Assembly (NCBI GenBank): GCA_005400705.1
Contig: GCA_005400705.1_4079.1
Length of the DNA: 64,000 nucleotides
Reading direction: 5' to 3' (one strand)
DNA from: Escherichia coli
GTDB lineage: Bacteria; Pseudomonadota; Gammaproteobacteria; Enterobacterales; Enterobacteriaceae
In this document: positions 1-64,000 of the stretch, piece after piece
How the letters are laid out: each line of letters begins with the position of its first letter
Numbering within the stretch: position 1 is the first letter of the stretch
Made by a program: the position numbers and the translations under genes
The notes under the pieces: generated by a model
Seen by the model: the letters and a program-made list of their open reading frames with translations, nothing else
What the model was told of the DNA's origin: nothing
The model's database searches: none

Positions 1-154
1 AATGTTTACTGATGGTGAACCGTGGCAGTCATGGGGTGATCCAAACTACTGTAAAACACTGTTCGTGATTCACAGTAACCCAAATAAAGTTGCACCATTT
101 GGTGAGACTGTACACTACGAATATGAAGCTGATAAAAAGCGTCAACGTAGTTAA
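1..154 (+). CDS. 3' end of an upstream gene (partial, product not recognised)
   Basis: Frame-2 open reading frame enters the window and stops at TAA 152-154, immediately followed by a stem-loop terminator; the competing 81-aa minus ORF 6..251 overlaps the terminator and promoter and is rejected. Confidence 0.35.
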   Translation, partial: MFTDGEPWQSWGDPNYCKTLFVIHSNPNKVAPFGETVHYEYEADKKRQRS

Positions 155-165
155 GTACTAAATAA

Positions 166-197
166 AGAGAACGGAATTTTCCGTTCTCTTCTTTTAT
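166..197 (+). terminator. intrinsic terminator (stem AGAGAACGG / CCGTTCTCT, T-tract)
   Basis: Perfect 9-bp inverted repeat with 6-nt loop followed by TCTTTTAT, 12 nt after the stop codon at 152-154. Confidence 0.7.
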
Positions 198-202
198 AAG
201 TG

Positions 203-230
203 GGGACAACTTATAAAAATATGATATAAT
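203..230 (+). promoter_or_regulatory. sigma70-type early promoter (GGGACA-N16-TGaTATAAT)
   Basis: -35-like GGGACA 203-208, 16-nt spacer, extended -10 TGaTATAAT 222-230; same architecture recurs at 21207, 44179 and 49898. Confidence 0.55.
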
Positions 231-264
231 AGTTAATGTACCAATATACATGGAGAGTATTAAA

Positions 265-510
265 ATGGAACAAGAAAATAATCAAATTCAACTAACCCTT
301 CTAGACCTAATCAATGCTGCAAAAATCATGGAAGCTGCTGTTGCACGAAACACCTTTAAAGTTGAAGAACTTGTTGAGGTTGCTCCAGTTGTATCTAAAT
401 TTGTTTCTTTTGCAAATGTAGCTCTTGAAGATATTAAAGCACAAGAAGATGCAGCTAAAGAAGAAGCTGAATCACAAGATAGTGAAACTCAAGAAGATAA
501 AGGAGAATAA
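265..510 (+). CDS. small highly acidic early protein (hypothetical)
   Basis: ORF-track frame 250..510; start moved to ATG 265 because GGAGAG at 252-257 gives a 7-nt spacing; C-terminal third is Glu/Asp-rich. Confidence 0.6.
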   Translation: MEQENNQIQLTLLDLINAAKIMEAAVARNTFKVEELVEVAPVVSKFVSFANVALEDIKAQEDAAKEEAESQDSETQEDKGE

Positions 511-512
511 TT

Positions 513-1169
513 ATGGCAGCTATTCGTCATGTTGGTGTAATGCGTAATACAGGTTCTCGTGTTTTTGTTGTTTGGCGTTCACTACCAGATGATCCTGAAC
601 ACTGCCTTATCGTTTATCGTGATTCACTACCAGAAGCATATGTTCACGCAGTAACTGATATTGTTATGGGTCATGGTCAATCTAATATTGATTTGTGGGA
701 AGTAATGCATAAAATTGGTTATCTCGATGGACGCAAAATGCTAGATGTTCTACACAACATGCAGCATCTACGTCGCGTTCGTACTTGTGACATTGATATG
801 CACACTGGTGGTAATAATAAAATTTCTCTTGATGTTCTAAACAAAGCATTAGATGAAAATCAAGCGAAAGTACAAGAAGATGGTAAAGTAAAAGACTTTA
901 ACCCATTCAATCCACAAGAAGCAGACACTAAAGTAGAAGAAGCTACTATTGTAGAAAAACTTCTCTCTGATGCACAAAAATATGAACAACTGGCTAAAGA
1001 ACATTATGAACGTGCATACAATTTAGAGCCAAGCTTGCGTCCGCAAACACAAGTTGTTGAACAACCGAAAGATAGTAAAACAATTTATCTAGAAATTCCA
1101 GAAGGTATTTCACAGACTAAAGCTATTGAGAAAGTAAAACAACTATTTGCAGAACGTAAAGCAAAATAA
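513..1169 (+). CDS. hypothetical protein
   Basis: 218-aa ORF with AAGGAGA RBS upstream of ATG 513; tightly packed in the same operon; no family recognised. Confidence 0.6.
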   Translation: MAAIRHVGVMRNTGSRVFVVWRSLPDDPEHCLIVYRDSLPEAYVHAVTDIVMGHGQSNIDLWEVMHKIGYLDGRKMLDVLHNMQHLRRVRTCDIDMHTGGNNKISLDVLNKALDENQAKVQEDGKVKDFNPFNPQEADTKVEEATIVEKLLSDAQKYEQLAKEHYERAYNLEPSLRPQTQVVEQPKDSKTIYLEIPEGISQTKAIEKVKQLFAERKAK

Positions 1170-1172
1170 AAT

Positions 1173-1766
1173 ATGAAAAAGAATGAATTAGATGAAGCAA
1201 TTAAAGGTTTATCTAATGTATGTTTTAGTGGCGGGGCAGCAGGTGCTGACCGCCTTTTTTCTATCTATGCAAAAAATAATGGATTTGAAGTTATTAATTT
1301 TTCATTCAAAGGTCATGAGCATAGTGTAGATGAAAGTACTATATTAGAAATACCATCCAATATTCTATCTGATATTTCTATATTAAATCAACTAAACATT
1401 GCATGTTACTCGTTGCAGCGAAAAGTACCAAAGCCTGGTTCTTATGTTTACAACTTACTTGCAAGGAATAGTTATCAGATACTTAATACAGAAAGAATAT
1501 ATTGTATTGCAAATATCACATCACCAACTAAGGTAAGTGGTGGTACTGCATGGGCAGTACAGATGTATATGGATTCAGTTGAAAATCCTGAAATTTATTG
1601 TTATGATATGAATTCACGTTCAGTATTTTATTTCGATACAGTACTGAAAGAGTTCACACAAACATTCGTCGTTCCAGCACCACATGGTAACTGGACTGGT
1701 ATTGGTTCACGCAATGCCACCGAAAAACATATGGAACATTTTATTACATTTTTCAAGGAAGAATAA
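1173..1766 (+). CDS. Rossmann-like SLOG/DprA-like protein (putative nucleotide-binding or nucleotide-processing)
   Basis: 197-aa ORF with N-terminal glycine-rich loop FSGGAAGADRLF and later VSGGTAWAV, reminiscent of DprA/LOG/YpsA (SLOG) signatures; stop overlaps the td start (TAATG). Confidence 0.4.
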   Translation: MKKNELDEAIKGLSNVCFSGGAAGADRLFSIYAKNNGFEVINFSFKGHEHSVDESTILEIPSNILSDISILNQLNIACYSLQRKVPKPGSYVYNLLARNSYQILNTERIYCIANITSPTKVSGGTAWAVQMYMDSVENPEIYCYDMNSRSVFYFDTVLKEFTQTFVVPAPHGNWTGIGSRNATEKHMEHFITFFKEE

Positions 1767-2695
1767 TGAAACAACTACAAGAACTATATCAAAAAATTCT
1801 AGATGAAGGCGTAGAAAGCGTTGACCGTACTGGTGTTGGAACAATCAAACTTATCGGTCAACAAATGCGTTTTGACCTTAAAGATGGTTTCCCAGCAGTG
1901 ACGACAAAACGTCTAGCTTGGAAAGCAATGACTTCAGAATTACTATGGTTTATTGAAGGTTCCCATGATGAGCGTCGCCTTTGTGAAATTTTGCATGGAA
2001 CTCGTGATACAGAAAAGAAAACTATTTGGACAGATAATTACCTAAATCAAGGCGTTGCTCTTGGTTATACTGATGGTGAGTTAGGTCCAGTGTATGGTAA
2101 GCAATGGCGTGAATGGGAAGATTATAAATTTAGTTCCAGTACTGAAGAAATTCAAGAATTAAAAGATAAAGGATACAAAGTTATCGATTATACTGGATCG
2201 CATGGTGTTGTTATGAAACGTACAACTGACCAATTACAGGAACTAATCAAAGGTATAAAGTCCGATCCATATGGTCGTCGCCATATTCTAAGTGCATGGA
2301 ACGTTGGTGAGCTTGATGATATGACGTTACCACCTTGTCATAGCTTTGTACAATTTTGTGTAGTACAAGGGAAACTAAGCTGCATTCTACATCAAAGATC
2401 CGCTGATCTATTTTTGGGAGTTCCATTTAATATCAGTAGTTATTCACTACTAACTCATATGATTGCACAAATTACTGGTTTAGATGTTGGTGAATTTATT
2501 TGGAATGGTGGTGATTGTCACATTTATAAAAACCACGTTGAACAAGTAAAAGAACAACTACAGCGAAAACCTCGTGAATTACCTGAATTGTGGCTTGATC
2601 CTACAATTACTAATATTGAAGATTTCACTATGGATTCTTTTAAATTAGTGAATTACAACCCAATGCCAACAATTAAAGCACCTATGGCTGTATAA
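1766..2695 (+). CDS. td: thymidylate synthase
   Basis: 309-aa product with canonical ThyA motifs including catalytic LPPCH (TLPPCHSFVQF) and a T4 Td-like N-terminus; uninterrupted reading frame. Confidence 0.95.
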   Translation: MKQLQELYQKILDEGVESVDRTGVGTIKLIGQQMRFDLKDGFPAVTTKRLAWKAMTSELLWFIEGSHDERRLCEILHGTRDTEKKTIWTDNYLNQGVALGYTDGELGPVYGKQWREWEDYKFSSSTEEIQELKDKGYKVIDYTGSHGVVMKRTTDQLQELIKGIKSDPYGRRHILSAWNVGELDDMTLPPCHSFVQFCVVQGKLSCILHQRSADLFLGVPFNISSYSLLTHMIAQITGLDVGEFIWNGGDCHIYKNHVEQVKEQLQRKPRELPELWLDPTITNIEDFTMDSFKLVNYNPMPTIKAPMAV

Positions 2696-2698
2696 ACG

Positions 2699-2730
2699 AA
2701 AAGGGAGAACTGATGTTCTCCCTTTTTTAT
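2699..2730. terminator. bidirectional intrinsic terminator between convergent td and fibre gene
   Basis: AAGGGAGAAC / GTTCTCCCTT inverted repeat with 4-nt loop, A-tract before and T-tract after. Confidence 0.75.
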
Positions 2731-4694
2731 TATCTAATTGTTACCAATGTTCTTCCGTCGAAACGTACATCAGGAGTTGAAGGTATACTAAACACTACGT
2801 TAGTGCCGTTAAACGTAACGCTATCGACCTCAACACGAGTATAGACACCAGGACTAACCTGTTCCTGTATCTCTGCTGTGACGATGTTTGAGGCTGTTAC
2901 AGTAAGGGTGTAGTAGTTACCACTTAATACCCAAGATGAAATTGTAAAAGCATCGGTTCTCACTGAACCTGAACCAATTGGAACCCATTGACCTTGAACT
3001 TTTTGCATTGAAGTACGCTCGGTATTGGAGTATGCAATCATACCATCAACGCCAACAGAGTTATCAATAGTAGCTAGTACTGGTAATTGGATACCATATC
3101 TATTAAAACGTGTTCTTATAGTTCCATTATCATAGATACTTACATCAGCATAATTACCCATTGATAGTTTTAAATCAGAACTAACTAATTGGATTGTACT
3201 TTGATTAGTAGTACTTTCTAATGTAATTATACCATTAGCTAATAGATTTATATTTTTAAATTTATTAGTTGTTCCATTGAAATTAGTGTTTGCTGTAAAC
3301 GTACTAACTCCATTAACTGTAATTGTATCAGATGCAGCATCGCCTAATGTAGTATTACCTTGAATGTTCAAATTACCACTAGCAGTGATATTACTAGCTG
3401 ATGTATCACCAGTCAATGTACTTGTACCATCAACCACAATATTACCATGAAACGCACTTTCACCATTTTTAAATTCAACTTGTACTTTATTCATTGAACT
3501 AAATGAAATAATATTACTACTAGCACTTAGTCCAACATTAGTATTGGTTGCATTATCAAATCTTAGTACTGGGGTTGATGCTGGGGTTGAAGTTGTTTGG
3601 TATAATGTTAATGTTGAATTATTAATTCTAATACGTTCAGTTCCAGCAGTACTGAAACCAATTGCATCATCTGCTGGATGAAACATACCAGTATTAGCGT
3701 CTGACCATTTTGCAGGATCATTACCTGGGTTATTGGTTGGATCAAATGGATTGTTATTAAATGTCAATGCTGGTGCTGCTGCACTACCATAGACCACACC
3801 AAAACGCCCTGAGCCGCTTGTTCCATCATTATACATGGAATCACCAGTTCTACGTAAACATTCAATCACAACGTTATCTATGGATGTTTGTACGGTTCCT
3901 GCGTTTGTTCTAAATTGACGATGGTTTGCAATCATTACTGTATTGTCATATAATACAGAAGCAGCAGAAATGCTTGTTCTTGACTGGCGTAGACGTATGT
4001 TTTTATCTTCAGTTATAATGATCCAATCACCATCTGATAGTGCGGTTTGGTTCATTGGAACGCCTGAAGCAAATGGTTTGGTTAAGTCAGCATCTGTTGC
4101 TAAATTTTTAAGACCATCATGACCAGTACTAGGAATAGATGCAGTAATAATTCTTGCAAAAGCGTATGTTACAAGTTTAGCACCAGATATATTTGGATTG
4201 GAGTCAACATAATATAAAATTTCAATCCAATTACCTTGACCAGTTGGGTTCGTAGGTGTAAATGTAACCGGACTTGTTTGTGGGTTATTTGCTTCAAAGT
4301 GTGCTTGTGCTGCATCCATAATACCACGAACAACATAATAATCACCATTTAGTGATGCTGCTGGTGCTGGTAGTGGTGTTTGTGCTAAAGGTGGATCAAT
4401 ATCATCTGGGATAGGATTGTATGTACCAACAAACTGTAAACCACTAGTTACTGAATCTGGTAATTGGGAAGTAAGAAGTTTACCATTTGCATCTAAGTTT
4501 GCAAAGCGGCGATATGCCATAGTACCATCTTCAAAATCCAGAACACCTTCAAATGATTTCCATTCCTTATTGTATCTAATCATCCCTGATCTTATTACAT
4601 CAGCGGTTTCTTTTGATGGTGCTTTCGGTAACTCTAAAAAAGATTTACTATCAATAATTACACCACCATCACCTCTAATTCGATTTATACTCAT
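2730..4694 (-). CDS. tail fibre / tailspike-like protein
   Basis: 654-aa ORF; C-terminal half is Ser/Thr/Asn/Gly-rich beta-strand repeat sequence typical of phage fibres; GAGG RBS; part of a multi-fibre cluster. Confidence 0.6.
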   Translation of the reverse strand: MSINRIRGDGGVIIDSKSFLELPKAPSKETADVIRSGMIRYNKEWKSFEGVLDFEDGTMAYRRFANLDANGKLLTSQLPDSVTSGLQFVGTYNPIPDDIDPPLAQTPLPAPAASLNGDYYVVRGIMDAAQAHFEANNPQTSPVTFTPTNPTGQGNWIEILYYVDSNPNISGAKLVTYAFARIITASIPSTGHDGLKNLATDADLTKPFASGVPMNQTALSDGDWIIITEDKNIRLRQSRTSISAASVLYDNTVMIANHRQFRTNAGTVQTSIDNVVIECLRRTGDSMYNDGTSGSGRFGVVYGSAAAPALTFNNNPFDPTNNPGNDPAKWSDANTGMFHPADDAIGFSTAGTERIRINNSTLTLYQTTSTPASTPVLRFDNATNTNVGLSASSNIISFSSMNKVQVEFKNGESAFHGNIVVDGTSTLTGDTSASNITASGNLNIQGNTTLGDAASDTITVNGVSTFTANTNFNGTTNKFKNINLLANGIITLESTTNQSTIQLVSSDLKLSMGNYADVSIYDNGTIRTRFNRYGIQLPVLATIDNSVGVDGMIAYSNTERTSMQKVQGQWVPIGSGSVRTDAFTISSWVLSGNYYTLTVTASNIVTAEIQEQVSPGVYTRVEVDSVTFNGTNVVFSIPSTPDVRFDGRTLVTIR

Positions 4695-4714
4695 TTAAAT
4701 ATTTCCTCAGAATA

Positions 4715-4722
4715 GATTTATA
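4715..4722 (-). promoter_or_regulatory. T4-type late promoter-like element (TATAAATC)
   Basis: Reverse complement of 4715-4722 is TATAAATC, followed by CTATTC, 20 nt upstream of the fibre gene ATG. Confidence 0.4.
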
Positions 4723-4741
4723 TGATGTATTTATTTTAGTT

Positions 4742-4772
4742 AAAAGAAAAGGCCAAGCATAGGCTTGACCTT
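4742..4772 (-). terminator. intrinsic terminator after the 259-aa gene
   Basis: On the minus strand a 10-bp stem AAGGUCAAGC / GCUUGGCCUU (one G-U pair) is followed by UUUCUUUU, directly 3' of the stop at 4779. Confidence 0.6.
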
Positions 4773-4778
4773 AAAAAA

Positions 4779-5558
4779 TTAACGTATACGTTCAGGAATA
4801 TCAACACCTTCATATACCCAAGTTGCAGCTTGTTGTGCCTTATAAATTGCATCAGGATCTAAATCATCAACTGCATCAATTGCTGCACACTGATTGTCAC
4901 ATTCTGTAAACAATTGCTCAATCATAGCAAAGGCTCCAGTGTATAGTTGTGTCATTTCAGTAGCAGATAATTTTACAATTGCGTCATCAAGAAAAATAGA
5001 AACACTTTCAGAACCTGAAGTGACTTGTGTATAGTAATTAAGAAGCATTTGACGACCAGACATATCAGTACTGTAACGATGACCATTGAACATATAACCA
5101 GAATTCATACGATTTGTACGTTCTGATATAGTTCTTGCTTTTAAATCAGCTTTAACATCTGCTATTGGCATATCAATATAATGATATGTTTTAAGAACAG
5201 TTAGTGCTTTATATTCTTCGGTAGCGTCTTCTAAAAATTCAACAATAGGTTGATTTTCATCTTTTAATTTAATAAACTCCAACGGTTGTTCAATAGCATT
5301 AACATTTCCAACATTTTTATACACTAACCACCAAAAACCTTCTTCTTTTCTAACAGCATCATTAGGTTCTACTGGGGAACCATCTTTACTTGAAATACCA
5401 TAAAGAGTTCTAATATCACTATAAAGATAACGATAGGTTTGTGGATCTTCTGGTGTTGCACCAGGACGTTCTTTAAGTCCTTTTACACCAATTGGATTGG
5501 AAATAATGTTTCCCAATTCATAATTTTCTTTTGAATTTCCTTTCACATATGTGAACAT
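4779..5558 (-). CDS. hypothetical protein between two fibre genes
   Basis: 259-aa ORF with GAGGTAG RBS; no family recognised. Confidence 0.55.
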   Translation of the reverse strand: MFTYVKGNSKENYELGNIISNPIGVKGLKERPGATPEDPQTYRYLYSDIRTLYGISSKDGSPVEPNDAVRKEEGFWWLVYKNVGNVNAIEQPLEFIKLKDENQPIVEFLEDATEEYKALTVLKTYHYIDMPIADVKADLKARTISERTNRMNSGYMFNGHRYSTDMSGRQMLLNYYTQVTSGSESVSIFLDDAIVKLSATEMTQLYTGAFAMIEQLFTECDNQCAAIDAVDDLDPDAIYKAQQAATWVYEGVDIPERIR

Positions 5559-5581
5559 ATAACTACCTCACTTGTTATGAT

Positions 5582-5606
5582 GGTGTCACCCAAAATGAGT
5601 GACACC
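5582..5606 (-). promoter_or_regulatory. perfect 8-bp inverted repeat (GGTGTCAC N9 GTGACACC) in an intergenic leader
   Basis: Lies between the stop of the giant fibre gene (5623) and the RBS/start of the 259-aa gene (5558); no adjacent U-tract, so not a canonical terminator. Confidence 0.4.
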
Positions 5607-5622
5607 TTTATTATTATAATTA

Positions 5623-8600
5623 TTAAGCAGTACGTTGTGCAATAAACATATCTGTTACTGGACTCACACCGTCATAAATGACTTGGTAGATAGTTACAGA
5701 GTTTGCAGTTTTGTTCAGTGTGCCATCAACAACCGCATAAGTACCATCAGTAGTAAAGTTTCTATTACCTGTTGCATCTTGTTTCACATAAATGTATACT
5801 GAAGATGCTTTACCACCACCGATTAGACCAGTGATTGGTGCTAGAGTGGTATCTTGATCTAGAGTGATAAAGTATACGTTGCTAGTACCGTCTGGGGTCC
5901 AAGTACCAGTTGGTGCGATAACAGAAGAAGTTACTTGATTAGGAATAACATCATATTTTTTAGTAGTTACTGTTGTTGTAGTTAGGTCAGCATTAGTAGT
6001 TGTCAATTGACCAGTTACAGTTACATCTTTATCAAATACTGCATTTTCTTTGAAAGAAGATGTTGCATTGACAGTTAATGTATCAGCAGCAGCGTCACCT
6101 AAAACAACACTACCATTTGCAGTCATTAAACCAGTAACAGTTAAAGTACCACCGATTGTTGCTGCTCCAGTAACAGATGCACTAGCAAGTGTTGCTGCAC
6201 CAGAAGTAGTAATGGTAGTTACTGAAGTTGCTGCTAGGGTTGCAGTACCTGTTGCAGAAATATCACCACCAACAGTTAGGTTACCAGAAGTAATTCCAAC
6301 GGTTCCAGTAATGTTAGCACCACTTGACATCGTTACTGCACCACCAAATGAACCAGTAGTAGTTACTTCAAGGGTGTTCCCTTTTAGTAGACCAGTTGCA
6401 GTAATACTTGTACCTGCGGTAATACTAGTACCAGCAGCAACACTGTTGGTTGCAGTTAATGATTTAACAGCCACGTCAGAGTTTGCTTGGTTTAGTGTTG
6501 CGTTTAGTAGACCAGTTACTGTAAAGTTACCGTTGTTAACTACGTTACCATTGATTGTTAAGTTGTTGTTTTGTGAACCAACATCACCAATAGTTGCTGA
6601 TTTGGAAATCAACTCTGCACCAGAAGTAATGTTACCCGCTGCACTAATAGTGTCAGCCGCAACAACTGCATAAGGTTCAATTGTTTGACCACTAACGTCA
6701 ATATCAGCGTTGATACCACCATCTACACGCAAGGAGCCTGCAATGTAAGTATTAGGGAAAATCTGAACTGTCTCTGGTTGATCACCAATTTTAGTACCGA
6801 TAATAACATCAGAACCAGTTTTAACTGCACCAGAGGTTGTTAGTGAACCTAAAGTTGTAGCACCAGTTACACCTAATGTTCCACCAATTGTTGCGTTATT
6901 GGTAACTGCTAATGCAGCACCTTCACCATTAAGAGCGATTGATGGAGCAGATACTGCACCAGTTACGCCTAATGTGCCACCAATTGTTGCGTTGCCATCT
7001 GAATGTAGAGTTGTAGCTACAGAAAGACTGTTAGCAACTACATCAGTACTAGCTAAATCCAATGCACCTGGGGTTAATGTACCAGTAATGTTAACATTAT
7101 TACCAAAGGTTGCTGCACCAGTCACATCTAGTGTAGTACTAAATGTACCAGAGGTTGCAGAGATTGCACCTGAATCTAGTGATCCAACAGTTGCTTTCCC
7201 AGTTACACCTAAAGTTCCACCAACAGTTCCATTTGTGGTTACATCCAATGTACCAGTACTTAGTTCTTGTGCGGTTACCTTACCGGATGCAGTAACAGTT
7301 GAAGTGGAAACGCCACCAGTTAGAGTACTAGCACCAGTAACACTTAATGTGGTTGCAGCAGTTACGCTATTTACGCTAAGATCAGCACCGGATAAGTCCA
7401 AACCACCTTCAGGAACAAATACACCCTTAACAGTTAGTTTTTGTACTGTACTATCACCTGTTACATCCAAGGTAGAAGCAGTTAAACCACCATTCATACT
7501 TGCTGCACCAGTAACACCTAGTGTAGTGGTTACAGTAGCACTATTAAGTGTTGAACTACCAGAAATATTAGCACTAGGAGCAGTAATAGTTCCAGAATCA
7601 ACTTGTATACCACCTGCAACAACCTGAATTCCACCAGCATTAACTGTTAGTTTACCAGCAGTATTCAATGTATTTGAAACTGTTGTTGCACCAGTTAAAG
7701 TTGTAGTACCAGTTACACCTAAGTTACCAGAAATAGATGGACTACCTGTAATATTACCAGTAGTTAGTATCAAATCAGTACCTACGGTAGTGGAGCCAGT
7801 ACTTTCTAGTGTCACACCAACGATGTTTGCAGAACTTAGGTTAATAGTACCATCAACAGTTAAGTTACCTTGAACGGTTGCATCACCTAGAGAAGTTAAT
7901 GTCTTCACAGACACATCAGTTGTGCTAAGATCAATAACACCCGCAGTTAGTGTTCCAGATACTGCTAAATTACCAGTAATCGCGGTATTTTTAGTAATGG
8001 ATACATTTTCTGCCGCTGAAGTAATAGAACCAACAGTAAGTACACCACCAACAGTTGCGTTATTAGTTACATTTAGAGCAGTTCCAACACCAGATAGTGT
8101 TGCTGACCCACCAGTAATTGCACCTGAGATTGAAGCTGTTGCTGCTGAAACATCACCAGAAACTACTGCATTTGTTGCATTTAGAGCAGACACTGTAACT
8201 TCAGTACTTTGAACTTTAGGTAGAACGTTGATACCTTCTGCACTACTAACTGTAATAATACCAGTACTTGTTAGAGATTTAACAGATACATCAGCACCAC
8301 TTAAATCAACTGTACCAGAAACAACAAGATCTCCACCAATATTTGCTCCAGCGGTAGTAGTAATGGATTTTGCACTTACATCAGTTGTGCTCAAATCAAT
8401 TGCACCTGGTGTTACTGTACCAGAAACTGTTAGGTCACCAGTAATAGATGTATTATTGGAAATAGATACACCATCAACGTTACTAATTGTTGGGGTTTCT
8501 ACAGAAACTGCTTTAACTTTACCTGAAGAAGTTACGTCAGCTACGGTAGATGCACCAGTAACATTCAAATTAGTAATATTTGCAGTTGTTGAACCAAGGG

Positions 8601-11148
8601 TTGCAATAGTTGCATCAGTACTTTGAAGTTTAGGTAGAACACTACTAATTGTGGATTCATTACTAACAATTGCACCAGTACTAGTTAAAGATTTGACAGT
8701 AACATCAGCCGTAGTAAGATCTACTGTACCATTAACAGTTAGGTTACCACCAATAGTTGCACCAGCAGTAGTAGTAATGGATTTAGCATTAACATCAGTT
8801 GTTGCTAGATCGATAGAGCCTGGAATAACTGCACCAGTAACAGTTAGGTCACCAGTTACATTTGTATTATTGGAAATAGTGACACCACTTGCATTTGAAA
8901 TGGTTGGGGTAACCAACGATGCAGTTGTAGTTTCACCAGTTACAGTTAAAGTTGACCCAACTAGAACAGATGAGCTTGAGTAAATTGTACCCAAATTAGC
9001 AGATCCGGTAACAGTTATATCATCAGCATTAACAGTAGTTGCCGTTATGGTAGTACTATTAAGTACTGGAAGTACGTTAGCATTAACAAGATCATTACTT
9101 TTAACAATACCAGAAGTAGTTAATGATTTAACATTAAGGTCGGCTGCTGATAAATCAAAAGAGCCTTGAACTACTAAATCACCACCAATAGTTGCACCAG
9201 CAGTAGTAGTGATTGATTTAGCATTAATATCGGTAGTGCTCAAGTCTAGAGAACCAACAGTTAAGCTACCAGTAATATCAACATTTTCTGTAAAGTTAGT
9301 ATTACCACTAATAGTTGGTGCAGTCAGAGTTGTTGCACTAATATTAGTACCGTTAATTGTTTGCCCACTTACAGTTCCACTCGCAGTGATAGTAGGGGCC
9401 GTTACTTCAGTAGATGCACTAATTGTTGGTGCAGATACAGAAGTTGTACCAGTAATAGAACCAGAACTTACTGAACCAGCGGATAATGCACCAGAAAGAG
9501 TTGCAGTTGTACCAGCAATATCACCAGTAACAGTTAGTTTAGCACCCACGGTAGTGTTACCAGTACTTTCAAGTGTTGCACCTTTAATATTTGCTGCCGC
9601 GACAACAGAATTAGGTGTTAGATCCTGCCCACTAACATCAACAGTTAGTCCAGTTACTGTTCCAGTAAATTCAACATCATTAAGAATTGCTTTACCACCA
9701 ACTTGTAGGAATGGTGTACCTGGAGCTTGTGTTTCGTTACCAGTAATAGTTAGGTAATCTAGTTTGTTTAGACCGTTACCAGTAATACCATAAGTGGAAA
9801 GAGAAGCGTTACCGAAAGTTGCTGTTTTAAGAACGTTCAATGTAGAAGGAGAAACGACTTCTGATTGAACTTCGTTAGGTAGAATAACTGTTGGGCGTTG
9901 ACCAGGTGCAGTATATCCAAAACCTAGTTTCACTGCCGCATCTTGACTATTTTGGCCTAAGCTGATAGATTTAAAGGATGCAGTACTGTTATAACCAGTA
10001 ATATTAGAACCAAGAGTAACACCACCAACTAATGAAGTTGCACCAGTAACGTTCAATGATACTGCATTAATATCGTCTAGTTGGAATGATCCACCAAGAA
10101 GACCAGAAACATTAATGTTATTAAAATTAGCAGTTCCAGTACTTTCAATATTTGGAATAGTTGCAGTTCCGGTTACTTCAAAGTCAGCAACTTTGGTTTT
10201 GCCTTTTTGAACTTCTAATAGTGGTGTGTCTGGAGATTGTGTGTTGTTACCAGAAACTGTTAGATAATCCAATTTGTTTAGACCATTACCAGTAATACCA
10301 TAAGAAGATAATGACGCATTACCAAAAGAAGCAGAGGTCAATACTGTCAAGTTTGCAGGTGACATTAGCTCGGACTGAATTTCGTTTTGTAGAATAACAG
10401 TTGGGCGTTTACCAGGAGCAGTGTAAGGGAAGCTTAATCTGAAGGTTTGTGATTCAGAGTTAGAACCAATACGAATGTCTTTAAAAGTAGCAGTACTGTT
10501 AATACCAGTTACGTTAGCACCGAAAGTCACTGCACCTTGTTGGTTAGATGCACCAGAAACGTTCAATGTTACTGCATTTAAGTCAGAAAGATTAAACTGA
10601 CCACCTAATGTACCACTAATGGTTACATCTTTAAAAGTAGCAGTTCCAGTACTACTAATATCGGTTGTACTTACATTAGTAATTTCTGCGGAATTAGCAG
10701 TAATTTTATCAAATGCAGAAGTAGTACCAACATCAGCAGTAATATTACCTTTAAATGCTGTTGTTTCAGCAACTTCTAAGTTTTTAACTTTAGTTGCTTG
10801 TAGAGTGGTTGTACCAGCAGTTTGTGTGAAATCAGAACCAACTGATACAGTACCGTTAAAGGTAGCGTTTGAATTAATTGTTGCTGTATCAGACCCGACA
10901 ACTGCACTACCGATTGTAGTATTACCCTCAACACCAAGACCACCAGAAAGTGTTGCTTTGCCACCAACATCTAAAGTAGATGTAATGTTGGCAGTTGATG
11001 ATTCAATGGCAGTAAAAGTTGCATTTGCAAAAGTTACAGTACCATTTACAGTTAGGTTATTATTGAAAACAGCATTTCCTTTGACTAAAAGATCCTTACC
11101 AACCGTACCAGCACCAGTAATATCTAAGTCAGTTTTTATTGAGTACAT
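5623..11148 (-). CDS. giant fibrous tail protein (long tail fibre / adhesin-like, 1841 aa)
   Basis: Very long ORF rich in Thr/Ser/Gly/Val/Asn with internal tandem protein repeats; GGAGGG RBS upstream of ATG 11148. Confidence 0.7.
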   Translation of the reverse strand: MYSIKTDLDITGAGTVGKDLLVKGNAVFNNNLTVNGTVTFANATFTAIESSTANITSTLDVGGKATLSGGLGVEGNTTIGSAVVGSDTATINSNATFNGTVSVGSDFTQTAGTTTLQATKVKNLEVAETTAFKGNITADVGTTSAFDKITANSAEITNVSTTDISSTGTATFKDVTISGTLGGQFNLSDLNAVTLNVSGASNQQGAVTFGANVTGINSTATFKDIRIGSNSESQTFRLSFPYTAPGKRPTVILQNEIQSELMSPANLTVLTSASFGNASLSSYGITGNGLNKLDYLTVSGNNTQSPDTPLLEVQKGKTKVADFEVTGTATIPNIESTGTANFNNINVSGLLGGSFQLDDINAVSLNVTGATSLVGGVTLGSNITGYNSTASFKSISLGQNSQDAAVKLGFGYTAPGQRPTVILPNEVQSEVVSPSTLNVLKTATFGNASLSTYGITGNGLNKLDYLTITGNETQAPGTPFLQVGGKAILNDVEFTGTVTGLTVDVSGQDLTPNSVVAAANIKGATLESTGNTTVGAKLTVTGDIAGTTATLSGALSAGSVSSGSITGTTSVSAPTISASTEVTAPTITASGTVSGQTINGTNISATTLTAPTISGNTNFTENVDITGSLTVGSLDLSTTDINAKSITTTAGATIGGDLVVQGSFDLSAADLNVKSLTTSGIVKSNDLVNANVLPVLNSTTITATTVNADDITVTGSANLGTIYSSSSVLVGSTLTVTGETTTASLVTPTISNASGVTISNNTNVTGDLTVTGAVIPGSIDLATTDVNAKSITTTAGATIGGNLTVNGTVDLTTADVTVKSLTSTGAIVSNESTISSVLPKLQSTDATIATLGSTTANITNLNVTGASTVADVTSSGKVKAVSVETPTISNVDGVSISNNTSITGDLTVSGTVTPGAIDLSTTDVSAKSITTTAGANIGGDLVVSGTVDLSGADVSVKSLTSTGIITVSSAEGINVLPKVQSTEVTVSALNATNAVVSGDVSAATASISGAITGGSATLSGVGTALNVTNNATVGGVLTVGSITSAAENVSITKNTAITGNLAVSGTLTAGVIDLSTTDVSVKTLTSLGDATVQGNLTVDGTINLSSANIVGVTLESTGSTTVGTDLILTTGNITGSPSISGNLGVTGTTTLTGATTVSNTLNTAGKLTVNAGGIQVVAGGIQVDSGTITAPSANISGSSTLNSATVTTTLGVTGAASMNGGLTASTLDVTGDSTVQKLTVKGVFVPEGGLDLSGADLSVNSVTAATTLSVTGASTLTGGVSTSTVTASGKVTAQELSTGTLDVTTNGTVGGTLGVTGKATVGSLDSGAISATSGTFSTTLDVTGAATFGNNVNITGTLTPGALDLASTDVVANSLSVATTLHSDGNATIGGTLGVTGAVSAPSIALNGEGAALAVTNNATIGGTLGVTGATTLGSLTTSGAVKTGSDVIIGTKIGDQPETVQIFPNTYIAGSLRVDGGINADIDVSGQTIEPYAVVAADTISAAGNITSGAELISKSATIGDVGSQNNNLTINGNVVNNGNFTVTGLLNATLNQANSDVAVKSLTATNSVAAGTSITAGTSITATGLLKGNTLEVTTTGSFGGAVTMSSGANITGTVGITSGNLTVGGDISATGTATLAATSVTTITTSGAATLASASVTGAATIGGTLTVTGLMTANGSVVLGDAAADTLTVNATSSFKENAVFDKDVTVTGQLTTTNADLTTTTVTTKKYDVIPNQVTSSVIAPTGTWTPDGTSNVYFITLDQDTTLAPITGLIGGGKASSVYIYVKQDATGNRNFTTDGTYAVVDGTLNKTANSVTIYQVIYDGVSPVTDMFIAQRTA
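7900..9300. repeat. intragenic tandem repeats (about 4 copies, ~420 bp / ~140 aa each)
   Basis: Near-identical DNA blocks around 8340-8410, 8760-8825 and 9190-9260 (GCACCAGC(G/A)GTAGTAGT(A/G)AT(G/T)GATTT...), with a more diverged copy near 7930; encode the repeated unit IDLSTTDVSAKSITTTAGA-IGGDLVV..VDLS.ADV.VKSLTSTG; boundaries approximate. Confidence 0.65.
9636..10656. repeat. intragenic tandem duplication (2 copies, ~510 bp / ~170 aa each)
   Basis: DNA near 10250-10310 repeats near 9730-9790; protein segments from about residue 165 to 335 and 335 to 505 are near-identical; boundaries approximate. Confidence 0.6.
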
Positions 11149-11244
11149 TTATACCCTCCATTATAACCTTGTTAATATGTATATATTTAGTTTTATTATG
11201 CTGTTATCCAACAATTAATACATTATTTGACAAAAGCAAATATA

Positions 11245-11285
11245 ATAAAAAACCAGACTTATTTAGAACAAGTCTGGTTCTTTTT
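11245..11285 (-). terminator. intrinsic terminator after the 298-aa fibre gene
   Basis: 9-bp stem ACCAGACTT / AAGTCTGGT flanked by an A-tract and a T-tract, immediately 3' of the stop at 11288. Confidence 0.65.
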
Positions 11286-11287
11286 TA

Positions 11288-12184
11288 TTACTTACCAGAG
11301 ATGACAATCTTACCACTGAAAGAAATATCAGAAGTGAAGATTACATCACCAGTACTACTAATTTGTGTATCAGTCACTACCAATTCAAATGGAGATGACG
11401 CAACACTCCCAGGTGTTTTATTTGCATAAATTGAAATATACAAATTATCTGGTGTTTGATTGTGTTCAGATGCAGGAATAGTGATTGTAAAATCACCAGC
11501 ACTAGAAACCCAATCTGCTTGGTTTACCAATTTACTATAAGGTACTGTCATTGTTGTTGCTCCTATAATGTTTACTTTAACACTTGCATAATCTGTGATT
11601 TGACCAATCACATCAATTGTTATATCCCCAATACCACTAACTGTTACTGTGGTTTGGAATACTGATTCCAATGCAACATTACCTGGGTCACCTTGTAGTT
11701 GGATCATAATATCAGAACCTCTACCATGAACTGATTCTGGTAGTGTGTAAGTATAATGATCAGTAGTATCTGGTACTAATGTAAATGCAGAAACAGGAAC
11801 TATTTCAGTAGTTACATATGAGCTATCAGTTCCAGGTGAGCTACCTTTAAATGGTTTCCAAATACCAAGATCTTTAATATAAATTTGAAGAACATTAGTA
11901 CTATCAACCAAAAAGTAAACGTCACCATCTAGACCAATAGAATCGGATGGTGCTGTTGTTCCACGTAAGATACCAGAACTACCACCACCACTGTGTGCGT
12001 TTAAATATCCCAATGTAACCAAGTGTGTGTTTGCAGTTGGTTCACCTGCTGAAATTGGAAGAAGTTGTGTTCCTGAGTAGTTTTGAATTTGCACAACACT
12101 ACCATTTGTGGTAATCTGTGCACCATTCTTCCCAAGAATGAAGGACTTCTTCATGGTTCCTTCTAAATTAGAAAAAACTGCCAT
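11288..12184 (-). CDS. tail fibre / receptor-binding protein with shared N-terminal anchor
   Basis: 298 aa; N-terminus MAVFSNLEGTMKKSFILGKNG is near-identical to the N-terminus of the adjacent 713-aa tailspike. Confidence 0.6.
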   Translation of the reverse strand: MAVFSNLEGTMKKSFILGKNGAQITTNGSVVQIQNYSGTQLLPISAGEPTANTHLVTLGYLNAHSGGGSSGILRGTTAPSDSIGLDGDVYFLVDSTNVLQIYIKDLGIWKPFKGSSPGTDSSYVTTEIVPVSAFTLVPDTTDHYTYTLPESVHGRGSDIMIQLQGDPGNVALESVFQTTVTVSGIGDITIDVIGQITDYASVKVNIIGATTMTVPYSKLVNQADWVSSAGDFTITIPASEHNQTPDNLYISIYANKTPGSVASSPFELVVTDTQISSTGDVIFTSDISFSGKIVISGK

Positions 12185-12200
12185 TTTAATATAATCTCCT

Positions 12201-14342
12201 TTATGGTAGGGTTATGTAAGTTACGGGTTGGGCGGCTTTTAATGCTGCACCAGCGGCAGTTGCTGTTATGATAGGATCTGCAATATCAATTCTATATACG
12301 TTGTTTACAACATACACTGCACGAGTTATATACGTTCTCAAATCACCACCATTTTCACCAGCACCAGATATAATAATCTCAGTACCAGCAGCTTTTGCAT
12401 ATTGGTTTTCACCCCATGACACACCCAATGCTTCTATATATGTTTGTCCTACTACGGTTTGTCTAATAGTGTCGTATTTTCCGAAAAAAGAACCACCAAC
12501 GGTCACAATATATTTTCCACCAGATTGCTTATGTATAATAGTACCTTCTGGGAAATAACGACCACCCGGAAAAGTGTCGTAGGGAATATAATATTGTTCA
12601 ACTACTGGTATCAGTACTGGGCCACGGTGACCTGTACCATCGATTGCAGTTGTAACTTTAAAGTTATTAGATGATTGGTCTATTCTGTCTACATACATTT
12701 TAGAAAAACTATATTTTGAAACATTACAATCATCTTGAACAACACAGTTAGTCCAATTAGTATAAGTATATTTAGAGCGAGTATAGATACCACCACCTTC
12801 GCCTTCTGTAGAGAGATGTTGACCAATTACGTCTAATTCTTTAGTTCTAATATCACTAAATTTAGATGATGATGGTAAACCACGCCAAAGAATTTTAGAA
12901 CAGGTGATATTGCTCAATTCTGTATTATTTAACCAATTGTCAGAACCGGAAGTATAAACAAGTATAGAAGACTCTGGAATATAGAGATTAGAAATTTTAA
13001 AGTTTCTAGGTGGTCCAGCAAAACGACCAGAAGTTACACCCCAGTTTATTGAAACCATTCTATTTGTGATAGAAGGATCATTAAGCAAATGACCAGTCAA
13101 CCCATCAATAATGAATTCTTTAGAACCATAAGTTATAACACCAGCAGTGGTTAATCCAGTACCGACAGAAACTAAAGATGATGGATAAACTTCATTATTA
13201 AGTATTTTAAAGTCCATGCCTAATTCAACGTGGATACATTGTCTAACATTATATAGTCTGTTATTTTTAATAACAAAGTTTCTGACATATTGTGTATCTG
13301 GTGCATCTAAACCATAAGGACCAGAACCAGCAACACCAATACCAATACCCCAGTTTGAAAGTGGGATTGGAGCGTTAGAACCATCAACGTTTTCAATTAC
13401 GTTTCCTTCAATCACAAAACCATCAGGATAATGTGAGTTAATTACGTTTAGTTCAATTGCATCACCATAGATATCATGTATGTGGTTATATGAATATCTA
13501 CCAACCTTCATTTTCTCACCAGTACCTTGTTGAAGAACACCATACTTACATTGGGTCATTTCATTAAAGCAAAAATCTATTGTTCCTGGTTGTGTCATAC
13601 CTTGCATTAAAAATGCAGCAGTACTTGTGATGTTTATAAATTTATTAAAATAAAACTTACCATCTCCACCGAAGAATTTTAAATAACATCCAGTAAGTGT
13701 TGCAAATTGTATTTGGGAATTAATAACGGATACCATAGTACCACCGTTACCAGTAATAGTTCCCCCAAACCAAGTTACATCTTCCAGGTATATTGCAGTT
13801 TTGATACGGTAATTACCACCAGCCTGAATTTGGATTTTATTTTCTTTAGCATAAGCAGCACATAAATTTACAGCAGCAGTGTCATCAGTTTCGCCATCAC
13901 CTTTAGCACCAAATTCTTCTGGTGTTATATAAAACTGGGCCTGTTGAACTGTACCTCCAGTAATAAGTCCGATGAAATCGCCACCATTTTTACTGGATAG
14001 AACTTTTTTATTAATGTATAATGATTTTACCCATGTACCATTGCTTTTTGCAAAAATATCAACAATACCATCTTCATCAATTTGAAAATACGTATTATTG
14101 TTCTTTCCTATATCATCGGTAGGTGGTACAACACCAAATAATGCATTAGGGTTATCTTCAAGATATTTTACGTTAACTGCTGAATTAGGATCAGATGAAG
14201 TTCCTACCTTCAGTGGTAGGAACTGTTCTCCTAGATAATCTTTTATAGAAACTGAATCATTGATAAAATTTATTGAAGCACCTTTTTTCCCCAATATGAA
14301 TTTGGGCTGCATAGTTCCTTCAAAATTAGAAAATACTGCCAT
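12201..14342 (-). CDS. tailspike with right-handed beta-helix (pectate-lyase-like putative depolymerase)
   Basis: 713 aa; shared N-terminal anchor MAVFSNFEGTMQPKFILGKKG; GDGETDDTAAVNLCAAYAKENKIQIQAGGNYRI resembles the Pectate_lyase_3 N-cap; followed by parallel beta-helix-like repeats. Confidence 0.65.
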   Translation of the reverse strand: MAVFSNFEGTMQPKFILGKKGASINFINDSVSIKDYLGEQFLPLKVGTSSDPNSAVNVKYLEDNPNALFGVVPPTDDIGKNNNTYFQIDEDGIVDIFAKSNGTWVKSLYINKKVLSSKNGGDFIGLITGGTVQQAQFYITPEEFGAKGDGETDDTAAVNLCAAYAKENKIQIQAGGNYRIKTAIYLEDVTWFGGTITGNGGTMVSVINSQIQFATLTGCYLKFFGGDGKFYFNKFINITSTAAFLMQGMTQPGTIDFCFNEMTQCKYGVLQQGTGEKMKVGRYSYNHIHDIYGDAIELNVINSHYPDGFVIEGNVIENVDGSNAPIPLSNWGIGIGVAGSGPYGLDAPDTQYVRNFVIKNNRLYNVRQCIHVELGMDFKILNNEVYPSSLVSVGTGLTTAGVITYGSKEFIIDGLTGHLLNDPSITNRMVSINWGVTSGRFAGPPRNFKISNLYIPESSILVYTSGSDNWLNNTELSNITCSKILWRGLPSSSKFSDIRTKELDVIGQHLSTEGEGGGIYTRSKYTYTNWTNCVVQDDCNVSKYSFSKMYVDRIDQSSNNFKVTTAIDGTGHRGPVLIPVVEQYYIPYDTFPGGRYFPEGTIIHKQSGGKYIVTVGGSFFGKYDTIRQTVVGQTYIEALGVSWGENQYAKAAGTEIIISGAGENGGDLRTYITRAVYVVNNVYRIDIADPIITATAAGAALKAAQPVTYITLP

Positions 14343-14356
14343 TATGACATCCTCCC

Positions 14357-15520
14357 TTAAATATTATCTTGAATCGGTTGGATAGGAGCTTGCCATGAAA
14401 GAGTACAAATAATTTCCATTTTTCCATAAGGACTGTTGTTAACAGAATCGTTGAATACACATGAAATAATTTCATCAACATCGGATGCTGCATGATTAGT
14501 TTCATTAACAATAAAACGCATCTGACGATTGATATCAAAGTATGAAGTTGGTGCAATTACAGTTCCACCAATATCTTCTTGTGCTTCACCACCAAAACGT
14601 ACAAACATATCAGTTACAGGAAGAGAATAAGGTTGTATAACGTTTACATCAATATTAGAAACTACATATCCAGCAGGACACGTACCAATAACTAATAGTG
14701 CGTTAGTCCATGAGCTATCTATTGTATTTCTAATAGAAATTGTATCTTTACCTGGTGCACCTGGTTCGCCTTGTATACCTTGAATACCTTGCTGACCTTC
14801 TTTACCACGGAATAGAATACCATCACTCCACTCTTTTGAAGGAGGGGTTGTTGTAGTTACTTCATCAACATAATATAGTTTTCCATCAGTGTTGTTATAA
14901 AAACAATAATCAACTGGAAGATTTTCAATACTTGGAAATTGATCACCACTGCTATCAATATGGAAACGACCACGCGGACCTTGTTCACCACGGAAAGGGA
15001 TACCATCACTCCAAGTGGCAGTTACACTTTGATAGAAATAAAGCTTACCATCTTGTGTATTATAAAATGTATAGTTATTAAAAAGACCAGTTGTTGGGAA
15101 AGAAGTCCCAGCACTATCAATGTGGAACGGCTTACCCGCTTCACCAGTATCACCTTTACCAAACTCAACACTAATCCATGTACTTGTCGGATCTTGTGCA
15201 TCGTTTGATTTAAAGTATAGAGTACTGGTATTGTTAGCCAAGCTTAAGTAGCACCACCCAAGTGGTTCACCAACTTTAAATTGTTCGGAAGGAATTTCAA
15301 AACCAATCTCATTAGGATAAAAGTTTTTACCATTCTCGCCATTCTGTCCTACAACAAGACCTAAATCTTGAATTGTGTTATCTGCATAGGTTACAATTAA
15401 ATGCCCAGCACCATTAATAACTAGACTTTTGATGCCGGAGTTATTACATGAACCACTGGACCCATTGTTAAATGAAATTGTCATAATATTTCCCTTGTAT
15501 GAGTTAATGTCATATACCAA
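14357..15520 (-). CDS. tail fibre protein with collagen-like Gly-X-Y tract and internal repeats
   Basis: 387 aa; GKEGQQGIQGIQGEPGAPGKD is an uninterrupted Gly-X-Y run; repeated units GE.G.PFHIDS.G..FP ... DGKLY. Confidence 0.6.
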   Translation of the reverse strand: MVYDINSYKGNIMTISFNNGSSGSCNNSGIKSLVINGAGHLIVTYADNTIQDLGLVVGQNGENGKNFYPNEIGFEIPSEQFKVGEPLGWCYLSLANNTSTLYFKSNDAQDPTSTWISVEFGKGDTGEAGKPFHIDSAGTSFPTTGLFNNYTFYNTQDGKLYFYQSVTATWSDGIPFRGEQGPRGRFHIDSSGDQFPSIENLPVDYCFYNNTDGKLYYVDEVTTTTPPSKEWSDGILFRGKEGQQGIQGIQGEPGAPGKDTISIRNTIDSSWTNALLVIGTCPAGYVVSNIDVNVIQPYSLPVTDMFVRFGGEAQEDIGGTVIAPTSYFDINRQMRFIVNETNHAASDVDEIISCVFNDSVNNSPYGKMEIICTLSWQAPIQPIQDNI

Positions 15521-15594
15521 TATTTATCAGTACAAAATACATTTCGTTATCATTAATAAATAAATGAAAGTTCACTACTAAAAGGGCTTAAACA

Positions 15595-16092
15595 ATGGCA
15601 TTAAGATCAAAAGACTTTCTCTTCAGAAGAAAAACAAAAGATGGTTCATGGCAAGATTTTCCTGAATCTGATAGCTGGTATCCAGCTAACTTGGATTATC
15701 ACTGGAATGAACAAACGTTACCACTAGCAAGTGGTGGCTACTATGGCTGTACTACAGGTTTACATACGATTTCATTTACACTACGTAATTTTATTGGTAG
15801 AATTTATGTGTTAGCTACATTAGCTAGTAATCCTACTGATGATGATTGGTTTCCAATTAAATTCACTGAAAGTTGTAATTATTATCTTGAATTTACTGAT
15901 ATGGTTATTTTAAATCCAAATGGTGGAGATTTAATTAGACAACAAGGAACTACCGGAACATTTGCTGAAACAGTAACTGGTAATTTTACTTACCTTAAAG
16001 TTGGTATAGACCGTGATTATATTAGTAAGTATCCATCAGATGTCCAAAAAAGTTTAGCTGGGAAGTTAGAACAAATTTTAATTAACTACTAA
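15595..16092 (+). CDS. hypothetical protein (probable virion component)
   Basis: 165-aa ORF diverging from the fibre cluster; no family recognised. Confidence 0.5.
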   Translation: MALRSKDFLFRRKTKDGSWQDFPESDSWYPANLDYHWNEQTLPLASGGYYGCTTGLHTISFTLRNFIGRIYVLATLASNPTDDDWFPIKFTESCNYYLEFTDMVILNPNGGDLIRQQGTTGTFAETVTGNFTYLKVGIDRDYISKYPSDVQKSLAGKLEQILINY

Positions 16093-16101
16093 GGATTAGA
16101 A

Positions 16102-16710
16102 ATGAAATTAGAAACAGAACAACCAAAACTATTTGTTAAAGGTCATGTCCTAATTACTGACGTTACTGATCCATCAAATCAAAAAATCGTTTTAGATAAA
16201 TCTAACGCTATTCACCCTGAAAATATGAGTACTGCCATTGCTAATGCGTTAGCATATAATCAAGACAGTACTGGTATTCCTATTGGTTCTATTAGCGAGA
16301 TGCGTTTTGGTAATGGTGGTACAGTAGTTTTAAGTACTGGGCGTGTTACTTATAAAAAACCACGTGTTACATCATTTGGTGGTTTGTATTCACAAACATA
16401 TTTGAAAAAAATCAACCCACGAATTACGGCAGGTATTGATTCACAATACAATAATATTACAACTGTACATATACCAGGTCAGTCCTATACTGATATTGTA
16501 TGTATTTGTACTCTAGGGTTAGGTGAACCATCCGACCAAGGTGTAAGCTCAGGGACAAGCATGGATGGAACTTATGTATTTGATGAATTGGGATTGTACA
16601 CGGATGGCGATAGTGGTATTCCTTTAACCCATATCATTTTTCACCCAGTTGAGAAAAGTGCAAACCGTGTCTTACAAATTAAATACACAGTTCGTGTACA
16701 ATTACAATAA
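16102..16710 (+). CDS. hypothetical protein (probable virion component)
   Basis: 202-aa ORF, close-packed in the same operon. Confidence 0.5.
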   Translation: MKLETEQPKLFVKGHVLITDVTDPSNQKIVLDKSNAIHPENMSTAIANALAYNQDSTGIPIGSISEMRFGNGGTVVLSTGRVTYKKPRVTSFGGLYSQTYLKKINPRITAGIDSQYNNITTVHIPGQSYTDIVCICTLGLGEPSDQGVSSGTSMDGTYVFDELGLYTDGDSGIPLTHIIFHPVEKSANRVLQIKYTVRVQLQ

Positions 16711-16722
16711 TGGGGACATATA

Positions 16723-17823
16723 ATGAGTGTTAATTATACAATTTATAGAAGTAATGGTAGTGTTTATGCTACCATTCCAAATAATGTTATTTTAGGACCA
16801 AACCAGCCAGGAAGTAACCCAGTTCCGTTAAATTTAGTTGGTAGAAACAAAGTAAGTTATGGTCAAGCATGGAACGAAAACTTTTTACATTTAGTTGAAA
16901 ATTTCAGTTCAGCATCTGCACCACGTGGCAACGTCAATGGTCAACTTTGGTATAGAAACACTGGTAGTACTGGTGAGTTATTGATATCATTAGTTGATAA
17001 TGCTAGACAACCTGCTGATATGGTAAGTGAAGCTGAATGGGCGGCTATCCCTATGATTACTGTTTTTAACACAGTACCTGATGGTGAAAATAGTGTTATG
17101 GGTCGTATGGTATTAACTAGTAACGGTGATTCTCTTCGTGTGTTAATGAAAAACAAAGAATGGCGTGAAATTCAAACATCTAGACCAGAAAACAAAGAGT
17201 ATTCATCATTATTAGATATTAACTATGATAATGGTAAAAAATATATAGAGTTCACACAAAGTAACAGTACTAAACCAATTGCGTATTTTAACTTAGGCGG
17301 TACTTCACAAGTAGATACAAATAACTGGACAACATTAACTAATGGTACTGGTGTATTTGAATTTGGTAGCAACTATTTCTATGAATTAAAAATTATGATT
17401 AGAGAAGTAAATGATTCTTCTGGTGAGATAGTTTCTCTTCCATATAATTCAAAAACCTTTTTTATAAAAGGGCAATTCTATGTAGATAATCAAGGAACTT
17501 TTGTTCCTGGTTCGGTTGGGGCAAGTCAAATGCCAGACCCACGTAGGATTACACAATTAGAATCCATAAAAGATGTTATTACCAGTAGTCGCCCAAACTG
17601 GGACGTAAATATTGTTATTAATGGTGTAGATCCATCTATCCCAAATCCTAATGGAACATCTAAAGCTGATTATGAAAATTGGGTTATCAATTCTCTAAAC
17701 TCAAATAAAAATTTAGGTTTTCGAGTTGATGGTAGCATTAGTAATCTAACTGCTGGTGAATCCGTTAAACTACAAGCATCCGTGTTGTTAAATATTACAG
17801 GTATTCCTATTATTGGAGTATAA
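16723..17823 (+). CDS. hypothetical structural protein (fibre/baseplate-associated?)
   Basis: 366-aa ORF with fibre-like Asn/Ser/Gly-rich composition; ends at a strong terminator. Confidence 0.5.
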   Translation: MSVNYTIYRSNGSVYATIPNNVILGPNQPGSNPVPLNLVGRNKVSYGQAWNENFLHLVENFSSASAPRGNVNGQLWYRNTGSTGELLISLVDNARQPADMVSEAEWAAIPMITVFNTVPDGENSVMGRMVLTSNGDSLRVLMKNKEWREIQTSRPENKEYSSLLDINYDNGKKYIEFTQSNSTKPIAYFNLGGTSQVDTNNWTTLTNGTGVFEFGSNYFYELKIMIREVNDSSGEIVSLPYNSKTFFIKGQFYVDNQGTFVPGSVGASQMPDPRRITQLESIKDVITSSRPNWDVNIVINGVDPSIPNPNGTSKADYENWVINSLNSNKNLGFRVDGSISNLTAGESVKLQASVLLNITGIPIIGV

Positions 17824-17852
17824 AAAAAGGAGCCACATGGCTCCTTTTTGTT
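17824..17852. terminator. bidirectional intrinsic terminator
   Basis: AGGAGCCA / TGGCTCCT inverted repeat flanked by A-tract and TTTTTGTTTT between convergent genes. Confidence 0.75.
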
Positions 17853-18317
17853 TTAATATCTATATGGTAAACTGTTGACAAACTGTGTACCTTCACGTAT
17901 ACTTTCCCATAGTGAGTAAAAATCTTTCATTAAGTTTGTGTTAAGTAAAGTATTTTTAGCACCAGGGTGTAATGGTTTAGGCCAAGAACCAATTCTAACC
18001 CAAGCATAACCAGAGCTTTCATGATTTAAAGTCGGTACAAATTCATTCTCAACTACAATAACAAATGAATAATATTTAAATTTACCATTTTTTGTACAAA
18101 ATACGTCAAACGGTATAATATCAATAATGTTAGGTATTGAGTCGCCCAACTCTTCTTTAATTTCTCTCATCAGACCTTGTAATGGTGTTTCGTTATGTTC
18201 AAGCTTTCCACCAACAAATGCCCAGTTGTTAGAATAGGTACTTCTTTCAGAACGCAAGTTTAACATCATATGTCCAGTACTTTTTGATAAAAATATAGCA
18301 CCAACCGCTTCATTCAT
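17853..18317 (-). CDS. Nudix hydrolase
   Basis: 154 aa with Nudix box GGKLEHNETPLQGLMREIKEELG (GX5EX7REUXEEXGU). Confidence 0.85.
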   Translation of the reverse strand: MNEAVGAIFLSKSTGHMMLNLRSERSTYSNNWAFVGGKLEHNETPLQGLMREIKEELGDSIPNIIDIIPFDVFCTKNGKFKYYSFVIVVENEFVPTLNHESSGYAWVRIGSWPKPLHPGAKNTLLNTNLMKDFYSLWESIREGTQFVNSLPYRY

Positions 18318-18330
18318 AACAACACCTCCT

Positions 18331-19674
18331 TTATTTGTCAGTGAAAGTTATTTTCCAATACCCCTGACGATACACAGGCATGATACTTTTATGCCATTTA
18401 AATTTGTCATTATATCTATAATAACCATTGTCTTCTTTATTATAAATGTAATTTCGTACAGTAGATGGATCAATTAATTGTGCACCATCATTTGTAATTT
18501 TAAACAAATAATTTGATGGGATTTCGGTTTCTTTATAAATGATGTTATGTATACTGTTATTTACATAATATTGTTCAGGTAATGCATTTGAAAGTACTGA
18601 ATCTTTCTGCACAAACCCATGTATAGTGTAATCAACAGTATAATTTGTATTATCAAGCTGTACTATAATTTTGTTGGCATCTTCATTTTCACCATAGGAC
18701 GCTATATGACCTTTTAGTGGGTTGTCTTCTTCAATAGATTGTTGAAATTTAATCCCTACTTTTTTATCATCAAAATTTGGTTCTAGATATTTAAGATATT
18801 TTTCCCATGAATATATTCCACCGTTGGGAGAAACCGCTGATAGCGATTGGCTAACCAAGGTAAGTTGGTATGTATCAGGTAAATTATACTTGGAATTAGT
18901 AATTTCTTCAACTTTAATGCATAAGTTCTTTGGTGTAAAAACATCTGTTATTATATCTGAATAATTTCCCATTTCAAAATCAAATTCGTCACGAGCACCT
19001 TTAATATTTGTAGTAATCTGTTGAATTAATTTTGGTTTTTCAACAATAGCTGGCAAAGAAAACCATATTGTCGTTTCAAATGTTAAAACCATTATATCCA
19101 AATCTGGGTCAGTTCCTTGTGGAAAACCACGAGTAGAAAACTGACAATCTATTAGTTCTACATCACTAAGCGATGTCCAATCTAACGGGTTATCAGATAA
19201 TTGAAGTTGTATACTAGGTGCAAACAAAGTTGAGATTTGTTCGAATAATTCCATTTTAGTTTGAGTTTGAGTTACCCAAATATTCAAATCAAACGTAAAA
19301 GTCCAAGGTACTGGGTTATGTCTTACAATTTTGTATTGTGTGTCAAGTTCTTTTGTGTACTCATTAATAGCAGGGGTCTTGTTAGACCCCATTACTATAG
19401 TTTCGTTGGCATTAGAACGAATATTTTTACGATCCAACTTTAGTTGATTAACACTTATGGTCATTATAGGTGCTGATGGGAGAACATTTTCACTATTCCC
19501 ATTTATAATTGCTGCTGCCATTCTTGAAATATCGGCATAGCGACATGGAACCTTTTTGTATTTTGGGTTTCCATTAGCATCAACACCATTTTGTACTTGA
19601 AATTCACCAAAAACTCTGATAAGATGTTTCAGTACTCTGCGAAATTGACCGTCATAATAATAATCTATTTTCAT
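18331..19674 (-). CDS. virion structural protein (baseplate/tail-associated, unassigned)
   Basis: 447-aa ORF translationally coupled (4-bp overlap) to the upstream structural ORF; no motif recognised. Confidence 0.45.
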   Translation of the reverse strand: MKIDYYYDGQFRRVLKHLIRVFGEFQVQNGVDANGNPKYKKVPCRYADISRMAAAIINGNSENVLPSAPIMTISVNQLKLDRKNIRSNANETIVMGSNKTPAINEYTKELDTQYKIVRHNPVPWTFTFDLNIWVTQTQTKMELFEQISTLFAPSIQLQLSDNPLDWTSLSDVELIDCQFSTRGFPQGTDPDLDIMVLTFETTIWFSLPAIVEKPKLIQQITTNIKGARDEFDFEMGNYSDIITDVFTPKNLCIKVEEITNSKYNLPDTYQLTLVSQSLSAVSPNGGIYSWEKYLKYLEPNFDDKKVGIKFQQSIEEDNPLKGHIASYGENEDANKIIVQLDNTNYTVDYTIHGFVQKDSVLSNALPEQYYVNNSIHNIIYKETEIPSNYLFKITNDGAQLIDPSTVRNYIYNKEDNGYYRYNDKFKWHKSIMPVYRQGYWKITFTDK

Positions 19675-21164
19675 TCTGTGTCCTTATGTATGCGATAAAC
19701 AGTATTAGGTTTAACTGCGTCATGTAATGGAACTTTGTTATCACTATTTACAAACTGTGTAAGTGCTAGGTCTGCACCTTCCCACGGTTTTCTTCCACCA
19801 TAATCAAAAATAACCCATGAATTCTTAGTTGCATTGAATTCCCATAACGTAACTGGGGTATAATCGGTACGATAGAAATAGTCACCATCTACTGCATCAG
19901 TCGGGAACATATTTCCTTCAGGGACAGTACCTCGTGCTGGTGGAATTTTAGGACGATAATCTTGTTGGGAATCAATATTACCATATACACAATTGGACGT
20001 GAATGGTTCATTGACATAAGTTACCTTTGGTTCCCCCCACTTGTCATCATTATACTGATAAATGTGTGGTTCTTTATAAAAAATACAAAAATCTTCCACA
20101 TCTTCTGGTGGAACATCACTGGTAGTATATTCTACATCACAATTTAACCATTTTTTAGCACTTTTATCATATTGATACAACGTATAACCTGTTACATCTG
20201 CGTCATTTTCTTTAAAGAAGAAGTCACCATCCATTGGTTTTCTGGGAAAGATAGTTCCACGCTTGACTTCCACAGAAATCCATGTATCATTAACAAACTC
20301 TTTGAGTACTGGGTATGTTTTTTTCAAAAAATACATTCCATCGGCAGGTTCTTCTGGGAAATCATAACCATTAAGCATATATTTTGATAAATCTACAGTA
20401 TCAGGTCGATCATCATACAAATGTTCATTTGTAAAATGAATGTAGGGTACTTCATCATCAGCTTGCATGATGATACGGTTCATGATATCCATTTCATTGC
20501 CATAGTTACTGTTTTCCGACGAACCATCATCGGTATTTCCATTACCATTATTAGGGTCATCTGGATTATCAGGATAATTATTGTTACCGAGTAAATCGGA
20601 GTACTCAGGTGAGTCGGTTAGCGGTTTAACTCTAAGTTTATAAATGTGATGTTGCCACGTAACCGAGTATCCCTCAGATGTACGAAATGCATCTTGGACG
20701 ACATAGAAGCGGTTTAGACCTGTATCTTTACCCAATACATCAAAATCACGTAAATTTGGTAGTTCTATCACATCCCCTGGCATGATTTTTCTACCTAAAC
20801 GCTGCATCATTGTATTATAATGGATTGTGATGTCCATAGTGTTGAAATTAAAGAACAATCCTGGGATTTTCAAGTCTGGAGTTGCTTCTTGAACTTGATA
20901 GACACAACTAAGTGTGATAGCTTCAAGGTTGTAGTTTCTGTTTGGTGTGTCACCAAAAATTAAATCGCCAATACTTGACACAACTGATCCTGAAGATGTA
21001 TAATCACCTCCATAGGATAAGTCAGTGTTGTCAGCAACTTGTTTTGGACCGACATATGCATAAAGCCACATGTCAACTCCACCAATGTTGTATTGTTCAG
21101 CAATGGCAGAATCAATGAACTTGTAATCATTGGTTCTACCTTTTTTCCACATTCTATATGTCAT
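19671..21164 (-). CDS. virion structural protein with three DG-x-(Y/F)F repeats
   Basis: ORF-track 19671..21176 begins with TTG; start moved to ATG 21164 which has a GGAGA RBS; repeated EPADGMYF / KPMDGDFFF / DAVDGDYFY units. Confidence 0.45.
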   Translation of the reverse strand: MTYRMWKKGRTNDYKFIDSAIAEQYNIGGVDMWLYAYVGPKQVADNTDLSYGGDYTSSGSVVSSIGDLIFGDTPNRNYNLEAITLSCVYQVQEATPDLKIPGLFFNFNTMDITIHYNTMMQRLGRKIMPGDVIELPNLRDFDVLGKDTGLNRFYVVQDAFRTSEGYSVTWQHHIYKLRVKPLTDSPEYSDLLGNNNYPDNPDDPNNGNGNTDDGSSENSNYGNEMDIMNRIIMQADDEVPYIHFTNEHLYDDRPDTVDLSKYMLNGYDFPEEPADGMYFLKKTYPVLKEFVNDTWISVEVKRGTIFPRKPMDGDFFFKENDADVTGYTLYQYDKSAKKWLNCDVEYTTSDVPPEDVEDFCIFYKEPHIYQYNDDKWGEPKVTYVNEPFTSNCVYGNIDSQQDYRPKIPPARGTVPEGNMFPTDAVDGDYFYRTDYTPVTLWEFNATKNSWVIFDYGGRKPWEGADLALTQFVNSDNKVPLHDAVKPNTVYRIHKDTE

Positions 21165-21206
21165 GATTGTCTCCAAAATAAATCGGGTATATCTTTATTT
21201 ACCTTG

Positions 21207-21234
21207 TAGACAAACCGTAAGAATGTGATATAAT
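21207..21234 (+). promoter_or_regulatory. sigma70-type early promoter (TAGACA-N16-TGaTATAAT)
   Basis: -35-like TAGACA 21207-21212, 16-nt spacer, extended -10 TGaTATAAT 21226-21234, about 40 nt upstream of the clpA-like start. Confidence 0.6.
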
Positions 21235-21274
21235 GTTTATTAATTAGAGTGACGTGAATCACATAGGAGAATAC

Positions 21275-23563
21275 ATGAATCTTACTCAATTGTTCAAAAA
21301 AAGCGACGAACTGGCAACATCTCTAGGTCATACATTCTTGACTATTGACCACGTAAGTGCCACAGTACTGACTATTGATAGCATCAAGAACGTATTTGAA
21401 GATATGAACATTGATGCAGACAAACTGCACAACCGCCTAATGAACTATCTTAAAAATACAACAGTTCCACATGCACCAAAAAGTGTTAAAGATGAAGACG
21501 CGAATCGCACTTCACTTCTAGTGAATCGCGTTGTACATGAGCTTTCAAAAAAATCAGTTATTGAACAACTAAAAAGTGATGATTTTTCGATTGATGCATA
21601 TTTTGTTCTATTCGAATGTCTGTCTTTCCCTAACACAGCACTAGAAGCTGCGTTAAAAGAAGAAGGTGTTAGCTGTACTGAAGCTGCACGTGCATTACAG
21701 AAACACGTTGAGTCACTTGATAAGGGTATCAACTTACAAAGTATTAATGACGAACCGATTGGAGATAAAAAAGTGGCCCAACAGCAGCAATCATCTAAAC
21801 AAAAAGGTTTGGAAGACTATACAACGAATCTAACTGCTCTTGCAAAAGAAGGCAAACTAGATCCTATGATTGGTCGCCAGAAAGAATTGTCTGCATTGAT
21901 TGAGACTCTTGCTCGCAAAACCAAAAAGAATGCTATTCTCACTGGTGAAGCTGGTGTAGGTAAAACACAAATCATCGACGGGCTTGCACAAGCTATTGCT
22001 GATGGTAACGTACCTGAACACTTGAAAGACGTTGAAATTCTTTCACTAAATGTTGGTGCATTGACTGCTGGTACTAAGTATCGTGGTGAGTTTGAAGAAC
22101 GCATCGACAATTTGCTAAAAGAACTAAAGAAACGTGAAAATACTATTGTTTTCATTGATGAAATTCATATTATGGTTGGGGCTGGTTCCGCAAGTAATGG
22201 TTCTATGGACATGAGCAATATGCTTAAGCCAGCACTTTCACGTGGTGAGATTCGTGTAATTGGTGCAACAACATATGATGAATATCGTAAAAATATCGAG
22301 AAAGATAGTGCATTAACTCGTCGTTTTATGAAAATTGACGTAGTTGAGCCGACAATTGATGAAACTCGTGCAATTGTTAATGGTTTGAAACCAACGTATG
22401 AAAAATTCCATAATGTTGAGTTCACATCTGATGCAATGGATGCTGTAATTTCTCTCAGTGATAAATTCCTGAAGAATAAGCACTTCCCAGATAAAGCAAT
22501 TGATCTAATGGACGCTGCTGCTGCAAAAGTTCGTTCACGTGACAACAATAGTAAGCTTATTACTGCCAATTTGATTCAAGAAGTTGTTGCTGGTATTGCC
22601 AATTTGGATATCAACGTGGTTGCATGTACTGAAAGTGATCGTATGCGTAATCTACCAGATGCACTACGCTCACGTGTATACGGTCAAGAGGAAGCTATTC
22701 AAAAATTAGTTGATAACGTGATGGTAGCTCGTGCAGGACTGCGTGACAAATCTAGTGTTCAGGGTGCATTTATGTTTGTTGGACCATCTGGCACTGGTAA
22801 AACAGAAATTACCAAAGCATTAGCAGATGCAACTGGTGCGGAACTGATTCGCTTTGATATGTCAGAATTTTCTCAAGAACATACTGTTTCTAAACTAATT
22901 GGTTCACCTCCAGGTTATGTTGGTCATGATTCTGGTAACGGTTTACTGTTGGATAAAATTGAGCAGTTCCCTAATGCAGTACTGTTACTTGATGAAATTG
23001 AAAAAGCAGATCGTAAAGTCCTACTAACCTTCCTACAGGTTTTGGATGAAGGTCGCCTGACTGGTTCACAAGGTAAAACTGTATATTTTAATAACGTAAC
23101 TGTTATTATGACTACAAACCTTGGTGCAGCAGATTCAACGAAGCGTAGTATTGGTATGAGCGGTAGTGATACTGCACAAGACAAGGCAATTAAAGCATTC
23201 TTGCCACCAGAGTTCATTAACCGTATTGATAGTATCGTTACGTTTAAAGACCTAAGCAGTGAAGCTATTGACAGCATCATTGATAAGTTCATGGGCAGTT
23301 TGAATGAACAAGTCAAAGACCGCAATGTTAAAGTTACATTGACAAAAGCTGCACGTGAATGGCTTGCGAAAAATGGGGTAAAAGTTGGCATGGGTGCACG
23401 TCCAATGAAACGTACCATTGAACAAAACATTCGTGTACCACTAGCTAAAGAAATGTTGTGTGGTTCACTTGTTAATGGTGGAAACATTACATTTGATGTT
23501 ATTGATGGTAAAATCGGTATTAAACCGAAACGTTCCAAAGCTGTAGATAAAGCACTGGCATAA
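21275..23563 (+). CDS. clpA: ClpA-type two-ring AAA+ unfoldase (Clp ATPase)
   Basis: Clp N-domain; D1 Walker [10 protein letters not shown]1 pore loop [10 protein letters not shown]1 Walker B IVFIDEIH; D2 Walker [10 protein letters not shown]2 pore loop GYVGHD, D2 Walker [10 protein letters not shown]; long colinear similarity to E. coli ClpA as recalled from memory; start set at ATG 21275 (AGGAGA RBS) rather than the GTG at 21254. Confidence 0.9.
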
Positions 23564-23565
23564 AA

Positions 23566-23598
23566 AAGAAAAGGAGAGCAATATGCTCTCCTTTTTTA
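23566..23598. terminator. bidirectional intrinsic terminator
   Basis: AAGGAGAGC / GCTCTCCTT inverted repeat followed by TTTTTATT between convergent clpA-like and giant baseplate genes. Confidence 0.75.
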
Positions 23599-26500
23599 TT
23601 ACTTAACTAATAATATATTTTTAATATCATTACCACTAACTTGTAGACTATCAGTGTATACTGAAAGATCTATAGTGTAACTATTTTGTGTGTAACGTTT
23701 TAACATATCATAATTACCTAAATTAATTCCATTGAAAGAATATGTAGTATTAAGTTTAAAATCATGTTCTGCACTATACATTACACCACGGAGTAAATTA
23801 TTTGCATTTCTAACTTCAACTTTTTCATATCCAATCGATATAATATCATTCATGTTCGCGGCTGAACCGGATAAAACATTATTTCTAATACTATAAGGAC
23901 TTATTGATTTAGGTTGAGAAACATAGGTTGTATTTTCTTCACTAATGGTTGTGATGTTAGTAACAGTACCACCAACAACACCGATATACATACCGTCAAC
24001 CATTGGGAATCCATAAACCCATATCCCTTCATTATTTCTAAACGGTTGAATAACACTTGAATCATATTCAATAACGTTGATTTCTAAACTATCAGTCATT
24101 TTAGTTCTTGCTAATTCACTAAGAACTCCCGCACCAGTAATTGGTAGGTTATAACCGTTGTCGATAGTAATTCCATCAACATCAAATATTTCGTTAGAGA
24201 TTATCCAAACGTCAACGTCATCTGGTGTTATTCCGTCATTGTACTTACCACCATTTAAAGTAGTATCGTAGAAAACATCATAATTAATTACATCAATTGT
24301 GTAATTTCTATTTTGTTCGTACAATTTGATACCATTCTTCACAAATTCTGGGTCAGCAAATGTTCTAACACGAACAATGTTCAATGCAAGAGGCTGTACT
24401 GGCTCATTTTGTTGTGCAAGAGTGATATTATCATAACGGAGAACTGTACCAGTACTCTCATCAATCAATTCAATCGTTTCTTTACCTGTATTTCTTACAG
24501 TGAATAGGATCGGAGTTGTATTGTTTTTGATGTTAGATACACGCAAGATTGTTTCCCATGTGTGATTTTGATATCTCACAAAATCTTCACCATCAGGAGT
24601 GAAAATCATCACCTTATCACCATCAGATAGGTCATTGTCAACTATTTCTGCTTCAGTTAAGCTATTAATAGATCTCACACGATAGAAATATTTTTCATCA
24701 AACTTCGATGTTGTTTTATTAATATCATTTTCAATCTTAGCATATGAAGGAATACTTACAATTGCTTCTGTATGTTTATATGGATTGATAATTGCCATAC
24801 CTTCAGTTTGATATCTGCTGTTATCACGTAATTGTACAAGAGATACATTGTCAAACCCATATCCATCAACTGTAAATCTAATTTGACCTACATCACGCCC
24901 AGAAGGGTTTATGTCAGATATATCCACAATATAAGGATCAACTTCATCATCTTTAACTTCCCATTTTATTGAAGAAGTTTGAGATTCCAATGCTAGGTTA
25001 TCAAATGCATTCATATCATTGAAGTACTTAGCTTCAGTAATACTATCAAGTATATATTGATAATCAGAATACATTGGATTATTTTGATCTAGTGGTAAAT
25101 CATCAAGATTTATTTCAGCTAGTTCAACCATTTCACCATTTGTGATAAAATAATCTTCCATGAAATCATCAATACTTTGTTCATCAGGTATACTTTGATA
25201 TACACCGTTAACATTTAAGTAAACATATTTTCGTGGAATCATTGTAATTGCATAGATATCAATTGGGGTCTTACTAAGAATCTCTTCAGCTTTTTCGTAC
25301 TTATCAGTAGCGTCTTTGTCGAATAACCCTCTCATACCTGCTAATACGTGAATAGCATCAGTATAGAAACGGGTATCACCACCTACTTCATCATAACGAT
25401 AAACATATACACCATACTCAACTTCAAGTTTAACTTTTACTTCATAGTCTGATGCGTCAGGATTTTTATCTTTAATTAATGAAATGTATTTTTGATACAA
25501 TTCACTGCTTATTTCAAAATATCCATAGTTATAATCATTACTAGAAGAAAAGCCTAATGGAAGTCTAGTACTAGGATTGTCATTATAAGTAAGTCCACTA
25601 AATCCACATCCAACTTCATCGTGAATTTTCTCATCACTTATATCTTTATAAAGTTTCAAACGGTTTGCCAATGTGTTATACTGAACATATTGTCTAAGGT
25701 CAGTAAACATATCGTTATGCGTTGATTCTTTATAAACACGTTCCAATGTAGCAGTGAATTCATCAGTTGCTTCTAAATCTTCCGCATGGTCTTTATACCA
25801 CTGGTTAACGCCATATGCTGTTCCTAGTGTTACATCCAATTCTGGATAGTAGATTTGCATTTGATAAGCAATAAGAAGATCGAAAGTTTCTTCACTATAT
25901 TCTGGGAAAGAATATATATAACGTTGTAATTCATAGTTACTAACAGCATCCTTTTCATTGGATTGATATTTGTTATTAACACTTACTAATTCATTTATGC
26001 TTGCCAAATCTTCATTTGGTTTACACTGAATATTATCATAATGCATAATAATATCAATTTCTTGGAATCTTCTATTTGGTGTAACGAAATCACTTGGTAG
26101 TGAACCTACCTGTTCCCATTTTTGGGTAATTTCATTAAATTGAGCGTACTCATAATCCCAAATATCTTTTTCAGTTTTGATCCAAGAACCATCAACGAAA
26201 ATATATCCATTAGGATCTAAATCATTACATAGACCTTTTATTAAATCATCATCAGATGTCTTTTGCTCTATTTGTGAACGAATTTTAGTTCTATAAGGTT
26301 TAACTTCTTCAAAATATTCAACAATTTGATTAATCAAATTATCGTTTGAATAGTTTTGAACTAATGATTGTTCCAAACCAACAATATAGATATATGATGT
26401 TTTAAATACCCAATCCACAACACTTTGTTCAACATGTACATATTTGACCATATCAAAAACAATTTCGCTTTGATGTAAATCGAAAGAATTTTTGAGTAAA

Positions 26501-29500
26501 GCTAGTGCTTTACGAACGTTGATTTCACGATTGCTTAGTGAACCATTATCATTATGAACACTATAATCTGCGTAAAGCATATCATTGAGTTCAACTGTAC
26601 TGTTTTCACGACCAATCGCTTTCCAATAAATTGAATCGCGTGATTGTGATTTAATATACAATGTCCAAATGTTTTCACTATCGGTAACTCTGATAATATC
26701 GCCAACTTGGTAGTTTTTAGTATTAGCATCTTCTAAGCTTGACTCTTGAGTATAAGTCGTGTTACTATCATACCCAACATCATACCAATCAGCATATGAC
26801 CAGTACTGAGTCATGTCCAATGAAGTTCCTAGTGATTCAACATAATCAGATTGTTTAATCATTTTATGTTGTCCCTCACCTTTGTTCTCTAACGTTATAG
26901 TAACAACACTACCCGCGTTTGCTGGACTATTCATTAACTGAATATATCCATTTTCGTCGAAGTGAATAAAATAAACAGCACTAGAAGTTAATGGATTTGG
27001 TAGATATCCACTAGTACTTAAAATAACAGCGTCATTTTCTTTAAATTTATCACTTTCAACTGCAATAACTAATTCATTATTGTAAGACAATACACGGAAA
27101 GAAACTTCATTCGGATTAACTTCAGTGGTTTTAACATTAAACACATCTTCCATAACAACACTATTAGTGGTTATGTTTTGTGACCTATAATAATTATTAG
27201 CACTTTCTACAAAGTTTCTACGAGCTTCTATAACATTTTGGAACCAAGTTTTGTTTGATCCTAAACCGTTATCAACATCTGGATATAATAAATTAATCAC
27301 AGAACCTGATTCAGTTGTTTCTTGACCAATTAGTGAGTTCCACATTGAATCCCAAATTAGTGGGTTAAAGTTATAGCTGTCACCTTCTTTACATAGTTGA
27401 TACTGGTCATGTTTAACAACTTCAGTACTATCCATGTAATAAGAAACAGTTAAAATACTAGTATCATCATTCACTTTAAATTGCATATTACTAAGAATAA
27501 ACGAGTTTTCATTGATTGGAGCGAACCAAGGAATGTTTAGCTGTGTTGGATCTTTAATAATACGAGCAATGTCAGTACATGATTTTGTTCTGGTATGTAG
27601 TGGTGGTACATAAATTGTATCACGTACCCAGAAATAGTATTTTGTCACATAACTATCAGTTGAACTATCATATTCCAAAAATGTACTATAATTATCTTCA
27701 AGTGCAGTTCCACTTGGTAGATACATAGTATTATTTTTGTTTTTCTTAGCAACATCTTTACAGTATTTGTCCCAGTTATATGGCTCAACTGGTGAACAAA
27801 CCCACTCTAACACATCAATTGTACTATGTGGTAATAAACGACCCCAGTTGTAACGTTTGTATTCATTTGTTGCATCAATGTCAACATTACCGTCTGCGTC
27901 ATAAATTGCACGAGTATAATCCAAATAAAATGCAGTGCTAGTGTTCCACCATACTTGACCAACTTTATCAGCACCCCAAGCTTGGATTAACTCTCCATTA
28001 CTATTATACTGTGCAGGATCAACTGGTGAAGTATATGTTACGTTTTGCATAGCCGCACCTGGAATAACACCATTAATTGGGTCATAAACGTTTAGATATA
28101 ACTCAGTAATGTTAGTACGTTCGTCATATGTCGTTGGACGATCAAATAAAGTACTTTGTGGTGCTTTAAAACTATATTTCTTGTCAATGTAAGCTTGACG
28201 TTCATCAGTACTGACAAAACGTGATACATAACGATACAAACGTGGGCGTGTATCTGGATCAGTAAATTCAATATCAATAGAAGTGTCAAATGGAACTACC
28301 ATAACTTTAGGATCAGAACCAGCAGTATAATATTGACTTTCTACTGTTAAAGTATCTGGCATAAAGTTAGTTTCATCAACAAAATAATAATAATCACCAT
28401 CTTCAAGTGGTACATTATCAGTTAATGTTACTTTACAAAATTGTTCAGCATACACATCGGTATTTTCAATAGGTGTTATAGAAACCATTTGTACATTAGT
28501 ATCAACCAATTCAAAAATGTTCCACAAACCATTACCGTCTTTAAACATCCACACAGATTCAGGATTTTCACCTTTACCATTAGTATAAGTTATGCGGTCA
28601 TTATATGCAGTACTGAAATCTTTTGTTGTGTACGATACTTCATCCAATGTTACTGGACCAATATCTGGAAGTTGGATATTTTCACTTCTTCCACTACGCA
28701 TTGGGAATGAGAACTTACCATTTGGACGTGTAATCCAACGAGGATCTTTACCCTGCTCACCGAAGTATACAATATGATTACCATTACCATTTGAAGTTGC
28801 ATTTACATCAAAAGAAACCATTTGAGGTTGTTGTTTAAATTGGTCATTAATCAATTTAAATTGAAGATTTTTCTTACCATCAATATTACCATATGTACCA
28901 ATTTTAAATGCCCATTCTTGTAATGCTTTATATTCATCTGTGTCATATGATTTAGAAACACGAAGTACACGTTCTAAAACTTGGTTAGTACCTTTATCAT
29001 GAATGAATCCTTTATAGAAATCAACACGACTAACATCACTACTAATCATACGCTGTAGATAATCACGAGATTGATAACCAATCAAATGGTTTGACAACTC
29101 TTGTAATTGTACATCACTTACTGGAGTTTCACTATCATAATAATGTTGGAAATCCGACACTAATTTTTCAAATGATGGTAGTGTTCCAGCTTCCAAGATA
29201 ATAAATCCAGGAGCTTGTAGACGACCAGTCCATGAACCAGTAATGTAGCCATACATTTTAATTAATTCTTGAATAGAACCATAAGTTGGCTGATAGATAT
29301 AATCACCAAAAATAGTCTTATCATCAAAAATAACAGCATGTTCATATGAACACAAACTTAAACGAATTAATGCTATACGTTTATTGGATTCTAAAGTTCT
29401 AACAGTAAAGATATTACCAATACGAGAAGTTTCAATTTCATATTGACGTATACCTTGGTTGTTATCATCAAGTAATGACCACACACCACCGTTATTTTGT

Positions 29501-32500
29501 GTAATAGATTGAACTGAACCAAAGTCTGCACCAAATTTAGCATTTGCTGCACTTGGTGTACAAGAAATAAATTCACCCGTTACCAGAGAATTCTGACTCC
29601 AGATCACAAAATCTTTAGCAATAGTGTTCCAATCTTGTTGAGCACCACTATCATTTACATCTTCAAAAATCCAGCCATGTTCTTTAAGATATTCACCATA
29701 ACCACAAATAAAAGTATAAACTTCTTGGTAACTATTAAAAACTTTACCATATTCAATGGAAGCTTCAGATTTCCATTCGTTATAATGAACAACATTGCGG
29801 TTTTCTAATTTAAGAGTTACTTTTCTACCATTTTTCACTGGCAGTTTATATTTGAATTTAGCACCAACTAAATCATATCCATCAATCTGATATGCACTAC
29901 CATTCCAAGTAATTTTGATAGCACTCATTTGTTCATCACGAATATTATTCGAGCGAACAAGACCAATAGTTTGGTTTTCTTGTGAAATAAGACCAAATGA
30001 TTTAGCATTGAATGTTAGCTGATCTGCTTTAGTAAAACCACCAATTTTATGACCAACATTTATATAAGAAGAACGAACTACATCCCCATATTTGGTTGTA
30101 ATGTTTTTATTTTGATACATCAAATAATCACTAACAAACATTTGATAACCAATTGTTCTTGTGTTATTTTCACCATGAACTACAGTGTTTTTATCAAAAT
30201 TAATACGCTTACGTGTATCACCATAAAGGAATTGTGAACCATCAGTGAATACTTCTTTTAAATTGTCATTTCGGGTATCCCAAAAATAGTTAGCAAATTG
30301 TGCAGGTTTAGCTTTATACAAAAGTAGCATTTGGTCATATGCAAACAATGTAGTGTTCATGTATGTAAATTCCATGTCACCCATGTCACCATATGCCCAA
30401 GGTTCTGCTCTATGATTTAAAGAACCAGACACTAAACCTAAAATTTCAGGTGCAATATATTCAACAACACAAATATCAATACCGGAAGATGTTTTATTAC
30501 CAGTTTTTGTGATTTTAAATGGCTGTACACCAAATCTTTTATATTTGTCATACTGTCCACGGCGATCACCAGACAAAATAGTACCAGTACTACTATCTCC
30601 GATAGTGCCGTCGATATCCCATAGACCACTAGGAACTAAATCTCCTTGTTCATTCATAACAAGTGCTTCATATACATATACCACATCACTATCACGCTCA
30701 CCAACTTGAACAGCAGTTGGTTCATATTCTTGGTTCCACCAAGTTGGACGCTGTGAAAAGCCAAACATTTCCCACGGATGTGTTGCAGGGCGATATGTAC
30801 CATATTGGTCAGTATAAATTGCACGCCATGAACCACGAGCAGGAATTTCAGTACTTTGACCATTAACTACATAATAAGTGCCAGTATAGTTCCAAGTTCT
30901 CCAATTGTTAGGATCATAATCATGTGTACTATTACTGATACCATTAGTTGCGGTGAAGTTAATGTATCCACGTAGTAATAATGTTTGTTTCTCTTCAGCA
31001 CTATATTCAGTTTTAGTGAAATATGGTGTAGGGAAAAGGTCATCACTATTCAATACTGGTACGTAATCAACATCTTTGAATTTATTATCAATACTATTAA
31101 AAATTCTATTTTCTAATTCATATACAACATCATCCATTTTATCAACACCATTGATAACACGGTATGCTTTGGAAATAATACCAGTATGACTGATGTTATA
31201 ACAGCTTGGTTTACTACCAGCAGTGAGGAATGTCGCTTTTTCTGGTACATATGCTTGAAGAATACCTAAGAACTGTGGTGTTGGTGGTATAAATGCACGA
31301 ATGAATCCAGAAGTACTTCCAACATTATCATAATAGAATGGGAATGAACTATCACGTCCCATATTAATAGTAGTTAAAATTGCATCAACAATGTTTGCAG
31401 CACTATTTTGTAAAAAGTCTGATGGATTTTCATCATACATACGAAGCATTTGTGTATTAAATTTATTAATGAATCTAAAATATTCAGATTGCATAAACAT
31501 AGTTGCTTCAAACAAATCAATATCTTCATTTGCAGTATGTGCCATCAATGGAAGCATAGATGCTTCATTTTGGATAATTTTAGTACCTACGCCATTATTA
31601 ACCAATCCTTTAGCCAAACGTTCTTCATAGTCATTGAAATCATCAGAAGAACCACGTGTAATGTTCTTTTGAATAATATCCTGAAAATGTAAAGTGTAGT
31701 CACCTTGGTTAATGTATATAATATTAGAATTATATGGGTTATTTTGTAGGTTGATTGGAACTTCATATGCACCTAATTCTTTATTAGGAGTTACAGTACT
31801 GCTATAAGTTCTGATTTGAATAACAGAATCTTCATCCAAATCTACAGTACTATCTAGAGTGATGCTTTGTACTTGACCTTTTGAAACATTTTTGGTATAT
31901 TTGGACACATCAACACCATCAACCACAACTTCAATAATATCAGAATCATTATCTAAAACTTTTTGTGCCAATTCGAATGTATGGTCATATTTTACAATCT
32001 GAACACCATCACCAGTAATTGGATGCCAATCTAGATAAGTTTCACGGTCAGCTTTATAGTACTGATATGTTCTATCAACTTCAATAACATATGCATACAT
32101 ACCATCAACTGGTTCTTTAAAAACTTCCATATCATAAACAGTACTGAATACACGATACATATCAGTACGTTGGACTTGTGGAGTTTGTTTTACAAATTGT
32201 TTAGAGTACTCTTCTGAACGAACCCAATCGGTTTGAAGATTCATTTCATTATTTTCATCAATAATGTTATAATAGTATAAACCATCAATTTCAACTTCTT
32301 TCCCAAGATGGTCATAGGTATAACGTTGGGATTGTAAAAAGTTTTCATAAATGTAATAATTATAATCACCAAGTTCAATGTTATATCCATATACACTATC
32401 AGTTGCATAGTTGTAATTTATTTTAAAACCAAACAACTCTGAACCTTTAAAGTTACTTGATGGATATGTAGTACTGTTGTCAAGTTTGATACCATTACGA

Positions 32501-33570
32501 TCATAAAGTTGGAATTTAGGGAATATGTTAACACTAGTTTTTGATTGTGCACGAACCCACAAAGATCCATTCCAGTACATAGAACTATTACCATACTCAT
32601 TACCTTTAGTGATTAGAACAACATCACCATCTTGAGGTTCACCACTTGGGCGTGATTCGGTTTCTTCTTCTGGATCTAGTGCTAAACCATAAACACGCGT
32701 ACCATCTTGCATTTTTTTCACATATACATTATAAATTCTATTGTTTTCACCATTGTTACCAATACTGGTGAATAGAATACGCATTCCATCTTGCGGAATA
32801 ATACCATCAATACGTATACCACTATTAATATCTTTTTGAACGATATCTTCAGGTTTAATAATATCAGAGAACAGATCAACAGTTCCACGGAATTTTGTAC
32901 CGTAGTTCATTAGCTCAATATTTTTATTATATTCAATAATTGGTGCACGTGCACGAATAAAACGTGAATCTTGCATTAATTCTTCAGTTAATATTGAGCC
33001 ATCTTCTAATGTTTCACCTAAAGTATACCAAAAGTTTTGTAGTGACCATGTATTACCATTAAGTGCTCCACGTTCCATTACAATGTAATCAGGTGAAGTA
33101 ATATTATAAGAGTTTTTAGTATCCCAAAGATATGAGCTAAAATTGTTCATTTTATTTGGGTTAATAGCTGGAGTCCATGCATAAAACTTACCGTTGAACA
33201 AACGGCTTTCATTATCGGTTAGTGCTCCATAATGATTCATGTATCCAACTAGATCATCATAAAATTGAATTGAACGAATTGTCGAATCATCATTTTTTGA
33301 GACGTAAGCAGTGGACAACTGATAAAGTTGACGTGCTACAGTACTTTCATGTAAGAAGATATTACCAGCAGCGGCAGGAGAACCCATATCACCAATATAG
33401 CCGTCAACTAATTCGTTTTCAGCCGGATTAAACCATTGTTGAATAACATCATCACTGACTTTTTGAATATCTTCTAAGCCTTGCATCCACTCAGGCAATC
33501 TTTTAATAAAAAGCTTCTTCTGTACTGCTTCAGCCATCTGTGTAGGTTGAAACTTAAAATTATTAGTCAT
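23599..33570 (-). CDS. giant baseplate wedge / tail structural protein (about 3320 aa, gp7-like position)
   Basis: Single uninterrupted ORF of about 10 kb directly downstream of the gp6-like gene; ORF track gives 33600 as start but ATG 33570 has a GGAG RBS at 6-nt spacing and the first ATG has none. Confidence 0.55.
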   Translation of the reverse strand: MTNNFKFQPTQMAEAVQKKLFIKRLPEWMQGLEDIQKVSDDVIQQWFNPAENELVDGYIGDMGSPAAAGNIFLHESTVARQLYQLSTAYVSKNDDSTIRSIQFYDDLVGYMNHYGALTDNESRLFNGKFYAWTPAINPNKMNNFSSYLWDTKNSYNITSPDYIVMERGALNGNTWSLQNFWYTLGETLEDGSILTEELMQDSRFIRARAPIIEYNKNIELMNYGTKFRGTVDLFSDIIKPEDIVQKDINSGIRIDGIIPQDGMRILFTSIGNNGENNRIYNVYVKKMQDGTRVYGLALDPEEETESRPSGEPQDGDVVLITKGNEYGNSSMYWNGSLWVRAQSKTSVNIFPKFQLYDRNGIKLDNSTTYPSSNFKGSELFGFKINYNYATDSVYGYNIELGDYNYYIYENFLQSQRYTYDHLGKEVEIDGLYYYNIIDENNEMNLQTDWVRSEEYSKQFVKQTPQVQRTDMYRVFSTVYDMEVFKEPVDGMYAYVIEVDRTYQYYKADRETYLDWHPITGDGVQIVKYDHTFELAQKVLDNDSDIIEVVVDGVDVSKYTKNVSKGQVQSITLDSTVDLDEDSVIQIRTYSSTVTPNKELGAYEVPINLQNNPYNSNIIYINQGDYTLHFQDIIQKNITRGSSDDFNDYEERLAKGLVNNGVGTKIIQNEASMLPLMAHTANEDIDLFEATMFMQSEYFRFINKFNTQMLRMYDENPSDFLQNSAANIVDAILTTINMGRDSSFPFYYDNVGSTSGFIRAFIPPTPQFLGILQAYVPEKATFLTAGSKPSCYNISHTGIISKAYRVINGVDKMDDVVYELENRIFNSIDNKFKDVDYVPVLNSDDLFPTPYFTKTEYSAEEKQTLLLRGYINFTATNGISNSTHDYDPNNWRTWNYTGTYYVVNGQSTEIPARGSWRAIYTDQYGTYRPATHPWEMFGFSQRPTWWNQEYEPTAVQVGERDSDVVYVYEALVMNEQGDLVPSGLWDIDGTIGDSSTGTILSGDRRGQYDKYKRFGVQPFKITKTGNKTSSGIDICVVEYIAPEILGLVSGSLNHRAEPWAYGDMGDMEFTYMNTTLFAYDQMLLLYKAKPAQFANYFWDTRNDNLKEVFTDGSQFLYGDTRKRINFDKNTVVHGENNTRTIGYQMFVSDYLMYQNKNITTKYGDVVRSSYINVGHKIGGFTKADQLTFNAKSFGLISQENQTIGLVRSNNIRDEQMSAIKITWNGSAYQIDGYDLVGAKFKYKLPVKNGRKVTLKLENRNVVHYNEWKSEASIEYGKVFNSYQEVYTFICGYGEYLKEHGWIFEDVNDSGAQQDWNTIAKDFVIWSQNSLVTGEFISCTPSAANAKFGADFGSVQSITQNNGGVWSLLDDNNQGIRQYEIETSRIGNIFTVRTLESNKRIALIRLSLCSYEHAVIFDDKTIFGDYIYQPTYGSIQELIKMYGYITGSWTGRLQAPGFIILEAGTLPSFEKLVSDFQHYYDSETPVSDVQLQELSNHLIGYQSRDYLQRMISSDVSRVDFYKGFIHDKGTNQVLERVLRVSKSYDTDEYKALQEWAFKIGTYGNIDGKKNLQFKLINDQFKQQPQMVSFDVNATSNGNGNHIVYFGEQGKDPRWITRPNGKFSFPMRSGRSENIQLPDIGPVTLDEVSYTTKDFSTAYNDRITYTNGKGENPESVWMFKDGNGLWNIFELVDTNVQMVSITPIENTDVYAEQFCKVTLTDNVPLEDGDYYYFVDETNFMPDTLTVESQYYTAGSDPKVMVVPFDTSIDIEFTDPDTRPRLYRYVSRFVSTDERQAYIDKKYSFKAPQSTLFDRPTTYDERTNITELYLNVYDPINGVIPGAAMQNVTYTSPVDPAQYNSNGELIQAWGADKVGQVWWNTSTAFYLDYTRAIYDADGNVDIDATNEYKRYNWGRLLPHSTIDVLEWVCSPVEPYNWDKYCKDVAKKNKNNTMYLPSGTALEDNYSTFLEYDSSTDSYVTKYYFWVRDTIYVPPLHTRTKSCTDIARIIKDPTQLNIPWFAPINENSFILSNMQFKVNDDTSILTVSYYMDSTEVVKHDQYQLCKEGDSYNFNPLIWDSMWNSLIGQETTESGSVINLLYPDVDNGLGSNKTWFQNVIEARRNFVESANNYYRSQNITTNSVVMEDVFNVKTTEVNPNEVSFRVLSYNNELVIAVESDKFKENDAVILSTSGYLPNPLTSSAVYFIHFDENGYIQLMNSPANAGSVVTITLENKGEGQHKMIKQSDYVESLGTSLDMTQYWSYADWYDVGYDSNTTYTQESSLEDANTKNYQVGDIIRVTDSENIWTLYIKSQSRDSIYWKAIGRENSTVELNDMLYADYSVHNDNGSLSNREINVRKALALLKNSFDLHQSEIVFDMVKYVHVEQSVVDWVFKTSYIYIVGLEQSLVQNYSNDNLINQIVEYFEEVKPYRTKIRSQIEQKTSDDDLIKGLCNDLDPNGYIFVDGSWIKTEKDIWDYEYAQFNEITQKWEQVGSLPSDFVTPNRRFQEIDIIMHYDNIQCKPNEDLASINELVSVNNKYQSNEKDAVSNYELQRYIYSFPEYSEETFDLLIAYQMQIYYPELDVTLGTAYGVNQWYKDHAEDLEATDEFTATLERVYKESTHNDMFTDLRQYVQYNTLANRLKLYKDISDEKIHDEVGCGFSGLTYNDNPSTRLPLGFSSSNDYNYGYFEISSELYQKYISLIKDKNPDASDYEVKVKLEVEYGVYVYRYDEVGGDTRFYTDAIHVLAGMRGLFDKDATDKYEKAEEILSKTPIDIYAITMIPRKYVYLNVNGVYQSIPDEQSIDDFMEDYFITNGEMVELAEINLDDLPLDQNNPMYSDYQYILDSITEAKYFNDMNAFDNLALESQTSSIKWEVKDDEVDPYIVDISDINPSGRDVGQIRFTVDGYGFDNVSLVQLRDNSRYQTEGMAIINPYKHTEAIVSIPSYAKIENDINKTTSKFDEKYFYRVRSINSLTEAEIVDNDLSDGDKVMIFTPDGEDFVRYQNHTWETILRVSNIKNNTTPILFTVRNTGKETIELIDESTGTVLRYDNITLAQQNEPVQPLALNIVRVRTFADPEFVKNGIKLYEQNRNYTIDVINYDVFYDTTLNGGKYNDGITPDDVDVWIISNEIFDVDGITIDNGYNLPITGAGVLSELARTKMTDSLEINVIEYDSSVIQPFRNNEGIWVYGFPMVDGMYIGVVGGTVTNITTISEENTTYVSQPKSISPYSIRNNVLSGSAANMNDIISIGYEKVEVRNANNLLRGVMYSAEHDFKLNTTYSFNGINLGNYDMLKRYTQNSYTIDLSVYTDSLQVSGNDIKNILLVK

Positions 33571-33611
33571 TTTTGGACTCCATATAATTCGTTCATTCAT
33601 TTGATTTATTT

Positions 33612-33643
33612 ATGATATAAAAAAGGCGTTCCGAAGAACGCCC
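33612..33643 (-). terminator. intrinsic terminator after the gp6-like gene
   Basis: On the minus strand GGGCGTTC-TTCG-GAACGCC hairpin (UUCG tetraloop) followed by TTTTTTATAT. Confidence 0.65.
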
Positions 33644-33649
33644 GTTATA

Positions 33650-36600
33650 TTAAGAACCGATATTAATATTACTTTTAGCTAGTGAGTTAACAATTTGAAC
33701 ATTTTCAACAGATGCAGTACTCAAAAATATTTGGTCTGAACGTGAAGGGATTTCAAATAGAGAGCCAAATTTTGAATTTGGATTTTGTGCAACTATAACA
33801 ATGGTACTAATATGTCTACCTAACTGTGAGTGTATGTAAGTACACAAATCAGTATAATAGAAACTTTCACCGAAATCCCAGTTATCAACATTGAAGTATT
33901 CATTAGTTAATGCTATAACATTTTGACGAATTTCATCGTCACTCATTGTGCTGTTTGGTAATTTCACTACTTTAAAATCAGCTTTGTAATCTTCAGCAGC
34001 ACTGTTGCCAAATAAAGGTAAGTACTCAGCACTATGCCAAATAATACTATCACTAATGACTATTTTTTGTTCAACATCTTTGAACATATCTTTCAATTCA
34101 ACCGATGTAGGTGGTTTAGGAATACTACCAACAGCATTATTTTTCAACCAAACGTCAACTTCAGTTTTATATGAATTGGTTAATACATACATATCAATTA
34201 AGTTTGTTCTACTAGGATCAATGCGATTGTCGTCAGGTGCATAGTGTTTCCAATGGAAGTCTATACTAGTACGTGCATTAGTTTTAACAGTGTACTGTGA
34301 AGTAACATCTTTGTATCCATAATAATCTAGCTTCTGATTCTCGTCAGCATTAGTTCCCATGTTATTAATTGCACGATAAAAAGCCAATTCAGGACTAACA
34401 GTGCCAGTATCATCGGAATAAGTTAAATTACTAATTAGCTGTCCTAAACGATCATTGTTATTACCAACTGTTTGTTCAATAAAATAATATTTACCATCAT
34501 AGTTAAAACCAACTAAAAATCCAGAACCTTTACTATATAATCCACTCAATGTGGTTGAACGAATTGCGTTATTTCTAACAAATTCAGTTCTTTTATATGC
34601 ATTCGGCTCTGCCAAGGCTTGTTCCATTGTATAAGACCACGATGAATCAAGAAGTGTGAAGGTATCATTTGGTAACGACAGTACTGATATAGTGAAATCA
34701 CTATTTTCCTGAAATACCAAAATACCACCATATTTTAATGCATCGGTTCCAGTCCAAGTAGGAACAATTTCTTTAAATTGGTTTGGTTCCAATGGTATAC
34801 CATTACTATCTACTTTCCTAGATGTAACAATAACACGAGAACCATCTAGATAGCCATTCTCTTGTTGAATTGTGTCATAAATTTGAAAATCTATATTACT
34901 TGTCAATCCTGAATTACTACTACTAGTAGTGTTAGATGATAAAATTTCAATCTTATCACTTTGAACTGTACCAGTACTAATATCAGTAATTTTTTTAGAT
35001 GATACAAAGTAAAATCTTACTTTTTCTCCACCCACAAAAATATATTCAATACCGTTAGCATCAAATTCCCAAGTTTCTGCTGTATATTTTACATTAATTA
35101 TAATTAAAACTTCATTTCCATTATATACAATAGTATCATCATTGGTACTTACTTCAATAGGAACCCATGATGTCGTTTCTTTGTCATGTACAATAACAAA
35201 ATCAGTTTTTTTATCTAGCATAGCAGAAATTGCTTGAACTTCAACCGAGTTAAATCTAGTTCTATATGGTAAAATGTACTCTATGGCTTGCATTCCACTT
35301 GGAACCGATGTACTCAGTACATAAAATCCATTATCCAATACACTAACTACACTAGCCCATATAGTAGTTCCAGAATTAGAAAATTTAATTAGAGTACCAA
35401 CCTGATATGAACCATAAACTGTACCAGATGAACCCAAAATTCTACCATATGTGTTAGTTGTATAATTTGAATTGTATACCGGAGTCCATGCTTGTTGTAT
35501 TTCAATACCAATTGTATTTGATGGAAACGCTTGGTAACGTTGTATTACCGCATTTTCACCAATCAATGGTTGAATATTGTCAATAACAATACTAGCATTT
35601 GTTTTTGTAGTTGGTAGCAATAATGATCTATTAAATTGTGTGTTTTCTTGATATAATGCACCATCATCACTAAAAACATCGGTATTTTGATACTTACCAG
35701 TAGGATCATTAATATCAATAAATCTTGATTGTCCACTATAAATTCTATTAATAGCTTTAGATTTAAGTACAGTATTGCCTAAACTAAGTGGTGCAATATT
35801 ATAATCTTCACCATTGACAAAACGGTTTTGTGTATAGTACATTTGTGGTGCACGTGCTTTAATCTGCTCAATAGTCTCTGCACTTTGTGCACGGTCGGAC
35901 TCATATTGTAATGAAAAACGTATATCCAATGTACTAGATTCATAACTTGACTGTGTTTTTGTACGATATGTATATTTTACGCTTTTATTTTGAATTTCAG
36001 AAGTTTTAATGTTATATGTTTTACCATTACTAACACGATACCATACACGGAACGTCCCACGGGGAACAACACCACTTCTTGAGTCTGGGTACTTAATTGT
36101 TATTTGGTCTTTATCACGAGTAGTAACAGCAAAAATTGTTTTTAATTGACGATTAACAGTGTTATATGCAATACTTTCCATTGATGGAACTTTTGTCCAT
36201 TTGGTACGAACAATACCATCTTCATTTATTTCTTGAACCCATACATCAGTTTCGTTGATATTATCAACGTTAATATCTTGTATACGGTTCTCTTCACGGA
36301 TAGCATATTGATAATCTTGATATGTCAATGTACCTTGTACGAAATATACAAAAAACCCAGTATTTGGTGAGCTAAATCCATTACCATCATTTTGATAAAC
36401 AATATATTTTTGCTCTTGTGGTTCTGGATGTCGTTCTTCAACACCAACAGACGTAATATCAGGATTCACTACTTCAAATGTCATAGATTCACCATTGACA
36501 GTTGCAACAAATGGAATACTGGGTGCTGTCATTGGGATGGTGTTCATTCGATATAGTTGGCGGGAGACACCATTAACATCAATACGCTTGACTGGATTAC

Positions 36601-37111
36601 CAAATTGGTTAGTACTGACAAATGAACTGTTCATTACTAGAATAAAGTTTTCATACCAGTTAGCATCCATCGGGTCATTCCAACGAATGATTTTATCTTT
36701 TAATGATTCATTAAAACTATTACGAACATCTTGGTTTGTTTTAATTTCGGTTAATTTAGCAACTGCACGACCTGGATATGAGCGGCGTGGTGAGTAAGAA
36801 ATCATTTTAGCTAGTTTTAGTACTGATGCACGACGAGTTGCAGTATCTAAAAAGTTTTCACGTGTGTTCAAATCCATACGAAATGCCAAGTTCTGACCTA
36901 GCATAGAAATCGTATCTAAAATAAAAATAAACTGGTCGTTTTCGATCCAGTCGTTGAATGAGTCTGGGTAAGTTGCACGTAGATAATCAATCATACTCTG
37001 ACGGATAGTATCGAAATCATAAGCTGTTAGATTGATTTTATAAAAACTTTCATATACTTGAGTCCAATCCTCACCACTATATAAATTAGACTGTCTTTTT
37101 TGTTGTGACAT
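33650..37111 (-). CDS. baseplate wedge protein, gp6 / Baseplate_J-like
   Basis: 1153 aa; N-terminal region (YDFDTIRQSMIDYLRATYPDSFNDW...LDTISMLGQNLAFRMDLNTRENFLDTA) follows the Baseplate_J/gp6 N-terminal pattern; sits between gp25-like and giant wedge genes. Confidence 0.6.
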   Translation of the reverse strand: MSQQKRQSNLYSGEDWTQVYESFYKINLTAYDFDTIRQSMIDYLRATYPDSFNDWIENDQFIFILDTISMLGQNLAFRMDLNTRENFLDTATRRASVLKLAKMISYSPRRSYPGRAVAKLTEIKTNQDVRNSFNESLKDKIIRWNDPMDANWYENFILVMNSSFVSTNQFGNPVKRIDVNGVSRQLYRMNTIPMTAPSIPFVATVNGESMTFEVVNPDITSVGVEERHPEPQEQKYIVYQNDGNGFSSPNTGFFVYFVQGTLTYQDYQYAIREENRIQDINVDNINETDVWVQEINEDGIVRTKWTKVPSMESIAYNTVNRQLKTIFAVTTRDKDQITIKYPDSRSGVVPRGTFRVWYRVSNGKTYNIKTSEIQNKSVKYTYRTKTQSSYESSTLDIRFSLQYESDRAQSAETIEQIKARAPQMYYTQNRFVNGEDYNIAPLSLGNTVLKSKAINRIYSGQSRFIDINDPTGKYQNTDVFSDDGALYQENTQFNRSLLLPTTKTNASIVIDNIQPLIGENAVIQRYQAFPSNTIGIEIQQAWTPVYNSNYTTNTYGRILGSSGTVYGSYQVGTLIKFSNSGTTIWASVVSVLDNGFYVLSTSVPSGMQAIEYILPYRTRFNSVEVQAISAMLDKKTDFVIVHDKETTSWVPIEVSTNDDTIVYNGNEVLIIINVKYTAETWEFDANGIEYIFVGGEKVRFYFVSSKKITDISTGTVQSDKIEILSSNTTSSSNSGLTSNIDFQIYDTIQQENGYLDGSRVIVTSRKVDSNGIPLEPNQFKEIVPTWTGTDALKYGGILVFQENSDFTISVLSLPNDTFTLLDSSWSYTMEQALAEPNAYKRTEFVRNNAIRSTTLSGLYSKGSGFLVGFNYDGKYYFIEQTVGNNNDRLGQLISNLTYSDDTGTVSPELAFYRAINNMGTNADENQKLDYYGYKDVTSQYTVKTNARTSIDFHWKHYAPDDNRIDPSRTNLIDMYVLTNSYKTEVDVWLKNNAVGSIPKPPTSVELKDMFKDVEQKIVISDSIIWHSAEYLPLFGNSAAEDYKADFKVVKLPNSTMSDDEIRQNVIALTNEYFNVDNWDFGESFYYTDLCTYIHSQLGRHISTIVIVAQNPNSKFGSLFEIPSRSDQIFLSTASVENVQIVNSLAKSNINIGS

Positions 37112-37172
37112 AATTTATTCCTTTAAATCAGTAAAGTACTAGATCAGTACTGGGAATTATATATAGAAATAT

Positions 37173-37200
37173 TTATTCAAAAAGAAAAGCACTCCGAAGA
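37173..37200 (-). terminator. intrinsic terminator after the gp25-like gene
   Basis: AAGCACTC-TTCG-GAGTGCTT hairpin on the minus strand followed by TTCTTTTTG. Confidence 0.6.
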
Positions 37201-37212
37201 GTGCTTTTATAA

Positions 37213-37608
37213 TTATAAAGACGAAACTGAATATGTTGCCATTCGATTATTACTTCTTGCATCAAATACTATAGTAAGTTCTTCTAATGCGTCCAATACT
37301 ACGTACTGTAATACAATATTCATTTGGTATCCATATTCTATTCTTGAAATTTGTAATTTTTTAAGATTTAAACGTGGGTCTAAGCTAATTATTCTACGGG
37401 CATCTGCTTCTAAAAGGTTGATAGTATTATAACCTTCCAATTCAAATAGCAAATCCCATGCAATAAACCCATAGTCAGCATCAAATGCTCGTTCACCTTT
37501 TTTTGTATTGAAATGATTCATTAAATCTTGGCGAACCAATTCACTATCATACAATGTTTCAGTTCTACCAACTACAGGGGTAGAAAACCCTTTAAAAACA
37601 ACTGCCAT
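37213..37608 (-). CDS. baseplate wedge subunit, gp25 / GpW-like
   Basis: 131 aa; size, position (after spike and lysozyme, before gp6-like) and sequence pattern (RAFDADYGFIAWDLLFE) consistent with the gp25 family. Confidence 0.55.
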   Translation of the reverse strand: MAVVFKGFSTPVVGRTETLYDSELVRQDLMNHFNTKKGERAFDADYGFIAWDLLFELEGYNTINLLEADARRIISLDPRLNLKKLQISRIEYGYQMNIVLQYVVLDALEELTIVFDARSNNRMATYSVSSL

Positions 37609-37623
37609 TGTCTATTTCCTTTA

Positions 37624-38112
37624 TTATACGGATTCAACGATACGTGCCATCTTTTCCGCTCGTGAAGTGGTTTGTTTATACCATGTACTATCACGCAATT
37701 CTTTACCAGCAGTTTTGTAATCAGCTTTACCTAATGCGGTCATTGCTTTTTTAAATTTCAAAACTTTGGTTTTTCCCATTTGGAATACCATTAACCATAA
37801 TACACGTTGTACCTGTACTGGTGCAGTCATACCGAATTGTTCATAAATTGATTTTGCATCATTGTACGCAGTTTGAGCATCTTTGAGAAGAAGTTGGTCA
37901 GCTTGAGCTTCGGTCAAACCATTCTTGAAATTTTCACCAGGAAGAACTAGATGACCATAACCAATAGTATCAAGACCTAAACTGTCTTTATATACCCAAA
38001 ACTTATCATTTTTAAAATAACCAAGTTTTTTCTGATAAGCAATAGTTCCTTCAAATTCTTTAATTTCCTTAAAAAATTGCTCATCTGTATTTTTAATTTC
38101 CCATTTACTCAT
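37624..38112 (-). CDS. T4-type lysozyme (GH24 muramidase), free-standing
   Basis: 162 aa with EFEG...YKDSLGLDTIGYGHL, MVFQMGKTKVLKF and STWYKQTTSRAEKMARIV matching T4 lysozyme motifs; catalytic Glu and Asp equivalents present. Confidence 0.85.
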   Translation of the reverse strand: MSKWEIKNTDEQFFKEIKEFEGTIAYQKKLGYFKNDKFWVYKDSLGLDTIGYGHLVLPGENFKNGLTEAQADQLLLKDAQTAYNDAKSIYEQFGMTAPVQVQRVLWLMVFQMGKTKVLKFKKAMTALGKADYKTAGKELRDSTWYKQTTSRAEKMARIVESV

Positions 38113-38128
38113 AAAGATATCCTCGTTT

Positions 38129-38136
38129 TATTTATA
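38129..38136 (-). promoter_or_regulatory. T4-type late promoter (TATAAATA)
   Basis: Exact TATAAATA on the minus strand 16 nt upstream of the lysozyme ATG, followed by a GAGGA RBS. Confidence 0.5.
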
Positions 38137-38148
38137 GTGCTAAAATAT

Positions 38149-40812
38149 TTATTGACATGCCTCCAAACGACGAGCCATTAACTCCGCACGGCGTGTGGTT
38201 TGGCGATACCAAGCAGAATTACGGATTTGTGCCGCTGCTTGTTTGTAATTACCTTTTGCCATTTCTGATAACATAGTTTTAAATTTCAATACACCACCTT
38301 TACCCATCTGAAATACCATTTGGCATAGTACTTGTTGAGCAAGATAAGGAGTTTTCATGTTATATGATGCATAAATTGATTTGGCATCATAAATTGCTTT
38401 ACTACTATCACGAACTAACATATCGTTGGCTTGCTGTTCAGTTATTCCATCTGAAAAGTTTTCACCACTAATAATCAAGTGACCATAACCAATAGTTGGA
38501 TACCCACGACTATCCAAATAACGCCAGAATTTACCATTACGATAATATCCTTTTGCTTGTTGGTATTGTAATGTACCTTCATATTCTTTTAATTCAGAAA
38601 TAAACTGTGCATCACCTGGAACAACTTTCCAATCGATTGCAGTTTTATCAACATTTCCAATATTATAGGTAGGTTGCTCCACCGGAGTTGTTGAAGCTCC
38701 ACTTCTCTGTGTTCTTCTCCTACGAGGCACATGACGAGAACCACGTTGAGAATATCCAGTACCTATCGTTTTGATTTTTGTTGTAACTACCAATTCATCA
38801 CTATCAACTGAAGGTTGTACAACTGCTTTTGGAGCAGATTGATTAGTTGCTTGACCACCAATTAATGTTTTATTCGCCGCATCAGACCCTGTTCCTGTTT
38901 GTGAAGCATAAAATAATCCTGGGTCAACAGAACCACTGAATCCAAGAACATTTGCTGATGTAACACGAATTTCAAACTGTATGACACCATTTGCTTTTCC
39001 AACAACTTGACCTTTTTGAACAACATCTTTGTTTAATAAATCAGATTGAATATTATAAAAAATAGATTTATATCCAGACTTATGTTGTATTAAAAGAGCA
39101 CCATTAGTAATTACTACCACACCACCATCTGGTGCAACTACATCACCTTTACATTGTATTTCCCAACCTGAACGGTCTGCCTTTCCTCCACTTTGTGTTG
39201 GAACACCTTTCCCCCAGTAACCATATTGTCGAATAGTACCGCTACATGGCATTAACATATGTAAACCTTCATATGTAATACTATATCCAGTCATCCCAGG
39301 ATCAGATGTCATCAAATCTTGTGATTGAACTTGTTCAGTTTCTGATGTATAGTTAACAAACTGAACAGCTTCAGTGTCTTGTGCTACGGGTAATTCTGGT
39401 GATACATCATTTGCTGGTTGTGGTTGTACTGGTGATTCACTAGAACCACTTCCACCACCTTGTCTTGGTGGTTCAACATAACTACCATGATTTTCAGCGT
39501 TAACCCATGCAGCAATATCATGAATGTGTTCATTAAGACCAGCAGATGGTGTTCTAAAGTTTGGTGCAGTAAATTCAGCAGTACCGCTATTACCACCACT
39601 ATTAACTGTTAATGTTTGACCACCACCACTAATAATTGCTGATGATGATCCAATTAGGTTTGCAGATGTTGCGGCAGAAATAGAAGCATTTGAACCAGCC
39701 GTAATATCAGTACTGCTACCACTTTGCATACGTAATGATGCAGCAGTAACTAAACGAAGGTCTGCCCCAGAATTAACAACAACTTGACCACCAACTTTTG
39801 CATCAAGAGCACCAATTAGATCTAATTTAGTATTTGCACCAACTCGTGCATTGAAATCTTGTCCGGTTTCAATATTATATGAACGTCCAGCAGTAATATT
39901 AATATCTTGACCAGCACGAATATTAATATTCTTATCACAGTGCATGTCAATATCACCTTCACCAGTGAATTTTATACGTGCAGTGCCATCACGGTTAATT
40001 AAAAGAACATCACCAGTAGCTTCTGATAAAAGAAGTTGTGCACCACTACGTGTTTTTATTACGACACCTTCATTTTTACGAGAACCAACACGTGTATCGT
40101 TTACTGGGTTATTAAATTGTGTATCTTGATATCCATCTGGGTCTTGATCCCACGTTGGTGCTGTTAATTCCTCTTCAGTATATCCATCATCAATAATAAA
40201 ACTATTACCACGTGGCGAAGACATACCATATACAGTACTGGTGGTTTGACGAGTACTACTACGATTCGCCAACCCAGCTTCTTCGTCATATAAAAGGTTT
40301 TGCTTTTTAAGACCTGCGATAATTGGAACGTTAGCATATTTGTCTTGCATATCGGTAGTGATAGTGTTACGATCATAGTCAGTAACAGGAAGTGGCATAT
40401 CAGTTCCACCATAATTACTTACTTCAGTTGCCATACCAGGAACCATAGTATTCATACGCTGGTCATATACACAACCAATCCAATATGCTTGGAATGTACG
40501 GGCTTGTGCAAAAATTACAACAACTGTACACCCTACATCTGGTGGTACTGCCCAAAAACCATATCCTTTTGGATATTGACCATATGCATCAGCACTTGGA
40601 ATACCTGGTGTTTTGCCAGCAAAAGGAGACATGTAAGATGCTTCTATCCATGATTCTTTTGAGTTTTTATCACTTTGAGAACCTTGTATCCAAACTTTCA
40701 GTTTTCCTGATTTAGTTGGATCTCTGTTATCCATAACAGTTGCTAACTGCGGATAAGATGGGTCAAAACGACCCAACTGCTGTTGTGCATACTTTTTACT
40801 TGTATCTGCCAT
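38149..40812 (-). CDS. baseplate central spike (gp5/VgrG-like) fused to an M23-like domain and a C-terminal GH24 lysozyme domain
   Basis: 887 aa: N-terminal OB-fold-like region; beta-helical repeat region (NINIRAGQDINITAGRSYNIETGQDFNARVG...); M23-like barrel lacking obvious HxH; Arg-rich linker; C-terminal 150 aa paralogous to the free lysozyme (YEGTLQYQQ...PTIGYGHLI...MVFQMGKGGVLKF...). Confidence 0.7.
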   Translation of the reverse strand: MADTSKKYAQQQLGRFDPSYPQLATVMDNRDPTKSGKLKVWIQGSQSDKNSKESWIEASYMSPFAGKTPGIPSADAYGQYPKGYGFWAVPPDVGCTVVVIFAQARTFQAYWIGCVYDQRMNTMVPGMATEVSNYGGTDMPLPVTDYDRNTITTDMQDKYANVPIIAGLKKQNLLYDEEAGLANRSSTRQTTSTVYGMSSPRGNSFIIDDGYTEEELTAPTWDQDPDGYQDTQFNNPVNDTRVGSRKNEGVVIKTRSGAQLLLSEATGDVLLINRDGTARIKFTGEGDIDMHCDKNINIRAGQDINITAGRSYNIETGQDFNARVGANTKLDLIGALDAKVGGQVVVNSGADLRLVTAASLRMQSGSSTDITAGSNASISAATSANLIGSSSAIISGGGQTLTVNSGGNSGTAEFTAPNFRTPSAGLNEHIHDIAAWVNAENHGSYVEPPRQGGGSGSSESPVQPQPANDVSPELPVAQDTEAVQFVNYTSETEQVQSQDLMTSDPGMTGYSITYEGLHMLMPCSGTIRQYGYWGKGVPTQSGGKADRSGWEIQCKGDVVAPDGGVVVITNGALLIQHKSGYKSIFYNIQSDLLNKDVVQKGQVVGKANGVIQFEIRVTSANVLGFSGSVDPGLFYASQTGTGSDAANKTLIGGQATNQSAPKAVVQPSVDSDELVVTTKIKTIGTGYSQRGSRHVPRRRRTQRSGASTTPVEQPTYNIGNVDKTAIDWKVVPGDAQFISELKEYEGTLQYQQAKGYYRNGKFWRYLDSRGYPTIGYGHLIISGENFSDGITEQQANDMLVRDSSKAIYDAKSIYASYNMKTPYLAQQVLCQMVFQMGKGGVLKFKTMLSEMAKGNYKQAAAQIRNSAWYRQTTRRAELMARRLEACQ

Positions 40813-40825
40813 AATATTTTATTCC

Positions 40826-43075
40826 TTAATCAACTATACTATCGTGACGTTTGAGTGCACGAATTACAATTGCAGCTTGAATTTGTTGTGTAAAAGAACC
40901 ACCTGCACCAAAATCATGAACAATTTTATTAACACGATAAATTGTTTGGTTAAATGTGGTTGGTGTATTAATATCCAAAACACCAGTGTTATCATTTATT
41001 GATATTACTGGTTGTAATTTCAGTAATAGATACGCTTCAGATGTTATATAATTTGCTACATGATAATCATCTGGGTTAATTTCCATATCTTCACCATTAA
41101 TTACTTGTTCTAGATATTGTAAGTAAGAGTAATCACTCCACCCTAACCAGTACGGGTCGCCTACTACACGCATATCGAGTTTACACAAAAAAGGTCTATT
41201 GTAATAGTTGTCACGTATTTTACGTCTATCCATTTCATATGTGCTGCTGTTATCGTTTAACGAAGCGGATAAAGTTGTTTCATTGTTAGTTGCTTCGGTT
41301 GGCATTGTGAACACTTCACCATAACGGTGACCAACACCATCAGTACCGCCATCGTTTTCTTCATAAGTGGTTACATAATCCTCAATATATTGAGGTAAAA
41401 CATTGACTTGATAGTTATTATAACGGTCTTGTTCTTCTGCGTTACCAACCTGCATTTGATTTTTTGCTAAAGTTTCAACTTCAGTTAACAATTGTTGTTG
41501 GGCTTGTGTTAACATCCCTCCTAAATCACGAGTTACACGTAAATCACTTGTTTTTGCCCATGCGTCTGGTATACTATTGTATTGTACACCTTGAATATTG
41601 AGTTCTTGGGATGTATGTGTACCTGCATGGTTCGCTACATCTTGTATCGGACCAGGGTTACGTGTAGTGGCTACGAAAAATTGCTGATCGAATTTCAAAT
41701 CCAAATCAAGTATCTCACTATTAAGCCCACTAAATTGATAATTATAAGTTTTCATGTTTATTTTTGGTTTTTGATCATTAGGATCTACGTATTTTTCTGC
41801 GTTCTCGAAAAAGTACTCAAATGTGAAATTTTCAGGTTGTAAATCCGATTCATGAACAATATCACCTATTTTAAATCTAACAATATAAAAAATTACTTTA
41901 TAAACAGAAGTATTACGATAATTATCAAAACCAACGTATTGTTTAACTGGTATAATGTTTACAAATTGACGCACACTAGTACTATCATCGGCTTGTACAG
42001 TACATGTATCAATAACGTCATCAATAATTCGAGATATAGGAGTACTTGGGTTCCATGAAAAGTTTTTAGAACCTTGTGCACCACTTTTAGTTGTTCCGGC
42101 CTCTGCCATTTGTTTAGAATCATAGTTTATAAACAAATCTTGCAAATCAGGTGCTACTTTAAATTCGAAAAATTTACCTTCGGATAATTCACCAAATTTA
42201 TATCTAAGATAACCATATTGTTGGTCAGCCATCTGATTTAATTTATCTTCTAAATCAAAGCAGAAGTCACCAAAGTTTTCAGCAGTACAATTGAATGGTT
42301 CTTTTAAGGTCCATTCAATGTTATCAACTAAAGCTGCTCTATTATGAACTAAGTTCATAGTATACATCATAGTACTACCACTTTGTGAAGCACTTGCAGT
42401 AACACTATTAATTTTAACTGACCAGCGTCTTGTTGTTTCTGGGATAATTTCAGGTATTCCATTTTTATTAAAGCCAATAAACTTTAATTCCAAGATCAAT
42501 GGCAAGTCCATAAATTTATGATATCTAAGTTTGTTACTTAACGAAATTAATTCATCATAAAGACTCATACTATTATTTTCAGACATATTAAGTACTGCTG
42601 TATTAAAACAATAGTTTGTTGTCATTCCTGGTGTTGAAGGTCCAGCTTGTGTCATTTGTACACTAGTGATATTATATTTGCCAGTAACACCACTTTCTGA
42701 TATCACATGTCGTTGCACTTCTGCATCTGGGTAAAGCCAAAAGTTTTTAAAATCATCTTTATCTAAGGCAAATAAACAAAAGTGCCATGTTGGATTATCA
42801 TATTTCAATAATTTATTGTCATACGGTATTACAAACTGACTTAAATCTAGATCTTCATAAACTTGATCAACACTAGCACTTTGTTTTGGTAATGATACTA
42901 CATTACTTACATTTGCTTTGTAATTATTTTTTGTAATAGTTTTTACATCATTTTGTAATGTATTTGCTGTAGCTTTCAAACTATCAAGTGCATTAGATGT
43001 GGTGGTTTTAGCCTTACCAGTAATACTTGTAATATCATTTTGAAAATTATCAACTGTACTTCGTAAATCTGCCAT
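40826..43075 (-). CDS. baseplate hub protein (gp27 / GpD-like), tentative
   Basis: 749-aa ORF immediately upstream of the spike gene and downstream of a LysM-like protein, the conserved hub position; GGAG RBS; assignment is by synteny, not motif. Confidence 0.4.
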   Translation of the reverse strand: MADLRSTVDNFQNDITSITGKAKTTTSNALDSLKATANTLQNDVKTITKNNYKANVSNVVSLPKQSASVDQVYEDLDLSQFVIPYDNKLLKYDNPTWHFCLFALDKDDFKNFWLYPDAEVQRHVISESGVTGKYNITSVQMTQAGPSTPGMTTNYCFNTAVLNMSENNSMSLYDELISLSNKLRYHKFMDLPLILELKFIGFNKNGIPEIIPETTRRWSVKINSVTASASQSGSTMMYTMNLVHNRAALVDNIEWTLKEPFNCTAENFGDFCFDLEDKLNQMADQQYGYLRYKFGELSEGKFFEFKVAPDLQDLFINYDSKQMAEAGTTKSGAQGSKNFSWNPSTPISRIIDDVIDTCTVQADDSTSVRQFVNIIPVKQYVGFDNYRNTSVYKVIFYIVRFKIGDIVHESDLQPENFTFEYFFENAEKYVDPNDQKPKINMKTYNYQFSGLNSEILDLDLKFDQQFFVATTRNPGPIQDVANHAGTHTSQELNIQGVQYNSIPDAWAKTSDLRVTRDLGGMLTQAQQQLLTEVETLAKNQMQVGNAEEQDRYNNYQVNVLPQYIEDYVTTYEENDGGTDGVGHRYGEVFTMPTEATNNETTLSASLNDNSSTYEMDRRKIRDNYYNRPFLCKLDMRVVGDPYWLGWSDYSYLQYLEQVINGEDMEINPDDYHVANYITSEAYLLLKLQPVISINDNTGVLDINTPTTFNQTIYRVNKIVHDFGAGGSFTQQIQAAIVIRALKRHDSIVD

Positions 43076-43086
43076 ACGTTACTCCA

Positions 43087-43401
43087 TTAGCCTATGTTTC
43101 GAGTACCATTAAGATAATTTTGTACTCTTTGATTTGCTGGTATTCTAATTGTTACTCCACTTTTAAAATTATATATAGGATCTTCTCCTAGTATGTCTGG
43201 ATTTAACAATGCGAAAATATAATATAAGCGTTCATTACCATACATTTCGTATGCTAAACGCCAAGGTTGATATTCATATTTCAATGGGATCTCATAAAAA
43301 TCATCAGTATCAGCCGGAACAATATCACGTGGTAAATTATACCCAAGATACCATGTTTGTTTCACCTTAGCGTAAGGTGAGTATTGACTATAGTTGGACA
43401 T
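43087..43401 (-). CDS. LysM-like tail protein (GpX-like), tentative
   Basis: 104 aa; C-terminal segment YEIPLKYEYQPWRLAYEMYGNERLYYIFALLNPDI...SGVTIRIP fits the LysM pattern; position before the hub as in pyocin/Mu-like modules. Confidence 0.4.
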   Translation of the reverse strand: MSNYSQYSPYAKVKQTWYLGYNLPRDIVPADTDDFYEIPLKYEYQPWRLAYEMYGNERLYYIFALLNPDILGEDPIYNFKSGVTIRIPANQRVQNYLNGTRNIG

Positions 43402-44132
43402 TAAATGAATCCTCCTTTACGTAATAGTTCACCACGTTTGAATGCATTGAGGTTGAACGTTTTAGTCATATAATCCGATGTTGGTTGTTCTTCAAGTTGT
43501 AACATAACTGAGATTTTTTGTGGAACCCAAACTTCATCTTGTGGGTTCATATATCCAGTACTTCTAAGTTGTTCGAAGAATTTTCTACTATCCATGTCGG
43601 ATAAATTAAAAGTACTATCGCTACTATTCAACGGAACTTGAATATAAGAAACATCATTTGGGTAAGTAAAATTATAAGATTTTAAAATAACAGGAATATC
43701 ATTATATGTATAACGACCATATCCACTTAGAAGTAAGATTGGTGGTGGTGCACCTGCAATTGCGAGTTCGGGGTTATTAGCCGAAGCAGCTTGTCTACCA
43801 AAATCCATCAACGAAACAGAACGTATAAAATGAACACATGCCAACGCATACATAGCTTCTGCTGCTGTATTCGCATAAAATTCACCCTGAATCGTGAAAA
43901 CTGTATTAGTAGTGTTCTTATAGTTGTTATAGTTACTGTTAGTATGTATAGGGGACTGTGTTTCATACTGAATTGACCTTTGTTCAGTAATTGTTGGTGT
44001 TACAGTCCAAACCAACCCATTAGTTGGACGCAGAAACGAAAGTAGAGTTGGTTCGGAGCTATCTCCAAAATCACCATATACATAGTTAGCACCTGCGGCT
44101 TTAGGTCGTAATCGAATTCTACGATCAATCAT
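43401..44132 (-). CDS. baseplate/tail tube-associated protein (tube initiator-like?), tentative
   Basis: ORF-track 43401..44222; start moved to ATG 44132 (MIDRRIRL...) which has a GGAGAA RBS at 8-nt spacing; first gene of the baseplate operon. Confidence 0.4.
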   Translation of the reverse strand: MIDRRIRLRPKAAGANYVYGDFGDSSEPTLLSFLRPTNGLVWTVTPTITEQRSIQYETQSPIHTNSNYNNYKNTTNTVFTIQGEFYANTAAEAMYALACVHFIRSVSLMDFGRQAASANNPELAIAGAPPPILLLSGYGRYTYNDIPVILKSYNFTYPNDVSYIQVPLNSSDSTFNLSDMDSRKFFEQLRSTGYMNPQDEVWVPQKISVMLQLEEQPTSDYMTKTFNLNAFKRGELLRKGGFI

Positions 44133-44178
44133 CTTTTTGATTCTCCATAATAAGGGAACATTTGATGTATTTATACGT

Positions 44179-44206
44179 GGGACAAACTGCTTTTTGGTGC
44201 TATAAT
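44179..44206 (+). promoter_or_regulatory. sigma70-type early promoter (GGGACA-N16-TGcTATAAT)
   Basis: GTGGGACA 44177-44184, 16-nt spacer, extended -10 TGcTATAAT 44198-44206; shares the core TGGTGCTATAAT with the promoter at 49898. Confidence 0.6.
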
Positions 44207-44263
44207 AACATTGATGGTACAAGGATTGTACCTATTGGATTTAAACATGGAGAGTAAAATACA

Positions 44264-45103
44264 ATGACAAATAGACCAAAGCGTAAAAAGTATCTCAATA
44301 ATGCTGATTTACTGCGTGAAATACAAAAAAGTAAAATTTCATATTGCTGGTTATTAGACAAATCATATAGTATGTATGATTATATTGTTTTTCATGAGTC
44401 AGAAATTACTGCTGAGTTACTAGAAAAAGCTAAGGCAGCCCGAATTAAACGACTGAACAATGAAATGCTTGATAGTATTCGTGAAAAGGAAAATATGAGT
44501 GCTAAAAAAGCTAAAGAATATGCAGATGAACACAATTTAGTTATCACTGACGTTCCAATTGATGAAGTTGTTATTCGTGTTATTACAGATGAACATATTC
44601 CACCAGATACTAGAGTTAACTTTGAACCATTCAAGCATTATATTGTAGATAATGAAGGTATTCTCTATGAAGTTTGTCGTTCTCACTGGAAAGGCGACCT
44701 TGAAACTGGTGAATTCAGTACTGTTCATGGTAAAATTACAAATGAACTTGGGAAGATGTTCATTAAACTTGCAGAGGAAATCTCACACAAATCTAATTAC
44801 AGAAACTATACATACTTAGATGAAATGATGGGTGATGCAAGAATACAATTAGTTAAAAACGCACTTCTCTTTAAAGAGAGCATTCTTTATAAAAAAGATA
44901 AACCAGCAGTTCAGCTAAATCCTTTCTCTTACTATACATCATTCGTAAACAATAGTTTTCGTTCTATATTGAATAGTGAGAAAAATGTTCGAAATATACG
45001 TGATGATTTACTTGAAATGCATGGCTTTACGCCATCACATACACGTCAAATTGAAATTGAATTGAACATGATTGAAAGGAAAAATGAAGATGGCTCTGTT
45101 TGA
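44264..45103 (+). CDS. late-transcription sigma factor, gp55-like
   Basis: 279 aa; N-terminal KKYLNNADLLREIQKSK resembles the gp55 family N-terminus as recalled from memory; conserved T4 synteny gp55-gp47-gp46. Confidence 0.55.
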   Translation: MTNRPKRKKYLNNADLLREIQKSKISYCWLLDKSYSMYDYIVFHESEITAELLEKAKAARIKRLNNEMLDSIREKENMSAKKAKEYADEHNLVITDVPIDEVVIRVITDEHIPPDTRVNFEPFKHYIVDNEGILYEVCRSHWKGDLETGEFSTVHGKITNELGKMFIKLAEEISHKSNYRNYTYLDEMMGDARIQLVKNALLFKESILYKKDKPAVQLNPFSYYTSFVNNSFRSILNSEKNVRNIRDDLLEMHGFTPSHTRQIEIELNMIERKNEDGSV

Positions 45104-46121
45104 TAAAGCAATTACATTCACTGATATTCACTTAGGTTTAAAGAATAACAGCAAGCAACACAATGAAGATTGTTTAAACTTCATTAAATTCATGATTGAT
45201 GTAGCTAAAAAAAATAATATCAAAGTTTGTGTTTTTATGGGAGATTATTTTCATAATAGAAGTAATATCAATATCCAAACACTAAACTATGGTTTACAAA
45301 TTCTTCAATTATTAAATGATAATTTTGAAAAAGTATATTTTTTAGTAGGCAACCATGATATGTATCATAAAAACAAACGTGATATAACAAGTATCAATAT
45401 GGCTCAAGTTTATGAAAATATAGAATTCATTAATGAAATTACAACATTTGATGATTGTACTTTCATTCCATTTATGATTGAAGATGAATATAAGTTGTTA
45501 CCTCAACTAAAAAGTAAGTATGTTTTTGGTCACTTAGAGTTACCAGGTTACTTGCTTAACAAGATGGTAGAAATGCCTGATCATGGAAAAGAAACAGAAG
45601 GTTCTTTTGGTGGTTGTGAGTATGTTTTTAGTGGGCATTTTCATAAAAGGCAGTCAAAAACAACTTCAAAAGGAACTCGTGTAGTTTATACTGGTAATTG
45701 TTTTCCACATAATTTTTCCGATACATGGGATGATGCAAGAGGTGTGATGATTCTTGAACATGGTAAAGAACCTATTTTCAAGTCATGGGATAATGCACCA
45801 AAATATAGAACATTCACACTTTCTGAATTGTTGACTGATCCAAGCTATTATCTACAAGATAACACAATATCAAAAGTTCAAGTTGATATATCAATAACAA
45901 CTGATGAGATTAGTTTTATTCGTGATACATTTACTAAACTTTATAACATTAGGGAGTTTAATGTTGTAACTAGCAAGCAAAGTATTTCAGAATTAATCGA
46001 AGATGGTGTTAGTTTTGAAAGTACTGAATCAGTTGATGAGATAGTTTTACAGCAAATTATGGAAATTGATTCACCAATGTTTGATAAAAATCTTCTAATC
46101 CAAATTTACAGATCGTTATAA
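45090..46121 (+). CDS. recombination endonuclease subunit gp47 (Mre11-like)
   Basis: Calcineurin-like phosphoesterase motifs (FTDIHLG, GDYFHN, LVGNHDM); ORF-track 45072 start is TTG; ATG 45090 has an AAGGA RBS at 9 nt. Confidence 0.8.
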   Translation: MALFDKAITFTDIHLGLKNNSKQHNEDCLNFIKFMIDVAKKNNIKVCVFMGDYFHNRSNINIQTLNYGLQILQLLNDNFEKVYFLVGNHDMYHKNKRDITSINMAQVYENIEFINEITTFDDCTFIPFMIEDEYKLLPQLKSKYVFGHLELPGYLLNKMVEMPDHGKETEGSFGGCEYVFSGHFHKRQSKTTSKGTRVVYTGNCFPHNFSDTWDDARGVMILEHGKEPIFKSWDNAPKYRTFTLSELLTDPSYYLQDNTISKVQVDISITTDEISFIRDTFTKLYNIREFNVVTSKQSISELIEDGVSFESTESVDEIVLQQIMEIDSPMFDKNLLIQIYRSL

Positions 46122-46129
46122 GGGACTAT

Positions 46130-48277
46130 ATGCTAAACATTACACGTATATCTATGAGGAACTTCTTTTCATTTGGTAATGCACCACAATCAATTGATTT
46201 GAATGGTTCCGACATTTCATTAGTACTGGGTCAAAATAATGATGCAGTTATTGAAGGTGGTGACAGTACCGGACGTCGAAATGGTGTAGGGAAAAGTGCT
46301 ATTATTCAAGGATTAGTTTTTGGATTATTTGGTAAAAGTATTGGTAATGATATTAAAATTCCGAACCTAGTCAATAAAACTAATGGCAAAAATTGTGAAG
46401 TAGTTGTAGAGTTTGAAAAAGATGGTGTACAATATCTGGTTGAACGTGGGAGAAGTCCCACGTATTTCAATTTTGTTACTTTAGGGAAAGATAATAAAAT
46501 TGAAGATGAATCAAGGGGAGAAAAGAAAGACACACAAGAAGATTTGAATGAAATTCTTGGTATATCTCAATTATTATTTGAACATATTGTAGTACTGAAT
46601 GCTAACGTTGAACCTTTCTTAGCTTTATCCACACAAAAACAACGTGATATGATAGAAGAACTTCTTGGAATAACACAGTTGACGGAAAAAGCTGAAATGC
46701 TAAAGGAGATGTATAAGGATACTAAACGTTTAGCCGAACAAGAAAAGTTCAAAAATGAAACTGTAGCTGCAAGTAATGAACGTATTCAAAAAAGTATTGA
46801 GACACTACAAGAACAGGCAAACCAGTTTGAAATTGATAAAAATAATAGAGTATCTAAGTTAAATGAAGAGTTGAATATATATAAAACTTTAGACTTTAAT
46901 GACCTCTATGAAGCTGCTGATATAAAAGAGAAAGCTCTTATTCATAACGCAAAGCGTGGGGAAATCGAACGCCGTGTACAAGAGTTGGCTTTAAAATTTG
47001 ATGCATATGACCGTGAACTTGAAAGATCTAAAAGAGAATTAAATCTAAGCATTGATAAGCTAAAAACTATTGATATTAGTGCAGAATTGGAAAATCATAA
47101 TGAGTTGGAGATATGGAAACAGTTAGAGGGTATTCTAAAAGAGAATAATAACCAAAAACGTTTCAAAGAACAAAAACTAAACTCACTAAAAATAGCTTTA
47201 AAAGGATATGAATGTTCAATTAATGCTGAAATTGACAAATTATCAACAGTTGAAAACAGCAAATGTCCACTTTGTATGTCTGAATTAGAACATAACGAAC
47301 ATACTTCTTCAATTAAAGACAAAATCCAAAGTACTATTAATGATCTTCAAGCTAAAATTGATAGTTCTTCTTCTGAAATTGAAACATTACTTCAAGAAAT
47401 TGATAGTATTGAGATTTTTGATATGCCACCTAAGCCTGTGACATATTATAATACACTTTCAGAAGCACAAATGCATGAACATAAGCTTCAAGAATTGGTC
47501 AGAAAGAGTGAAGAAGAACAAATAAACATCTATGCAAATGAACTTATGTCATCATATGATGAACTTAACTCATATGAACTAATGGAAGTTCCAGATACAT
47601 TAAACAAATATGAAGTTAAAGAGTTAGAAATGACTGTAAATTCATTATCACAGCAATTAGATCGTGAATTGAAGACTACTAACACATTTATTAGCCAAAT
47701 TAATACCCTGAAGACTGATTCTTTAGTACCAATCGATTATAGCGACTATAATAATCTTGATAAAATGTCAAATCACCAAGATTTCTTGGTTAAATTACTT
47801 TTAAACAAGGATTCTTATGTCCGTAAACGTATTATTGAGCAAAATATCTCATATTTGAATACACGACTTCAGTACTATATCGATATGTGCGGTTCTGAGC
47901 ATAATGTTGTGTTTTTGAATGATTTGAGTGTTGAAATTGAGAAGAGTGGACAGTACTTTGACTATAAACAGCTTAGTAGAGGTGAGCGTACAAGGGTAAA
48001 CATCGCATTATCTTGTGCTTTCCGTGATACATATGAGTCATTATACCAAAGTATTAATATTCTTATCATTGATGAGATGATTGACCAAGGTCTTGACTCA
48101 AGTGGTGTTCTACGTGTGTGGTCTATCTTCCAAGATATGGCTGCTGTACGTGGTAAGAACGTTTATGCTATTTCCCACAGAGAAGAGTTACTATCTAAGA
48201 CTGAAAAAATCCTCAAAGTTGTTAAAGAGGACGGTTTCAGTACTGTTGAATATGCAACCCTTGACGATGTTTTCTAA
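46130..48277 (+). CDS. recombination endonuclease subunit gp46 (Rad50/SbcC-like ATPase)
   Basis: N-terminal Walker A GRRNGVGKS, long central coiled-coil-like region, C-terminal Walker B ILIIDEMIDQGLD. Confidence 0.85.
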   Translation: MLNITRISMRNFFSFGNAPQSIDLNGSDISLVLGQNNDAVIEGGDSTGRRNGVGKSAIIQGLVFGLFGKSIGNDIKIPNLVNKTNGKNCEVVVEFEKDGVQYLVERGRSPTYFNFVTLGKDNKIEDESRGEKKDTQEDLNEILGISQLLFEHIVVLNANVEPFLALSTQKQRDMIEELLGITQLTEKAEMLKEMYKDTKRLAEQEKFKNETVAASNERIQKSIETLQEQANQFEIDKNNRVSKLNEELNIYKTLDFNDLYEAADIKEKALIHNAKRGEIERRVQELALKFDAYDRELERSKRELNLSIDKLKTIDISAELENHNELEIWKQLEGILKENNNQKRFKEQKLNSLKIALKGYECSINAEIDKLSTVENSKCPLCMSELEHNEHTSSIKDKIQSTINDLQAKIDSSSSEIETLLQEIDSIEIFDMPPKPVTYYNTLSEAQMHEHKLQELVRKSEEEQINIYANELMSSYDELNSYELMEVPDTLNKYEVKELEMTVNSLSQQLDRELKTTNTFISQINTLKTDSLVPIDYSDYNNLDKMSNHQDFLVKLLLNKDSYVRKRIIEQNISYLNTRLQYYIDMCGSEHNVVFLNDLSVEIEKSGQYFDYKQLSRGERTRVNIALSCAFRDTYESLYQSINILIIDEMIDQGLDSSGVLRVWSIFQDMAAVRGKNVYAISHREELLSKTEKILKVVKEDGFSTVEYATLDDVF

Positions 48278-48284
48278 TTAAAGA

Positions 48285-48312
48285 TAAAGGGAGCCTTAGC
48301 TCCCTTTTTTTA
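48285..48312. terminator. bidirectional intrinsic terminator after gp46
   Basis: AAGGGAGC-CTTA-GCTCCCTT hairpin followed by TTTTTTAT; the stop codon of the convergent minus-strand nuclease gene lies in its loop. Confidence 0.75.
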
Positions 48313-48787
48313 TATCAACCATATTTAATTTACCGTCCTTAATCAGCTTTCTAGCTTGCTTTACACGAGCAGTAGTGTTACTACCAGGGACAACTCCTAA
48401 CCCTTCCAGAATCGCGTTTTGCTGTGTTGCTGGAAGCCTTTTAAACTTATTAACATCCACAGTTAGTGCTGTGTGATGTATGACTTGCTCTTCAGGTGGA
48501 ATGTTATTGTTCTTTTCAAGATAATCTGCCAGATTTCTTAGTACTTCATGAAGAGGTTTATCAGTTAAATGGCCCAGACAGCGTTTAAATGAATTTGCGA
48601 CCCTTCCTTCCCATCCATTCACCTCATTTTGAAGAACCTGTCTACAATGTTGATTTCCACCATGATAGTGGTCAAGTACTGGTTTAGTTATTTTTATTCC
48701 TATAATGGGGTCAATACCATTTTGTTTTTTTAGTAGTTCTTTTCTGTAAGCTGCTGCTTCATTGGGATTTTTCAATCTCTTTTTCAT
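48296..48787 (-). CDS. HNH / endonuclease VII-like (beta-beta-alpha-Me) nuclease
   Basis: 163 aa with LDHYHGGNQHCRQVLQNEVNGWEG resembling the His-Me finger core of T4 endonuclease VII / HNH proteins, as recalled from memory. Confidence 0.4.
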   Translation of the reverse strand: MKKRLKNPNEAAAYRKELLKKQNGIDPIIGIKITKPVLDHYHGGNQHCRQVLQNEVNGWEGRVANSFKRCLGHLTDKPLHEVLRNLADYLEKNNNIPPEEQVIHHTALTVDVNKFKRLPATQQNAILEGLGVVPGSNTTARVKQARKLIKDGKLNMVDIKKGS

Positions 48788-48793
48788 AGCGTT

Positions 48794-48822
48794 TTGTCCT
48801 GTTTCTGTAAATAATGTATATT
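48794..48822 (+). promoter_or_regulatory. putative sigma70 promoter of the homing endonuclease gene (TTGTCC-N17-TATATT)
   Basis: -35-like TTGTCC 48794-48799 and -10-like TATATT 48817-48822 upstream of ATG 48848; weaker match than the other promoters. Confidence 0.3.
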
Positions 48823-48847
48823 AAAAAGTTTTGTGAGGTACACAAGA

Positions 48848-49804
48848 ATGGCTAAAATTACACAACAACAATTCATAGATAAATCAATGAATATTCATGG
48901 TAGTATTTACACATACAATAAAACAATATATGTCAATGCACACCATCCAATAACTGTTACGTGTAACATTCACGGTGACTTCACAGTAGTTCCTAATAAA
49001 CACATTTCTGCAAAACAAGGTTGTCCAGTTTGTTCTGATATTGCAAAGAAAGAACGAAAGTCTAAAAAATCTCTGGGGTCATTCTTCACTGAAGCTACCG
49101 AAGTTCATGGTGATAAGTATGATTACTCAAAAGTGTTTTTTAACATTCGTTCAGAAAAGATTACTATTATATGCAAAGAAAAAGGTCATGGTGAATTTAA
49201 TCAAGTAGTTAGTAATCATCTATCTGGACAAGGTTGCCCTGAATGTGCCAAAATTCAAAATGGATTAAAGAAGAGAACTCCAGAAGATGTGTTCTTTGAA
49301 GATTGTAAGTTCATACACATGGATAATTATGATTACTCTAATACAAAATATAATGGCATGTATGAAACCATTACACCATTATGTAAGAGACATGGGGAAT
49401 TCACCGTACTAGCTACTAAGCATTATCATAGAAAACAAGGGTGTCCAGTTTGTTCAGACCAAGAACTAAAATCAAAACCTGTTATTGAAATTCAGAATTT
49501 TTTAAAAACGTGTGATATAATGTTTGAAATGGAAAAGAAATTTGATAGTTGTAAAAACATCAATCATTTACCATTTGATTTTTATATTCCTGAACTTAAT
49601 CTACTAATAGAATATGATGGTATCCAACACTTCAAACCAATAGAATACTTCGGTGGAGAAGAAGGTTTAGCTGAACAACAACGAAATGATGAAATTAAGA
49701 ATAAGTATTGTTATGATAATAATATTACTTTACTTAGAATAAAGTATTCAGATGACCACATTAAAATTATAAAAGACTTCATATCAAAAAATATAAATTA
49801 TTGA
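48848..49804 (+). CDS. free-standing homing endonuclease-like protein: zinc-ribbon repeat array plus Vsr/PD-(D/E)xK-type nuclease domain
   Basis: Three ~45-aa repeats ending in GCPxC (YDYS...HG.F...GCPVCSD) followed by LLIEYDGIQHF...RND.IKN...LLRI resembling the very-short-patch-repair-like endonuclease fold; ORF-track start is GTG at 48833; ATG 48848 has a GAGG RBS. Confidence 0.6.
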   Translation: MAKITQQQFIDKSMNIHGSIYTYNKTIYVNAHHPITVTCNIHGDFTVVPNKHISAKQGCPVCSDIAKKERKSKKSLGSFFTEATEVHGDKYDYSKVFFNIRSEKITIICKEKGHGEFNQVVSNHLSGQGCPECAKIQNGLKKRTPEDVFFEDCKFIHMDNYDYSNTKYNGMYETITPLCKRHGEFTVLATKHYHRKQGCPVCSDQELKSKPVIEIQNFLKTCDIMFEMEKKFDSCKNINHLPFDFYIPELNLLIEYDGIQHFKPIEYFGGEEGLAEQQRNDEIKNKYCYDNNITLLRIKYSDDHIKIIKDFISKNINY

Positions 49805-49816
49805 ATAGTTTTTATG

Positions 49817-49850
49817 AACCAAGTAATGTTTTGTTACTTGGTTTTTTTAT
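49817..49850 (+). terminator. intrinsic terminator
   Basis: AACCAAGTAA / TTACTTGGTT 10-bp stem with 7-nt loop followed by TTTTTTTAT. Confidence 0.75.
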
Positions 49851-49897
49851 ACTTCAAAAATGTACTAAGTACTTTTTTATTTTTTTATGATATTAGT

Positions 49898-49925
49898 GGG
49901 AAGATTTTAAAAATGGTGCTATAAT
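49898..49925 (+). promoter_or_regulatory. sigma70-type early promoter (GGGAAG-N16-TGcTATAAT) with no ORF downstream
   Basis: GTGGGAAG 49896-49903, 16-nt spacer, extended -10 TGcTATAAT 49917-49925; near-identical core to the gp55 promoter. Confidence 0.55.
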
Positions 49926-49973
49926 GTTTGTTGTAGTAATGACAATCCTGTTGAATGCAGAAATGCATATAAA

Positions 49974-50060
49974 TTAGAACCTGATCCTATCGAAAATGTA
50001 GATGGCAGATGAGCAGTTCAACAGTGCGATGAGCAAAAGAAACCCGTTAGATGTGGGCAT
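49974..50060 (-). CDS. candidate 28-aa hydrophobic peptide (MPTSNGFLLLIALLNCSSAIYIFDRIRF), antisense to the putative ncRNA
   Basis: ATG 50058-50060 on the minus strand preceded by GAGGGG at 8-nt spacing; predicted single hydrophobic helix; no convincing minus-strand promoter found. Confidence 0.2.
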   Translation of the reverse strand: MPTSNGFLLLIALLNCSSAIYIFDRIRF

Positions 50061-50362
50061 AGTTTGAACCCCTCACGGCAATGCGGCTCAATAAAGAACT
50101 CCGATAAGCATACAGAGAGTTCCTAGATAGACATATAAGGATCGCACCTTACCAGATTTGCTAAGGGAGTTTATTAAGTGATTTTAATAAACAGCCTGAA
50201 GTTTGATTGTATAGACTTTCAGGTGAGTGTCAGGATGATTAAGACTGACGACCGTTGCACATGACTGCGATAGAGAGAAACAGAGCAACCCGCTTTCGTT
50301 CTTAATATATTTTTAAGAAATTCGCAATACAATAAATGCTGAAACCATCAGCGTCAAGAAAT

Positions 50363-50388
50363 AGAGACTTCATTGTCTCTTTTTTATT
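50363..50388 (+). terminator. intrinsic terminator (AGAGAC-TTCATT-GTCTCT, TTTTTTATT)
   Basis: 6-bp stem with 6-nt loop followed by a T-tract; a second GC-rich 9-bp hairpin (50393-50414, UGCG loop, one U-G pair) follows with no T-tract. Confidence 0.6.
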
Positions 50389-50600
50389 GTCTTCATTCCC
50401 CTGCGGGGGGATGAAAATGTCCTCAACAAATCCCGTCAAGTATTAAATCTTTTAAAGTTCTTTATAATTAATTTAATTAAATGAATATGAGTTACGTAGT
50501 AACGAATATTCTTCAGCTAACGAATGAAATGAGTTAGATGAATCTAATAATATTAAAATTAATCCTTTCATAATTCAATTCAAATAATTCTGTAGTTTAA

Positions 50601-50630
50601 AACCAAAAAAACCAGCAACAATGTGCTGGC
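50601..50630 (-). terminator. intrinsic terminator after the 69-aa/278-aa operon
   Basis: CCAGCA-CATTGT-TGCTGG hairpin on the minus strand followed by TTTTTTTGG. Confidence 0.6.
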
Positions 50631-50640
50631 TATATGAAAA

Positions 50641-50850
50641 TTAGTGCTTCTCGTTTTGTTTTTTAATTTTTTTATTAAAAGACTTAACTAATAAGTCTCT
50701 ATCTATTAATGGCATATTAAGGAGTGTTCCATAGTCAATGTTATCCATATATACAGAACATTCCATTAGTGCATTTTTGATTTCTGACTTATTCAGTTCT
50801 ATCTCCTTCAGTACTTCTTGTATTTCTTCAGGAGATGACTGGAGAAGCAT
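50641..50850 (-). CDS. small hypothetical protein
   Basis: 69-aa ORF whose start overlaps the stop of the upstream 278-aa gene by one base. Confidence 0.45.
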   Translation of the reverse strand: MLLQSSPEEIQEVLKEIELNKSEIKNALMECSVYMDNIDYGTLLNMPLIDRDLLVKSFNKKIKKQNEKH

Positions 50851-51686
50851 TACTCGAAAAAATGACTAGGATCATATTTTAGTCCATCAATTTCCCATTG
50901 ATGATTACATCCATCACATTCTACTTCCATACTATGAGATACACCAATTTCAAGTACTTCATCCATTTTTTCACGAATTAGTTTAAGTACTCCCTTCGAT
51001 TGTTGTCCAAGCCATTCATTAATAAATTCTTTTTCAACTACTTCATCACCATCTGGTGTTATAATTTTTGCAATAACTCCACCAATCATATCGAAGTTAA
51101 GTTGAGCCATGTTTTCAAATACTTCAGAAAATATTTTTACTTTTTCATCTTTATCAATATCAGCAGTTTCAAGAAACTTAGTCTTCTGCTGCTCACTGAA
51201 CATGCGTTCAGCAAACGATGAATATTCTTTCCATGTCAGTGGTCTAAATTCTAAACGTAGTCCATTATCTAAATCAATTGATGGGATTTCTTCAAATGCT
51301 TGTGCAGTTTCAAGAAGATATGATAGATTACGTTCAAATCGACCTTCTTTTTCACATTCAGGACATACAACGTTAATATCATATGTTTCTTCTTTAGAAG
51401 CAACTTTAATAGCAATAAGAAGCATTTCAACGTCATTTACATACAACTCATCAGCGTCAATTACATTAGGAACACAGTTTTCAATAACACGGGATACTGC
51501 ATCTCCGTTTAGTAACATATCGGGGGTATTAAGTGTCATTTCATCACGTGCACTACGTGCACAAACTCCACATTTGACACCTTTTGGACCTAGAACTCCT
51601 TCTTTATAAGGAATAACGCCGTTTGTAACTAACTTAGTACTGATCTCTTCAATTTTAGTGTACTTAGCAAGTGGATTCATAGCCAT
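50850..51686 (-). CDS. late protein with three CxxC motifs (function unassigned)
   Basis: 278 aa; CGVC, CPEC and CDGC spaced through the protein; GGAGA RBS; late promoter upstream. Confidence 0.55.
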   Translation of the reverse strand: MAMNPLAKYTKIEEISTKLVTNGVIPYKEGVLGPKGVKCGVCARSARDEMTLNTPDMLLNGDAVSRVIENCVPNVIDADELYVNDVEMLLIAIKVASKEETYDINVVCPECEKEGRFERNLSYLLETAQAFEEIPSIDLDNGLRLEFRPLTWKEYSSFAERMFSEQQKTKFLETADIDKDEKVKIFSEVFENMAQLNFDMIGGVIAKIITPDGDEVVEKEFINEWLGQQSKGVLKLIREKMDEVLEIGVSHSMEVECDGCNHQWEIDGLKYDPSHFFE

Positions 51687-51720
51687 TTTATTAAATCTCC
51701 ATGTAATAAATGTGTTTTAG

Positions 51721-51728
51721 TATTTATA
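51721..51728 (-). promoter_or_regulatory. T4-type late promoter (TATAAATA)
   Basis: Exact TATAAATA on the minus strand 34 nt upstream of the 278-aa gene ATG. Confidence 0.5.
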
Positions 51729-51776
51729 AGACTAAAAAAGATTAAATTAAACTAATTTTTATATTCTCTATAGTTT

Positions 51777-51784
51777 CATAAATA
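51777..51784 (+). promoter_or_regulatory. late promoter-like element (CATAAATA)
   Basis: One-mismatch TATAAATA variant 32 nt upstream of the 734-aa gene ATG, divergent from the promoter at 51721. Confidence 0.3.
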
Positions 51785-51816
51785 TTTCTATAATACATCT
51801 ATTAAAAGGGAATGTT

Positions 51817-54021
51817 ATGGCTGGAAATACAAGTGATTACCTACTCCAGCAGTTGGTTAATCAAACTAAAGATAACAACGATAGTTTGAGTGCTATTCGT
51901 GAGTTATTGGCTGAAAATATAAAAAATGATAGAAAGAAATCCGGTTCTAAAAGTGGAAAACGTAATGGAAGTAATTCATCAAGTACTGGAAACCGTGGCT
52001 CTCGAACAAATAACAAAGCTGATGATGGTAAAGAATTTGGAAAAATATTCAAATCATTATCATCTGAAGTATCGAATGTCGGCAAAACTATGATGAGTAC
52101 GTCTGCAAACGTTAGCAATGTTGTAAACTCACTAGGAATGAGTGCATCTTCATTTGCTGGTTCATTAGCAATGATCCCAGGTCCAGTTGGTGCAGCAGCA
52201 TCTGCATTCAAATTGGTTGCTGACGCTGGTTTAGCAGTTTATAATGTGTTAAATGCACAGCTTGAAGTTTATAATAGAATAAACAGTGCTGGTGTCGCTC
52301 TATCTGAAGGTTACGGCTCCATATTAAAAGGTGCTGGTGCATCAATGATGAGTATTGATGCATTTGGTGAAGCATTACAAACTCATAGTGCCGTTGTTGC
52401 ACAATTAGATGGTGCATATGGTGATGGTGTTTCTACATTTGGTAAATTATTGGGTACTGTGCAACAAGCACAAAATCAATTAGGTTTATATGGTGTTTCT
52501 CAAAAAACATTAACTGATTTAACTGCACGTAATATTAAATTCCAAAAGCAATTTGGTGGAAGAGAAATGTTACGTAGTATGGATCAAGCAAAAAGTACTG
52601 AACAGTTTATCATGAGTATGACTAAGTTTAGTAAAAGTATGGGTGAGTCAGTTGATGCACTATTAAATAAAACACAAAACTTAGATAAATCATTAGACAC
52701 ACGTTCAATGCAAATCGCATTACAAAACTATTCTGGATTATCTAGTAAAGCAGCAGTTGCAACATCAAAAGCATTTAACGAAGCTGCTGCCAGTATGGGT
52801 GATGCTGGTGCAGATTTTCTACGTTTAATTTCACATCGTTTAACTATTGGTGGAGTACCAGATGATTTATTGACTCCAGTACTGAACCAATTTGCTGATT
52901 TAGGTGAGAACTTGGTACGTAGTGGTGTTACTGATTCACAAGAAATTCGCCGTCAACAATTGGAATTTGTTAAAAAGAACAAAGAACTAATAAAGCAAGA
53001 TTTATTAAATCAGATACAATTAGGAAACACTACGGCAGCAACCTTCAACCAACAACTACTTGATATGGAAGCTGCGATTAATGATCCTAAGAGTCAACCA
53101 GCAGATAAACTAACACAATTCACTGATAGATTCAATAGATGGATTAGTAAAGAATTTACTGAACCATTTAATAAAATGTATGCAGATACACAAAATTCTA
53201 TTGCGGATTACCTTACTGATATTGCAGACCGTACTGATGGTGCATGGGAATTCATCGGAGAGTTAGCACTTGATGGTTTTGGTTTGGTTCCTATTGCGAA
53301 AGATGCAGTTGCGTATTTGGATAGGATTGGTGGTGAGTTTGAGCAGTGGTTAGAAGGGTTAGGTACTGAAATTTTTGGTAGTGGATATAATAAAGTTTCA
53401 GAAGCATTTGATAGCTTTATGAATAACCTAATGGATCTTCCTGGTAAACTTTGGGATTCTGTTAAAGGTTGGTTTGGTGGTTCAGACGACAAAGTAAAAG
53501 TAGAAAACAATTCTGTTACCGATGGTGCAGAAAAAGTTAATAATTATTTTGAAGAAAAAATGAATTCATTTGGTGATTATATTTCTAGTTCATTTGATGG
53601 TTTTTTAAAATGGAATTCAAGTAGAAACTTTAAACAACCAAAACCCCTTGATGAATCAGTTGCTGAAAAACTTATTAGTAGTGGTCTTGAAAATAAGCCA
53701 AGAGCAACTGCGAGAATCGAAAAATCTGAACATGTTGCACCATATGTTACCATAACTCCAAAAACTTTTGATAAATCAGCATGGGGTCCAAATGAACCAC
53801 CAATTCAAGCTGAACCGGACGATTATGAGGCCATGAAAGCGATGATAAATAGTGGTAGTAGTATGGCAAATGCTAATAATAATGCCACAATATCAGAAGA
53901 CATGAAAGAGTTACTTAAAAAACTTGCTGATGTTAATGAGCAATCTCTATCTGCTGTGCAACAGACAAATAACTATCTAAGAACTATCTCTGAAAACACT
54001 CAAGGTGAGAGAAACAGTTAA
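51817..54021 (+). CDS. virion protein upstream of portal (possible tape-measure-like or internal head protein)
   Basis: 734 aa, predicted largely alpha-helical with Ala/Gly/Ser-rich tracts and an N-terminal Ser/Asn/Lys-rich region; function not assigned. Confidence 0.5.
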   Translation: MAGNTSDYLLQQLVNQTKDNNDSLSAIRELLAENIKNDRKKSGSKSGKRNGSNSSSTGNRGSRTNNKADDGKEFGKIFKSLSSEVSNVGKTMMSTSANVSNVVNSLGMSASSFAGSLAMIPGPVGAAASAFKLVADAGLAVYNVLNAQLEVYNRINSAGVALSEGYGSILKGAGASMMSIDAFGEALQTHSAVVAQLDGAYGDGVSTFGKLLGTVQQAQNQLGLYGVSQKTLTDLTARNIKFQKQFGGREMLRSMDQAKSTEQFIMSMTKFSKSMGESVDALLNKTQNLDKSLDTRSMQIALQNYSGLSSKAAVATSKAFNEAAASMGDAGADFLRLISHRLTIGGVPDDLLTPVLNQFADLGENLVRSGVTDSQEIRRQQLEFVKKNKELIKQDLLNQIQLGNTTAATFNQQLLDMEAAINDPKSQPADKLTQFTDRFNRWISKEFTEPFNKMYADTQNSIADYLTDIADRTDGAWEFIGELALDGFGLVPIAKDAVAYLDRIGGEFEQWLEGLGTEIFGSGYNKVSEAFDSFMNNLMDLPGKLWDSVKGWFGGSDDKVKVENNSVTDGAEKVNNYFEEKMNSFGDYISSSFDGFLKWNSSRNFKQPKPLDESVAEKLISSGLENKPRATARIEKSEHVAPYVTITPKTFDKSAWGPNEPPIQAEPDDYEAMKAMINSGSSMANANNNATISEDMKELLKKLADVNEQSLSAVQQTNNYLRTISENTQGERNS

Positions 54022-54032
54022 GGACGAAAATA

Positions 54033-55772
54033 ATGAGTTGGAAACGACATATGACAGTGGGAAGGTCTAAACTATCGACCATCCCAAATCAGTCCAGTAA
54101 TAGCAATAAATCAACAGGAACGAAAACAAATTTCGCTTCCTATCTTCCTGTTGTATATAATGGATTGGCAAACCGTACTGAGCGTTATAGTCAGTATGAG
54201 CAAATGGACCAAGATCCTGAAATTAGAACTGCATTGAATATAATTGCTGACTTTTGTACCCAAAGTACTGAAGATTTTGGTTTACCATATAAAATCAAAT
54301 ATAAAGATGATATTGGTGATACTGAAGTAACGACTATTGAAGATCGTTTAGATGCATGGACTGAACAAAATGATTTTAAAACACGAATGTATGAAATTGT
54401 GCGTGGTCTTCTGAAATATGGTGATCAATTTTTCATTCGAGATCCAGAAACATTCGATTGGTATTGGGTAAGTCCCAAAAATGTTGAGCAAGTATTTGTT
54501 AACGAAGCCACTGGTAAAACACCAGTAATTTATTATATACGTGACGTATCATTAAATTTGAAAGATAAAGTTTTTAGTAACCTTCAAGTAGGATTTGATA
54601 AAACCGCTTATCCAGGAGCTATTCCGACAACAATGGGTGGTGGTGGTTCAGTAGCTGCGGGTGGTGCATCTGGTTTTACAAGTCAAGGAAATACTGCTGA
54701 TCCATTCAGTACTAACGGTCAATTAGACGTTATTCCTGTTGGTGCAGAACACGTAATTCATCTAACGCTAAATACAGGACAAGATGGGGTATGGCCTTTT
54801 GGTACTAGTATACTTGAGGACGTATTTAAAGTCTATAAGCAAAAAGAACTTCTGGAAGATAGTATCATAATTTATCGTGTACAACGTGCACCTGAGCGTC
54901 GTGTATTTAAAATTGATGTTGGTGATATGCAAGCACACCAAGCAATGGCTTATGTTGAAAGATTTAAAAATGAAATCCACCAGCGTAGAATACCTTCAAA
55001 CAAAGGTGGAAGTACTTCATTAATGGATGCAGCATATAATCCATTAAGCATTTTAGAAGACTACTTTTTCCCACAAACTTCTGAAGGTCGTGGTTCAGAT
55101 GTTCAAACATTACCAGGCGGTGATAACTTAGGACAAATTGATGACTTACGTTATTTCAATAATAAATTGATTCGTGGTCTTCAAATACCAGCTTCTTATC
55201 TACCACAAGGTCCAGATGATGGTGGTGTTTCATTATTTGGTGATGGTGCTACACAAGCTATGGCAAGTGAATTGCGATTCAATAATCAATGTATGCGTTA
55301 TCAACGTTTAGTTGCAAAACATTTTGATGCTGAATTCAAAAGATTTATGGTTAAAAATGGATATAACATTAGTACTTCATCTTTTGAAGTTATTATGAAT
55401 CCACCTATTAACTTAGCTTCTTATCGTAAAGCTGAACTAGATGCTAAACTAATTAATACATATCTTCCTCTTAATGACTTGCCTTATATGGCGAAACAAA
55501 CAATTCTTGAAAAAATGGGCTTTTCTAAAGCTGATATTGTTAAGAATGAACAAATGTGGTTACAAGAGAATCCACAAGATGGTTCCCAACCTTCTGGTGG
55601 TGAAGAAGATTCCGCAGGATTACAGTCTGTTGGTATTGATGCTCCAAATGATCCTGGAATGGATCTTGGTATTGATGGAGAAGGTAATTTGGAAAGTGCT
55701 GATGCCGAATACCAAGAGCAACAGAGTGGAAGTGGTGGTTTCAACCCTAATAATTTAGGCAATTCTTTTTAA
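54033..55772 (+). CDS. portal protein (gp20-like)
   Basis: 579 aa; IYRVQRAPERRVFKIDVGDM...QTLPGGDNLGQIDDLRYFNNKLIRGLQIP parallels the T4 gp20 core ([20 protein letters not shown]...DTLPGADNTGNMEDIRWF...) as recalled from memory. Confidence 0.85.
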   Translation: MSWKRHMTVGRSKLSTIPNQSSNSNKSTGTKTNFASYLPVVYNGLANRTERYSQYEQMDQDPEIRTALNIIADFCTQSTEDFGLPYKIKYKDDIGDTEVTTIEDRLDAWTEQNDFKTRMYEIVRGLLKYGDQFFIRDPETFDWYWVSPKNVEQVFVNEATGKTPVIYYIRDVSLNLKDKVFSNLQVGFDKTAYPGAIPTTMGGGGSVAAGGASGFTSQGNTADPFSTNGQLDVIPVGAEHVIHLTLNTGQDGVWPFGTSILEDVFKVYKQKELLEDSIIIYRVQRAPERRVFKIDVGDMQAHQAMAYVERFKNEIHQRRIPSNKGGSTSLMDAAYNPLSILEDYFFPQTSEGRGSDVQTLPGGDNLGQIDDLRYFNNKLIRGLQIPASYLPQGPDDGGVSLFGDGATQAMASELRFNNQCMRYQRLVAKHFDAEFKRFMVKNGYNISTSSFEVIMNPPINLASYRKAELDAKLINTYLPLNDLPYMAKQTILEKMGFSKADIVKNEQMWLQENPQDGSQPSGGEEDSAGLQSVGIDAPNDPGMDLGIDGEGNLESADAEYQEQQSGSGGFNPNNLGNSF

Positions 55773-55793
55773 ACATAAATAACAGTGTATAAG

Positions 55794-55819
55794 AATGAGG
55801 GTTTATTTTTACCCTCATT
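55794..55819 (+). terminator. stem-loop after portal (possible attenuator or partial terminator)
   Basis: Perfect 9-bp stem AATGAGGGT / ACCCTCATT with U-rich 8-nt loop, followed by TATAATGCATATTT rather than a clean T-tract. Confidence 0.3.
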
Positions 55820-55845
55820 TATAATGCATATTTCAAGGAGATCAA

Positions 55846-56073
55846 ATGTTAAAGGACATCTTTGAATCTAGCAGTGATTCAATGTACGACCCTGAAGATG
55901 ATCAGAACGTATATAAAATTACTGATTCCAGAAAACCGAAACTAACATTACAAGTATTAAACAACTTAAGAAAGTACCGTGAATTTAAAGCACATGAAGA
56001 ACAACGCCGCAAAAATGTGGTTGCAGTTGTTTATGCCGCTGCACCAACAGGTGACGGTTCTGGGTTAATGTAA
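55846..56073 (+). CDS. small prohead core-like protein (gp67-like position)
   Basis: 75-aa ORF with AAGGAGA RBS between portal and the acidic protein; assignment by position only. Confidence 0.4.
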   Translation: MLKDIFESSSDSMYDPEDDQNVYKITDSRKPKLTLQVLNNLRKYREFKAHEEQRRKNVVAVVYAAAPTGDGSGLM

Positions 56074-56162
56074 ATCAAAAATCGCACTTTTTAAAGCTTT
56101 TAAAAAAGGCGATTTTATTCAGTACTAAATAATATCATACTTTATACGAATGTAATATATCT

Positions 56163-57011
56163 ATGGAGGATATAATGGCGAATTTAAAACTACTACAAGA
56201 AGCAATTGCGGCGTTTGCAAATGGCGAACAAGATATTGCTGATAAAAAAATGCGTAAGTATTTCGTTGAGCAAGCTCAAGAAATTAACAAACAACTAGAA
56301 GAAAGCATGGAAGATGAAGATTGTGAAGTCGAAGTTAAAGTCAAAGATGAAGAAAAGCTTGACGAAGATTTTGATGTACAACCAGACGAAGGTCTAAATG
56401 CTGAAATCGAATACACCCTTGGTGAAGAAGATGAAAGTGCAGAAGAAGAAGTTGAATTCTCTGCTGATGAAGATGGTGACGGTGAAGACGATGTTGACGT
56501 TGAAGTGAAAGCTGATGCTGATGTTCCTTCCGAAGACCAATGGGAATCAATCCAAGATGCTTTCCGTGGCCTACAACAAATGTTTGATGAAATCGGTGAC
56601 GGTGAAGTTGATCTAGATTCTGAAGAAGAAGTAGAAGATAGCGAAGAAGAAGTTGGCGTTGACGGTGACGACGAATTTGCTGATGTTGAATTCGGTGATG
56701 AAAAATTCGGTGAATCCTTCAAACTAGAAAAAGTTGCTCCAGTTGATAAGAAAGAAAAAGCTGGCACTCATTCCAAATCTCCAGTAGCACCAGAAGCTAA
56801 ATCTCCAGTAGCAGGAGCAGAGCCAGTTAAATTCGCTAAGAAAACTGACCAAGCACCACTACTAGACCTAGATGATAAATCTGTTCTACCAAAAGATAGT
56901 CTAGATCTTGGTAAAAATGCTCGCGGTGAAATGAAAGATGTTAAAGCACCAAAAACTACTGCATCTAATTCTAAATCACCACTAAGCAAAGCACAACCTA
57001 AACTAAAATAA
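56163..57011 (+). CDS. highly acidic prohead core / scaffold-associated protein (gp68-like position)
   Basis: 282 aa with long Glu/Asp-rich tracts; the true start may be ATG 56175. Confidence 0.5.
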   Translation: MEDIMANLKLLQEAIAAFANGEQDIADKKMRKYFVEQAQEINKQLEESMEDEDCEVEVKVKDEEKLDEDFDVQPDEGLNAEIEYTLGEEDESAEEEVEFSADEDGDGEDDVDVEVKADADVPSEDQWESIQDAFRGLQQMFDEIGDGEVDLDSEEEVEDSEEEVGVDGDDEFADVEFGDEKFGESFKLEKVAPVDKKEKAGTHSKSPVAPEAKSPVAGAEPVKFAKKTDQAPLLDLDDKSVLPKDSLDLGKNARGEMKDVKAPKTTASNSKSPLSKAQPKLK

Positions 57012-57031
57012 ATATCTGAAAGGAGATCATT

Positions 57032-57655
57032 ATGAGTAGTATGATTCGTGAATGGTCTTCATTCAATGATTCTAAAGTTGTTTTGGAACATCGTGATAAT
57101 GGATTTGGTGGGCGTGACTGCTATCTTCGTGGTATTGCTATTCAAGCCGACCAACGAAATTTGAACGAGAGAATTTACCCTTTATCTGAAATTACAAGGG
57201 CAGTAAATAACATGAACCAGCGTTTAGCTAAAGGTGAAAGCATTCTTGTTGAATGTGACCATCCAGAAACACTAACTATTAACCTAGACCGAGTAGCAGC
57301 AATGATTACTAAGGTTTGGATGGAAGGTGCTAATGGTATGGCAGAAATCAAACTACTTGATACTGCACATGGTCAAAATATCCGTAAAATGCTAGAGGCT
57401 GGTGTAAAACTTGGTGTAAGTTCTCGCGGTTCCGGTAACGTTGATTATAATGGAATAGTTTCTGATTTTGAAATTATCACTATTGATATTGTTGCTCAAC
57501 CTAGTGCTCCAGAAGCATACCCAACAGCGGTATTTGAATCTCTGATGAGTAAGTACGGATCACCTTGTAATAGTTCTAAAAAAATCACTGAATCTAAAAA
57601 AGTAAATAATTTAGATTCTGAAATATACGATTTTTTCAAGAAATTAAAAGGTTAA
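57032..57655 (+). CDS. prohead core protease (gp21-like)
   Basis: 207 aa; NERIYPLSEI..., GVSSRGSGNVD and AQPSAPEAYPT parallel T4 gp21 (NKRLYPKRIL, GVSSRGLGSLT, GPSAPDAWVT) as recalled from memory. Confidence 0.8.
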   Translation: MSSMIREWSSFNDSKVVLEHRDNGFGGRDCYLRGIAIQADQRNLNERIYPLSEITRAVNNMNQRLAKGESILVECDHPETLTINLDRVAAMITKVWMEGANGMAEIKLLDTAHGQNIRKMLEAGVKLGVSSRGSGNVDYNGIVSDFEIITIDIVAQPSAPEAYPTAVFESLMSKYGSPCNSSKKITESKKVNNLDSEIYDFFKKLKG

Positions 57656-57666
57656 CATTTTAAAAA

Positions 57667-57674
57667 TATAAATA
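57667..57674 (+). promoter_or_regulatory. T4-type late promoter (TATAAATA) overlapping a 9-bp inverted repeat
   Basis: Exact TATAAATA 48 nt upstream of the scaffold ATG; overlaps the inverted repeat ATATCTGTA N8 TACAGATAT at 57672-57697. Confidence 0.5.
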
Positions 57675-57721
57675 TCTGTATGTTGAAGTACAGATATTTC
57701 AGTACTTAAAGGAGAGAACGA

Positions 57722-58837
57722 ATGTCTAAATTAGAAAAGCTTCTAAAAGAATCATCTCTTTCTGATGAGGCAAAACAGCTAATTCAGGAAGCATGGAATG
57801 AAGAAAAGAATACACTAGCCGCAGAGATGCGTGAAGAAATGAAAGGCCGTTATCAGCAAGATTTGGCTGAACTAACCGAAGGTTTGAACACTATGGTTAC
57901 TCAAGTCATTGCTGAAGAAATGGGTGCTGTATATGAAGAGAAAAAACGTCTCGTTGAAGATCGTGTAACTCTACGTAAAACACTAAGCAATTTCTCTGCG
58001 TTTTCAAACTCTGTTTTGGCTGAAGAAGTTAAACAAATGCGTAAAGAACGTAAGCATCTTCATGAATGCATGGGTAAATTCGTTAATTTTTCTAACGGTA
58101 TCCTAGCAGAAGAGCTAAAAGAATTCCACACTGAAAAACGTCAACTAGTTGAAACTCGCGTTAAACTACTTGCTGAAGGTTCACGTCAAATTGCTGAAGC
58201 TCGTAATAACTTCATCAAACGTACATCTGAAAGTGCTGCTAAATATATTGCAGAAACCACTCAGAAGAATCTATATGCGTTGAAACAAGATCTAGTGGAA
58301 GCAAAACAAAATATGTTTGGTCGTAAAATCTTTGAAGCATTTGCTCAAGAGTTTAATGTCAAACAATTTAATGAAAACTCATTGCTACGTTCCCTAACTG
58401 AATCAATTAAATCTAAAGAAGATGAAATTGCTCAAGTTAAGCAAGAACTACATGAAACTGCTAATGCGGTTAAAGCTGCTAAAACCAAACTACGTATTAT
58501 GGAAGATGCACAAGCACGTAATGCGATTATGTCTGAACTAGTAAAACCACTAACTGCACAGCAAAAACAAATTATGGAATCTCTTCTAGCTACTTCACCT
58601 ACTGAAAAGCTTAAAGAAGATTTCAGCAAGTACCATAAGTCAGTACTTAACGGTACTAAAGTAAATGAATCTGCTACCACTCGTCAAGCAGTTCAGTCTT
58701 CCGCTAAGAAAACTCTTGCAGAAGGTAAAGTAATCACTGGCAACCGTCAGGCTATTGTTGAAAGCGAAGAAATGACCGCTGACGATATGGCATTCCTAAA
58801 AGAACTCGATGTTCTTTCAGGTATCAATAAAAAATAA
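57722..58837 (+). CDS. prohead scaffold protein (gp22-like)
   Basis: 371 aa, charged and coiled-coil-like (Glu/Lys/Ala/Leu-rich), between protease and major capsid genes. Confidence 0.6.
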   Translation: MSKLEKLLKESSLSDEAKQLIQEAWNEEKNTLAAEMREEMKGRYQQDLAELTEGLNTMVTQVIAEEMGAVYEEKKRLVEDRVTLRKTLSNFSAFSNSVLAEEVKQMRKERKHLHECMGKFVNFSNGILAEELKEFHTEKRQLVETRVKLLAEGSRQIAEARNNFIKRTSESAAKYIAETTQKNLYALKQDLVEAKQNMFGRKIFEAFAQEFNVKQFNENSLLRSLTESIKSKEDEIAQVKQELHETANAVKAAKTKLRIMEDAQARNAIMSELVKPLTAQQKQIMESLLATSPTEKLKEDFSKYHKSVLNGTKVNESATTRQAVQSSAKKTLAEGKVITGNRQAIVESEEMTADDMAFLKELDVLSGINKK

Positions 58838-58875
58838 ACATTTTAAAGCATTTTAATAATCAAATTTTTCAGTTC

Positions 58876-58883
58876 TATAAATA
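58876..58883 (+). promoter_or_regulatory. T4-type late promoter (TATAAATA) of the major capsid gene
   Basis: Exact TATAAATA 45 nt upstream of the capsid ATG, followed by an AAGGAGA RBS. Confidence 0.55.
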
Positions 58884-58928
58884 ATATCATACTGAAAAAC
58901 GAATATAACATCTTTAAGGAGATATATA

Positions 58929-60104
58929 ATGTCACAACTACTAAATGAATCCAAATGGGTAGCAGTAAAAGAGAAACTAGTTGAAGGTCTACAGGGTACT
59001 CGTAAGTCTGTAATGGAAACTGTTCTTGATAACCATCGTAAAGTTATGCTAACTGAATCCGCAACTTCTGGTGCAACTACCGCTGGTAACATCGCTACTC
59101 TAAACAAAGTGATTCTACCAATTATGCGTCGTGTAATGCCAACCGTTATTGCTAACGAAATCATCGGTGTTCAACCTATGACTGGTCCAGTTGGTCAGAT
59201 CCACACCCTACGTGTACAATATGCTGATAACGCACCTGGTGTAATCGCTGGTGAAGAAATGCTTTCTCCATACAAAATCGCTAAATCTTACTCTGGTGAT
59301 CTAAATGCGGATAATAGCAACCCACAAGCTGCTCCTACTAGCCAACTAGAAGGTACTATGGGTCGTCGCGTTAACATCCGTATTCTACGTGAAACTGTTG
59401 AAGCGAAATCTCGTCGTCTATCTGCACGTTGGACTGTTGAATCTGCACAAGATGCTCAATCCCAACATGGTGTTGACGTTGAAGCAGAACTAATGGCTGC
59501 AATCGCTCAAGAAGTTACTGTAGAAATCGACCAAGAGCTACTAAGCCGTCTACGTGCACTACCTGGTGCTGCTGCTGTAACTTATGACCAATCTAAAGTT
59601 ACTGGTGTTGCAACCTTCGTTGGTGATGAGCACGCTGCTCTAGCTACTCTAATTAACCGTCAAGCAAACGAAGTTGCTCGTCGTACTAAGCGTGGTGCTG
59701 CAAACTGGGCTGTTGTTTCCCCAACTGCACTAACCATTCTACAATCTGCTACTACTTCTAGCTTTGCACGTACCACTGAAGGTACTTTTGAAGCACCAAC
59801 TAACGTTAAGTTTGTAGGTACTCTAAACAGCACTATGCGTATTTTCGTTGATACCTATGCTAGTGATGCAGAAGATATTCTAATTGGTTATAAAGGTAAT
59901 GCGGAAACTGATGCTGGTGTATTCTATTGCCCATACATCCCACTAATGGCTTCTGGTACTGTAATGGACCCTAACACTGGTGAACTCGTGACCACATTTT
60001 TAACACGCTATGGCTACGTTCAGCTAACCGACAGTACTTCATCTCTTGGTAACGCTGCTGACTACTACAGCAAAATCGCTATCAAAAACGTTACTTTCAT
60101 GTAA
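58929..60104 (+). CDS. major capsid protein (gp23-like)
   Basis: 391 aa; PTVIANEIIGVQPMTGPVGQIHTLRVQY, EAKSRRLSARWTVESAQD and GYKGNAETDAGVFYCPYIPL parallel T4 gp23 (PNLIAFDICGVQPMNSPTGQVFALRAVY, EAKSRQLKAAYSIELAQD, GYKGPNEMDAGIYYAPYVAL) as recalled from memory. Confidence 0.85.
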   Translation: MSQLLNESKWVAVKEKLVEGLQGTRKSVMETVLDNHRKVMLTESATSGATTAGNIATLNKVILPIMRRVMPTVIANEIIGVQPMTGPVGQIHTLRVQYADNAPGVIAGEEMLSPYKIAKSYSGDLNADNSNPQAAPTSQLEGTMGRRVNIRILRETVEAKSRRLSARWTVESAQDAQSQHGVDVEAELMAAIAQEVTVEIDQELLSRLRALPGAAAVTYDQSKVTGVATFVGDEHAALATLINRQANEVARRTKRGAANWAVVSPTALTILQSATTSSFARTTEGTFEAPTNVKFVGTLNSTMRIFVDTYASDAEDILIGYKGNAETDAGVFYCPYIPLMASGTVMDPNTGELVTTFLTRYGYVQLTDSTSSLGNAADYYSKIAIKNVTFM

Positions 60105-60146
60105 TTATAAACGATTTAAAAGATTTAATCAAGAATATAAAAACAA

Positions 60147-60177
60147 TAGGGACTCTTCGGAGTCCCTTTTCTTTTGT
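60147..60177 (+). terminator. intrinsic terminator after the major capsid gene
   Basis: AGGGACTC-TTCG-GAGTCCCT hairpin (UUCG tetraloop) followed by TTTCTTTTGTGTT. Confidence 0.8.
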
Positions 60178-60190
60178 GTTAAAAAAATGC

Positions 60191-60219
60191 TTGACAGAAT
60201 ATTTTTAATTATATATAAT
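60191..60219 (+). promoter_or_regulatory. consensus sigma70 promoter (TTGACA-N17-TATAAT)
   Basis: Perfect -35 TTGACA 60191-60196 and perfect -10 TATAAT 60214-60219 with a 17-nt spacer, between the capsid terminator and the homing endonuclease ORF. Confidence 0.65.
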
Positions 60220-60252
60220 TATCAAATCGAAACCAAGTTGAGTAAATTGAAA

Positions 60253-61341
60253 ATGTTAATTGAAAATTTCAAAAAGAAAATGAATGAAAAATATGGAATG
60301 TATGGTGAGTTTGATTTTAATTCGATGATTTTTAAATCTAGCAAAACTACCTTGAAATGTAACAAATGTGGTATTGAAAATACAAAGTCTGCAATTCGTC
60401 ATATCTCATGTACTTGCTCTAACTGTTATAGTAACATGTCCCAGCGTTCCAATAATGATGATTTCATTTTAAAAGTTGAAAAGAAATTCGGGACTGAAAA
60501 ATTTAAATTTGATAAATTGGTTTATGTTAATGCAAAAACTCCAGTTACAATATTCTGCACTAAACATAATGGTTATTTTCACATAACACCAAATAAGTTA
60601 TTAACTGGTGCTGGATGTAACGTTTGTAATATTAATGTAGTGCATACGAATAATGAATTTATAAAAATTGTTAAACGTAATTATGGTGATAAATTTAGTT
60701 TCCAAAAAACCAACTATATTAACAGAACAACAAAAGTCACAGTGCATTGCAATGAAGGAAATCATGATTGGGAAGTTGATCCAAAAACATTGATACTTGG
60801 GAAGTCAGGATGTGGTATATGTTCAGGTAAAGGTGGGAGAACAACCGAGCAATTTATTGCAGAAGCTGTAAAAGTTCATAACAATAATTATGATTACTCA
60901 TCTGTTATGTATGAGCATAGTGAAAAAATGGTCGAGATAAAATGCAACAATTGTAAAAATATTTTTCATCAGCAACCTAAAGCACATTTGACAGGTCGTG
61001 GTTGTCCAAAATGCGGTAAGTATGGTTATCAGACTTCCAAGCCTGGATATTTTTATGTACAGAAACTAACTAATAAAGATAAAACCGTTTACAAATATGG
61101 AATCACTGGTGATATGAAACGTAGAGTGAACGAACAGAGTCGTGATTCTGAATTCGTCCATGAAGTACTAGTAGAACGTTTCTTCGAAGATGGTAATAAA
61201 CCCCTCTTACTGGAAAAGTTTATCAAGCAGTACATTGAAAGTGGAGTAGTAAGTACTGAAGAGTTGCCGTCAGGATTTACTGAAACGTTTGATGAAAAGT
61301 ATCTAAAATCTGTACTGGAAATTGTAAATACCTTTAAGTAA
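60253..61341 (+). CDS. free-standing homing endonuclease-like protein: zinc-ribbon repeat array plus T5orf172 (GIY-YIG-like) nuclease domain
   Basis: Four ~45-aa repeats ending in GC..C (F.F...Y.N.....V...C...H..F...P..L.G.GC.VC); C-terminal GYFYVQKL...YKYGITGDMKRRVNEQ resembles T5orf172; ORF-track start 60046 would overlap the capsid gene and terminator, so ATG 60253 downstream of the promoter is preferred. Confidence 0.6.
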   Translation: MLIENFKKKMNEKYGMYGEFDFNSMIFKSSKTTLKCNKCGIENTKSAIRHISCTCSNCYSNMSQRSNNDDFILKVEKKFGTEKFKFDKLVYVNAKTPVTIFCTKHNGYFHITPNKLLTGAGCNVCNINVVHTNNEFIKIVKRNYGDKFSFQKTNYINRTTKVTVHCNEGNHDWEVDPKTLILGKSGCGICSGKGGRTTEQFIAEAVKVHNNNYDYSSVMYEHSEKMVEIKCNNCKNIFHQQPKAHLTGRGCPKCGKYGYQTSKPGYFYVQKLTNKDKTVYKYGITGDMKRRVNEQSRDSEFVHEVLVERFFEDGNKPLLLEKFIKQYIESGVVSTEELPSGFTETFDEKYLKSVLEIVNTFK

Positions 61342-61364
61342 ACAATCTAAAGGAGTTGACACGG

Positions 61365-61715
61365 ATGTTAACTGTATACAAATTTAAAAGAGAAGAGTAC
61401 TTAAAGAGCCAGTACTCAAATATAGAAATAAATGTTCCTTATGGTACGTTAGTTGGATACGATGAAGCCACTGAAACATTGTATTATAATGATGATAGAT
61501 TAGATTATAGTTTAGATTCTTTCATAGAAGATATACTTAATACACATACTGAAGATATGTTGTATGAAGAATACATCGATCATTATAGAGAACGTATGTC
61601 GCTGCTGCATTCTGATGCTCCTGTGCTAAACATTGCACAAGAACCCTCGGAATTTCAGCCACATAATCCTTTTCAACGTTTAATTGATATTGGTTTAAAA
61701 TTCACTATTAATTGA
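61365..61715 (+). CDS. hypothetical protein
   Basis: ORF-track 61356 start is TTG; ATG 61365 has an AGGAG RBS at 9 nt; no family recognised. Confidence 0.45.
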   Translation: MLTVYKFKREEYLKSQYSNIEINVPYGTLVGYDEATETLYYNDDRLDYSLDSFIEDILNTHTEDMLYEEYIDHYRERMSLLHSDAPVLNIAQEPSEFQPHNPFQRLIDIGLKFTIN

Positions 61716-61754
61716 TAGATAAATATCTCCATATTAATGATGGAGATTGAATCT

Positions 61755-62063
61755 ATGTCACAGATATGTTATGTTATAATAAACTCTGCATGGCCTGACT
61801 ATGTTAAGATTGGTTTCACTTCTAAATCTGAAATGACAGAGCGTTTGAGAACGTATCAGACAGCTACCCCGTTTCGTGATTTTGAAGTTTATCATGAAGT
61901 TCACTTTGAAGACGCACGTTTAGCTGAAAAAGAGATACATAAAAGGCTTAAACAAATGAATGCAACTAGACAACCAAACACGGAGTGGTTTAAAATGTCT
62001 AAAAAGATAGCAGCAAACATCATTGATTCTGTGTGGGATGATATGGATAACGACTTGCTATAG
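61755..62063 (+). CDS. stand-alone T5orf172 (GIY-YIG-like) domain protein
   Basis: ICYVIINSAWPDYVKIGFTSKSEMTERLRTYQT fits the T5orf172 core; start set at ATG 61755 (GGAGA RBS at 8 nt) rather than 61737. Confidence 0.55.
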   Translation: MSQICYVIINSAWPDYVKIGFTSKSEMTERLRTYQTATPFRDFEVYHEVHFEDARLAEKEIHKRLKQMNATRQPNTEWFKMSKKIAANIIDSVWDDMDNDLL

Positions 62064-62103
62064 GAATAAATATAGTATATATTAATCATAAAGGGATTTA
62101 TAC

Positions 62104-63729
62104 ATGAGCATAAGTTTTAATAACCCATTGGATACAATGACCAGTACTGGTGCTAATGGATCTTTAGAACTAATAGTGCTTGGTGGTACACCAACTAACC
62201 CAAGACCTATTCGTTTTAATTCGTCATCAGTTATTATACCAGTACAAACTTTACCTACTGGTGAACAAGGTGCAATGGTTTTTGATCGAAGCGAATTAGT
62301 TTTGAAGTATCATAACGGTACAAGTTGGGTTGCAGTATATGATACTGATACTATTTTGGAACCAATTAGAATTTCATTAGATGAAGTAAACCGAAAATTA
62401 AATTTAAAAGTAGAAAGTGTAACATACAGTAGTAGTACTGTTCCTAGTGCAAGTATTAGTGGAACAACCTTAAACATTGTATTCCCTACTGCTTCTAGTG
62501 GTGGTTCTGGTCCAACTGGTCTTTACACTTCACTTAAACCTGGTGCTATTACACAATATTCATTGACTTCTGGACAAACTGTTGCTAGTATTCGTGAACA
62601 GATGTCTGGAGTAACTAATGGTCAAAGTGGTCGTAATGGTTCACAAGGTTCTCCGTGGAAAACTTCTGATGGTTGGTGTTTTGCTGATGGTATGTGGTGG
62701 CAATGGGAGGGGGAAAATGGTACAATCACTAAACAAGTTCCAAATCTTAACCAAGAAGCATACTTGAAAGGCATTACCACATCAGGCGTAACTAAAACTG
62801 ATAGTGTGATTGCAAGTAGTGCATCAATTAGTGGTACTGCGATATCAATTGCTCAACTTCCACCGCACTCATTTAGTTTCAGTGGAACTACTGGTGCTGC
62901 TGGTCGTCATGGTCATAGCCAAGCACTAAGAGGTATGGACAGAAGTGGTCTTAATGCGTTAACATCCAGTAACGACAACGGAATCCCAACTGTAATTAAT
63001 AACATTAACGAAGCACCTGATCACGTGCATAGTTTCAGTGGTTCAACCAATACCGTTGGTAGTGGACAAGCACATACCCACGGAATTAGCAATATTGACG
63101 TACCACACTTTAATGTGGCATACTTATATAACATTGCTGAGTCTAACGTTGCATTGAGTGAAAAAGTTGCAAACACCCGTTATGTACTTAAAACTGGTGA
63201 TGTAATGACTGGTTCATTGACTATTGCTAACAGTGCTTCTATACGTTCAAATGACACTTCATTAGTACTTTACTTCCGTAACGCTACTAATGGTGAACGT
63301 GCAGCAATTTATCATAATTCATCTAACAATACATTACGTTTGAGAAGTAATGGTGGTTCGGAAGTTACAATTAACTCTTCTGGTGTACTTTATGCCCCAT
63401 CAGTTACTGGTGCATCATTGTCTATTTCTGGAAACACTGCAACTGTTGCCAGTAAAAACATCGTAAGATCTATTAACGGTAACAACGCTGATGTAAACGG
63501 TAACGTAACTTTAACACTAGGTGCTGTACAAGATGTTCGTTTAAGTAAAAGAACAACTACGCGACATGTTCCTGATTCTTCTTGGAACTATGTACCTGAA
63601 GGTGCTACACTTGATGGGTTGTTTATTTCAGTAAATGGTAGTTCAGGTACACACGTTGAAGGTTTGAGTTGGAGATATACACAAAAACTTGTAAATGGTG
63701 TATGGACTAACGTAGTAGTGGAGTCTTAA
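62104..63729 (+). CDS. tail fibre protein with phage tail-collar domain
   Basis: 541 aa; WCFADGMWWQWEGENG...AQLPPHSFSFSGTTGAAGRHGHSQ...APDHVHSFSGS...AHTHGI resembles the tail-collar fold of T4 gp12-type fibres; VLKTGDVMTGSLTI fibre motif. Confidence 0.7.
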   Translation: MSISFNNPLDTMTSTGANGSLELIVLGGTPTNPRPIRFNSSSVIIPVQTLPTGEQGAMVFDRSELVLKYHNGTSWVAVYDTDTILEPIRISLDEVNRKLNLKVESVTYSSSTVPSASISGTTLNIVFPTASSGGSGPTGLYTSLKPGAITQYSLTSGQTVASIREQMSGVTNGQSGRNGSQGSPWKTSDGWCFADGMWWQWEGENGTITKQVPNLNQEAYLKGITTSGVTKTDSVIASSASISGTAISIAQLPPHSFSFSGTTGAAGRHGHSQALRGMDRSGLNALTSSNDNGIPTVINNINEAPDHVHSFSGSTNTVGSGQAHTHGISNIDVPHFNVAYLYNIAESNVALSEKVANTRYVLKTGDVMTGSLTIANSASIRSNDTSLVLYFRNATNGERAAIYHNSSNNTLRLRSNGGSEVTINSSGVLYAPSVTGASLSISGNTATVASKNIVRSINGNNADVNGNVTLTLGAVQDVRLSKRTTTRHVPDSSWNYVPEGATLDGLFISVNGSSGTHVEGLSWRYTQKLVNGVWTNVVVES

Positions 63730-63730
63730 T

Positions 63731-64000
63731 ATGAAAACGTATACAAATTTCAAAAAATATATACCAGTAGAAAAAAAACATGGAGATAATGTTCTTTATC
63801 TATTGTCAGATGAGGGTATTGACTGGTATGATTGTCAAACCGAATTCAGACAAGATACTTTAAAAGTTCAGTACTCTGACGATGGTTATATTGCACAAGC
63901 ATCATATGATGTAACATTGTTAGTACCGTATGGATACAGTGTTTCTGAGTTGGAGCATGATGGAGATGAAGATGAAGTAGTTGGTAAAATCTATGATGGA
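63731..64000 (+). CDS. tail fibre assembly chaperone (Tfa-like), 5' partial
   Basis: Open frame from ATG 63731 to the window edge (not in the ORF track, no stop); MKTYTNFKKYIPVEKKHGDNVLYLLSDEGIDWYDCQTEFRQDTLKVQY matches the N-terminal pattern of lambda/T4-type Tfa chaperones. Confidence 0.6.
   Translation, partial: MKTYTNFKKYIPVEKKHGDNVLYLLSDEGIDWYDCQTEFRQDTLKVQYSDDGYIAQASYDVTLLVPYGYSVSELEHDGDEDEVVGKIYDG

Follow-up and report, generated by a model that had tools for sequence, protein, structure and literature searches.

The SLOG gene lies in a four-gene unit ending in td

Positions 1173–1766 on the plus strand of the DNA analysed here (a 64,000-nucleotide stretch from Escherichia coli, GCA_005400705.1, hereafter the window, in whose coordinates all features are given) encode a protein of 197 amino acids that corresponds to gp567 of Escherichia phage 121Q. 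The window is 99.2–99.6% identical to Escherichia phages 121Q, phAPEC6 and SP27, which makes its source a Rak2-like jumbo myovirus (Asteriusvirus, ~350 kb). A first, sequence-only reading of this DNA had spoken of a T4-type genome, which is not strictly correct: the phage is a Rak2-like jumbo phage of the 121Q type.

The gene is the third of four in a terminator-bounded unit, all on the plus strand. Its upstream boundary is a hairpin resembling an intrinsic terminator (165–190; 11-bp stem containing 5 GC pairs, then a T run) at the end of an N4 gp25-like gene, 121Q gene 564. Between this hairpin and the first gene of the unit lies a sigma-70-like promoter with an extended −10 element (203–230; GGGACA-16 nt-TG-TATAAT, 10 of 12 consensus positions with the TG present), which is a consensus match of a kind that is no more frequent in the region than in shuffled sequences. 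The first two genes encode hypothetical proteins: an acidic protein of 86 amino acids (250–510; 121Q gp565, phrog_13789) and a protein of 218 amino acids (513–1169; 121Q gp566, phrog_15894), the stop codon of which lies 3 nucleotides ahead of the SLOG start. A gene for the 218-amino-acid protein also precedes the SLOG gene in RaK2, GAP32 and Serratia phage BF. The third gene (1173–1766) encodes the 197-amino-acid protein, which we assign below to the YpsA/DprA-type SLOG domains, with a circularly permuted order of elements. The fourth, td (1766–2695; 121Q gp568), encodes a thymidylate synthase (TS) of 309 amino acids, and the unit closes with a strong intrinsic terminator (2698–2727; 13-bp stem, 5 GC pairs, T run).

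The SLOG gene is translationally coupled to td, as had been proposed from the sequence. Its stop codon (TAA, 1764–1766) shares one base with the td start codon (ATG, 1766–1768) in the string TAATG, and a Shine–Dalgarno sequence (AAGGAAG, 1755–1761) is embedded in the 3′ end of the SLOG reading frame; the whole signal, read directly from the sequence, spans 1755–1768. The identification of the neighbour as a bona fide TS likewise held, with matches to Pfam PF00303 (E = 7.7e-102) and PHROG 160 (E = 3e-116). The same reading had raised the possibility of a modified nucleotide pool. We found no support for this, as td carries an ordinary TS signature; its residues were compared by eye with those of E. 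coli ThyA. On the basis of the PF00303 score, which is that of an ordinary TS, we set a modified-base pathway aside.

A SLOG fold with a circular permutation

The sequence-only reading had described the protein as a SLOG/DprA-like Rossmann protein on the strength of two glycine-rich strings. Both strings are in the reading frame, SGGAAGADRL at residues 19–28 and SGGTAWAV at residues 122–129, and the fold call was borne out by a PHROG match, sub-threshold Pfam matches to SLOG families, an AlphaFold2 model and its structural neighbours. Residues 4–161 matched positions 23–181 of the 191-position profile of PHROG 768 (‘DprA-like DNA recombination-mediator protein’) with E = 1.3e-26; this family name is based on remote homology, and RefSeq likewise names the protein DprA-like. 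Pfam YAcAr/DUF2493 (PF10686) matched residues 6–44 with 20.2 bits (E = 5e-4), below its gathering threshold of 28.2 bits, and gave weak matches in 15 of 47 family members. The Pfam DprA model (PF02481; threshold 29.6 bits) did not match the protein and reached 6 of the 47 members, all below threshold with E ≥ 0.008. The cpYpsA model (PF12694) did not match it at E ≤ 1 and scored two members, P0251 (19.5 bits) and P0261 (17.5 bits), below its gathering threshold of 26.2 bits. Scans of the protein against NCBIfam and PADLOC returned no matches, and sequence searches of the PDB with the protein, the family profile and two divergent members returned only chance-level matches, with no link to the structure 3imk.

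An AlphaFold2 model built from the 47-sequence alignment (pLDDT 97.1, pTM 0.92) has a three-layer alpha/beta Rossmannoid fold, and the structures nearest to it are those of SLOG members. Its best sequential alignment by structure was to PDB 3imk, a ‘putative molybdenum carrier protein’ of Syntrophus aciditrophicus, which Foldseek also ranked first, with nothing else credible. We take 3imk to be the structure of PF12694, a family formerly named MoCo_carrier.

In the model, a single helix (residues 3–11) precedes the strand that leads into the SGGAxGxD loop (residues 16–19), and the C-terminal end consists of a strand (174–178), the GIGSR loop and a helix (184–191). By contrast, in DprA, YpsA and LOG, the G-[ST]-R strand-loop comes first and the SGxxGx[DE] strand-loop second. 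Comparing these orders, the G-S-R strand-loop is displaced to the C terminus here, which amounts to a circular permutation. The permuted order, as modelled, is the arrangement of Pfam cpYpsA (‘Circularly permutated YpsA SLOG family’) and of 3imk, in keeping with the rank of 3imk as the best sequential match, although no sequence-level link joins 3imk to the present family, PF12694 scores below its cutoff and cpYpsA is itself of putative function. Moving residues 168–197 to the front before rescanning Pfam left the YAcAr match unchanged and gained no YpsA or DprA match. Taken together, we are confident that the protein is a soluble, single-domain member of the SLOG superfamily, from its YpsA/DprA branch and circularly permuted.

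A conserved pocket with DprA-type and YpsA-type signatures

To describe conservation, we aligned 290 family sequences to the family HMM. The first loop, S19-G-G-A-x-G24-x-D26 (1227–1250), is 98–100% conserved and includes GxD (G24 99%, D26 100%); GxD/E, placed in the loop and helix that follow the second core strand, is the signature of the YpsA clade (PMC6459960). A helix carries L95-x-x-R98-N99-x-x-Q102 (1455–1478; L95 99%, R98 100%, N99 95% with a further 3% Asp, Q102 99%). The third glycine-rich loop is G123-G-T125-A-W127-A128 (1539–1556; the first three residues ~100%, W127 98%), and the C-terminal strand-loop is G176-I-G178-S179-R180 (1698–1712; G178 100%, Ser or Thr at 179 99%, R180 98%). 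Across the alignment, G20, D26, R98, T125 and G178 are 100% conserved and G123 and G124 more than 99%; S19, G21, A22, G24, Q102, W127, A128 (99%) and R180 stand at 98–99%, F45, R83 and N99 at 95–96%, and H48 at 89%.

Two of these elements correspond to motifs known from DprA. In the study of Helicobacter pylori DprA bound to single-stranded DNA (ssDNA), the motifs ‘G-S/T/A-R’ (Gly50–Arg52) and ‘F/L/Y-x-x-R-N/D’ (Phe140–Asn144) identify the DprA domain and form a small pocket, in which the R-N pair and a third-loop glycine hold one thymine base and the arginine of G-S-R serves as a gate (PMC3950713). The second motif is present in the family as L95-L-A/R-R98-N99. The first (G178, S/T179, R180) is near-invariant, but it is C-terminal rather than at its DprA position.

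The likeness to each known SLOG family is partial. DprA/Smf proteins, which with ShosA are among the closest known systems, carry SAM and DML1/winged-helix domains, whereas the present protein is a single domain without them; DprA/Smf lacks equivalents of H48, R83, Q102 and W127, the polar and aromatic residues that are near-invariant in, and specific to, this family; and the partners of DprA are competence or RecA genes, whereas those here are genes for TS and deoxynucleoside monophosphate (dNMP) kinase. With a pI of 5.75 the protein is acidic, and the family has a median pI of 6.95 and a net charge of about 0, a profile unlike that of a dedicated DNA binder. YpsA (DUF1273) and YAcAr/DUF2493 share the GxD/E signature with the family and resemble it as small standalone phage proteins that are predicted to bind nucleotide ligands. 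The protein is about 60 residues longer than YAcAr, with the score of 20.2 against 28.2 bits given above; relative to YpsA, it is permuted and has no GpsB or cell-division context. The LOG/PpnN phosphoribohydrolases differ in the order of their elements and in their PGGxGTxxE motif, the catalytic Glu of which is missing here: the corresponding string is S-G-G-T125-A-W127-A128-V-Q, with Trp (98%) and Ala (99%) two and three residues after T125 at the Glu positions. Pfam Lysine_decarbox gave no match for the protein. LOG-type catalysis was therefore set aside, and N-glycosidase chemistry of that type cannot simply be assumed. The corresponding pocket holds a nucleoside 5′-monophosphate in LOG and a single nucleotide of ssDNA in DprA, and we infer that in this family it is a one-nucleotide pocket of the DprA/YpsA type, elaborated for a specific ligand.

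A large family, mostly of standalone phage proteins

The 121Q gp567 protein was found by tblastn in 86 phage records, in 22 of which it was identical or nearly so (at least 95% identity). A word-indexed search returned 106 homologues, and a profile built from 47 of them found 449 family members. An exhaustive HMM search of 1.84 billion representatives yielded 2,726 at E ≤ 1e-3 and 747 at E ≤ 1e-30, and the family comprises at least 2,700 clusters at 50% identity. The wide recurrence in phage records and the large profile family show that the reading frame at 1173–1766 is not a chance one. Nearly all members are standalone proteins of 175–210 amino acids; they occur in many jumbo and T4-related phages, in virion proteins of N4-like and crAss-like phages and in Flavobacteriaceae. 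Databases name them ‘DprA-like recombination mediator’ or ‘hypothetical’, from remote homology alone.

Pairing with thymidylate synthase and dNMP kinase genes

In Rak2-like phages of four genera, the gene order is an N4 gp24-like ATPase, the gp25-like gene, a small open reading frame (ORF), an ORF of ~218 amino acids, in some cases one of ~100, the SLOG gene, in some cases an ORF of ~115 amino acids, and td. The SLOG gene abuts td directly only in the 121Q and RaK2 types, and a small ORF (~100 amino acids) separates the two genes in 16 of 18 Rak2-like loci. Elsewhere, in Atu_ph07, Phosso and several metagenomic contigs, the order is a T4 gp1-like dNMP kinase gene (DNMK), the SLOG gene and the tail sheath gene; the Atu_ph07 kinase was assigned with a home-made HMM.

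A census of 79 IMG/VR loci, also based on home-made HMMs, covered 18 Rak2-like loci with TS, in all of which TS lies downstream, and 61 others. DNMK was immediately upstream on the same strand in 32 of the 79 loci, with many ATGA overlaps; it lay 240–330 bp upstream in 6, directly downstream in 2 and 1.3–3.3 kb upstream in 7, and neither enzyme was found in the remaining 14. Thus, DNMK stands within 330 bp of the SLOG gene, often with a 4-nucleotide overlap, in 40 of the 61 non-Rak2 viral loci. The pair stays intact in loci with the sheath and gp13 genes on its flanks inverted, and in loci with DNMK and the SLOG gene in the opposite order. In 121Q itself, DNMK (gp550) directly precedes the tail sheath gene without a SLOG gene, so the SLOG gene of the Rak2 lineage sits beside a different dNMP-level enzyme, the product of td.

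After clustering at 60% identity, 13–14 of 26 clusters were linked to DNMK, 2 to TS and 10 to neither. All loci linked to DNMK derive from a single broad group of T4-related myoviruses, and the adjacency could therefore largely be inherited synteny rather than the product of selection. Loci with neither enzyme had no single recurrent partner and showed a mixture of replication and repair genes, among them UvsW, DNA ligase together with a metallophosphoesterase, a PD-(D/E)XK nuclease and gp46/47. KptA, NAD synthetase and PRTase were occasional neighbours of the SLOG gene. Among 289 family proteins examined with home-made HMMs and P-loop patterns, none was fused to dNMP kinase or TS. We found no description of the pairing with dNMP kinase or TS in the searchable literature.

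Dihydrofolate reductase is encoded elsewhere

In phage T4, frd adjoins td, and the sequence-only reading had accordingly expected dihydrofolate reductase (DHFR) at the position of the SLOG gene. This premise did not hold. Phages of the 121Q type and their relatives carry a canonical DHFR elsewhere, and nothing is missing or replaced. There is no DHFR gene within the 64-kb window; in 121Q, DHFR is gene 42 (30,689–31,207 in 121Q coordinates), beside RNase H and about 100 kb from td. A query with E. coli FolA found DHFR genes in RaK2, fEgEco12, Turkey5 and pEa_SNUABM_12, all far from td, and a query with the fEgEco12 DHFR recovered 121Q gene 42 at 84% identity and a counterpart in every relative. 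The RaK2 genome paper likewise lists separate genes for DHFR (gp148), dNMP kinase (gp040) and dTMP synthase (gp059) (PMC3622015).

Profile HMM and structure-based searches, which the earlier reading had itself suggested as a check, placed the protein in the DprA/YpsA branch of the SLOG superfamily, and neither Pfam, PDB sequence searches nor fold searches revealed any resemblance to DHFR or another folate enzyme. That the protein is a non-homologous replacement for DHFR, or another enzyme of the folate cycle in the slot of T4 frd, would be suggested by position only, through its coupling to td, and by the unrelated jumbo phage RsoM2USA, in which a different small SLOG gene overlaps the DHFR gene. 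Against this, the protein lacks an NADPH-type motif order, and most of the family is partnered by dNMP kinase rather than by TS. As DHFR is encoded elsewhere in the genome, the SLOG protein is no stand-in for it; together with the absent similarity, this effectively refutes the replacement idea, to which we give almost no credence.

Fusions and a bacterial branch

Fusions are sporadic, amounting to a few among the 150 representatives listed. In the N4-like phage Pylas, the SLOG domain is part of the virion RNA polymerase, at about residues 980–1144 and before the polymerase domain. In a crAss-like phage with TAG as a sense codon, it lies at the C-terminal end of a protein of 4,329 amino acids. 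It also occurs beside a NADAR domain in a 2,942-amino-acid protein (P0245) and in a polyvalent protein of 4,050 amino acids (P0280), where it follows SprT-like, ART-PolyVal, SF1 helicase and DUF7831 domains. Another member is a fusion with a histidine phosphatase, and many members have a Tudor/SH3-like C-terminal extension.

Scanning one genome per prokaryotic species, we found 29 loci, mostly chromosomal and in Flavobacterium, Paenimyroides and Myroides, with ~30% identity. At 21 of these 29 loci, the SLOG gene is followed, directly or after an ORF of 68–82 amino acids, by a regulator of ~300 amino acids of the WYL+WCX type, and this pair is kept in at least four kinds of genomic surroundings. 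In the core context, topoisomerase I comes next; other contexts include a PD-(D/E)XK nuclease. Regulators of the WYL+WCX type are ligand or ssDNA sensors, and dprA–topA synteny is common in bacteria. Our search of the literature returned no description of the SLOG–WYL pair.

Possible functions of the family

Searches of the literature on cpYpsA, DUF2493 and SLOG proteins in anti-defence or as nucleosidases found no experimental work on this family. The sequence-only reading had offered two roles, a nucleotide-processing enzyme or a nucleotide-signal binder acting against host defence. Each is favoured by a different part of our data: the gene neighbourhoods point to the former and the polyvalent-protein fusions to the latter. 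We propose that the three glycine-rich loops (SGGAxGxD, GGTxWA and GIG[ST]R) and the LxxRN helix would form one small pocket, which may bind, and possibly process, one ligand of the (deoxy)nucleoside-5′-phosphate type. On this view, the protein would be active, alongside TS and dNMP kinase, at the dNMP node of phage DNA-precursor synthesis, either as a processing or sanitizing enzyme or as a binding or channelling factor.

A ligand at the (d)NMP level, with a function alongside TS and dNMP kinase, is the reading that we prefer, tentatively and at somewhat less than even odds in our estimation. It is favoured because the commonest and best-quantified association of the family is with two dNMP-handling enzymes, because the pocket has more specific polar residues than that of DprA, because the proteins are not basic, and because one fusion partner, the histidine phosphatase, is a phosphomonoesterase. 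Weighing against it are the origin of the DNMK-linked loci in one T4-related myovirus group, in which the adjacency may be inherited synteny, the small ORF between the SLOG gene and td in most Rak2-like loci (16 of 18), the absence of the LOG catalytic Glu, and the variety of other contexts (helicase, virion RNA polymerase, ligase, UvsW, gp46/47, ART, NADAR, WYL and topoisomerase I). A stronger proposal, that the family is an unrecognized accessory to phage deoxynucleotide synthesis, directed at dNMPs and acting with dNMP kinase and TS, seems to us rather doubtful. In one version, it would be an enzyme that clears unwanted or damaged dNMPs ahead of their phosphorylation; in another, it would be an adaptor, the DprA-type base pocket of which holds the precursor-synthesizing enzymes on ssDNA at replication forks.

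The pocket could instead grip one base of ssDNA, making the protein a DprA-like recombination mediator, an ssDNA protector or a replication-fork adaptor; in a variant of this idea, it possibly tethers precursor enzymes to DNA, a role that has been suggested for T4 gp32. Both ssDNA-binding motifs of H. pylori DprA are near-invariant in the family, PHROG and RefSeq already apply a DprA-like name, RaK2 has no UvsY homologue (PMC3622015), and Iyer et al. proposed that DprA/SLOG proteins of jumbo phages are extra ssDNA binders, with no mention of dNMP kinase or TS (PMC7824862). The fusions to nucleic-acid enzymes (the SF1 helicase of P0280 and the Pylas virion RNA polymerase), the neighbouring UvsW, DNA ligase, PD-(D/E)XK nuclease and gp46/47 genes, the Tudor/SH3-like extension of many members, and the pairing of bacterial homologues with a WYL regulator and then topoisomerase I are also consistent with such a role. 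However, the present protein is a single domain without SAM or DML1, and DprA binds only as a dimer and to at least ~20 nucleotides of ssDNA (PMC3950713). Its acidity, in a family that is net neutral, the sub-threshold score of the Pfam DprA model, and the additional invariant pocket residues H48, R83, Q102 and W127, which suggest a more specific ligand, speak against ssDNA, and tight pairing with dNMP kinase or TS would be left unexplained. We regard ssDNA binding as a possibility, and a fairly unlikely one. A role in counter-defence, in which the pocket would bind or cleave an NAD+-derived immune signal (cADPR isomers or related molecules) or remove ADP-ribosyl adducts, strikes us as unlikely. 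It matches the prediction by Iyer, Burroughs and Aravind that viral YpsA-like SLOG domains process NAD+/ADPr signals, in which dNMP kinase and TS are likewise not mentioned (PMC9503650), and it would suit the presence of the domain in injected giant proteins (with NADAR in P0245, with ART-PolyVal, SprT and helicase domains in P0280, in the N4-like virion RNA polymerase and in the 4,329-amino-acid crAss-like protein). The occasional KptA, NAD synthetase and PRTase neighbours, and the early-type promoter ahead of the unit, itself a consensus match only, could be read in the same way. Yet PADLOC gave no match, we found no published anti-defence role for the family, the fusions are few among the representatives listed, and the main contexts of the standalone proteins are dNMP kinase and TS rather than NAD or ADPr genes.

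The superfamily, the catalogued PHROG 768 and earlier surveys of viral YpsA-like SLOG domains are already known. The apparently new points are the permuted architecture in this family, the family's size together with the missing coverage by curated models, the pairing with dNMP kinase and TS, and the bacterial SLOG–WYL pair. Whichever reading holds, the idea of a replacement for DHFR can be dropped. The pairing with dNMP kinase and TS gives a large family a concrete ligand hypothesis. If the SLOG protein acts on the dNMP pool, as in our preferred reading, it would be a new player in the classic T4-type pathway of dNTP synthesis; if it binds ssDNA or ADP-ribose signals instead, it would be a compact new module of recombination or counter-defence.

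The transcription unit of the SLOG gene and td

Two genes share the transcription unit of the window with the SLOG gene and the thymidylate synthase gene td, and both are conserved. They encode an 86-aa protein with a pI of 4.2 (250-510; phrog_13789) and a 218-aa protein (513-1169; phrog_15894). The synteny of this pair is kept in RaK2, GAP32 and Serratia phage BF, where the same two genes lie downstream of N4 gp24/gp25-like genes. The thymidylate synthase itself (1766-2695) has 309 aa against the 266 positions of the Pfam profile, and thus carries about 40 extra residues, which we take to lie after the GKQWR motif, as placed by eye against E. coli ThyA. The RaK2 and GAP32 enzymes have the same length.

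We found that the naming of the SLOG gene is inconsistent among near-identical phages (OQ708376.1 143,639-144,229; OP557969.1 149,754-150,341). The CRJP21 record calls it 'long tail fiber proximal subunit', which is clearly wrong; ph0011 has 'DUF2493 domain-containing protein', and other records give 'hypothetical' or 'DprA-like'.

The SLOG domain in virion or virion-type proteins and bacterial chromosomes

The SLOG domain of this family also occurs inside large phage proteins. In the crAss-like phage cr113_1, a complete copy of the domain forms the C-terminal end of gp38, a 4,329-aa virion-type protein (locus L005, 1-4786) whose last 1,594 codons include 18 in-frame TAG codons, which are read as sense; RefSeq names the entire protein 'DprA-like DNA recombination-mediator protein'. 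In Klebsiella phage Pylas, the domain (locus L006, 4001-4492) occupies approximately residues 980-1144 of the N4-like virion RNA polymerase, ahead of the polymerase domain, vRNAP_dom_2, which begins at residue 1599; in this phage the SLOG domain is therefore injected with the DNA.

The family also has a cellular branch, on the chromosomes of Flavobacterium, Paenimyroides and Myroides (loci L099-L120). Here, SLOG and an HTH-WYL-WCX regulator form a conserved two-gene module in at least four different contexts (for example, L104 4986-9129), the core context being a MiaB-like gene on the minus strand followed by SLOG, WYL, topoisomerase I and arginase-like genes. We found no description of this gene pair in the literature.

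Metabolic neighbours of phage SLOG genes

Some pairs of SLOG with DNMK, a T4 gp1-like dNMP kinase gene, have NAD- or ribosyl-related genes upstream, encoding a HAD hydrolase and PRTase_3 (L016 1408-2909), a KptA-type RNA 2'-phosphotransferase (L017 3456-3959) or an NAD synthetase (L002 1603-3273). These genes are sporadic; they are relevant to the NAD/ADP-ribose hypothesis, in which the SLOG protein would be a counter-defence factor.

In Ralstonia phage RsoM2USA (L098 3619-4555; MG752970.1 121,156-122,092), a genuine YAcAr/DUF2493 SLOG gene (Pfam, 46.7 bits) and the beginning of a DHFR gene (PF00186, E = 9.5e-37) overlap by 8 nt, and an XPD/DEAD_2-like helicase gene follows; each of these genes carries the annotation 'hypothetical'. 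The YAcAr/DUF2493 gene represents a second SLOG family, distinct from that of the window, with translational coupling to a thymidylate-cycle enzyme.

What the first reader, a model, noticed from the sequence alone, without database searches (positions are those of the whole stretch)
7900..10656. Long near-identical tandem repeats inside the 1841-aa fibre gene
About four ~420-bp repeats and two ~510-bp repeats are near-identical at DNA level. They are substrates for recombination that could change fibre length or create assembly errors. They also generate the long spurious antisense ORFs on the plus strand (6050-9757) in the ORF track.
Basis: seen in the sequence. Interest (0 to 1): 0.4.

Follow-up and report, generated by a model that had tools for sequence, protein, structure and literature searches.

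The report
Diverged repeat modules in jumbo-phage fibre
The 1841-residue tail-fibre gene of this 121Q-type jumbo coliphage is built from old, diverged tandem modules, not near-identical repeats, and relatives gained or lost whole modules by rare unequal recombination, as is usual for phage fibres.

Summary
There are two 510-nt (170-aa) "A" units at window 9619-10638. There are four 414-465-nt "B" units at 7564-9321. They are not near-identical: DNA identity is 59-77%, protein identity 34-58%, and the longest exact repeat is 30 nt. Tandem Repeats Finder reports none of them.

The gene (5623-11148, minus strand) matches phage 121Q gene 571 and phAPEC6 Gp256. Gp256 is a virion protein confirmed by mass spectrometry.

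The recombination idea is supported, but only over evolutionary time. CRJP21 and JP4 carry a third A unit. Its 5' two-thirds is A2-type and its 3' third is A1-type, as unequal crossing-over predicts. The window's single 112-aa "C" unit looks like the deletion product of two copies still present in phage UB. Eleven other deposited genomes (12 records) have exactly the same 5526-nt gene, so copy number is stable.

The antisense ORFs are spurious, but the repeats do not cause them. Codon-shuffled genes give the same open frame. It exists because the protein is poor in Tyr, Gln and His.

Assembly risk is negligible. This is an ordinary modular fibre and of low interest.

The parts
5623..11148 (-). 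Tail-fibre gene, 1841 aa. Matches 121Q gene 571 and phAPEC6 Gp256.
   Evidence: ORF. PHROG 4549 'tail fiber protein', E 7.6e-227. 98.9-99.2% DNA identity to SP27, 121Q and phAPEC6 genes. phAPEC6 Gp256 (180.38 kDa) was found in virions by MS with 15 unique peptides (PMC7247149).
10129..10638 (-). Repeat unit A1 (aa 171-340, 510 nt)
   Evidence: blastp A1/A2 E 2e-69, 58.7% aa identity. 59.4% DNA identity in register.
9619..10128 (-). Repeat unit A2 (aa 341-510, 510 nt)
10273..10329 (-). Most conserved segment of A1 (unit nt 310-366; encodes part of ...SSYGITGNGLNKLDYL...). It contains the 19-nt and 12-nt runs identical to A2 and abuts the crossover interval inferred in CRJP21.
   Evidence: Identical runs at unit nt 335-353 and 355-366. 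The CRJP21 hybrid unit switches between unit nt 310 and 324.
9763..9819 (-). The same conserved segment in A2
8908..9321 (-). Repeat unit B1 (aa 610-747)
8494..8907 (-). Repeat unit B2 (aa 748-885)
   Evidence: B2/B3 are 66% identical over 109 aa, E 2e-43.
8029..8493 (-). Repeat unit B3 (aa 886-1040)
7564..8028 (-). Repeat unit B4 (aa 1041-1195). Only the first ~80 aa are still recognisable.
   Evidence: HMM match at aa 1044-1122, E 2.6e-18. blastp to B1-B3 E 5e-13 to 2e-19.
9181..9210 (-). Longest exact repeat in the gene (30 nt, encodes TTTAGATIGG). This is the B1 copy; its partner is at 8746-8775 in B2.
   Evidence: blastn 9181-9240 vs 8746-8806, 90% over 61 nt.
8746..8775 (-). Partner copy of the 30-nt exact repeat, in B2
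6910..7245 (-). Single 112-aa C unit (aa 1302-1413). UB, CRJP21 and JP4 have two copies here. The window copy looks like 5' of the upstream copy joined to 3' of the downstream copy.
   Evidence: 112-aa gap in the window relative to UB and CRJP21. UB copies are 90.5% identical at the DNA level. Informative-site pattern 24/32 consistent, 53 of 5000 permutations as good.
7246..7563 (-). Degenerate C-like unit (aa 1196-1301) preceding the C unit
   Evidence: 112-aa register and shared LDLSGADLSVNSV motif. Weak HMM match at aa 1214-1287.
5635..6183 (-). C-terminal domain (aa 1656-1838) homologous to the C-terminus of the phiTE putative tail fibre protein. Probably the receptor-binding tip; not part of the repeats.
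   Evidence: phmmer against PDB chain 9cuy_g, residues 611-792
6050..11218 (+). Six spurious antisense ORFs, all in one plus-strand frame (6050-6673, 6899-7627, 8228-8626, 8651-8983, 9209-9757, 10619-11218)
   Evidence: The same frame is open in every orthologue, with different stop positions.

Best explanation
The region is the shaft-coding part of a virion tail-fibre gene of a 121Q-type (Asteriusvirus) jumbo coliphage. The shaft is built from tandem protein modules that arose by old in-frame duplications: two 170-aa A units, four 138-155-aa B units, and a 112-aa C unit with a degenerate neighbour. A 13-residue motif ([ILV]D[LV]S..D[LIV]..KS[LI]) punctuates the fibre.

The copies have diverged to 59-77% DNA identity. 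Orthologous units in different phages are more alike than paralogous units within one phage. So the modules are kept as distinct structural segments and are not homogenised.

By homology to the trimeric phiTE long tail fibre, each module probably contributes a stretch of an intertwined trimeric beta-structure. Module number would then set fibre length. This step is inferred.

Module number changes rarely, by unequal homologous recombination between misaligned units at their best-conserved stretches. This gives in-frame gain or loss of exactly one unit. It is shown by hybrid units in relatives, not observed in this genome itself.

The antisense ORFs are a by-product of amino-acid composition and codon use.
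For: Gene identity and virion location; PMC7247149.

Repeats are real and significant.

The duplication is old and there is no concerted evolution. Window A1 is 73% identical to BF17 A1 and 85% to ph0011 A1, but only 59% to window A2. The two-A-unit layout recurs in homologues only 31-40% identical to the query.

Unit-wise length variation: orthologues are 1827-2129 aa, with gaps of exactly 170 aa and 112 aa.

Unequal-crossover signature: in the CRJP21 middle A unit, 171 of 209 informative sites fit '5' A2-type / 3' A1-type'. The switch lies at unit nt 310-324, and 0 of 2000 permutations score as well. Its 5' part is 93.2% identical to window A2 and its 3' part 94.1% to window A1. The switch abuts the longest A1/A2 identical runs, 19 + 12 nt at unit nt 335-366. 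JP4, a separately deposited genome, has the same gene at 99.45% identity. The same polarity appears in the distant three-unit proteins P0011 and P0012 (0 and 3 of 2000 permutations).

Deletion signature: the window C unit fits the pattern 5' UB-C2 / 3' UB-C3.

Stability: 12 other records (11 genomes) have exactly 5526 nt.

Trimeric extended architecture: the only PDB relative by sequence is the phiTE tail fibre (E 2.9e-30). It is described as a trimer with a predicted long beta-helix, 512 A for 793 aa (PMC11972413). The AF2 monomer model of an A unit has pLDDT 71 but no intrachain secondary structure, as expected for a chain that pairs with its partner chains.

Antisense ORFs come from composition.
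Against: No copy-number variation was seen for this genome itself; all recombination evidence is comparative.

The CRJP21 hybrid unit is 6-7% diverged from the nearest A1 and A2 sequences available. The event is therefore not recent, or it involved a diverged co-infecting phage rather than sister genomes.

The C-unit deletion signature rests on 32 sites (permutation about 0.01) and is only suggestive.

The middle unit of the JNE01-type paralogue (P0002) shows no significant hybrid pattern (386 of 2000 permutations).

The fold of the modules is unresolved. The monomer models are poor or featureless and fold searches return only sequence relatives.

Which of the several fibre types seen on phAPEC6 virions this protein forms is not established.
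Confidence: 0.85

Rival explanations
1. One reading: the copies are near-identical at the DNA level, so they recombine often, give copy-number heterogeneity within phage stocks, and are prone to misassembly.
For: Periods and copy numbers were correctly seen. Relatives do differ by whole units.
Against: DNA identity is 59-77% and the longest exact repeat is 30 nt. TRF finds nothing. Eleven other deposited genomes (12 records) have exactly the same gene length. The units gained in relatives are themselves 6-10% diverged from their parent units, so the events are old.
Confidence: 0.04
2. The 'repeats' are not true duplications. They are chance resemblance between stretches of a low-complexity protein rich in Thr, Gly, Ser and Val.
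For: The composition is extreme: T 18.7%, G 12.1%, S 10.9%, V 10.2%. Many short 40-50-nt motif families are scattered across the gene.
Against: Composition-preserving shuffles never exceed a 60-aa self-score of 78, against 249 observed. Pairwise E-values reach 2e-69 with composition-adjusted blastp. Register is maintained over 170 aa, including aromatic and proline positions.
Confidence: 0.01
3. Length differences among relatives come from swapping whole shaft segments with other phages (horizontal module exchange or illegitimate recombination), not from unequal crossing-over between the gene's own repeats.
For: The CRJP21 extra unit is 6-7% diverged from any A1 or A2 in the sampled genomes. 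Identity to the window varies block-wise along the gene in ph0011 and UE-S1, from 74% to 100%, which is typical of mosaic fibres. Some relatives carry two paralogous fibre genes side by side, offering further partners.
Against: Gaps are exactly one unit long (170 aa, 112 aa) and in register. The extra unit is a clean two-part hybrid of the two resident unit types, with the polarity unequal crossing-over predicts and a switch next to the best-conserved stretch. A diverged co-infecting relative as partner would still be homologous recombination between misaligned repeats.
Confidence: 0.1

Closest known systems
Long tail fibre of Pectobacterium phage phiTE (PDB 9CUY/9MJN chain g, 'putative tail fiber protein', 793 aa; UniProt K9L5R6)
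   Same: It is the only PDB relative found by sequence (E 2.9e-30). It aligns to the A-unit region (query 381-607), to B-type motifs, and to the C-terminal domain (query 1656-1838). It is described as a trimer with a long predicted beta-helical shaft (PMC11972413). It is also recovered by Foldseek against BFVD.
   Different: phiTE has 793 aa, against 1841 aa here. Only its residues 14-171 were modelled experimentally, so the repeat modules have no solved structure. No match was found between the two N-termini. That chain g is the paper's 'LTF' is my inference from its length and sequence character.
121Q gp571, phAPEC6 Gp256 and other Asteriusvirus 'long tail fiber proximal subunit' proteins (PHROG 4549)
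   Same: Same gene: 98.9-99.2% DNA identity, same length, same neighbours. Gp256 is a virion protein by MS.
   Different: None of substance. The papers I read on these phages (PMC7247149, PMC13070987, PMC12648861) do not describe the internal modules or their copy-number differences.
Repeat-built shafts of other viral fibres: T4 gp34/gp37 repeated domains and the adenovirus fibre shaft, whose pseudo-repeat number sets its length (from my own knowledge, not tested here)
   Same: Serial repeats in a trimeric fibre, with length differences by whole repeats among relatives and recombination at conserved motifs.
   Different: No detectable sequence relationship: no Pfam or NCBIfam T4 fibre family is hit. 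The units here are much longer (112-170 aa) than adenovirus 15-residue repeats. The 'proximal subunit' label in GenBank is not backed by any family match found here.

Membership tests
PHROG 4549 (tail fiber protein) | Significant full-length match to the family profile | tested here: met
   E 7.6e-227, 756 bits, 9 matched stretches
Pfam PF26209 (precomputed on 22 of 24 homologues) | Match to the PF26209 profile above its gathering score | not testable with these tools
   The accession is listed for the homologues, but the local Pfam copy does not report it, even for P0001.
T4 gp34-type 'long tail fiber proximal subunit' (GenBank label of orthologues) | Sequence or profile similarity to T4 gp34 family models | tested here: not met
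   No Pfam or NCBIfam family other than a sub-threshold Bactofilin hit. The PDB sequence search returns only the phiTE fibre.
Bactofilin (PF04519) | Score at or above the gathering cut-off of 27.9 bits | tested here: not met
   19.5 bits, E 0.0012, no stretch passing on its own
Near-identical tandem DNA repeat array (TRF-type, recombination-prone) | Head-to-tail copies at least ~85-90% identical at the DNA level | tested here: not met
   TRF finds only three 18-21-nt micro-arrays. Unit identities are 59-77% and the longest exact repeat is 30 nt.
Tandem protein-domain repeats produced by in-frame duplication | Adjacent units of equal length in one reading frame with significant pairwise similarity | tested here: met
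   A1/A2 E 2e-69; B pairs E 5e-13 to 2e-43; offsets of 170, 138, 145 and 155 aa
Unequal-crossover copy-number variation | The extra unit in an expanded allele is a hybrid: 5' from the downstream unit type, 3' from the upstream unit type, with a single switch in a shared conserved stretch | tested here: met
   CRJP21/JP4 middle unit: 171 of 209 sites fit, switch at nt 310-324, 0 of 2000 permutations. P0011 and P0012 show the same polarity. P0002 is not significant.
Trimeric intertwined fibre shaft | Homotrimer with interchain beta-structure | not testable with these tools
   Only monomer prediction is available. The A-unit model has pLDDT 71 with no DSSP secondary structure. Trimer status is inferred from the phiTE homologue.

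The most novel reading that the evidence does not exclude
Module number could be a selected 'reach' setting rather than neutral variation. Gain or loss of A and C units (roughly 11 nm and 7 nm each, by proportion to the phiTE fibre) would adapt the fibre to hosts with different capsule or O-antigen thickness. The 32-nt island that stays nearly identical between A1 and A2, despite otherwise saturated divergence, could be kept because it allows this switching. The evidence does not exclude this. Expansions occurred in at least two unrelated lineages (three if the statistically unsupported P0002 case is counted), and the CRJP21 crossover maps next to that island. However, the island also encodes the most conserved peptide (GITGNGLNKLDYL), which explains its conservation more simply.
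Probability: 0.1. Interest if true: 0.5.

Novelty: new member of a known kind. Interest (0 to 1): 0.2.

Why it matters
This is mainly an annotation and interpretation point. The fibre of 121Q-type jumbo phages can be described as a string of defined A, B and C modules. That description explains the 1827-2129-aa length range among relatives. It also offers natural in-frame junctions for engineering fibre length.

It settles that the plus-strand ORFs over this gene should not be annotated. The PBECO4 GenBank record does annotate three of them as hypothetical proteins. It also shows that the repeats do not threaten assembly.

None of this changes what is understood about phage fibres, where repeat-built shafts and recombination at conserved motifs are familiar.

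Tried and rejected
- Tandem Repeats Finder at default settings found none of the long repeats. A self-blastp returned only the identity hit, so I used a diagonal BLOSUM scan instead.
- A search for a paralogue inside the window found none, by tblastn. The 3333-aa neighbour is unrelated.
- The AF2 monomer of A1+A2 with a 15-sequence alignment gave pLDDT 47 and was unusable.
- A single A unit with a 34-sequence alignment gave pLDDT 71 but no secondary structure. Foldseek against the PDB gave nothing. Foldseek against BFVD gave only sequence relatives. The fold of the modules therefore remains unknown; I did not spend the third fold search.
- NCBIfam gave no hits. The Pfam hit to Bactofilin is below the cut-off and was rejected.
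- Third-codon-position bias cannot separate the sense frame from the open antisense frame, because the two share the wobble position. I relied instead on the uninterrupted 1841-codon frame, position 2 being more conserved than position 1 in the sense frame (95 vs 171 differences to ph0011), the MS evidence, and homology.
- I first read the partial PBECO4 match as a swapped C-terminal module. It is partial only because that record is opened inside the gene.
- Literature searches for earlier descriptions of these repeats or of unequal crossing-over in fibres found nothing specific.

Full report
**What the locus is**

The window comes from a 121Q/SP27/phAPEC6-type jumbo coliphage (genus Asteriusvirus). 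The 5526-nt ORF at 5623-11148 on the minus strand is 99.2% identical to the SP27 gene and 98.9% identical to 121Q gene 571 and phAPEC6 gp256. The neighbouring genes are the same as in 121Q.

The protein matches PHROG 4549 'tail fiber protein' at E 7.6e-227. The phAPEC6 orthologue Gp256 (180.38 kDa) was detected in purified virions by mass spectrometry with 15 unique peptides (PMC7247149). That paper does not say which of the several fibre types on these virions Gp256 forms.

No Pfam or NCBIfam family is met; the only hit is a sub-threshold Bactofilin match. The GenBank label 'long tail fiber proximal subunit' is therefore not backed by any T4 gp34 family match here. Homologues in the large protein database carry Pfam PF26209, which the local Pfam copy does not report.

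**Checking the observation**

| Series | Units | Residues | Window coordinates |
|---|---|---|---|
| A | 2 x 170 aa (510 nt) | 171-340, 341-510 | 10129-10638, 9619-10128 |
| B | 138, 138, 155, 155 aa | 610-747, 748-885, 886-1040, 1041-1195 | 8908-9321, 8494-8907, 8029-8493, 7564-8028 |

B4 is recognisable only over its first ~80 residues.

The repeats are highly significant. blastp gives A1/A2 E = 2e-69 and B pairs E = 5e-13 to 2e-43. The best 60-residue off-diagonal score is 249, against a maximum of 78 in 20 composition-preserving shuffles.

'Near-identical at DNA level' is wrong:
- A1/A2 are 59.4% identical in register.
- The best local blastn segments are 75-77% identical.
- B pairs are 67-76% identical at the DNA level and 34-58% at the protein level.
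- The longest exact direct repeat anywhere in the gene is 30 nt (9181-9210 and 8746-8775).
- Tandem Repeats Finder reports none of the arrays.

**Further structure of the fibre**

Downstream of the B units there is a 112-aa C unit (aa 1302-1413, window 6910-7245), preceded by a degenerate copy.

A 13-residue motif, [ILV]D[LV]S..D[LIV]..KS[LI], occurs 12 times; the shuffled mean is 0.05. It appears twice per B unit, 30 residues apart, once at the end of A2, and once per C unit. Sequences resembling the motif are visible in the aligned phiTE fibre.

**Age of the duplications**

Orthologous units are more alike across phages than paralogous units within one phage. Window A1 is 85% identical to ph0011 A1 and 73% to BF17 A1, but only 59% to window A2. 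Homologues only 31-40% identical to the query already have the two-A-unit layout. By tblastn, the A module occurs in 59 phage records from the Rak2-like jumbo phages of Escherichia, Erwinia, Salmonella, Yersinia, Pectobacterium, Cronobacter, Serratia, Klebsiella and Xanthomonas.

The duplications are therefore old, and the copies are not being homogenised.

**Does recombination between the repeats change fibre length?**

Comparative evidence says yes, but rarely. Orthologue lengths differ:

| Phage | Length (aa) |
|---|---|
| Window, 121Q, phAPEC6 | 1841 |
| ph0011 | 1834 |
| UE-S1 | 1827 |
| UB | 1959 |
| CRJP21, JP4 | 2129 |

In a protein alignment the large gaps are exactly one unit long: 170 aa in the A array and 112 aa at the C unit.

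*Gain of an A unit.* CRJP21 has three A units. Its middle unit matches the downstream (A2-type) unit over the first ~310 nt and the upstream (A1-type) unit from nt 324 on. Of 209 informative sites, 171 fit a single switch, and 0 of 2000 permutations score as well. This is the product expected when A2 of one molecule pairs with A1 of another and a crossover resolves between them. The switch lies next to the only long identical stretches shared by A1 and A2, 19 + 12 nt at unit nt 335-366.

JP4 was deposited separately and carries the same gene at 99.45% identity. The hybrid unit matches no other unit better than 93-94%. Misassembly of a two-unit gene cannot explain it.

The distant three-unit proteins P0011 and P0012 show the same polarity (0 and 3 of 2000 permutations). 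The three-unit JNE01-type paralogue P0002 does not show it significantly.

*Loss of a C unit.* UB and CRJP21 have two C copies that are 90.5% identical to each other. At the 32 sites where those copies differ, the window's single copy follows the upstream copy in its 5' part and the downstream copy in its 3' part (24 of 32 sites; 53 of 5000 permutations as good). This suggests the 121Q lineage lost a unit by the reciprocal event. I rate this as suggestive only.

*Stability.* Against frequent change, 12 other records (11 genomes, since 121Q appears twice) have exactly 5526 nt.

**Antisense ORFs**

The six plus-strand ORFs all lie in one frame. Over the gene that frame has 31 stops, against 136 and 227 in the other two plus-strand frames. 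A stop in that frame requires a Tyr (TAY) or Gln/His (CAN) codon in the sense frame, preceded by a codon ending in a pyrimidine (T for Gln/His). The protein has only 1.0% Tyr, 2.1% Gln and 0.1% His.

Shuffling codon order destroys the repeats but keeps composition. It leaves 32.7 stops on average and a mean longest open stretch of 659 nt (maximum 1302). The real gene has 846 nt. The same frame is open in every orthologue, with different stop counts and different longest open stretches.

This frame shares its third codon position with the fibre frame, so wobble-position bias cannot separate the two frames. What supports the minus-strand frame is:
- the uninterrupted 1841 codons;
- stronger conservation of sense position 2 than position 1 (95 vs 171 differences to ph0011);
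- the MS evidence;
- homology.

In the PBECO4 GenBank record, three 'hypothetical proteins' are annotated on the strand antisense to this fibre gene. That record is also opened inside the gene.

**Structure**

The only PDB relative by sequence is the phiTE 'putative tail fiber protein' (9CUY/9MJN chain g, E 2.9e-30). It aligns to the A-unit region and to the C-terminal domain. The phiTE paper describes its long tail fibre as a trimer. Only residues 14-171 were modelled; the rest is a predicted extended beta-helix, 512 A long for 793 residues (PMC11972413).

My AF2 monomer models were uninformative. A1+A2 gave pLDDT 47. A single A unit with 34 aligned units gave pLDDT 71 but no intrachain secondary structure. 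That result is consistent with a chain that only forms sheets with its partner chains, but it does not prove this. Fold searches returned nothing beyond sequence relatives.

That each module is a serial shaft segment, and that module number sets length (about 11 nm per A unit by proportion), is inference.

**Verdict**

Repeat-mediated length change has happened in relatives. Near-identity, assembly risk and causation of the antisense ORFs are not supported.

This is an ordinary repeat-built phage fibre. The specific A/B/C module map and the hybrid-unit evidence appear not to be described in the papers I could read. The principle, however, is well known.

Noticed in passing
L009 (PBECO4, KC295538) 317-1363, 1679-1969, 4250-4993; equivalent to the window plus strand over 5623-11236: The PBECO4 GenBank record annotates three 'hypothetical proteins' (AGC35229-31) on the strand antisense to the fibre gene. 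The record is also opened inside the gene, so the real fibre CDS is missing there.
   Followed up: partly
L006 (fEgEco12) 1-8849; L007 (BF17) 2501-10399; L011 (JNE01) 8491-18510: Some Asteriusvirus genomes carry two paralogous copies of this fibre gene in tandem. In JNE01 the first (1628 aa) has two A units and the second (2120 aa, identified with P0002 by its length and matching unit coordinates) has three.
   Followed up: partly
window 6702-9642 (minus strand), aa 503-1495 of the fibre: A 13-residue motif [ILV]D[LV]S..D[LIV]..KS[LI] occurs 12 times (shuffled expectation 0.05). It appears twice per B unit, 30 aa apart, and once per C unit. Sequences resembling it are also visible in the phiTE fibre alignment. 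It may mark a recurring structural joint.
   Followed up: partly
window 23599-33600 (minus strand): A 3333-aa ORF with no similarity to the fibre protein. Its size is close to the 381.9-kDa structural 'hypothetical protein' gp245 listed in the phAPEC6 virion proteome; I did not check that they correspond.
   Followed up: no
window 12201-14342 (minus strand): A 713-aa protein with a pectate-lyase-like domain that matches PHROG 6117 'colanic acid degradation'. It is probably a depolymerase tailspike and lies two genes upstream of the fibre gene.
   Followed up: no
window 4779-5558 (minus strand): A 259-aa DUF4376 protein lies immediately downstream of the fibre gene. It matches PHROG 17968 'virion structural protein' and, weakly, tail-fibre PHROGs. 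It could be a distal fibre part or an assembly factor.
   Followed up: no
window 5623-11148, plus-strand frame with start position mod 3 = 2: The open antisense frame shares its third codon position with the fibre's reading frame. Third-position substitution bias between orthologues therefore cannot show which strand is coding. This is a caveat for any automated test of coding potential here.
   Followed up: yes
alignment of window vs ph0011 and UE-S1, whole gene: Identity to the window varies block-wise along the fibre, from 74-76% in some 100-column blocks to 100% in others. This suggests mosaic exchange of fibre segments among Asteriusvirus phages, in addition to unit gain and loss.
   Followed up: no

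Follow-up and report, generated by a model that had tools for sequence, protein, structure and literature searches.

A window of 64,000 nucleotides carries, between positions 11288 and 15520, three adjacent genes which the earlier note had described as a receptor-binding cassette, and the question raised by this locus is which of their products recognizes or digests the host surface and how it would be held on the virion. The reading preferred here, with a probability of about 0.7, is that gene 2 encodes a modular tailspike in which a colanidase body orthologous to gp150 of phage phi92 is fused to an adaptor of ~105 residues of the gene 3 type, that it lies in a unit of conserved virion proteins, and that the spike is docked on the virion and cuts capsule. 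The tail-fibre operon as such is already annotated and represents ordinary phage biology rather than a new system; sequences already deposited match all three proteins at 99-100% identity.

A minus-strand unit in the tail-fibre cluster of an Asteriusvirus

The window belongs to Asteriusvirus (98.5% nucleotide identity to SHEFM2K, SP27 and phAPEC6 and 98.1% to 121Q) and its source is an Escherichia coli jumbo myophage of the 121Q/PBECO4 type, of ~350 kb. Positions 11288-15520 form a single minus-strand transcription unit within the tail-fibre gene cluster of this phage. Its three closely spaced ORFs lie exactly where they had been placed before, at 11288-12184 (298 aa), 12201-14342 (713 aa) and 14357-15520 (387 aa, from a TTG codon), with one correction: gene 1, at the upstream end, almost certainly starts at ATG 15484, giving 375 aa rather than 387. 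An AAGGGA ribosome-binding site at 15491-15496 serves this ATG, and the corresponding methionine is the start of the annotated homologues in 121Q, phAPEC6, A4 and Turkey5. TTG 15520 was rejected as a mere mechanical ORF start, homologues of 368-380 aa favouring the ATG. The reading as a single operon rests on the 13-16 nt gaps between the genes, their GGAGG-type ribosome-binding sites and a terminator-like hairpin that probably marks the end of the three-gene unit, as judged from its match to the consensus. The features are as follows.

5623..11148, minus strand: 1841-aa long tail fibre gene, immediately downstream of gene 3; nearly all RaK2-like loci examined keep it in synteny with genes 1 and 3, the exceptions being RaK2 and two loci that stop short of it
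11247..11283, minus strand: terminator-like hairpin, 17-pair stem and T-rich tail directly after the gene 3 stop codon, matching the consensus
11288..12184, minus strand: gene 3, conserved 298-aa virion protein (121Q gp572, CBB_227), adaptor and two Ig-like domains
11849-12184, minus strand: adaptor of the 298-aa protein, residues 1-112, of the same type as the colanidase adaptor
12201..14342, minus strand: gene 2, 713-aa colanidase tailspike (121Q gp573), N-terminal adaptor and predicted beta-helix glycosidase body (phrog_6117, E=3.7e-264)
12207..14057, minus strand: putative catalytic/receptor-binding body, residues 96-712, homologous to the crystallised part of phi92 gp150
14028..14342, minus strand: colanidase adaptor, residues 1-105, plug (~1-65, MAVFSNFEGTM...FILGKKG...) and one ~42-aa tail-fibre repeat
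14357..15484, minus strand: gene 1, 375-aa 'tail protein' (121Q gp574, phAPEC6 gp253, CBB_228; phrog_13565, E=3.8e-221)
14744..14806, minus strand: collagen-like tract GKEGQQGIQGIQGEPGAPGKD, residues 227-247 of the 375-aa protein

The probable colanidase body of the 713-aa protein

The earlier proposal of a beta-helix and a depolymerase function for the 713-aa protein agrees well with the homologies found, which make it a tailspike of the depolymerase type. In a phmmer search of the PDB, residues 96-712 matched phi92 gp150 (6E0V/6E0W) at E=1.2e-236, and BLASTP aligned them with gp150 residues 189-801 at 57% identity over 619 columns, just 8 of them gapped. The structure 6E0V is described as a beta-helix hydrolase/colanidase (PMC10190282, PMC11126041), and at this level of identity residues 96-712 are predicted to adopt the same right-handed beta-helix fold. 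Pfam PF12708 scored below its 27-bit gathering threshold on residues 143-250 (23.7 bits, E=4.7e-5), and the AF2 single-sequence model of the 713-aa protein was too poor to use (pLDDT 37.5).

The likeness to gp150 (PHROG 6117) covers the whole enzymatic body, the HDIxGDAIELN block and every acidic residue that is invariant in the family. In an alignment of seven proteins 31-85% identical to the 713-aa protein, all eight invariant acidics (D290, D294, E297, E312, E373, D413, D504 and D686) are retained and represent candidate catalytic residues. Both phi92 and the window phage are E. coli myophages with several fibres or spikes; they differ in that gp150 begins with 188 unrelated residues in place of the ~95-105-residue RaK2-type adaptor, and in that phi92 is a 148-kb Justusliebigvirus and not a ~350-kb jumbo phage. 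PHROGs files the family of the 713-aa protein under 'moron, auxiliary metabolic gene and host takeover', not tail.

A central core (residues 262-459) also matches, at E=2e-26, WcaM of E. coli (TIGR04004), a product of the colanic-acid gene cluster. The 713-aa protein was nevertheless rejected as a WcaM orthologue, since only this core is shared and the score, 92.6 bits, is far under the equivalog cut-off of 794.6 bits. The WcaM-like core accounts for the label 'colanic acid biosynthesis protein' in several GenBank records, which is a mis-annotation; in more than 30 GenBank records the middle gene already bears the name of a colanidase tailspike or of a protein that degrades colanic acid.

According to Xu 2025, as cited in PMC13450770, phi92 gp150 hydrolyses colanic acid by cutting the beta-1,4 Glc-Fuc bond. 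Because the whole body is homologous to gp150/6E0V, the core is WcaM-like and the family-invariant acidics are kept, the 713-aa protein is assigned as a colanidase that very probably digests the colanic-acid slime layer; a search of the literature found no enzymatic assay of any Asteriusvirus colanidase. The protein is modular, with a clean junction near residues 96-105, so that expression of the body by itself could yield a reagent against capsules or biofilms.

An N-terminal adaptor shared by genes 2 and 3

The N-termini of the 298-aa and 713-aa proteins had been called near-identical. They do share a module of ~105 residues, and its similarity is significant (BLASTP E=7e-20, 39% identity over 109 columns), although near-identity holds just for the start, where 17 of the first 22 residues agree. 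Likewise, as read off an alignment, the first 33 coding nucleotides agree at about 30 positions, against roughly half in the rest of the adaptor. The colanidase adaptor is an old paralogue of the 298-aa adaptor and not a recent duplicate. The module occurs in no further window ORF among all those of at least 50 aa. Its C-terminal part is less telling: residues ~65-113 of the similarity correspond to the ~42-aa repeat, a generic element that is widespread in tail fibres and common to many unrelated proteins.

An adaptor profile was scanned against 1.84 billion representatives. Every match covering profile position 1 begins at residue 1 of its own protein, and adaptor-bearing metagenomic proteins carry other bodies (beta-helix with Peptidase_S74, Beta_helix, BNR/sialidase-like). 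Residues 1-11 are the best conserved part of the adaptor although the monomer model shows them as disordered, which is what a docking peptide would be expected to look like. The adaptor, chiefly these nearly invariant residues (MA(V/I)FSNxEGTM), would anchor a trimeric spike in the fibre or baseplate network, at a conserved docking site similar in kind to the one that the 298-aa protein would occupy. By cutting the colanic-acid (M-antigen) capsule that surrounds mucoid or stressed E. coli, the enzyme would then let the long fibres and baseplate reach their receptors.

[quoted passage not shown] As stated in PMC13352976, the conserved RBP2 docking peptide of these phages binds a branching domain of RBP1. 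The podophage peptides have no sequence relationship to the adaptor described here.

Phage depolymerases also exist in free forms, and the colanidase might accordingly be a soluble late enzyme, released at lysis to thin the capsule or biofilm of neighbouring cells, with an N-terminal similarity that has no docking role. The PHROG 6117 category agrees with such an enzyme, as does the absence of the 713-aa homologue from the published phAPEC6 virion proteome table. This absence is, however, uninformative, because the deposited phAPEC6 annotation lacks gp254 and gp255 and the colanidase CDS is missing from the record. Moreover, the gene lies in a virion-protein operon of the fibre cluster, its N-terminal module is shared with a protein detected in virions and is always N-terminal in relatives, and the homologues phi92 gp150 and J8-65 gp40 are annotated as tailspikes. 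A soluble enzyme is for these reasons considered unlikely, and incorporation of the colanidase into the virion as a tailspike is the favoured prediction.

The first ~65 residues (MA[VI][FY]SN[LF]xGT[MF]...F.LGK.G...) have no match in Pfam, NCBIfam or PDB. It is tentatively suggested, as a possibility rather than the expected outcome, that they define an undescribed plug family by which RaK2-like jumbo phages and uncultured phages attach exchangeable distal modules to a single conserved docking site. The modules seen on the plug comprise Ig-like domains, the colanidase, further beta-helix depolymerases that carry an S74 chaperone, and propellers of the BNR/sialidase-like type; the free-standing 115-aa plug of Alcyoneusvirus, which has no distal domain, would perhaps cap the site. 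The adaptor is a candidate handle for swapping spikes on jumbo phages and, if this reading holds, the plug itself would be transferable for their retargeting.

Conserved and variable genes across RaK2-like phages

The earlier note had counted all three products as receptor binders of a branched apparatus; on such a model each distal domain would address a different host surface structure. Several observations are in keeping with this: phAPEC6 particles have six fibres on the baseplate and further fibres arranged in several rings, the long fibres of RaK2 are built from nine proteins of which seven are depolymerases, the C-terminus of the 298-aa protein has Ig-like domains of a kind found in adhesins, and the 375-aa protein has a collagen-like stalk. 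A branched multi-receptor apparatus fits the electron microscopy of phAPEC6 and the precedent of RaK2, and would be an extrapolation for the three proteins of this locus.

The 375-aa protein (gene 1) consists of three tandem modules of ~55 aa, all with 3 Gly-X-Y triplets ahead of them, followed by a collagen-like tract of 7 triplets and, at the C-terminus, a conserved domain of ~125 aa. The tract, which had been pointed out before, is real, although short: a run of at least 7 triplets arose in 0 of 20000 shuffles, the protein also has three 3-triplet runs, and most tract glycines (G227, G230, G239 and G242) are invariant across 14 homologues, in which tract length varies from 5 to 7 triplets. 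The assignment as collagen-like is made from the sequence, the Pfam Collagen family (PF01391) staying below its cut-off (16.2 against 27.2 bits). The protein is probably a trimeric short fibre or stalk, and a search of the PDB by sequence profile found no relative. Its homologues were detected by virion mass spectrometry in phAPEC6 (gp253, 40.99 kDa, 65.6% coverage) and in CBB (CBB_228, 13 peptides).

After its adaptor, the 298-aa protein (gene 3; PHROG 10468, phrog_10468 E=5.5e-100) has two Ig-like beta-sandwiches (residues ~120-210 and ~215-298) and no enzyme domain. Its homologue CBB_227 was found in the CBB virion by mass spectrometry. Among 73 homologues (41-100% identity), 72 cover the whole query.

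Both proteins occur in RaK2-like genera infecting Escherichia, Pectobacterium, Cronobacter, Yersinia, Erwinia, Salmonella, Klebsiella and Xanthomonas. Across these eight host genera, identity is 58-80% for the 375-aa protein, about 45-85% for the 298-aa protein and 47-71% for the C-terminal part of the latter; such conservation, C-terminal parts included, is atypical of specificity tips. As core virion proteins that all RaK2-like jumbo phages conserve whatever the host, the two are probably not variable receptor binders. In addition, Alcyoneusvirus retains only the adaptor part of the 298-aa protein, and the gene that varies within the genus is the long fibre. The description as three receptor-binding genes is thus overstated, and three independent receptor binders are an improbable account of the locus; a single colanidase spike among conserved virion proteins is preferred.

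In 18 of 18 IMG/VR loci the tail-protein gene has the adaptor-bearing gene downstream of it, the colanidase intervening in 121Q, and in 15 of the 18 a long fibre gene comes next (RaK2 and one short contig gave no fibre match there, and one locus ends inside the gene). The position of the 298-aa gene between the 375-aa gene and the long fibre is thus conserved, apart from RaK2 and the short or ended loci. Outside Asteriusvirus the synteny of gene 1, gene 3 and long fibre was found in 15 of 17 IMG/VR loci, RaK2 and the short contig giving no fibre match. The colanidase is present at none of these 17 (CBB, GAP32, Munch, RaK2 and 13 others), the annotated Munch locus concurring, and it lies between genes 1 and 3 in every Asteriusvirus examined, 121Q, A4, Turkey5 and vB_Ec-M-J among them. 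It is the sole add-on among the three genes, a genus-specific insertion.

The Alcyoneusvirus phages RaK2, phiK64-1 and phiKp24 belong to the same broad phage group, share the surrounding tail-gene synteny and likewise mount depolymerase spikes on a fibre scaffold by N-terminal domains. In RaK2, however, the fibre proteins (gp526-gp534) are encoded elsewhere in the genome and begin with N-terminal domains that have been described as CBA120 TSP-like, whereas the locus homologous to the one studied here has no depolymerase and just a 115-aa adaptor-only protein. The window phage has one depolymerase at the locus, against seven or more in Alcyoneusvirus fibres.

The suggestion of swappable distal domains holds only at a deeper scale, with presence or absence of the colanidase between genera and other bodies on the same N-terminus in metagenomic proteins, and not within Asteriusvirus, where the three-gene operon is stable (80-98% nucleotide identity). 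The comparison of clusters leaves the 375-aa and 298-aa proteins as the conserved scaffold, whereas host-range variation is carried by the long fibre and by the colanidase, which is either present or absent. As for the other fibres proposed in the window, the 1841-aa and 541-aa proteins match tail-fibre PHROGs; for the 654-aa protein the sole match is to a PHROG of unknown function, with none in Pfam. Within Asteriusvirus the long fibre shows 37-60% amino acid identity and is split or duplicated in one clade; its phAPEC6 counterpart, gp256, was detected by mass spectrometry.

Source phage and arrangement of the three genes

The source phage of the window belongs to Asteriusvirus, a group of RaK2-like jumbo myophages (~350 kb). 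The 4.8 kb around the genes described here shows 98.5% nucleotide identity to Escherichia phages SHEFM2K, SP27 and phAPEC6 and 98.1-98.2% to PBECO4 and 121Q. The three ORFs that the earlier note had placed at 11288-15520 are found there, all on the minus strand, and their counterparts in phage 121Q carry annotations:

11288-12184, minus strand: ORF of 298 aa; counterpart of 121Q gp572, annotated 'virion structural protein'
12201-14342, minus strand: ORF of 713 aa; counterpart of 121Q gp573, annotated 'colanic acid degradation'
14357-15520, minus strand: ORF of 387 aa with a TTG start; counterpart of 121Q gp574, annotated 'tail protein'

Directly downstream of gp572, 121Q encodes gp571, an 1841-aa 'tail fiber protein'. 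Judging by the sequence, the third gene more likely starts at the ATG at 15484, giving a protein of 375 aa, rather than at the TTG at 15520, since AAGGGA precedes this ATG and homologues measure 368-380 aa and, where annotated, begin at that methionine. With this corrected start the earlier observation is confirmed; its reading stands in part: both the depolymerase and the anchor common to two of the proteins are real. Novelty is low, as database records already contain and name all three genes, and for phi92 gp150, a close homologue, a crystal structure is available and an activity has been reported.

The three genes look like one transcription unit. The intergenic gaps are 13-16 nt, a Shine-Dalgarno-like site precedes each gene, and a 17-pair hairpin followed by a T-run lies 3' of the last stop codon, at the end of the 298-aa gene. 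A promoter scan gave a site count not above that of shuffled sequence, and no tRNA genes were found in the window. The remaining part contains typical RaK2-group tail genes (23599-33600, 33650-37111, 18331-19674 and 21254-23563), including a 3333-aa giant protein and a 1153-aa baseplate wedge protein, which were assigned by size match to the phAPEC6 virion proteins gp245 (382 kDa) and gp244 (131 kDa), respectively. The window also encodes a T4 gp15-like sheath stabiliser (Pfam E=2.3e-20) and, on the opposite strand, a ClpA-like protease.

The colanidase and its chimeric build

The 713-aa protein had been called a putative depolymerase, which is right and can be narrowed to colanidase by homology to phi92 gp150: residues 96-712 match the crystallised part of gp150 (PDB 6E0V/6E0W) with E=1.2e-236, and the two proteins are 57% identical with hardly any gaps. 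The phi92 record names gp150 'colanidase tailspike'; the enzyme is reported to cut the beta-1,4 Glc-Fuc linkage of colanic acid (Xu et al., 2025, as cited in the 2026 phi92 structure paper, PMC13450770), and 6E0V is described as a beta-helix hydrolase/colanidase (PMC10190282; PMC11126041). Eight acidic residues, among them those of the HDIxGDAIELN block, do not vary among six aligned relatives, the most distant of which is 31% identical, and the 713-aa protein retains all of them. Our AF2 model of this protein, built from the single sequence without an alignment, had a pLDDT of 37.5, too low to be usable; the beta-helix therefore rests on homology, plus a sub-threshold Pfam pectate-lyase-like match. 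The central core (residues 262-459) matches the NCBIfam models of WcaM, a protein of the host colanic-acid cluster, with E=2e-26, far under the equivalog cut-off. This probably explains the label 'colanic acid biosynthesis protein' in several GenBank phage records, and the sequence likeness hints that host WcaM and phage colanidases share ancestry. No enzymatic test of any Asteriusvirus colanidase was found in a literature search. The colanic-acid-degrading enzyme studied by Kim et al. in 2015 reportedly concerns phage NST1, not PBECO4, and the annotation of phage J8-65 refers to 'NST1 colanidase'.

The colanidase body also occurs in Justusliebigvirus (57% identity), in Seunavirus and related myophages (about 37%) and in Bonnellvirus-type podophages (about 31%). 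phi92 gp150 (804 aa) has the enzymatic body in common with the 713-aa protein, whereas its first 188 residues are unrelated; the gp150 N-terminus was accordingly rejected by sequence comparison as a relative of the N-terminal adaptor of the 713-aa protein. Residues 1-104 of the latter match RaK2-like jumbo phages only. With an adaptor that matches these phages and a body shared with gp150, the 713-aa protein is a chimera of a jumbo-phage adaptor and a colanidase body.

The record of phage vB_Ec-M-J (locus L002, 8959-11101) divides the colanidase between neighbouring ORFs of 360 and 351 aa, both named 'colanidase tailspike', which match residues 1-359 and 363-712 of the 713-aa protein. The gene may truly be split, or a frameshift or an error in sequencing may account for the two ORFs.

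The shared adaptor and the flanking proteins

The adaptor comprises residues 1-105 of the 713-aa protein and 1-112 of the 298-aa protein. These N-termini align by BLASTP with E=7e-20 and 39% identity over 109 columns, which bears out the similarity noted earlier; the description 'near-identical' holds for the very start, where 17 of the first 22 residues coincide, and not beyond. In the coding DNA, ~30 of the first 33 nucleotides are identical and roughly half over the remainder. No other ORF in the window carries the module.

A profile of the two window adaptors was searched against 1.84 billion representative proteins (threshold E<=1e-3) and matched 168 proteins, which fall into two classes. 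In the first, every match reaching profile position 1 begins at residue 1 of its own protein. This class contains adaptor-only proteins (113-141 aa), 298-type proteins (281-294 aa) and one 723-aa colanidase, while some members retain just the first ~65-73 adaptor residues ahead of other bodies, such as the following metagenomic proteins:

P0024, 780 aa: N-terminal plug (first ~65 adaptor residues), pectate-lyase-like beta-helix and Peptidase_S74 chaperone; body ~33% identical to KP32 gp37
P0026, 705 aa: plug and Beta_helix
P0047, P0055 and P0086, 1218-1366 aa: plug and BNR/sialidase-like body

The second class, well over 100 proteins, matches positions ~65-113 only, most of its members carrying 2-13 copies and many being collagen-like; to judge from these matches, this part is a widespread tail-fibre repeat. 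The two classes therefore place the specific element in the first ~65 residues, which open with MA[VI][FY]SN[LF]xGT[MF]. No Pfam or NCBIfam family matched this plug, and this undescribed N-terminal family is the one mildly new element of the analysis. The 117-aa adaptor alone, too short a query for a word index, retrieved only four fragments from a 5.8-billion-protein index; an IMG/VR scan with an adaptor alignment yielded 298-type loci only, and tblastn found no P0047 in isolate phages. In two Logan metagenome contigs, which begin ~200 bp upstream of the plug gene and are conserved between each other in that stretch, the genes of plug-bearing BNR/sialidase-like proteins (1218-1226 aa) come first in arrays with four or five large fibre-like members, one bearing a Peptidase_S74 chaperone domain.

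The 298-aa protein is 64-100% identical within Asteriusvirus and 45-53% over its full length in CBB, GAP32, fHe-Yen9-04, Serratia BF, Erwinia phages, Munch, 7t3 and XaC1. Its CBB homologue, CBB_227, was found in virions by mass spectrometry. The Klebsiella Alcyoneusviruses (RaK2, K64-1 and others) retain only the first ~112 residues, as a 115-aa protein about 60% identical to the Asteriusvirus adaptor; this adaptor-only form is ORF061w in RaK2 (locus L004, 8001-8348), and 10 further Klebsiella phage records contain similar matches. The adaptor seems to have a role of its own, independent of any distal domain. An AF2 model of the 298-aa protein (48 homologues in the alignment, pLDDT 80) has a small beta unit at the N-terminus (12-45), then a Gly-rich disordered segment (46-67), a repeat forming a beta-hairpin (70-113) and two C-terminal beta-sandwich domains (about 120-210 and 215-298). 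The protein is without an enzyme domain, sequence profiles found no PDB relative, and it may be a small adhesin or structural piece. In a fold search, the model aligned with BFVD A0A3Q9R6T7, a 375-aa viral protein (205 columns, 29% identity, E=6.7e-11). The window's own 375-aa protein was rejected as an explanation of this match, as it has no profile similarity to the 298-aa family.

The 375-aa protein consists of three tandem ~55-aa modules, each preceded by three Gly-X-Y triplets, then a seven-triplet Gly-X-Y tract, a length reached in 0 of 20000 shuffles, and a conserved C-terminal domain. Its Pfam Collagen match is sub-threshold and no PDB relative was found. Identity across genera is 58-80%, and homologues are abundant in virions (phAPEC6 gp253, 65.6% coverage; CBB_228). 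Residues ~105-225 (gene at 14357-15484) contain modules with a W/Y-rich motif, Y.FYN..DGKLY...W, whose weak likeness to WW domains and bulb-type lectins was not significant (E 0.09-1.5). Identity of the internal repeats with the adaptor repeat was rejected (repeat HMM, E about 1.8-2.9; hhalign of both family profiles, probability 0.1%).

The operon among RaK2-like phages and probable attachment to the virion

Eighteen IMG/VR loci, five of them assigned to 121Q, GAP32, Serratia BF, CBB and RaK2, were retrieved with the adaptor. All of them have genes of 366, 202 and 165 aa on one strand and, on the other, the gene of the tail protein with the anchor-bearing gene after it. A long-fibre gene comes next in 15 of the 17 non-Asteriusvirus loci, with no fibre match there in RaK2 and one short contig. 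The 121Q locus alone has a colanidase between the tail-protein and 298-type genes. This layout is also that of the annotated CBB, RaK2 and Munch records, and the colanidase occupies the same place in all Asteriusviruses examined (121Q, A4, Turkey5 and vB_Ec-M-J).

Colanidase-type adaptors are 57-68% identical among themselves and 34-44% to the 298-type, which in turn show 52-85% across genera. By these values the two lineages of adaptor are long-separated paralogues, the colanidase had been added by the time of the genus ancestor, and a recent duplication of the neighbour's adaptor is rejected. The earlier picture of three receptor-binding genes is overstated, the 375-aa and 298-aa proteins being conserved across genera and probably scaffold components, not variable receptor binders, and the proposed swapping of distal domains concerns the adaptor family as a whole and not the operon among close relatives.

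The 713-aa colanidase is probably a trimeric tailspike whose adaptor holds it on the virion, at a docking site presumably similar in kind to that of the conserved 298-aa protein. Residues 1-11 of the adaptor hardly vary, yet the monomer model leaves them disordered; they resemble a docking peptide, on the analogy of the conserved one described for secondary receptor-binding proteins of KP32-type podophages (PMC13352976). The enzyme would clear the colanic-acid capsule and allow the long fibres and baseplate to reach their receptors. Action as a soluble enzyme appears unlikely. No proof of the 713-aa protein in Asteriusvirus virions was found, and the phAPEC6 proteome table is without it. The deposited phAPEC6 annotation (MK817115.1, locus 7150-10355) has no CDS for either the colanidase or the 298-aa gene (gp254 and gp255), its locus tags going from gp253 straight to gp256 though the DNA is 98.5% identical to the window; the published proteome may therefore have been unable to report both proteins. 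The idea of a putative branched apparatus with six fibre-like proteins fits phAPEC6 electron microscopy and the RaK2 model.

Within Asteriusvirus the operon is stable (80-98% nucleotide identity); colanidase bodies are 65-88% identical in A4 and Turkey5, and 84-89% for the two halves in vB_Ec-M-J. The long fibre beside the operon shows only 37-60% identity and is split or duplicated in the vB_Ec-M-J clade, and host-range variation seems to be located there. In the BF17/vB_Ec-M-J clade (L002, 1-7926) three fibre genes replace the single 1841-aa gene (window 5623-11148): two of these correspond to the N-terminal ~1000 residues of the 1841-aa protein at 54-60% identity, the third to its C-terminal ~570 at 61%.

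Follow-up and report, generated by a model that had tools for sequence, protein, structure and literature searches.

A ClpA-type unfoldase gene of an Asteriusvirus jumbo phage and its predicted peptidase and adaptor partners

Among the closest described counterparts of the gene analysed here is E. coli ClpA, the unfoldase of the ClpAP and ClpAPS proteases (PDB 1KSF, 6W1Z and 7UIV), in which an N-domain is followed by the modules D1 and D2, with a small C-terminal subdomain. The ClpC, ClpE and ClpX partners of ClpP operate by the same principle, inserting hydrophobic-Gly-hydrophobic loops into ClpP pockets. However, ClpC carries an M-domain and employs the adaptor MecA, whereas ClpX forms a single ring and has a zinc-binding domain.

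Components of this kind are also familiar from jumbo phages. ClpA, ClpP, ClpS and ClpX have already been listed for these phages, and most RaK2-like phages are reported to keep ClpA (Iyer et al. 2021, PMC7824862; Attai et al. 2018, PMC6102473). That RaK2-like phages encode a ClpA is known and no new finding. The surveys handle the components singly, for example by assigning a phage ClpS to the host ClpAP or by treating ClpA as an assembly translocase, whereas the docking loop, the ClpP pocket and the promoters are analysed here and not there (PMC7824862, PMC6102473). Literature searches on phage ClpA yielded neither experiments nor transcriptome data, and phage Clp genes are unmentioned in the omics study of PA5oct and in the PhageExpressionAtlas preprint. 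The gene itself is ordinary, since it belongs to a phage family already known and annotated and represents no new kind of system. What draws attention is that a virulent phage appears to bring a set of unfoldase, peptidase and adaptor into a host that already has ClpAPS, which raises the questions of which substrates such a set would serve and whether it is insulated from its host equivalent.

A ClpA family member in a jumbo phage genome

The window, by which we mean the whole stretch of 64,000 nucleotides that was analysed, derives from an Asteriusvirus jumbo phage (121Q/PBECO4/phAPEC6; nucleotide identity 98-99%). Genomes of this type belong to 350-kb E. coli jumbo phages with a virulent jumbo-myovirus backbone. 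The clpA-like coding sequence corresponds to 121Q gp581, phAPEC6 gp246c and RaK2 ORF069 and matches PHROG 4871 with 1036 bits. Its product is 99.7% identical to 121Q gp581, 75% to the RaK2 protein and 62% to that of GAP32, and the best-matching record is from Salmonella phage SD-6_S16 (99.9% identity). Many public records already carry the annotation ‘ClpA-like’ on this gene. The window protein thus belongs, with the same synteny, to the published RaK2-like ClpA family (PHROG 4871; 121Q gp581, RaK2 ORF069, GAP32_229 and phAPEC6 gp246c), from whose records it differs by one or two residues and in nothing material. IMG/VR, scanned with this one protein, yielded 121Q and otherwise only three distant loci, and so did not serve a comparison of paired genes.

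The coding sequence and the domains and motifs assigned to it, all on the plus strand, are as follows.

21275..23563 (+): clpA-like coding sequence from its likely start, 762 aa plus TAA stop (Pfam, NCBIfam, phmmer, PHROG 4871)
21275..21724 (+): Clp N-domain, aa 1-150, composed of helices and evolving rapidly (Pfam, phmmer, AF2)
21809..22609 (+): AAA+ module D1, aa 179-445 (alignment)
21944-21967 (+): D1 Walker A, GEAGVGKT (alignment)
22076-22087 (+): D1 pore loop, KYRG (alignment)
22151-22168 (+): D1 Walker B, FIDEIH (alignment)
22319-22327 (+): D1 Arg fingers, RRF (alignment)
22610..23509 (+): AAA+ module D2, aa 446-745 (alignment)
22781-22804 (+): D2 Walker A, GPSGTGKT (alignment)
22913-22924 (+): D2 pore loop, GYVG (alignment)
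22982-23005 (+): D2 Walker B, LLLDEIEK (alignment)
23213-23230 (+): D2 Arg finger, within FINRID (alignment)
23393-23407 (+): D2 sensor-2, GARPM (alignment)

The initial annotation described the product as a full-length ClpA with a Clp N-domain and two AAA+ modules, and Pfam, TIGR02639, phmmer and AF2/Foldseek all agree with that description. The Clp_N domain (Pfam PF02861) is matched as one repeat at 21.7 bits against a cutoff of 20.7, and further Pfam matches are to AAA, AAA_lid_9, AAA_2 and ClpB_D2-small. The NCBIfam ClpA model TIGR02639 is matched from end to end (positions 5-732 of 734) with 755.5 bits, and the bacterial ClpA model NF008263 with 655 bits, although both scores lie below the respective equivalog cutoffs of 993 and 1350. 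The phage proteins form a divergent clade, and a drop in identity from 54% to 45% sets them apart from cellular ClpA. In phmmer searches of the PDB, E. coli ClpA is matched colinearly (residues 17-741 against 20-734) at 1e-180, with the N-domain aligning from residue 17. The AF2 model, which has a mean pLDDT of 79, retrieves ClpA and ClpC chains in Foldseek; its N-domain consists of nine helices, with pLDDT of about 80-89 over residues 1-60 and 111-150.

Phage and E. coli ClpA have the same domain order and nearly the same length (762 and 758 aa), and neither has an M-domain. The match of the phage protein to ClpA models is single and colinear, and is the best obtained, whereas matches to ClpB, ClpV, ClpK and ClpG are split in two. 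Identity between the two proteins is 51% in D1 and 46% in D2 but only 18.5% in the N-domain. Walker A and B motifs, pore-1 loops, Arg fingers, sensor-2 and the docking column are common to both. The Walker motifs of both modules align to those of E. coli ClpA and are invariant in the phage family, in which K268-Y-R-G, G547-Y-V-G, R349/R350, R650 and R709 are also conserved; the key residues of D1 show little or no variation among 35 homologues. Every motif quoted in the initial annotation is found in the protein, [15 protein letters not shown] as well as [10 protein letters not shown] among them. As judged from its sequence, this is a real, intact gene for a ClpA-type protein unfoldase of a jumbo phage, and the corresponding activity is predicted.

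Expression signals and gene neighbourhood

The longest open reading frame for clpA spans 21254..23563 and begins with GTG (769 aa). However, the start is likely the ATG at 21275, because a GGAG sequence precedes it, and the resulting 762 aa are also the length annotated for the 121Q and phAPEC6 proteins. A product of 765 aa had been given previously, with its start placed at 21207, which is the first base of a -35-like hexamer and not of the reading frame. The signals that flank the gene are the following.

21207..21234 (+): sigma70-type promoter-like site, TAGACA-N16-TATAAT (11 of 12 consensus positions, plus TG)
21264..21267 (+): Shine-Dalgarno sequence GGAG, 7 nt 5ʹ of the ATG (sequence reading; AGGA/AGGAG aligned in relatives)
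23569..23595 (no strand assigned): bidirectional terminator-like site, a 12-bp GC-containing hairpin flanked by an A-run and a T-run (sequence)

What stands of the strong early promoter proposed in the initial annotation is this sigma70-type site. Its extended -10 element (TGaTATAATg, 21226-21235) follows the pattern TGnTATAATG, which precedes clpA without change in the window, phage A4, RaK2 and GAP32, representing four genera, while the flanking sequences diverge; in RaK2, the promoter reads TTGACA-N18. The motif occurs seven times in the window, compared with 1.4 expected occurrences. Furthermore, clpA, clpP and the operon of IF3 and clpS have promoters of one sigma70-type class, from which host RNA polymerase would transcribe clpA.

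The gene resides on the opposite strand between a structural gene of about 500 codons and a virion gene of about 3,300 codons, an arrangement kept in A4, RaK2 and GAP32, such that a place within the tail/baseplate module is common to these phages. The terminator-like hairpin separates clpA from the gene for a 3333-aa protein, the two genes being convergent with stops at 23563 and 23599, respectively. This setting, together with the GroES-like and DnaJ-like genes in the same genome, would fit a chaperone or translocase that acts in morphogenesis independently of ClpP by unfolding, disaggregating or handing over structural proteins of very large size, for example the virion protein of 3333 aa encoded next to it. 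Translocase or assembly roles have been proposed (Iyer et al. 2021, PMC7824862). Nevertheless, we regard such a function as improbable. The sigma70-type promoter is presumably unlike those of the late-gene neighbours, and the protein lacks the M-domain of the disaggregases ClpB and ClpG. Moreover, the docking-loop position is kept in most members of the family, as is a cognate ClpP. ClpA has not been detected in virions either: neither ClpA (gp246c) nor ClpP (gp353c) is among the 62 virion proteins in the mass spectrometry list for phAPEC6, although in PA5oct and in CBB (one peptide) ClpP-like proteins are flagged in virion mass spectrometry. The data neither favour nor disfavour the remodelling of virion proteins that the initial annotation raised.

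In the window as a whole, ARAGORN predicted no tRNA, and an Rfam scan yielded no family at gathering score. A structured RNA of about 400 nt was observed at 49972-50349, which is present in multiple copies and is supported by covariation. It shows no similarity to PA5oct ncRNA001 or ncRNA002 in nhmmer comparisons, and an exact-pattern scan of IMG/VR for this RNA found only 121Q.

The docking loop and a candidate ClpP partner

The part of the protein that would contact a peptidase is a short tripeptide in D2.

23150..23158 (+): IGM tripeptide, aa 626-628, where ClpA has its IGL docking loop (alignment, AF2)

The alignment of RSIGM with KSIGL in the phmmer comparison with PDB sequences places IGM in the columns of E. 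coli I617-G618-L619, and in the AF2 model it falls within a loop of low confidence (624-630) that joins a strand and a helix of D2. The earlier proposal that IGM occupies the ClpP-docking loop thus holds column for column, and on this alignment the tripeptide is a homologue of the hydrophobic-Gly-hydrophobic docking loop. Within the phage clade, the same position is occupied by IGM, IGV, LGL, LGM, MGM, MSM, MNM, IGA, IGG or VGF. Members with IGG or IGA may not dock at all.

Possible roles diverge on the peptidase that the loop would serve. The protein might dock on host ClpP, alone or besides a phage ClpP, and steer host proteolysis to targets chosen by the phage. Early in infection, the cell contains plentiful host ClpP, and D2 is 46% identical to that of E. 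coli ClpA. In addition, IGM is close to IGL and IGF and conforms to the known hydrophobic-Gly-hydrophobic docking code (bioRxiv 10.1101/820209). However, the tripeptide varies among phages whose hosts have near-identical ClpP, and such drift, including replacement of G by S or N, would argue against an invariant, conserved host partner. Furthermore, the genome type has its own full-length ClpP, predicted to be catalytically intact, which co-occurs with ClpA throughout the clade. We therefore consider docking on the host peptidase unlikely.

The initial annotation had favoured an unfoldase supplied to host ClpP, on the grounds of a complete ClpA with its docking loop and the lack of clpP and clpS in the window. 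The first of these grounds stands. The second is correct for the 64-kb window, since phmmer searches of its six-frame translation with E. coli ClpP and ClpS and their phage homologues found neither gene, but it holds for the window only. The wider search suggested at that time finds both genes in near-identical genomes: 121Q, read whole, encodes a ClpP (gp464) and a ClpS-like protein (gp48), whose copies in SD-6_S16 are 100% identical, whereas no ClpX homologue was found in 121Q. From relatives of 98-100% identity, we infer that the phage represented by the window also carries clpP and clpS homologues. ClpA, ClpP and ClpS-like homologues occur together in Asterius-, Alcyoneus-, Mimas- and Eneladusvirus, SE_PL, XaC1 and related phages, and the pair of ClpA and ClpP is also found in PA5oct and Atu_ph07. 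The three genes are dispersed and form no single operon, with the clpP homologue about 84 kb from clpA and outside the window.

The gp464 protein matches Pfam CLP_protease with 141 bits over positions 2-179 of 182. It scores 152-155 bits on ClpP models, while remaining below the TIGR00493 equivalog cutoff (152 versus 309), and 51 bits on the ClpP-related head-maturation model. Its RefSeq name, prohead protease, was rejected, given that the ClpP models score three times higher and that a separate T4 gp21-like protein, gp601, is present. The Ser-His-Asp triad is retained in eight phage ClpPs, including gp464, whose active-site Ser lies in the motif GYAASMG. For comparison of the docking pocket, we used the 14 E. 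coli ClpP residues that touch the IGL loop (bioRxiv 10.1101/820209). Two of these contacts are identical in gp464 (Y62 and M92), seven are conservatively replaced and five are changed (Y60T, F82S, L114G, R192P and A52S), leaving a pocket that is still largely hydrophobic. The protein also has an extra C-terminal tail of about 25 aa that is conserved in the clade. Tripeptide and pocket both vary among the eight paired genomes, which are too few for a pattern of co-variation to be discerned and gave no clean one. Two other 121Q proteins match too weakly to serve as candidate partners, namely the second ClpP-like protein gp473 (16.7 bits, with a signal-peptide-like N-terminus) and the HslV-like gp475 (19 bits).

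Because close relatives have their own ClpP and ClpS-like adaptor, a phage-encoded protease is likelier than a borrowed host ClpP. We favour, with moderate confidence, a role for the gene product as the unfoldase of a phage-encoded, intracellular ClpAP-type protease that docks on phage ClpP. This reading is based on the family, the motifs, the loop, the partner genes in near-identical genomes, their co-occurrence, the promoter class and the absence from virions. An ATP-driven ClpA hexamer would work within the infected cell, not as part of the virion, thread substrates through the D1 and D2 pore loops and dock by its flexible IGM loops onto a tetradecamer of the gp464 homologue. Compared with E. 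coli ClpA, which has IGL, the phage protein combines IGM, an unlinked clpS and a virulent-phage origin with a likely partner ClpP whose pocket is partly remodelled.

The ClpS-like adaptor and possible substrates

The gp48 protein of 121Q matches Pfam ClpS with 24.7 bits against a cutoff of 23, and a profile of its family matches E. coli ClpS at 4e-8. The core of its AF2 model (pLDDT about 82-92) superposes on ClpS with an rmsd of 1.2 Å and a TM score of 0.9, and the best 36 Foldseek matches are all ClpS. We take the N-degron pocket of E. coli ClpS to comprise N34, D35, D36, T38, M40 and H66, and its ClpA contacts to include E79 and K84. At these positions, gp48 keeps D35, T38 and E79 and has the conservative replacement N34D, whereas four of the eight are changed (D36P, M40A, H66N and K84F). 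On these residues, gp48 is probably not a canonical N-degron reader.

In the favoured phage protease, the diverged N-domain and the ClpS-fold adaptor (the gp48 homologue) would probably set substrate choice. Docking to phage ClpP, use of the adaptor, timing and substrates are all predicted here, and the substrates could be host proteins or quality-control clients of phage and host. More tentatively, RaK2-like phages might possess a self-contained, orthogonal protease of ClpA, ClpP and ClpS-like protein that is insulated from the host and retargeted early in infection to host proteins such as defence or stress factors. Tripeptide drift, the remodelled ClpP pocket and the clade-specific ClpP tail would provide insulation from host ClpA, ClpX and ClpP, and the fast-evolving N-domain and non-canonical adaptor would do the retargeting. 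The partner genes, the variable tripeptide, the altered ClpP pocket, the non-canonical ClpS pocket and the common promoter class offer testable handles on these proposals.

Alternatively, a phage ClpAPS could simply boost bulk protein turnover and amino-acid recycling for an infection that involves 600 genes, with no specific targets. Several other proteostasis-like genes of 121Q would be in keeping with general proteostasis (two GroES-like genes, a DnaJ Zn-finger-like gene, an HslV-like gene and the second ClpP-like gene), and a similar argument has been made for Atu_ph07 (Attai et al. 2018, PMC6102473). We nonetheless give this alternative little weight, since evolution is rapid in both the N-domain and the ClpS-like adaptor, and the latter has lost half of its canonical residues, a pattern that suggests specific and changing targets rather than bulk turnover.

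The clpA gene and its relatives

The ClpA-type unfoldase gene recognized in the initial annotation is real, yet both it and its family were already known, and it has been annotated before. The longest plus-strand open reading frame (ORF), counted from its first possible start (GTG 21254), encodes 769 aa, and the coding sequence is assigned as follows:

21275-23563, plus strand: clpA, from ATG 21275 to TAA 23561-23563, 762 aa, with GGAG at proper spacing before the ATG

The annotations of the related phages 121Q and phAPEC6 give the same length of 762 aa. The start first proposed, 21207, is not an ORF start; it marks where a promoter-like -35 hexamer begins, and the reported 765 aa was slightly off; the peptide motifs originally quoted are all found in the translation.

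The window shares 98-99% nucleotide identity with Asteriusvirus jumbo myoviruses (about 350 kb), including 121Q, PBECO4, phAPEC6 and SP27, and its ClpA is 99.7% identical to 121Q gp581, annotated as "ClpA-like". Many GenBank records label the homologue as ClpA or ATP-dependent Clp protease, the family is assigned to PHROG 4871, and phage ClpA has already been noted in the literature (Attai et al. 2018, PMC6102473). A search of 5.8 billion proteins recovered about 114 clusters that form a compact clade, extending from 93% down to 54% identity and with many ~350-kb contigs among them, followed by a gap to the next matches at 45% and 40%. Phage clpA is old and vertically inherited, not a recent host capture.

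The presence of both AAA+ modules is confirmed by profile matches, alignment and structure prediction. Pfam domains occur in the order Clp_N (a weak match, barely over the cutoff), AAA, AAA_lid_9, AAA_2 and ClpB_D2-small. The NCBIfam ClpA model TIGR02639 covers the protein end to end at 755 bits, below its equivalog cutoff of 993. Because the NCBIfam models for ClpB, ClpV, ClpK and ClpG align in two separated stretches only, the M-domain is concluded to be absent. The top PDB sequence match is E. coli ClpA (1e-180), which is colinear over residues 17-741 versus 20-734. Walker A/B motifs, the pore loops KYRG and GYVG, Arg fingers and sensor-2 are conserved throughout a 120-sequence alignment. 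The AlphaFold2 model (pLDDT 79) consists of a helical N-domain followed by two AAA+ modules, with low confidence confined to the linker, the pore loops and loop 624-630, and Foldseek searches with this model return ClpA and ClpC chains. That last loop bears the IGM tripeptide (aa 626-628, nt 23150-23158), whose proposed place at the ClpP-docking position holds, since it aligns exactly on E. coli I617-G618-L619. The two AAA+ modules are about 50% identical to those of E. coli ClpA, compared with 18.5% for the N-domain; within the phage clade, too, no other part of the protein evolves as fast as the N-domain.

A candidate phage-encoded ClpAP protease

The phage protein may feed host ClpP, as was originally suggested, and a search of the window bears out the lack of clpP and clpS there. 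However, this inference is only partly supported because it was limited to the window, whereas near-identical genomes encode both a ClpP (gp464 in 121Q) and a ClpS-like protein (gp48). Examination of the complete 121Q record established gp464 as a full-length ClpP (Pfam CLP_protease, 141 bits; ClpP models, 152-155 bits; only 51 bits on a ClpP-related head-maturation model), and a distinct T4 gp21-like prohead protease, gp601, is also present. The Ser-His-Asp triad is complete in gp464 and in seven other phage homologues. In SD-6_S16, the record closest to the window (ClpA 99.9% identity), the ClpP and ClpS-like copies match those of 121Q at 100% identity. The relevant 121Q loci are:

121Q L002:33944-35623: gp47-gp49, with the ClpS-like gene flanked by genes for an IF3-like and a KTSC-domain protein
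121Q L006:18420-19028: gp473, another ClpP-like protein, degenerate, whose N-terminus (MKRLWLEVVQAVMLLMLINFPASAG...) resembles a signal peptide
121Q L006:19356-19952: gp475, a weak HslV-like protein

The latter two lie 3.4-4.3 kb downstream of phage clpP, and neither is present in the phAPEC6 virion list. It is unusual for a protease adaptor to sit beside a homologue of a translation factor, as it does in gp47-gp49.

The ClpS-like gp48 (181 aa, in an operon with the IF3-like gene) comprises a ClpS core with additional N- and C-terminal segments. Its Pfam ClpS score is barely over the cutoff; a 16-member family profile matches E. coli ClpS (4e-8), the AlphaFold2 core fits ClpS structures with an rmsd of 1.2 A, and all of the best 36 Foldseek matches are ClpS. 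Canonical positions D35, T38 and E79 are kept and others are altered (D36P, M40A, H66N, K84F), and gp48 probably does not read N-degrons in the standard way. The family evolves fast (64% identity in RaK2, 38% in GAP32); this and the fast-evolving ClpA N-domain are both consistent with targets that change or with an adaptor pair that co-evolves.

ClpA, ClpP and ClpS-like homologues co-occur in individual RaK2-like genomes, among them those of Asteriusvirus, Alcyoneusvirus (RaK2, Muenster, K64-1), Mimasvirus (GAP32, XbC2), Eneladusvirus (BF, Yen9-04), Erwinia phages, SE_PL and XaC1. The ClpS-like protein, counted alone, occurs in 72 records, and PA5oct and Atu_ph07 pair ClpA with ClpP. Phage ClpA most likely supplies the ATPase ring for a ClpAP protease that the phage itself encodes and that would work in the infected-cell cytoplasm, with the ClpS-like protein as specificity factor.

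In the E. coli ClpAP structure, 14 ClpP residues touch the IGL loop (bioRxiv 10.1101/820209). At these positions phage ClpP retains Y62 and M92, has seven conservative replacements, and is changed at five (Y60T, F82S, L114G, R192P and A52S). RaK2-like phage ClpPs (sequence entries L006 and L017-L022) share a conserved C-terminal tail of ~25 aa (...G.RNE.GK.LVKRR.G.EEWV) that emerges beside pocket residue 189 and is missing in E. coli and PA5oct ClpP. The docking tripeptide varies across the phage ClpA clade (IGM, IGV, LGL, LGM, MGM, VGF, IGA, IGG, MSM, MNM), whereas host ClpP is highly conserved among the hosts of these phages. This variation points to a phage partner that co-evolves, or to docking that has relaxed in some lineages, more readily than to an obligatory host ClpP. 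No statistical loop-pocket co-variation was demonstrated in eight paired genomes.

Expression and genomic setting of clpA

Two features flank the gene:

40 nt upstream of the clpA ATG, plus strand: promoter-like site, TAGACA-N16-TATAAT with extended -10 TG
23599-33600, minus strand: 3333-aa ORF adjoining clpA

TGnTATAATG is invariant before clpA in four genera although the flanking sequence has diverged, and in RaK2 the -35 element is a perfect TTGACA. In 121Q, a site of this type (TGGACA-N16-TGaTATAAT) precedes clpP, and the IF3-clpS operon lies behind a perfect TTGACA-N17-TATAAT. The extended -10 decamer TGNTATAATG occurs seven times in the window (3598, 21226, 35649, 41948, 48039 on the minus strand, 49513 and 49917), versus 1.4 expected by chance; these sites probably mark host-RNAP promoters scattered through the structural genes.

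Phage clpA and the structural genes beside it are on opposite strands, and a bidirectional hairpin lies at the end of clpA; this arrangement is retained, as is the placement of the 3333-aa ORF, in A4, RaK2 and GAP32. This conserved position beside a virion gene lends support to a rival explanation, that ClpA may be a ClpP-independent morphogenetic chaperone. Mass spectrometry of phAPEC6 virions identified the homologue of the ORF (gp245, 381.9 kDa) with 17 peptides and also detected gp248, likewise a neighbour of clpA. Jumbo-phage ClpA and ClpX have been listed as possible translocases or assembly aids (Iyer et al. 2021, PMC7824862). ClpA may also provide general proteostasis support. Neither ClpA (gp246c) nor ClpP (gp353c) was detected in the phAPEC6 virion proteome; this result, the promoter type and the strand arrangement make host-RNAP-driven, intracellular expression likely, probably early in infection.

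A candidate structured RNA and mobile genes

Comparison of the window with 121Q brought to light a non-coding element whose novelty seems to exceed that of the ClpA gene, together with an insertion immediately upstream of it:

49972-50349, plus strand: non-coding element of ~400 nt
121Q (NC_025447.1) 192835-193241, 90324-90720, 247506-247956 and 326675-327052: other copies of this element
48789-49865: 1077-bp insertion relative to 121Q, with a 323-aa ORF at 48833-49804, plus strand

The element occurs in 4-5 copies per genome, at 291 places in 71 RaK2-like phage records, with 70-79% identity between genera; among the matches listed, most copies carry no annotation. A promoter-like TGcTATAATg (49917-49926) precedes the window copy. 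Alignment of nine copies from seven phages yielded a consensus structure of 14 helices, in which 96% of cells are paired; slid controls reach 34-43%. Compensatory double changes are seen in 37 pairs, against 7-11 in the slid controls. The observed values were reached in 0 of 500 shuffles. An Rfam search with the element matched no family, and it is a candidate new structured RNA family.

In the 323-aa ORF, treble-clef zinc-finger motifs (DUF723, DUF4379) recur and the C-terminus is DUF2726-like; the ORF looks like a free-standing mobile gene of the homing-endonuclease type. At 37127-37155, the window lacks a 766-bp HNH endonuclease gene that is present in 121Q (gp584, annotated as 'associated with group I intron') between the baseplate wedge gene and the gp25-like gene; this mobile endonuclease thereby shows presence/absence polymorphism.
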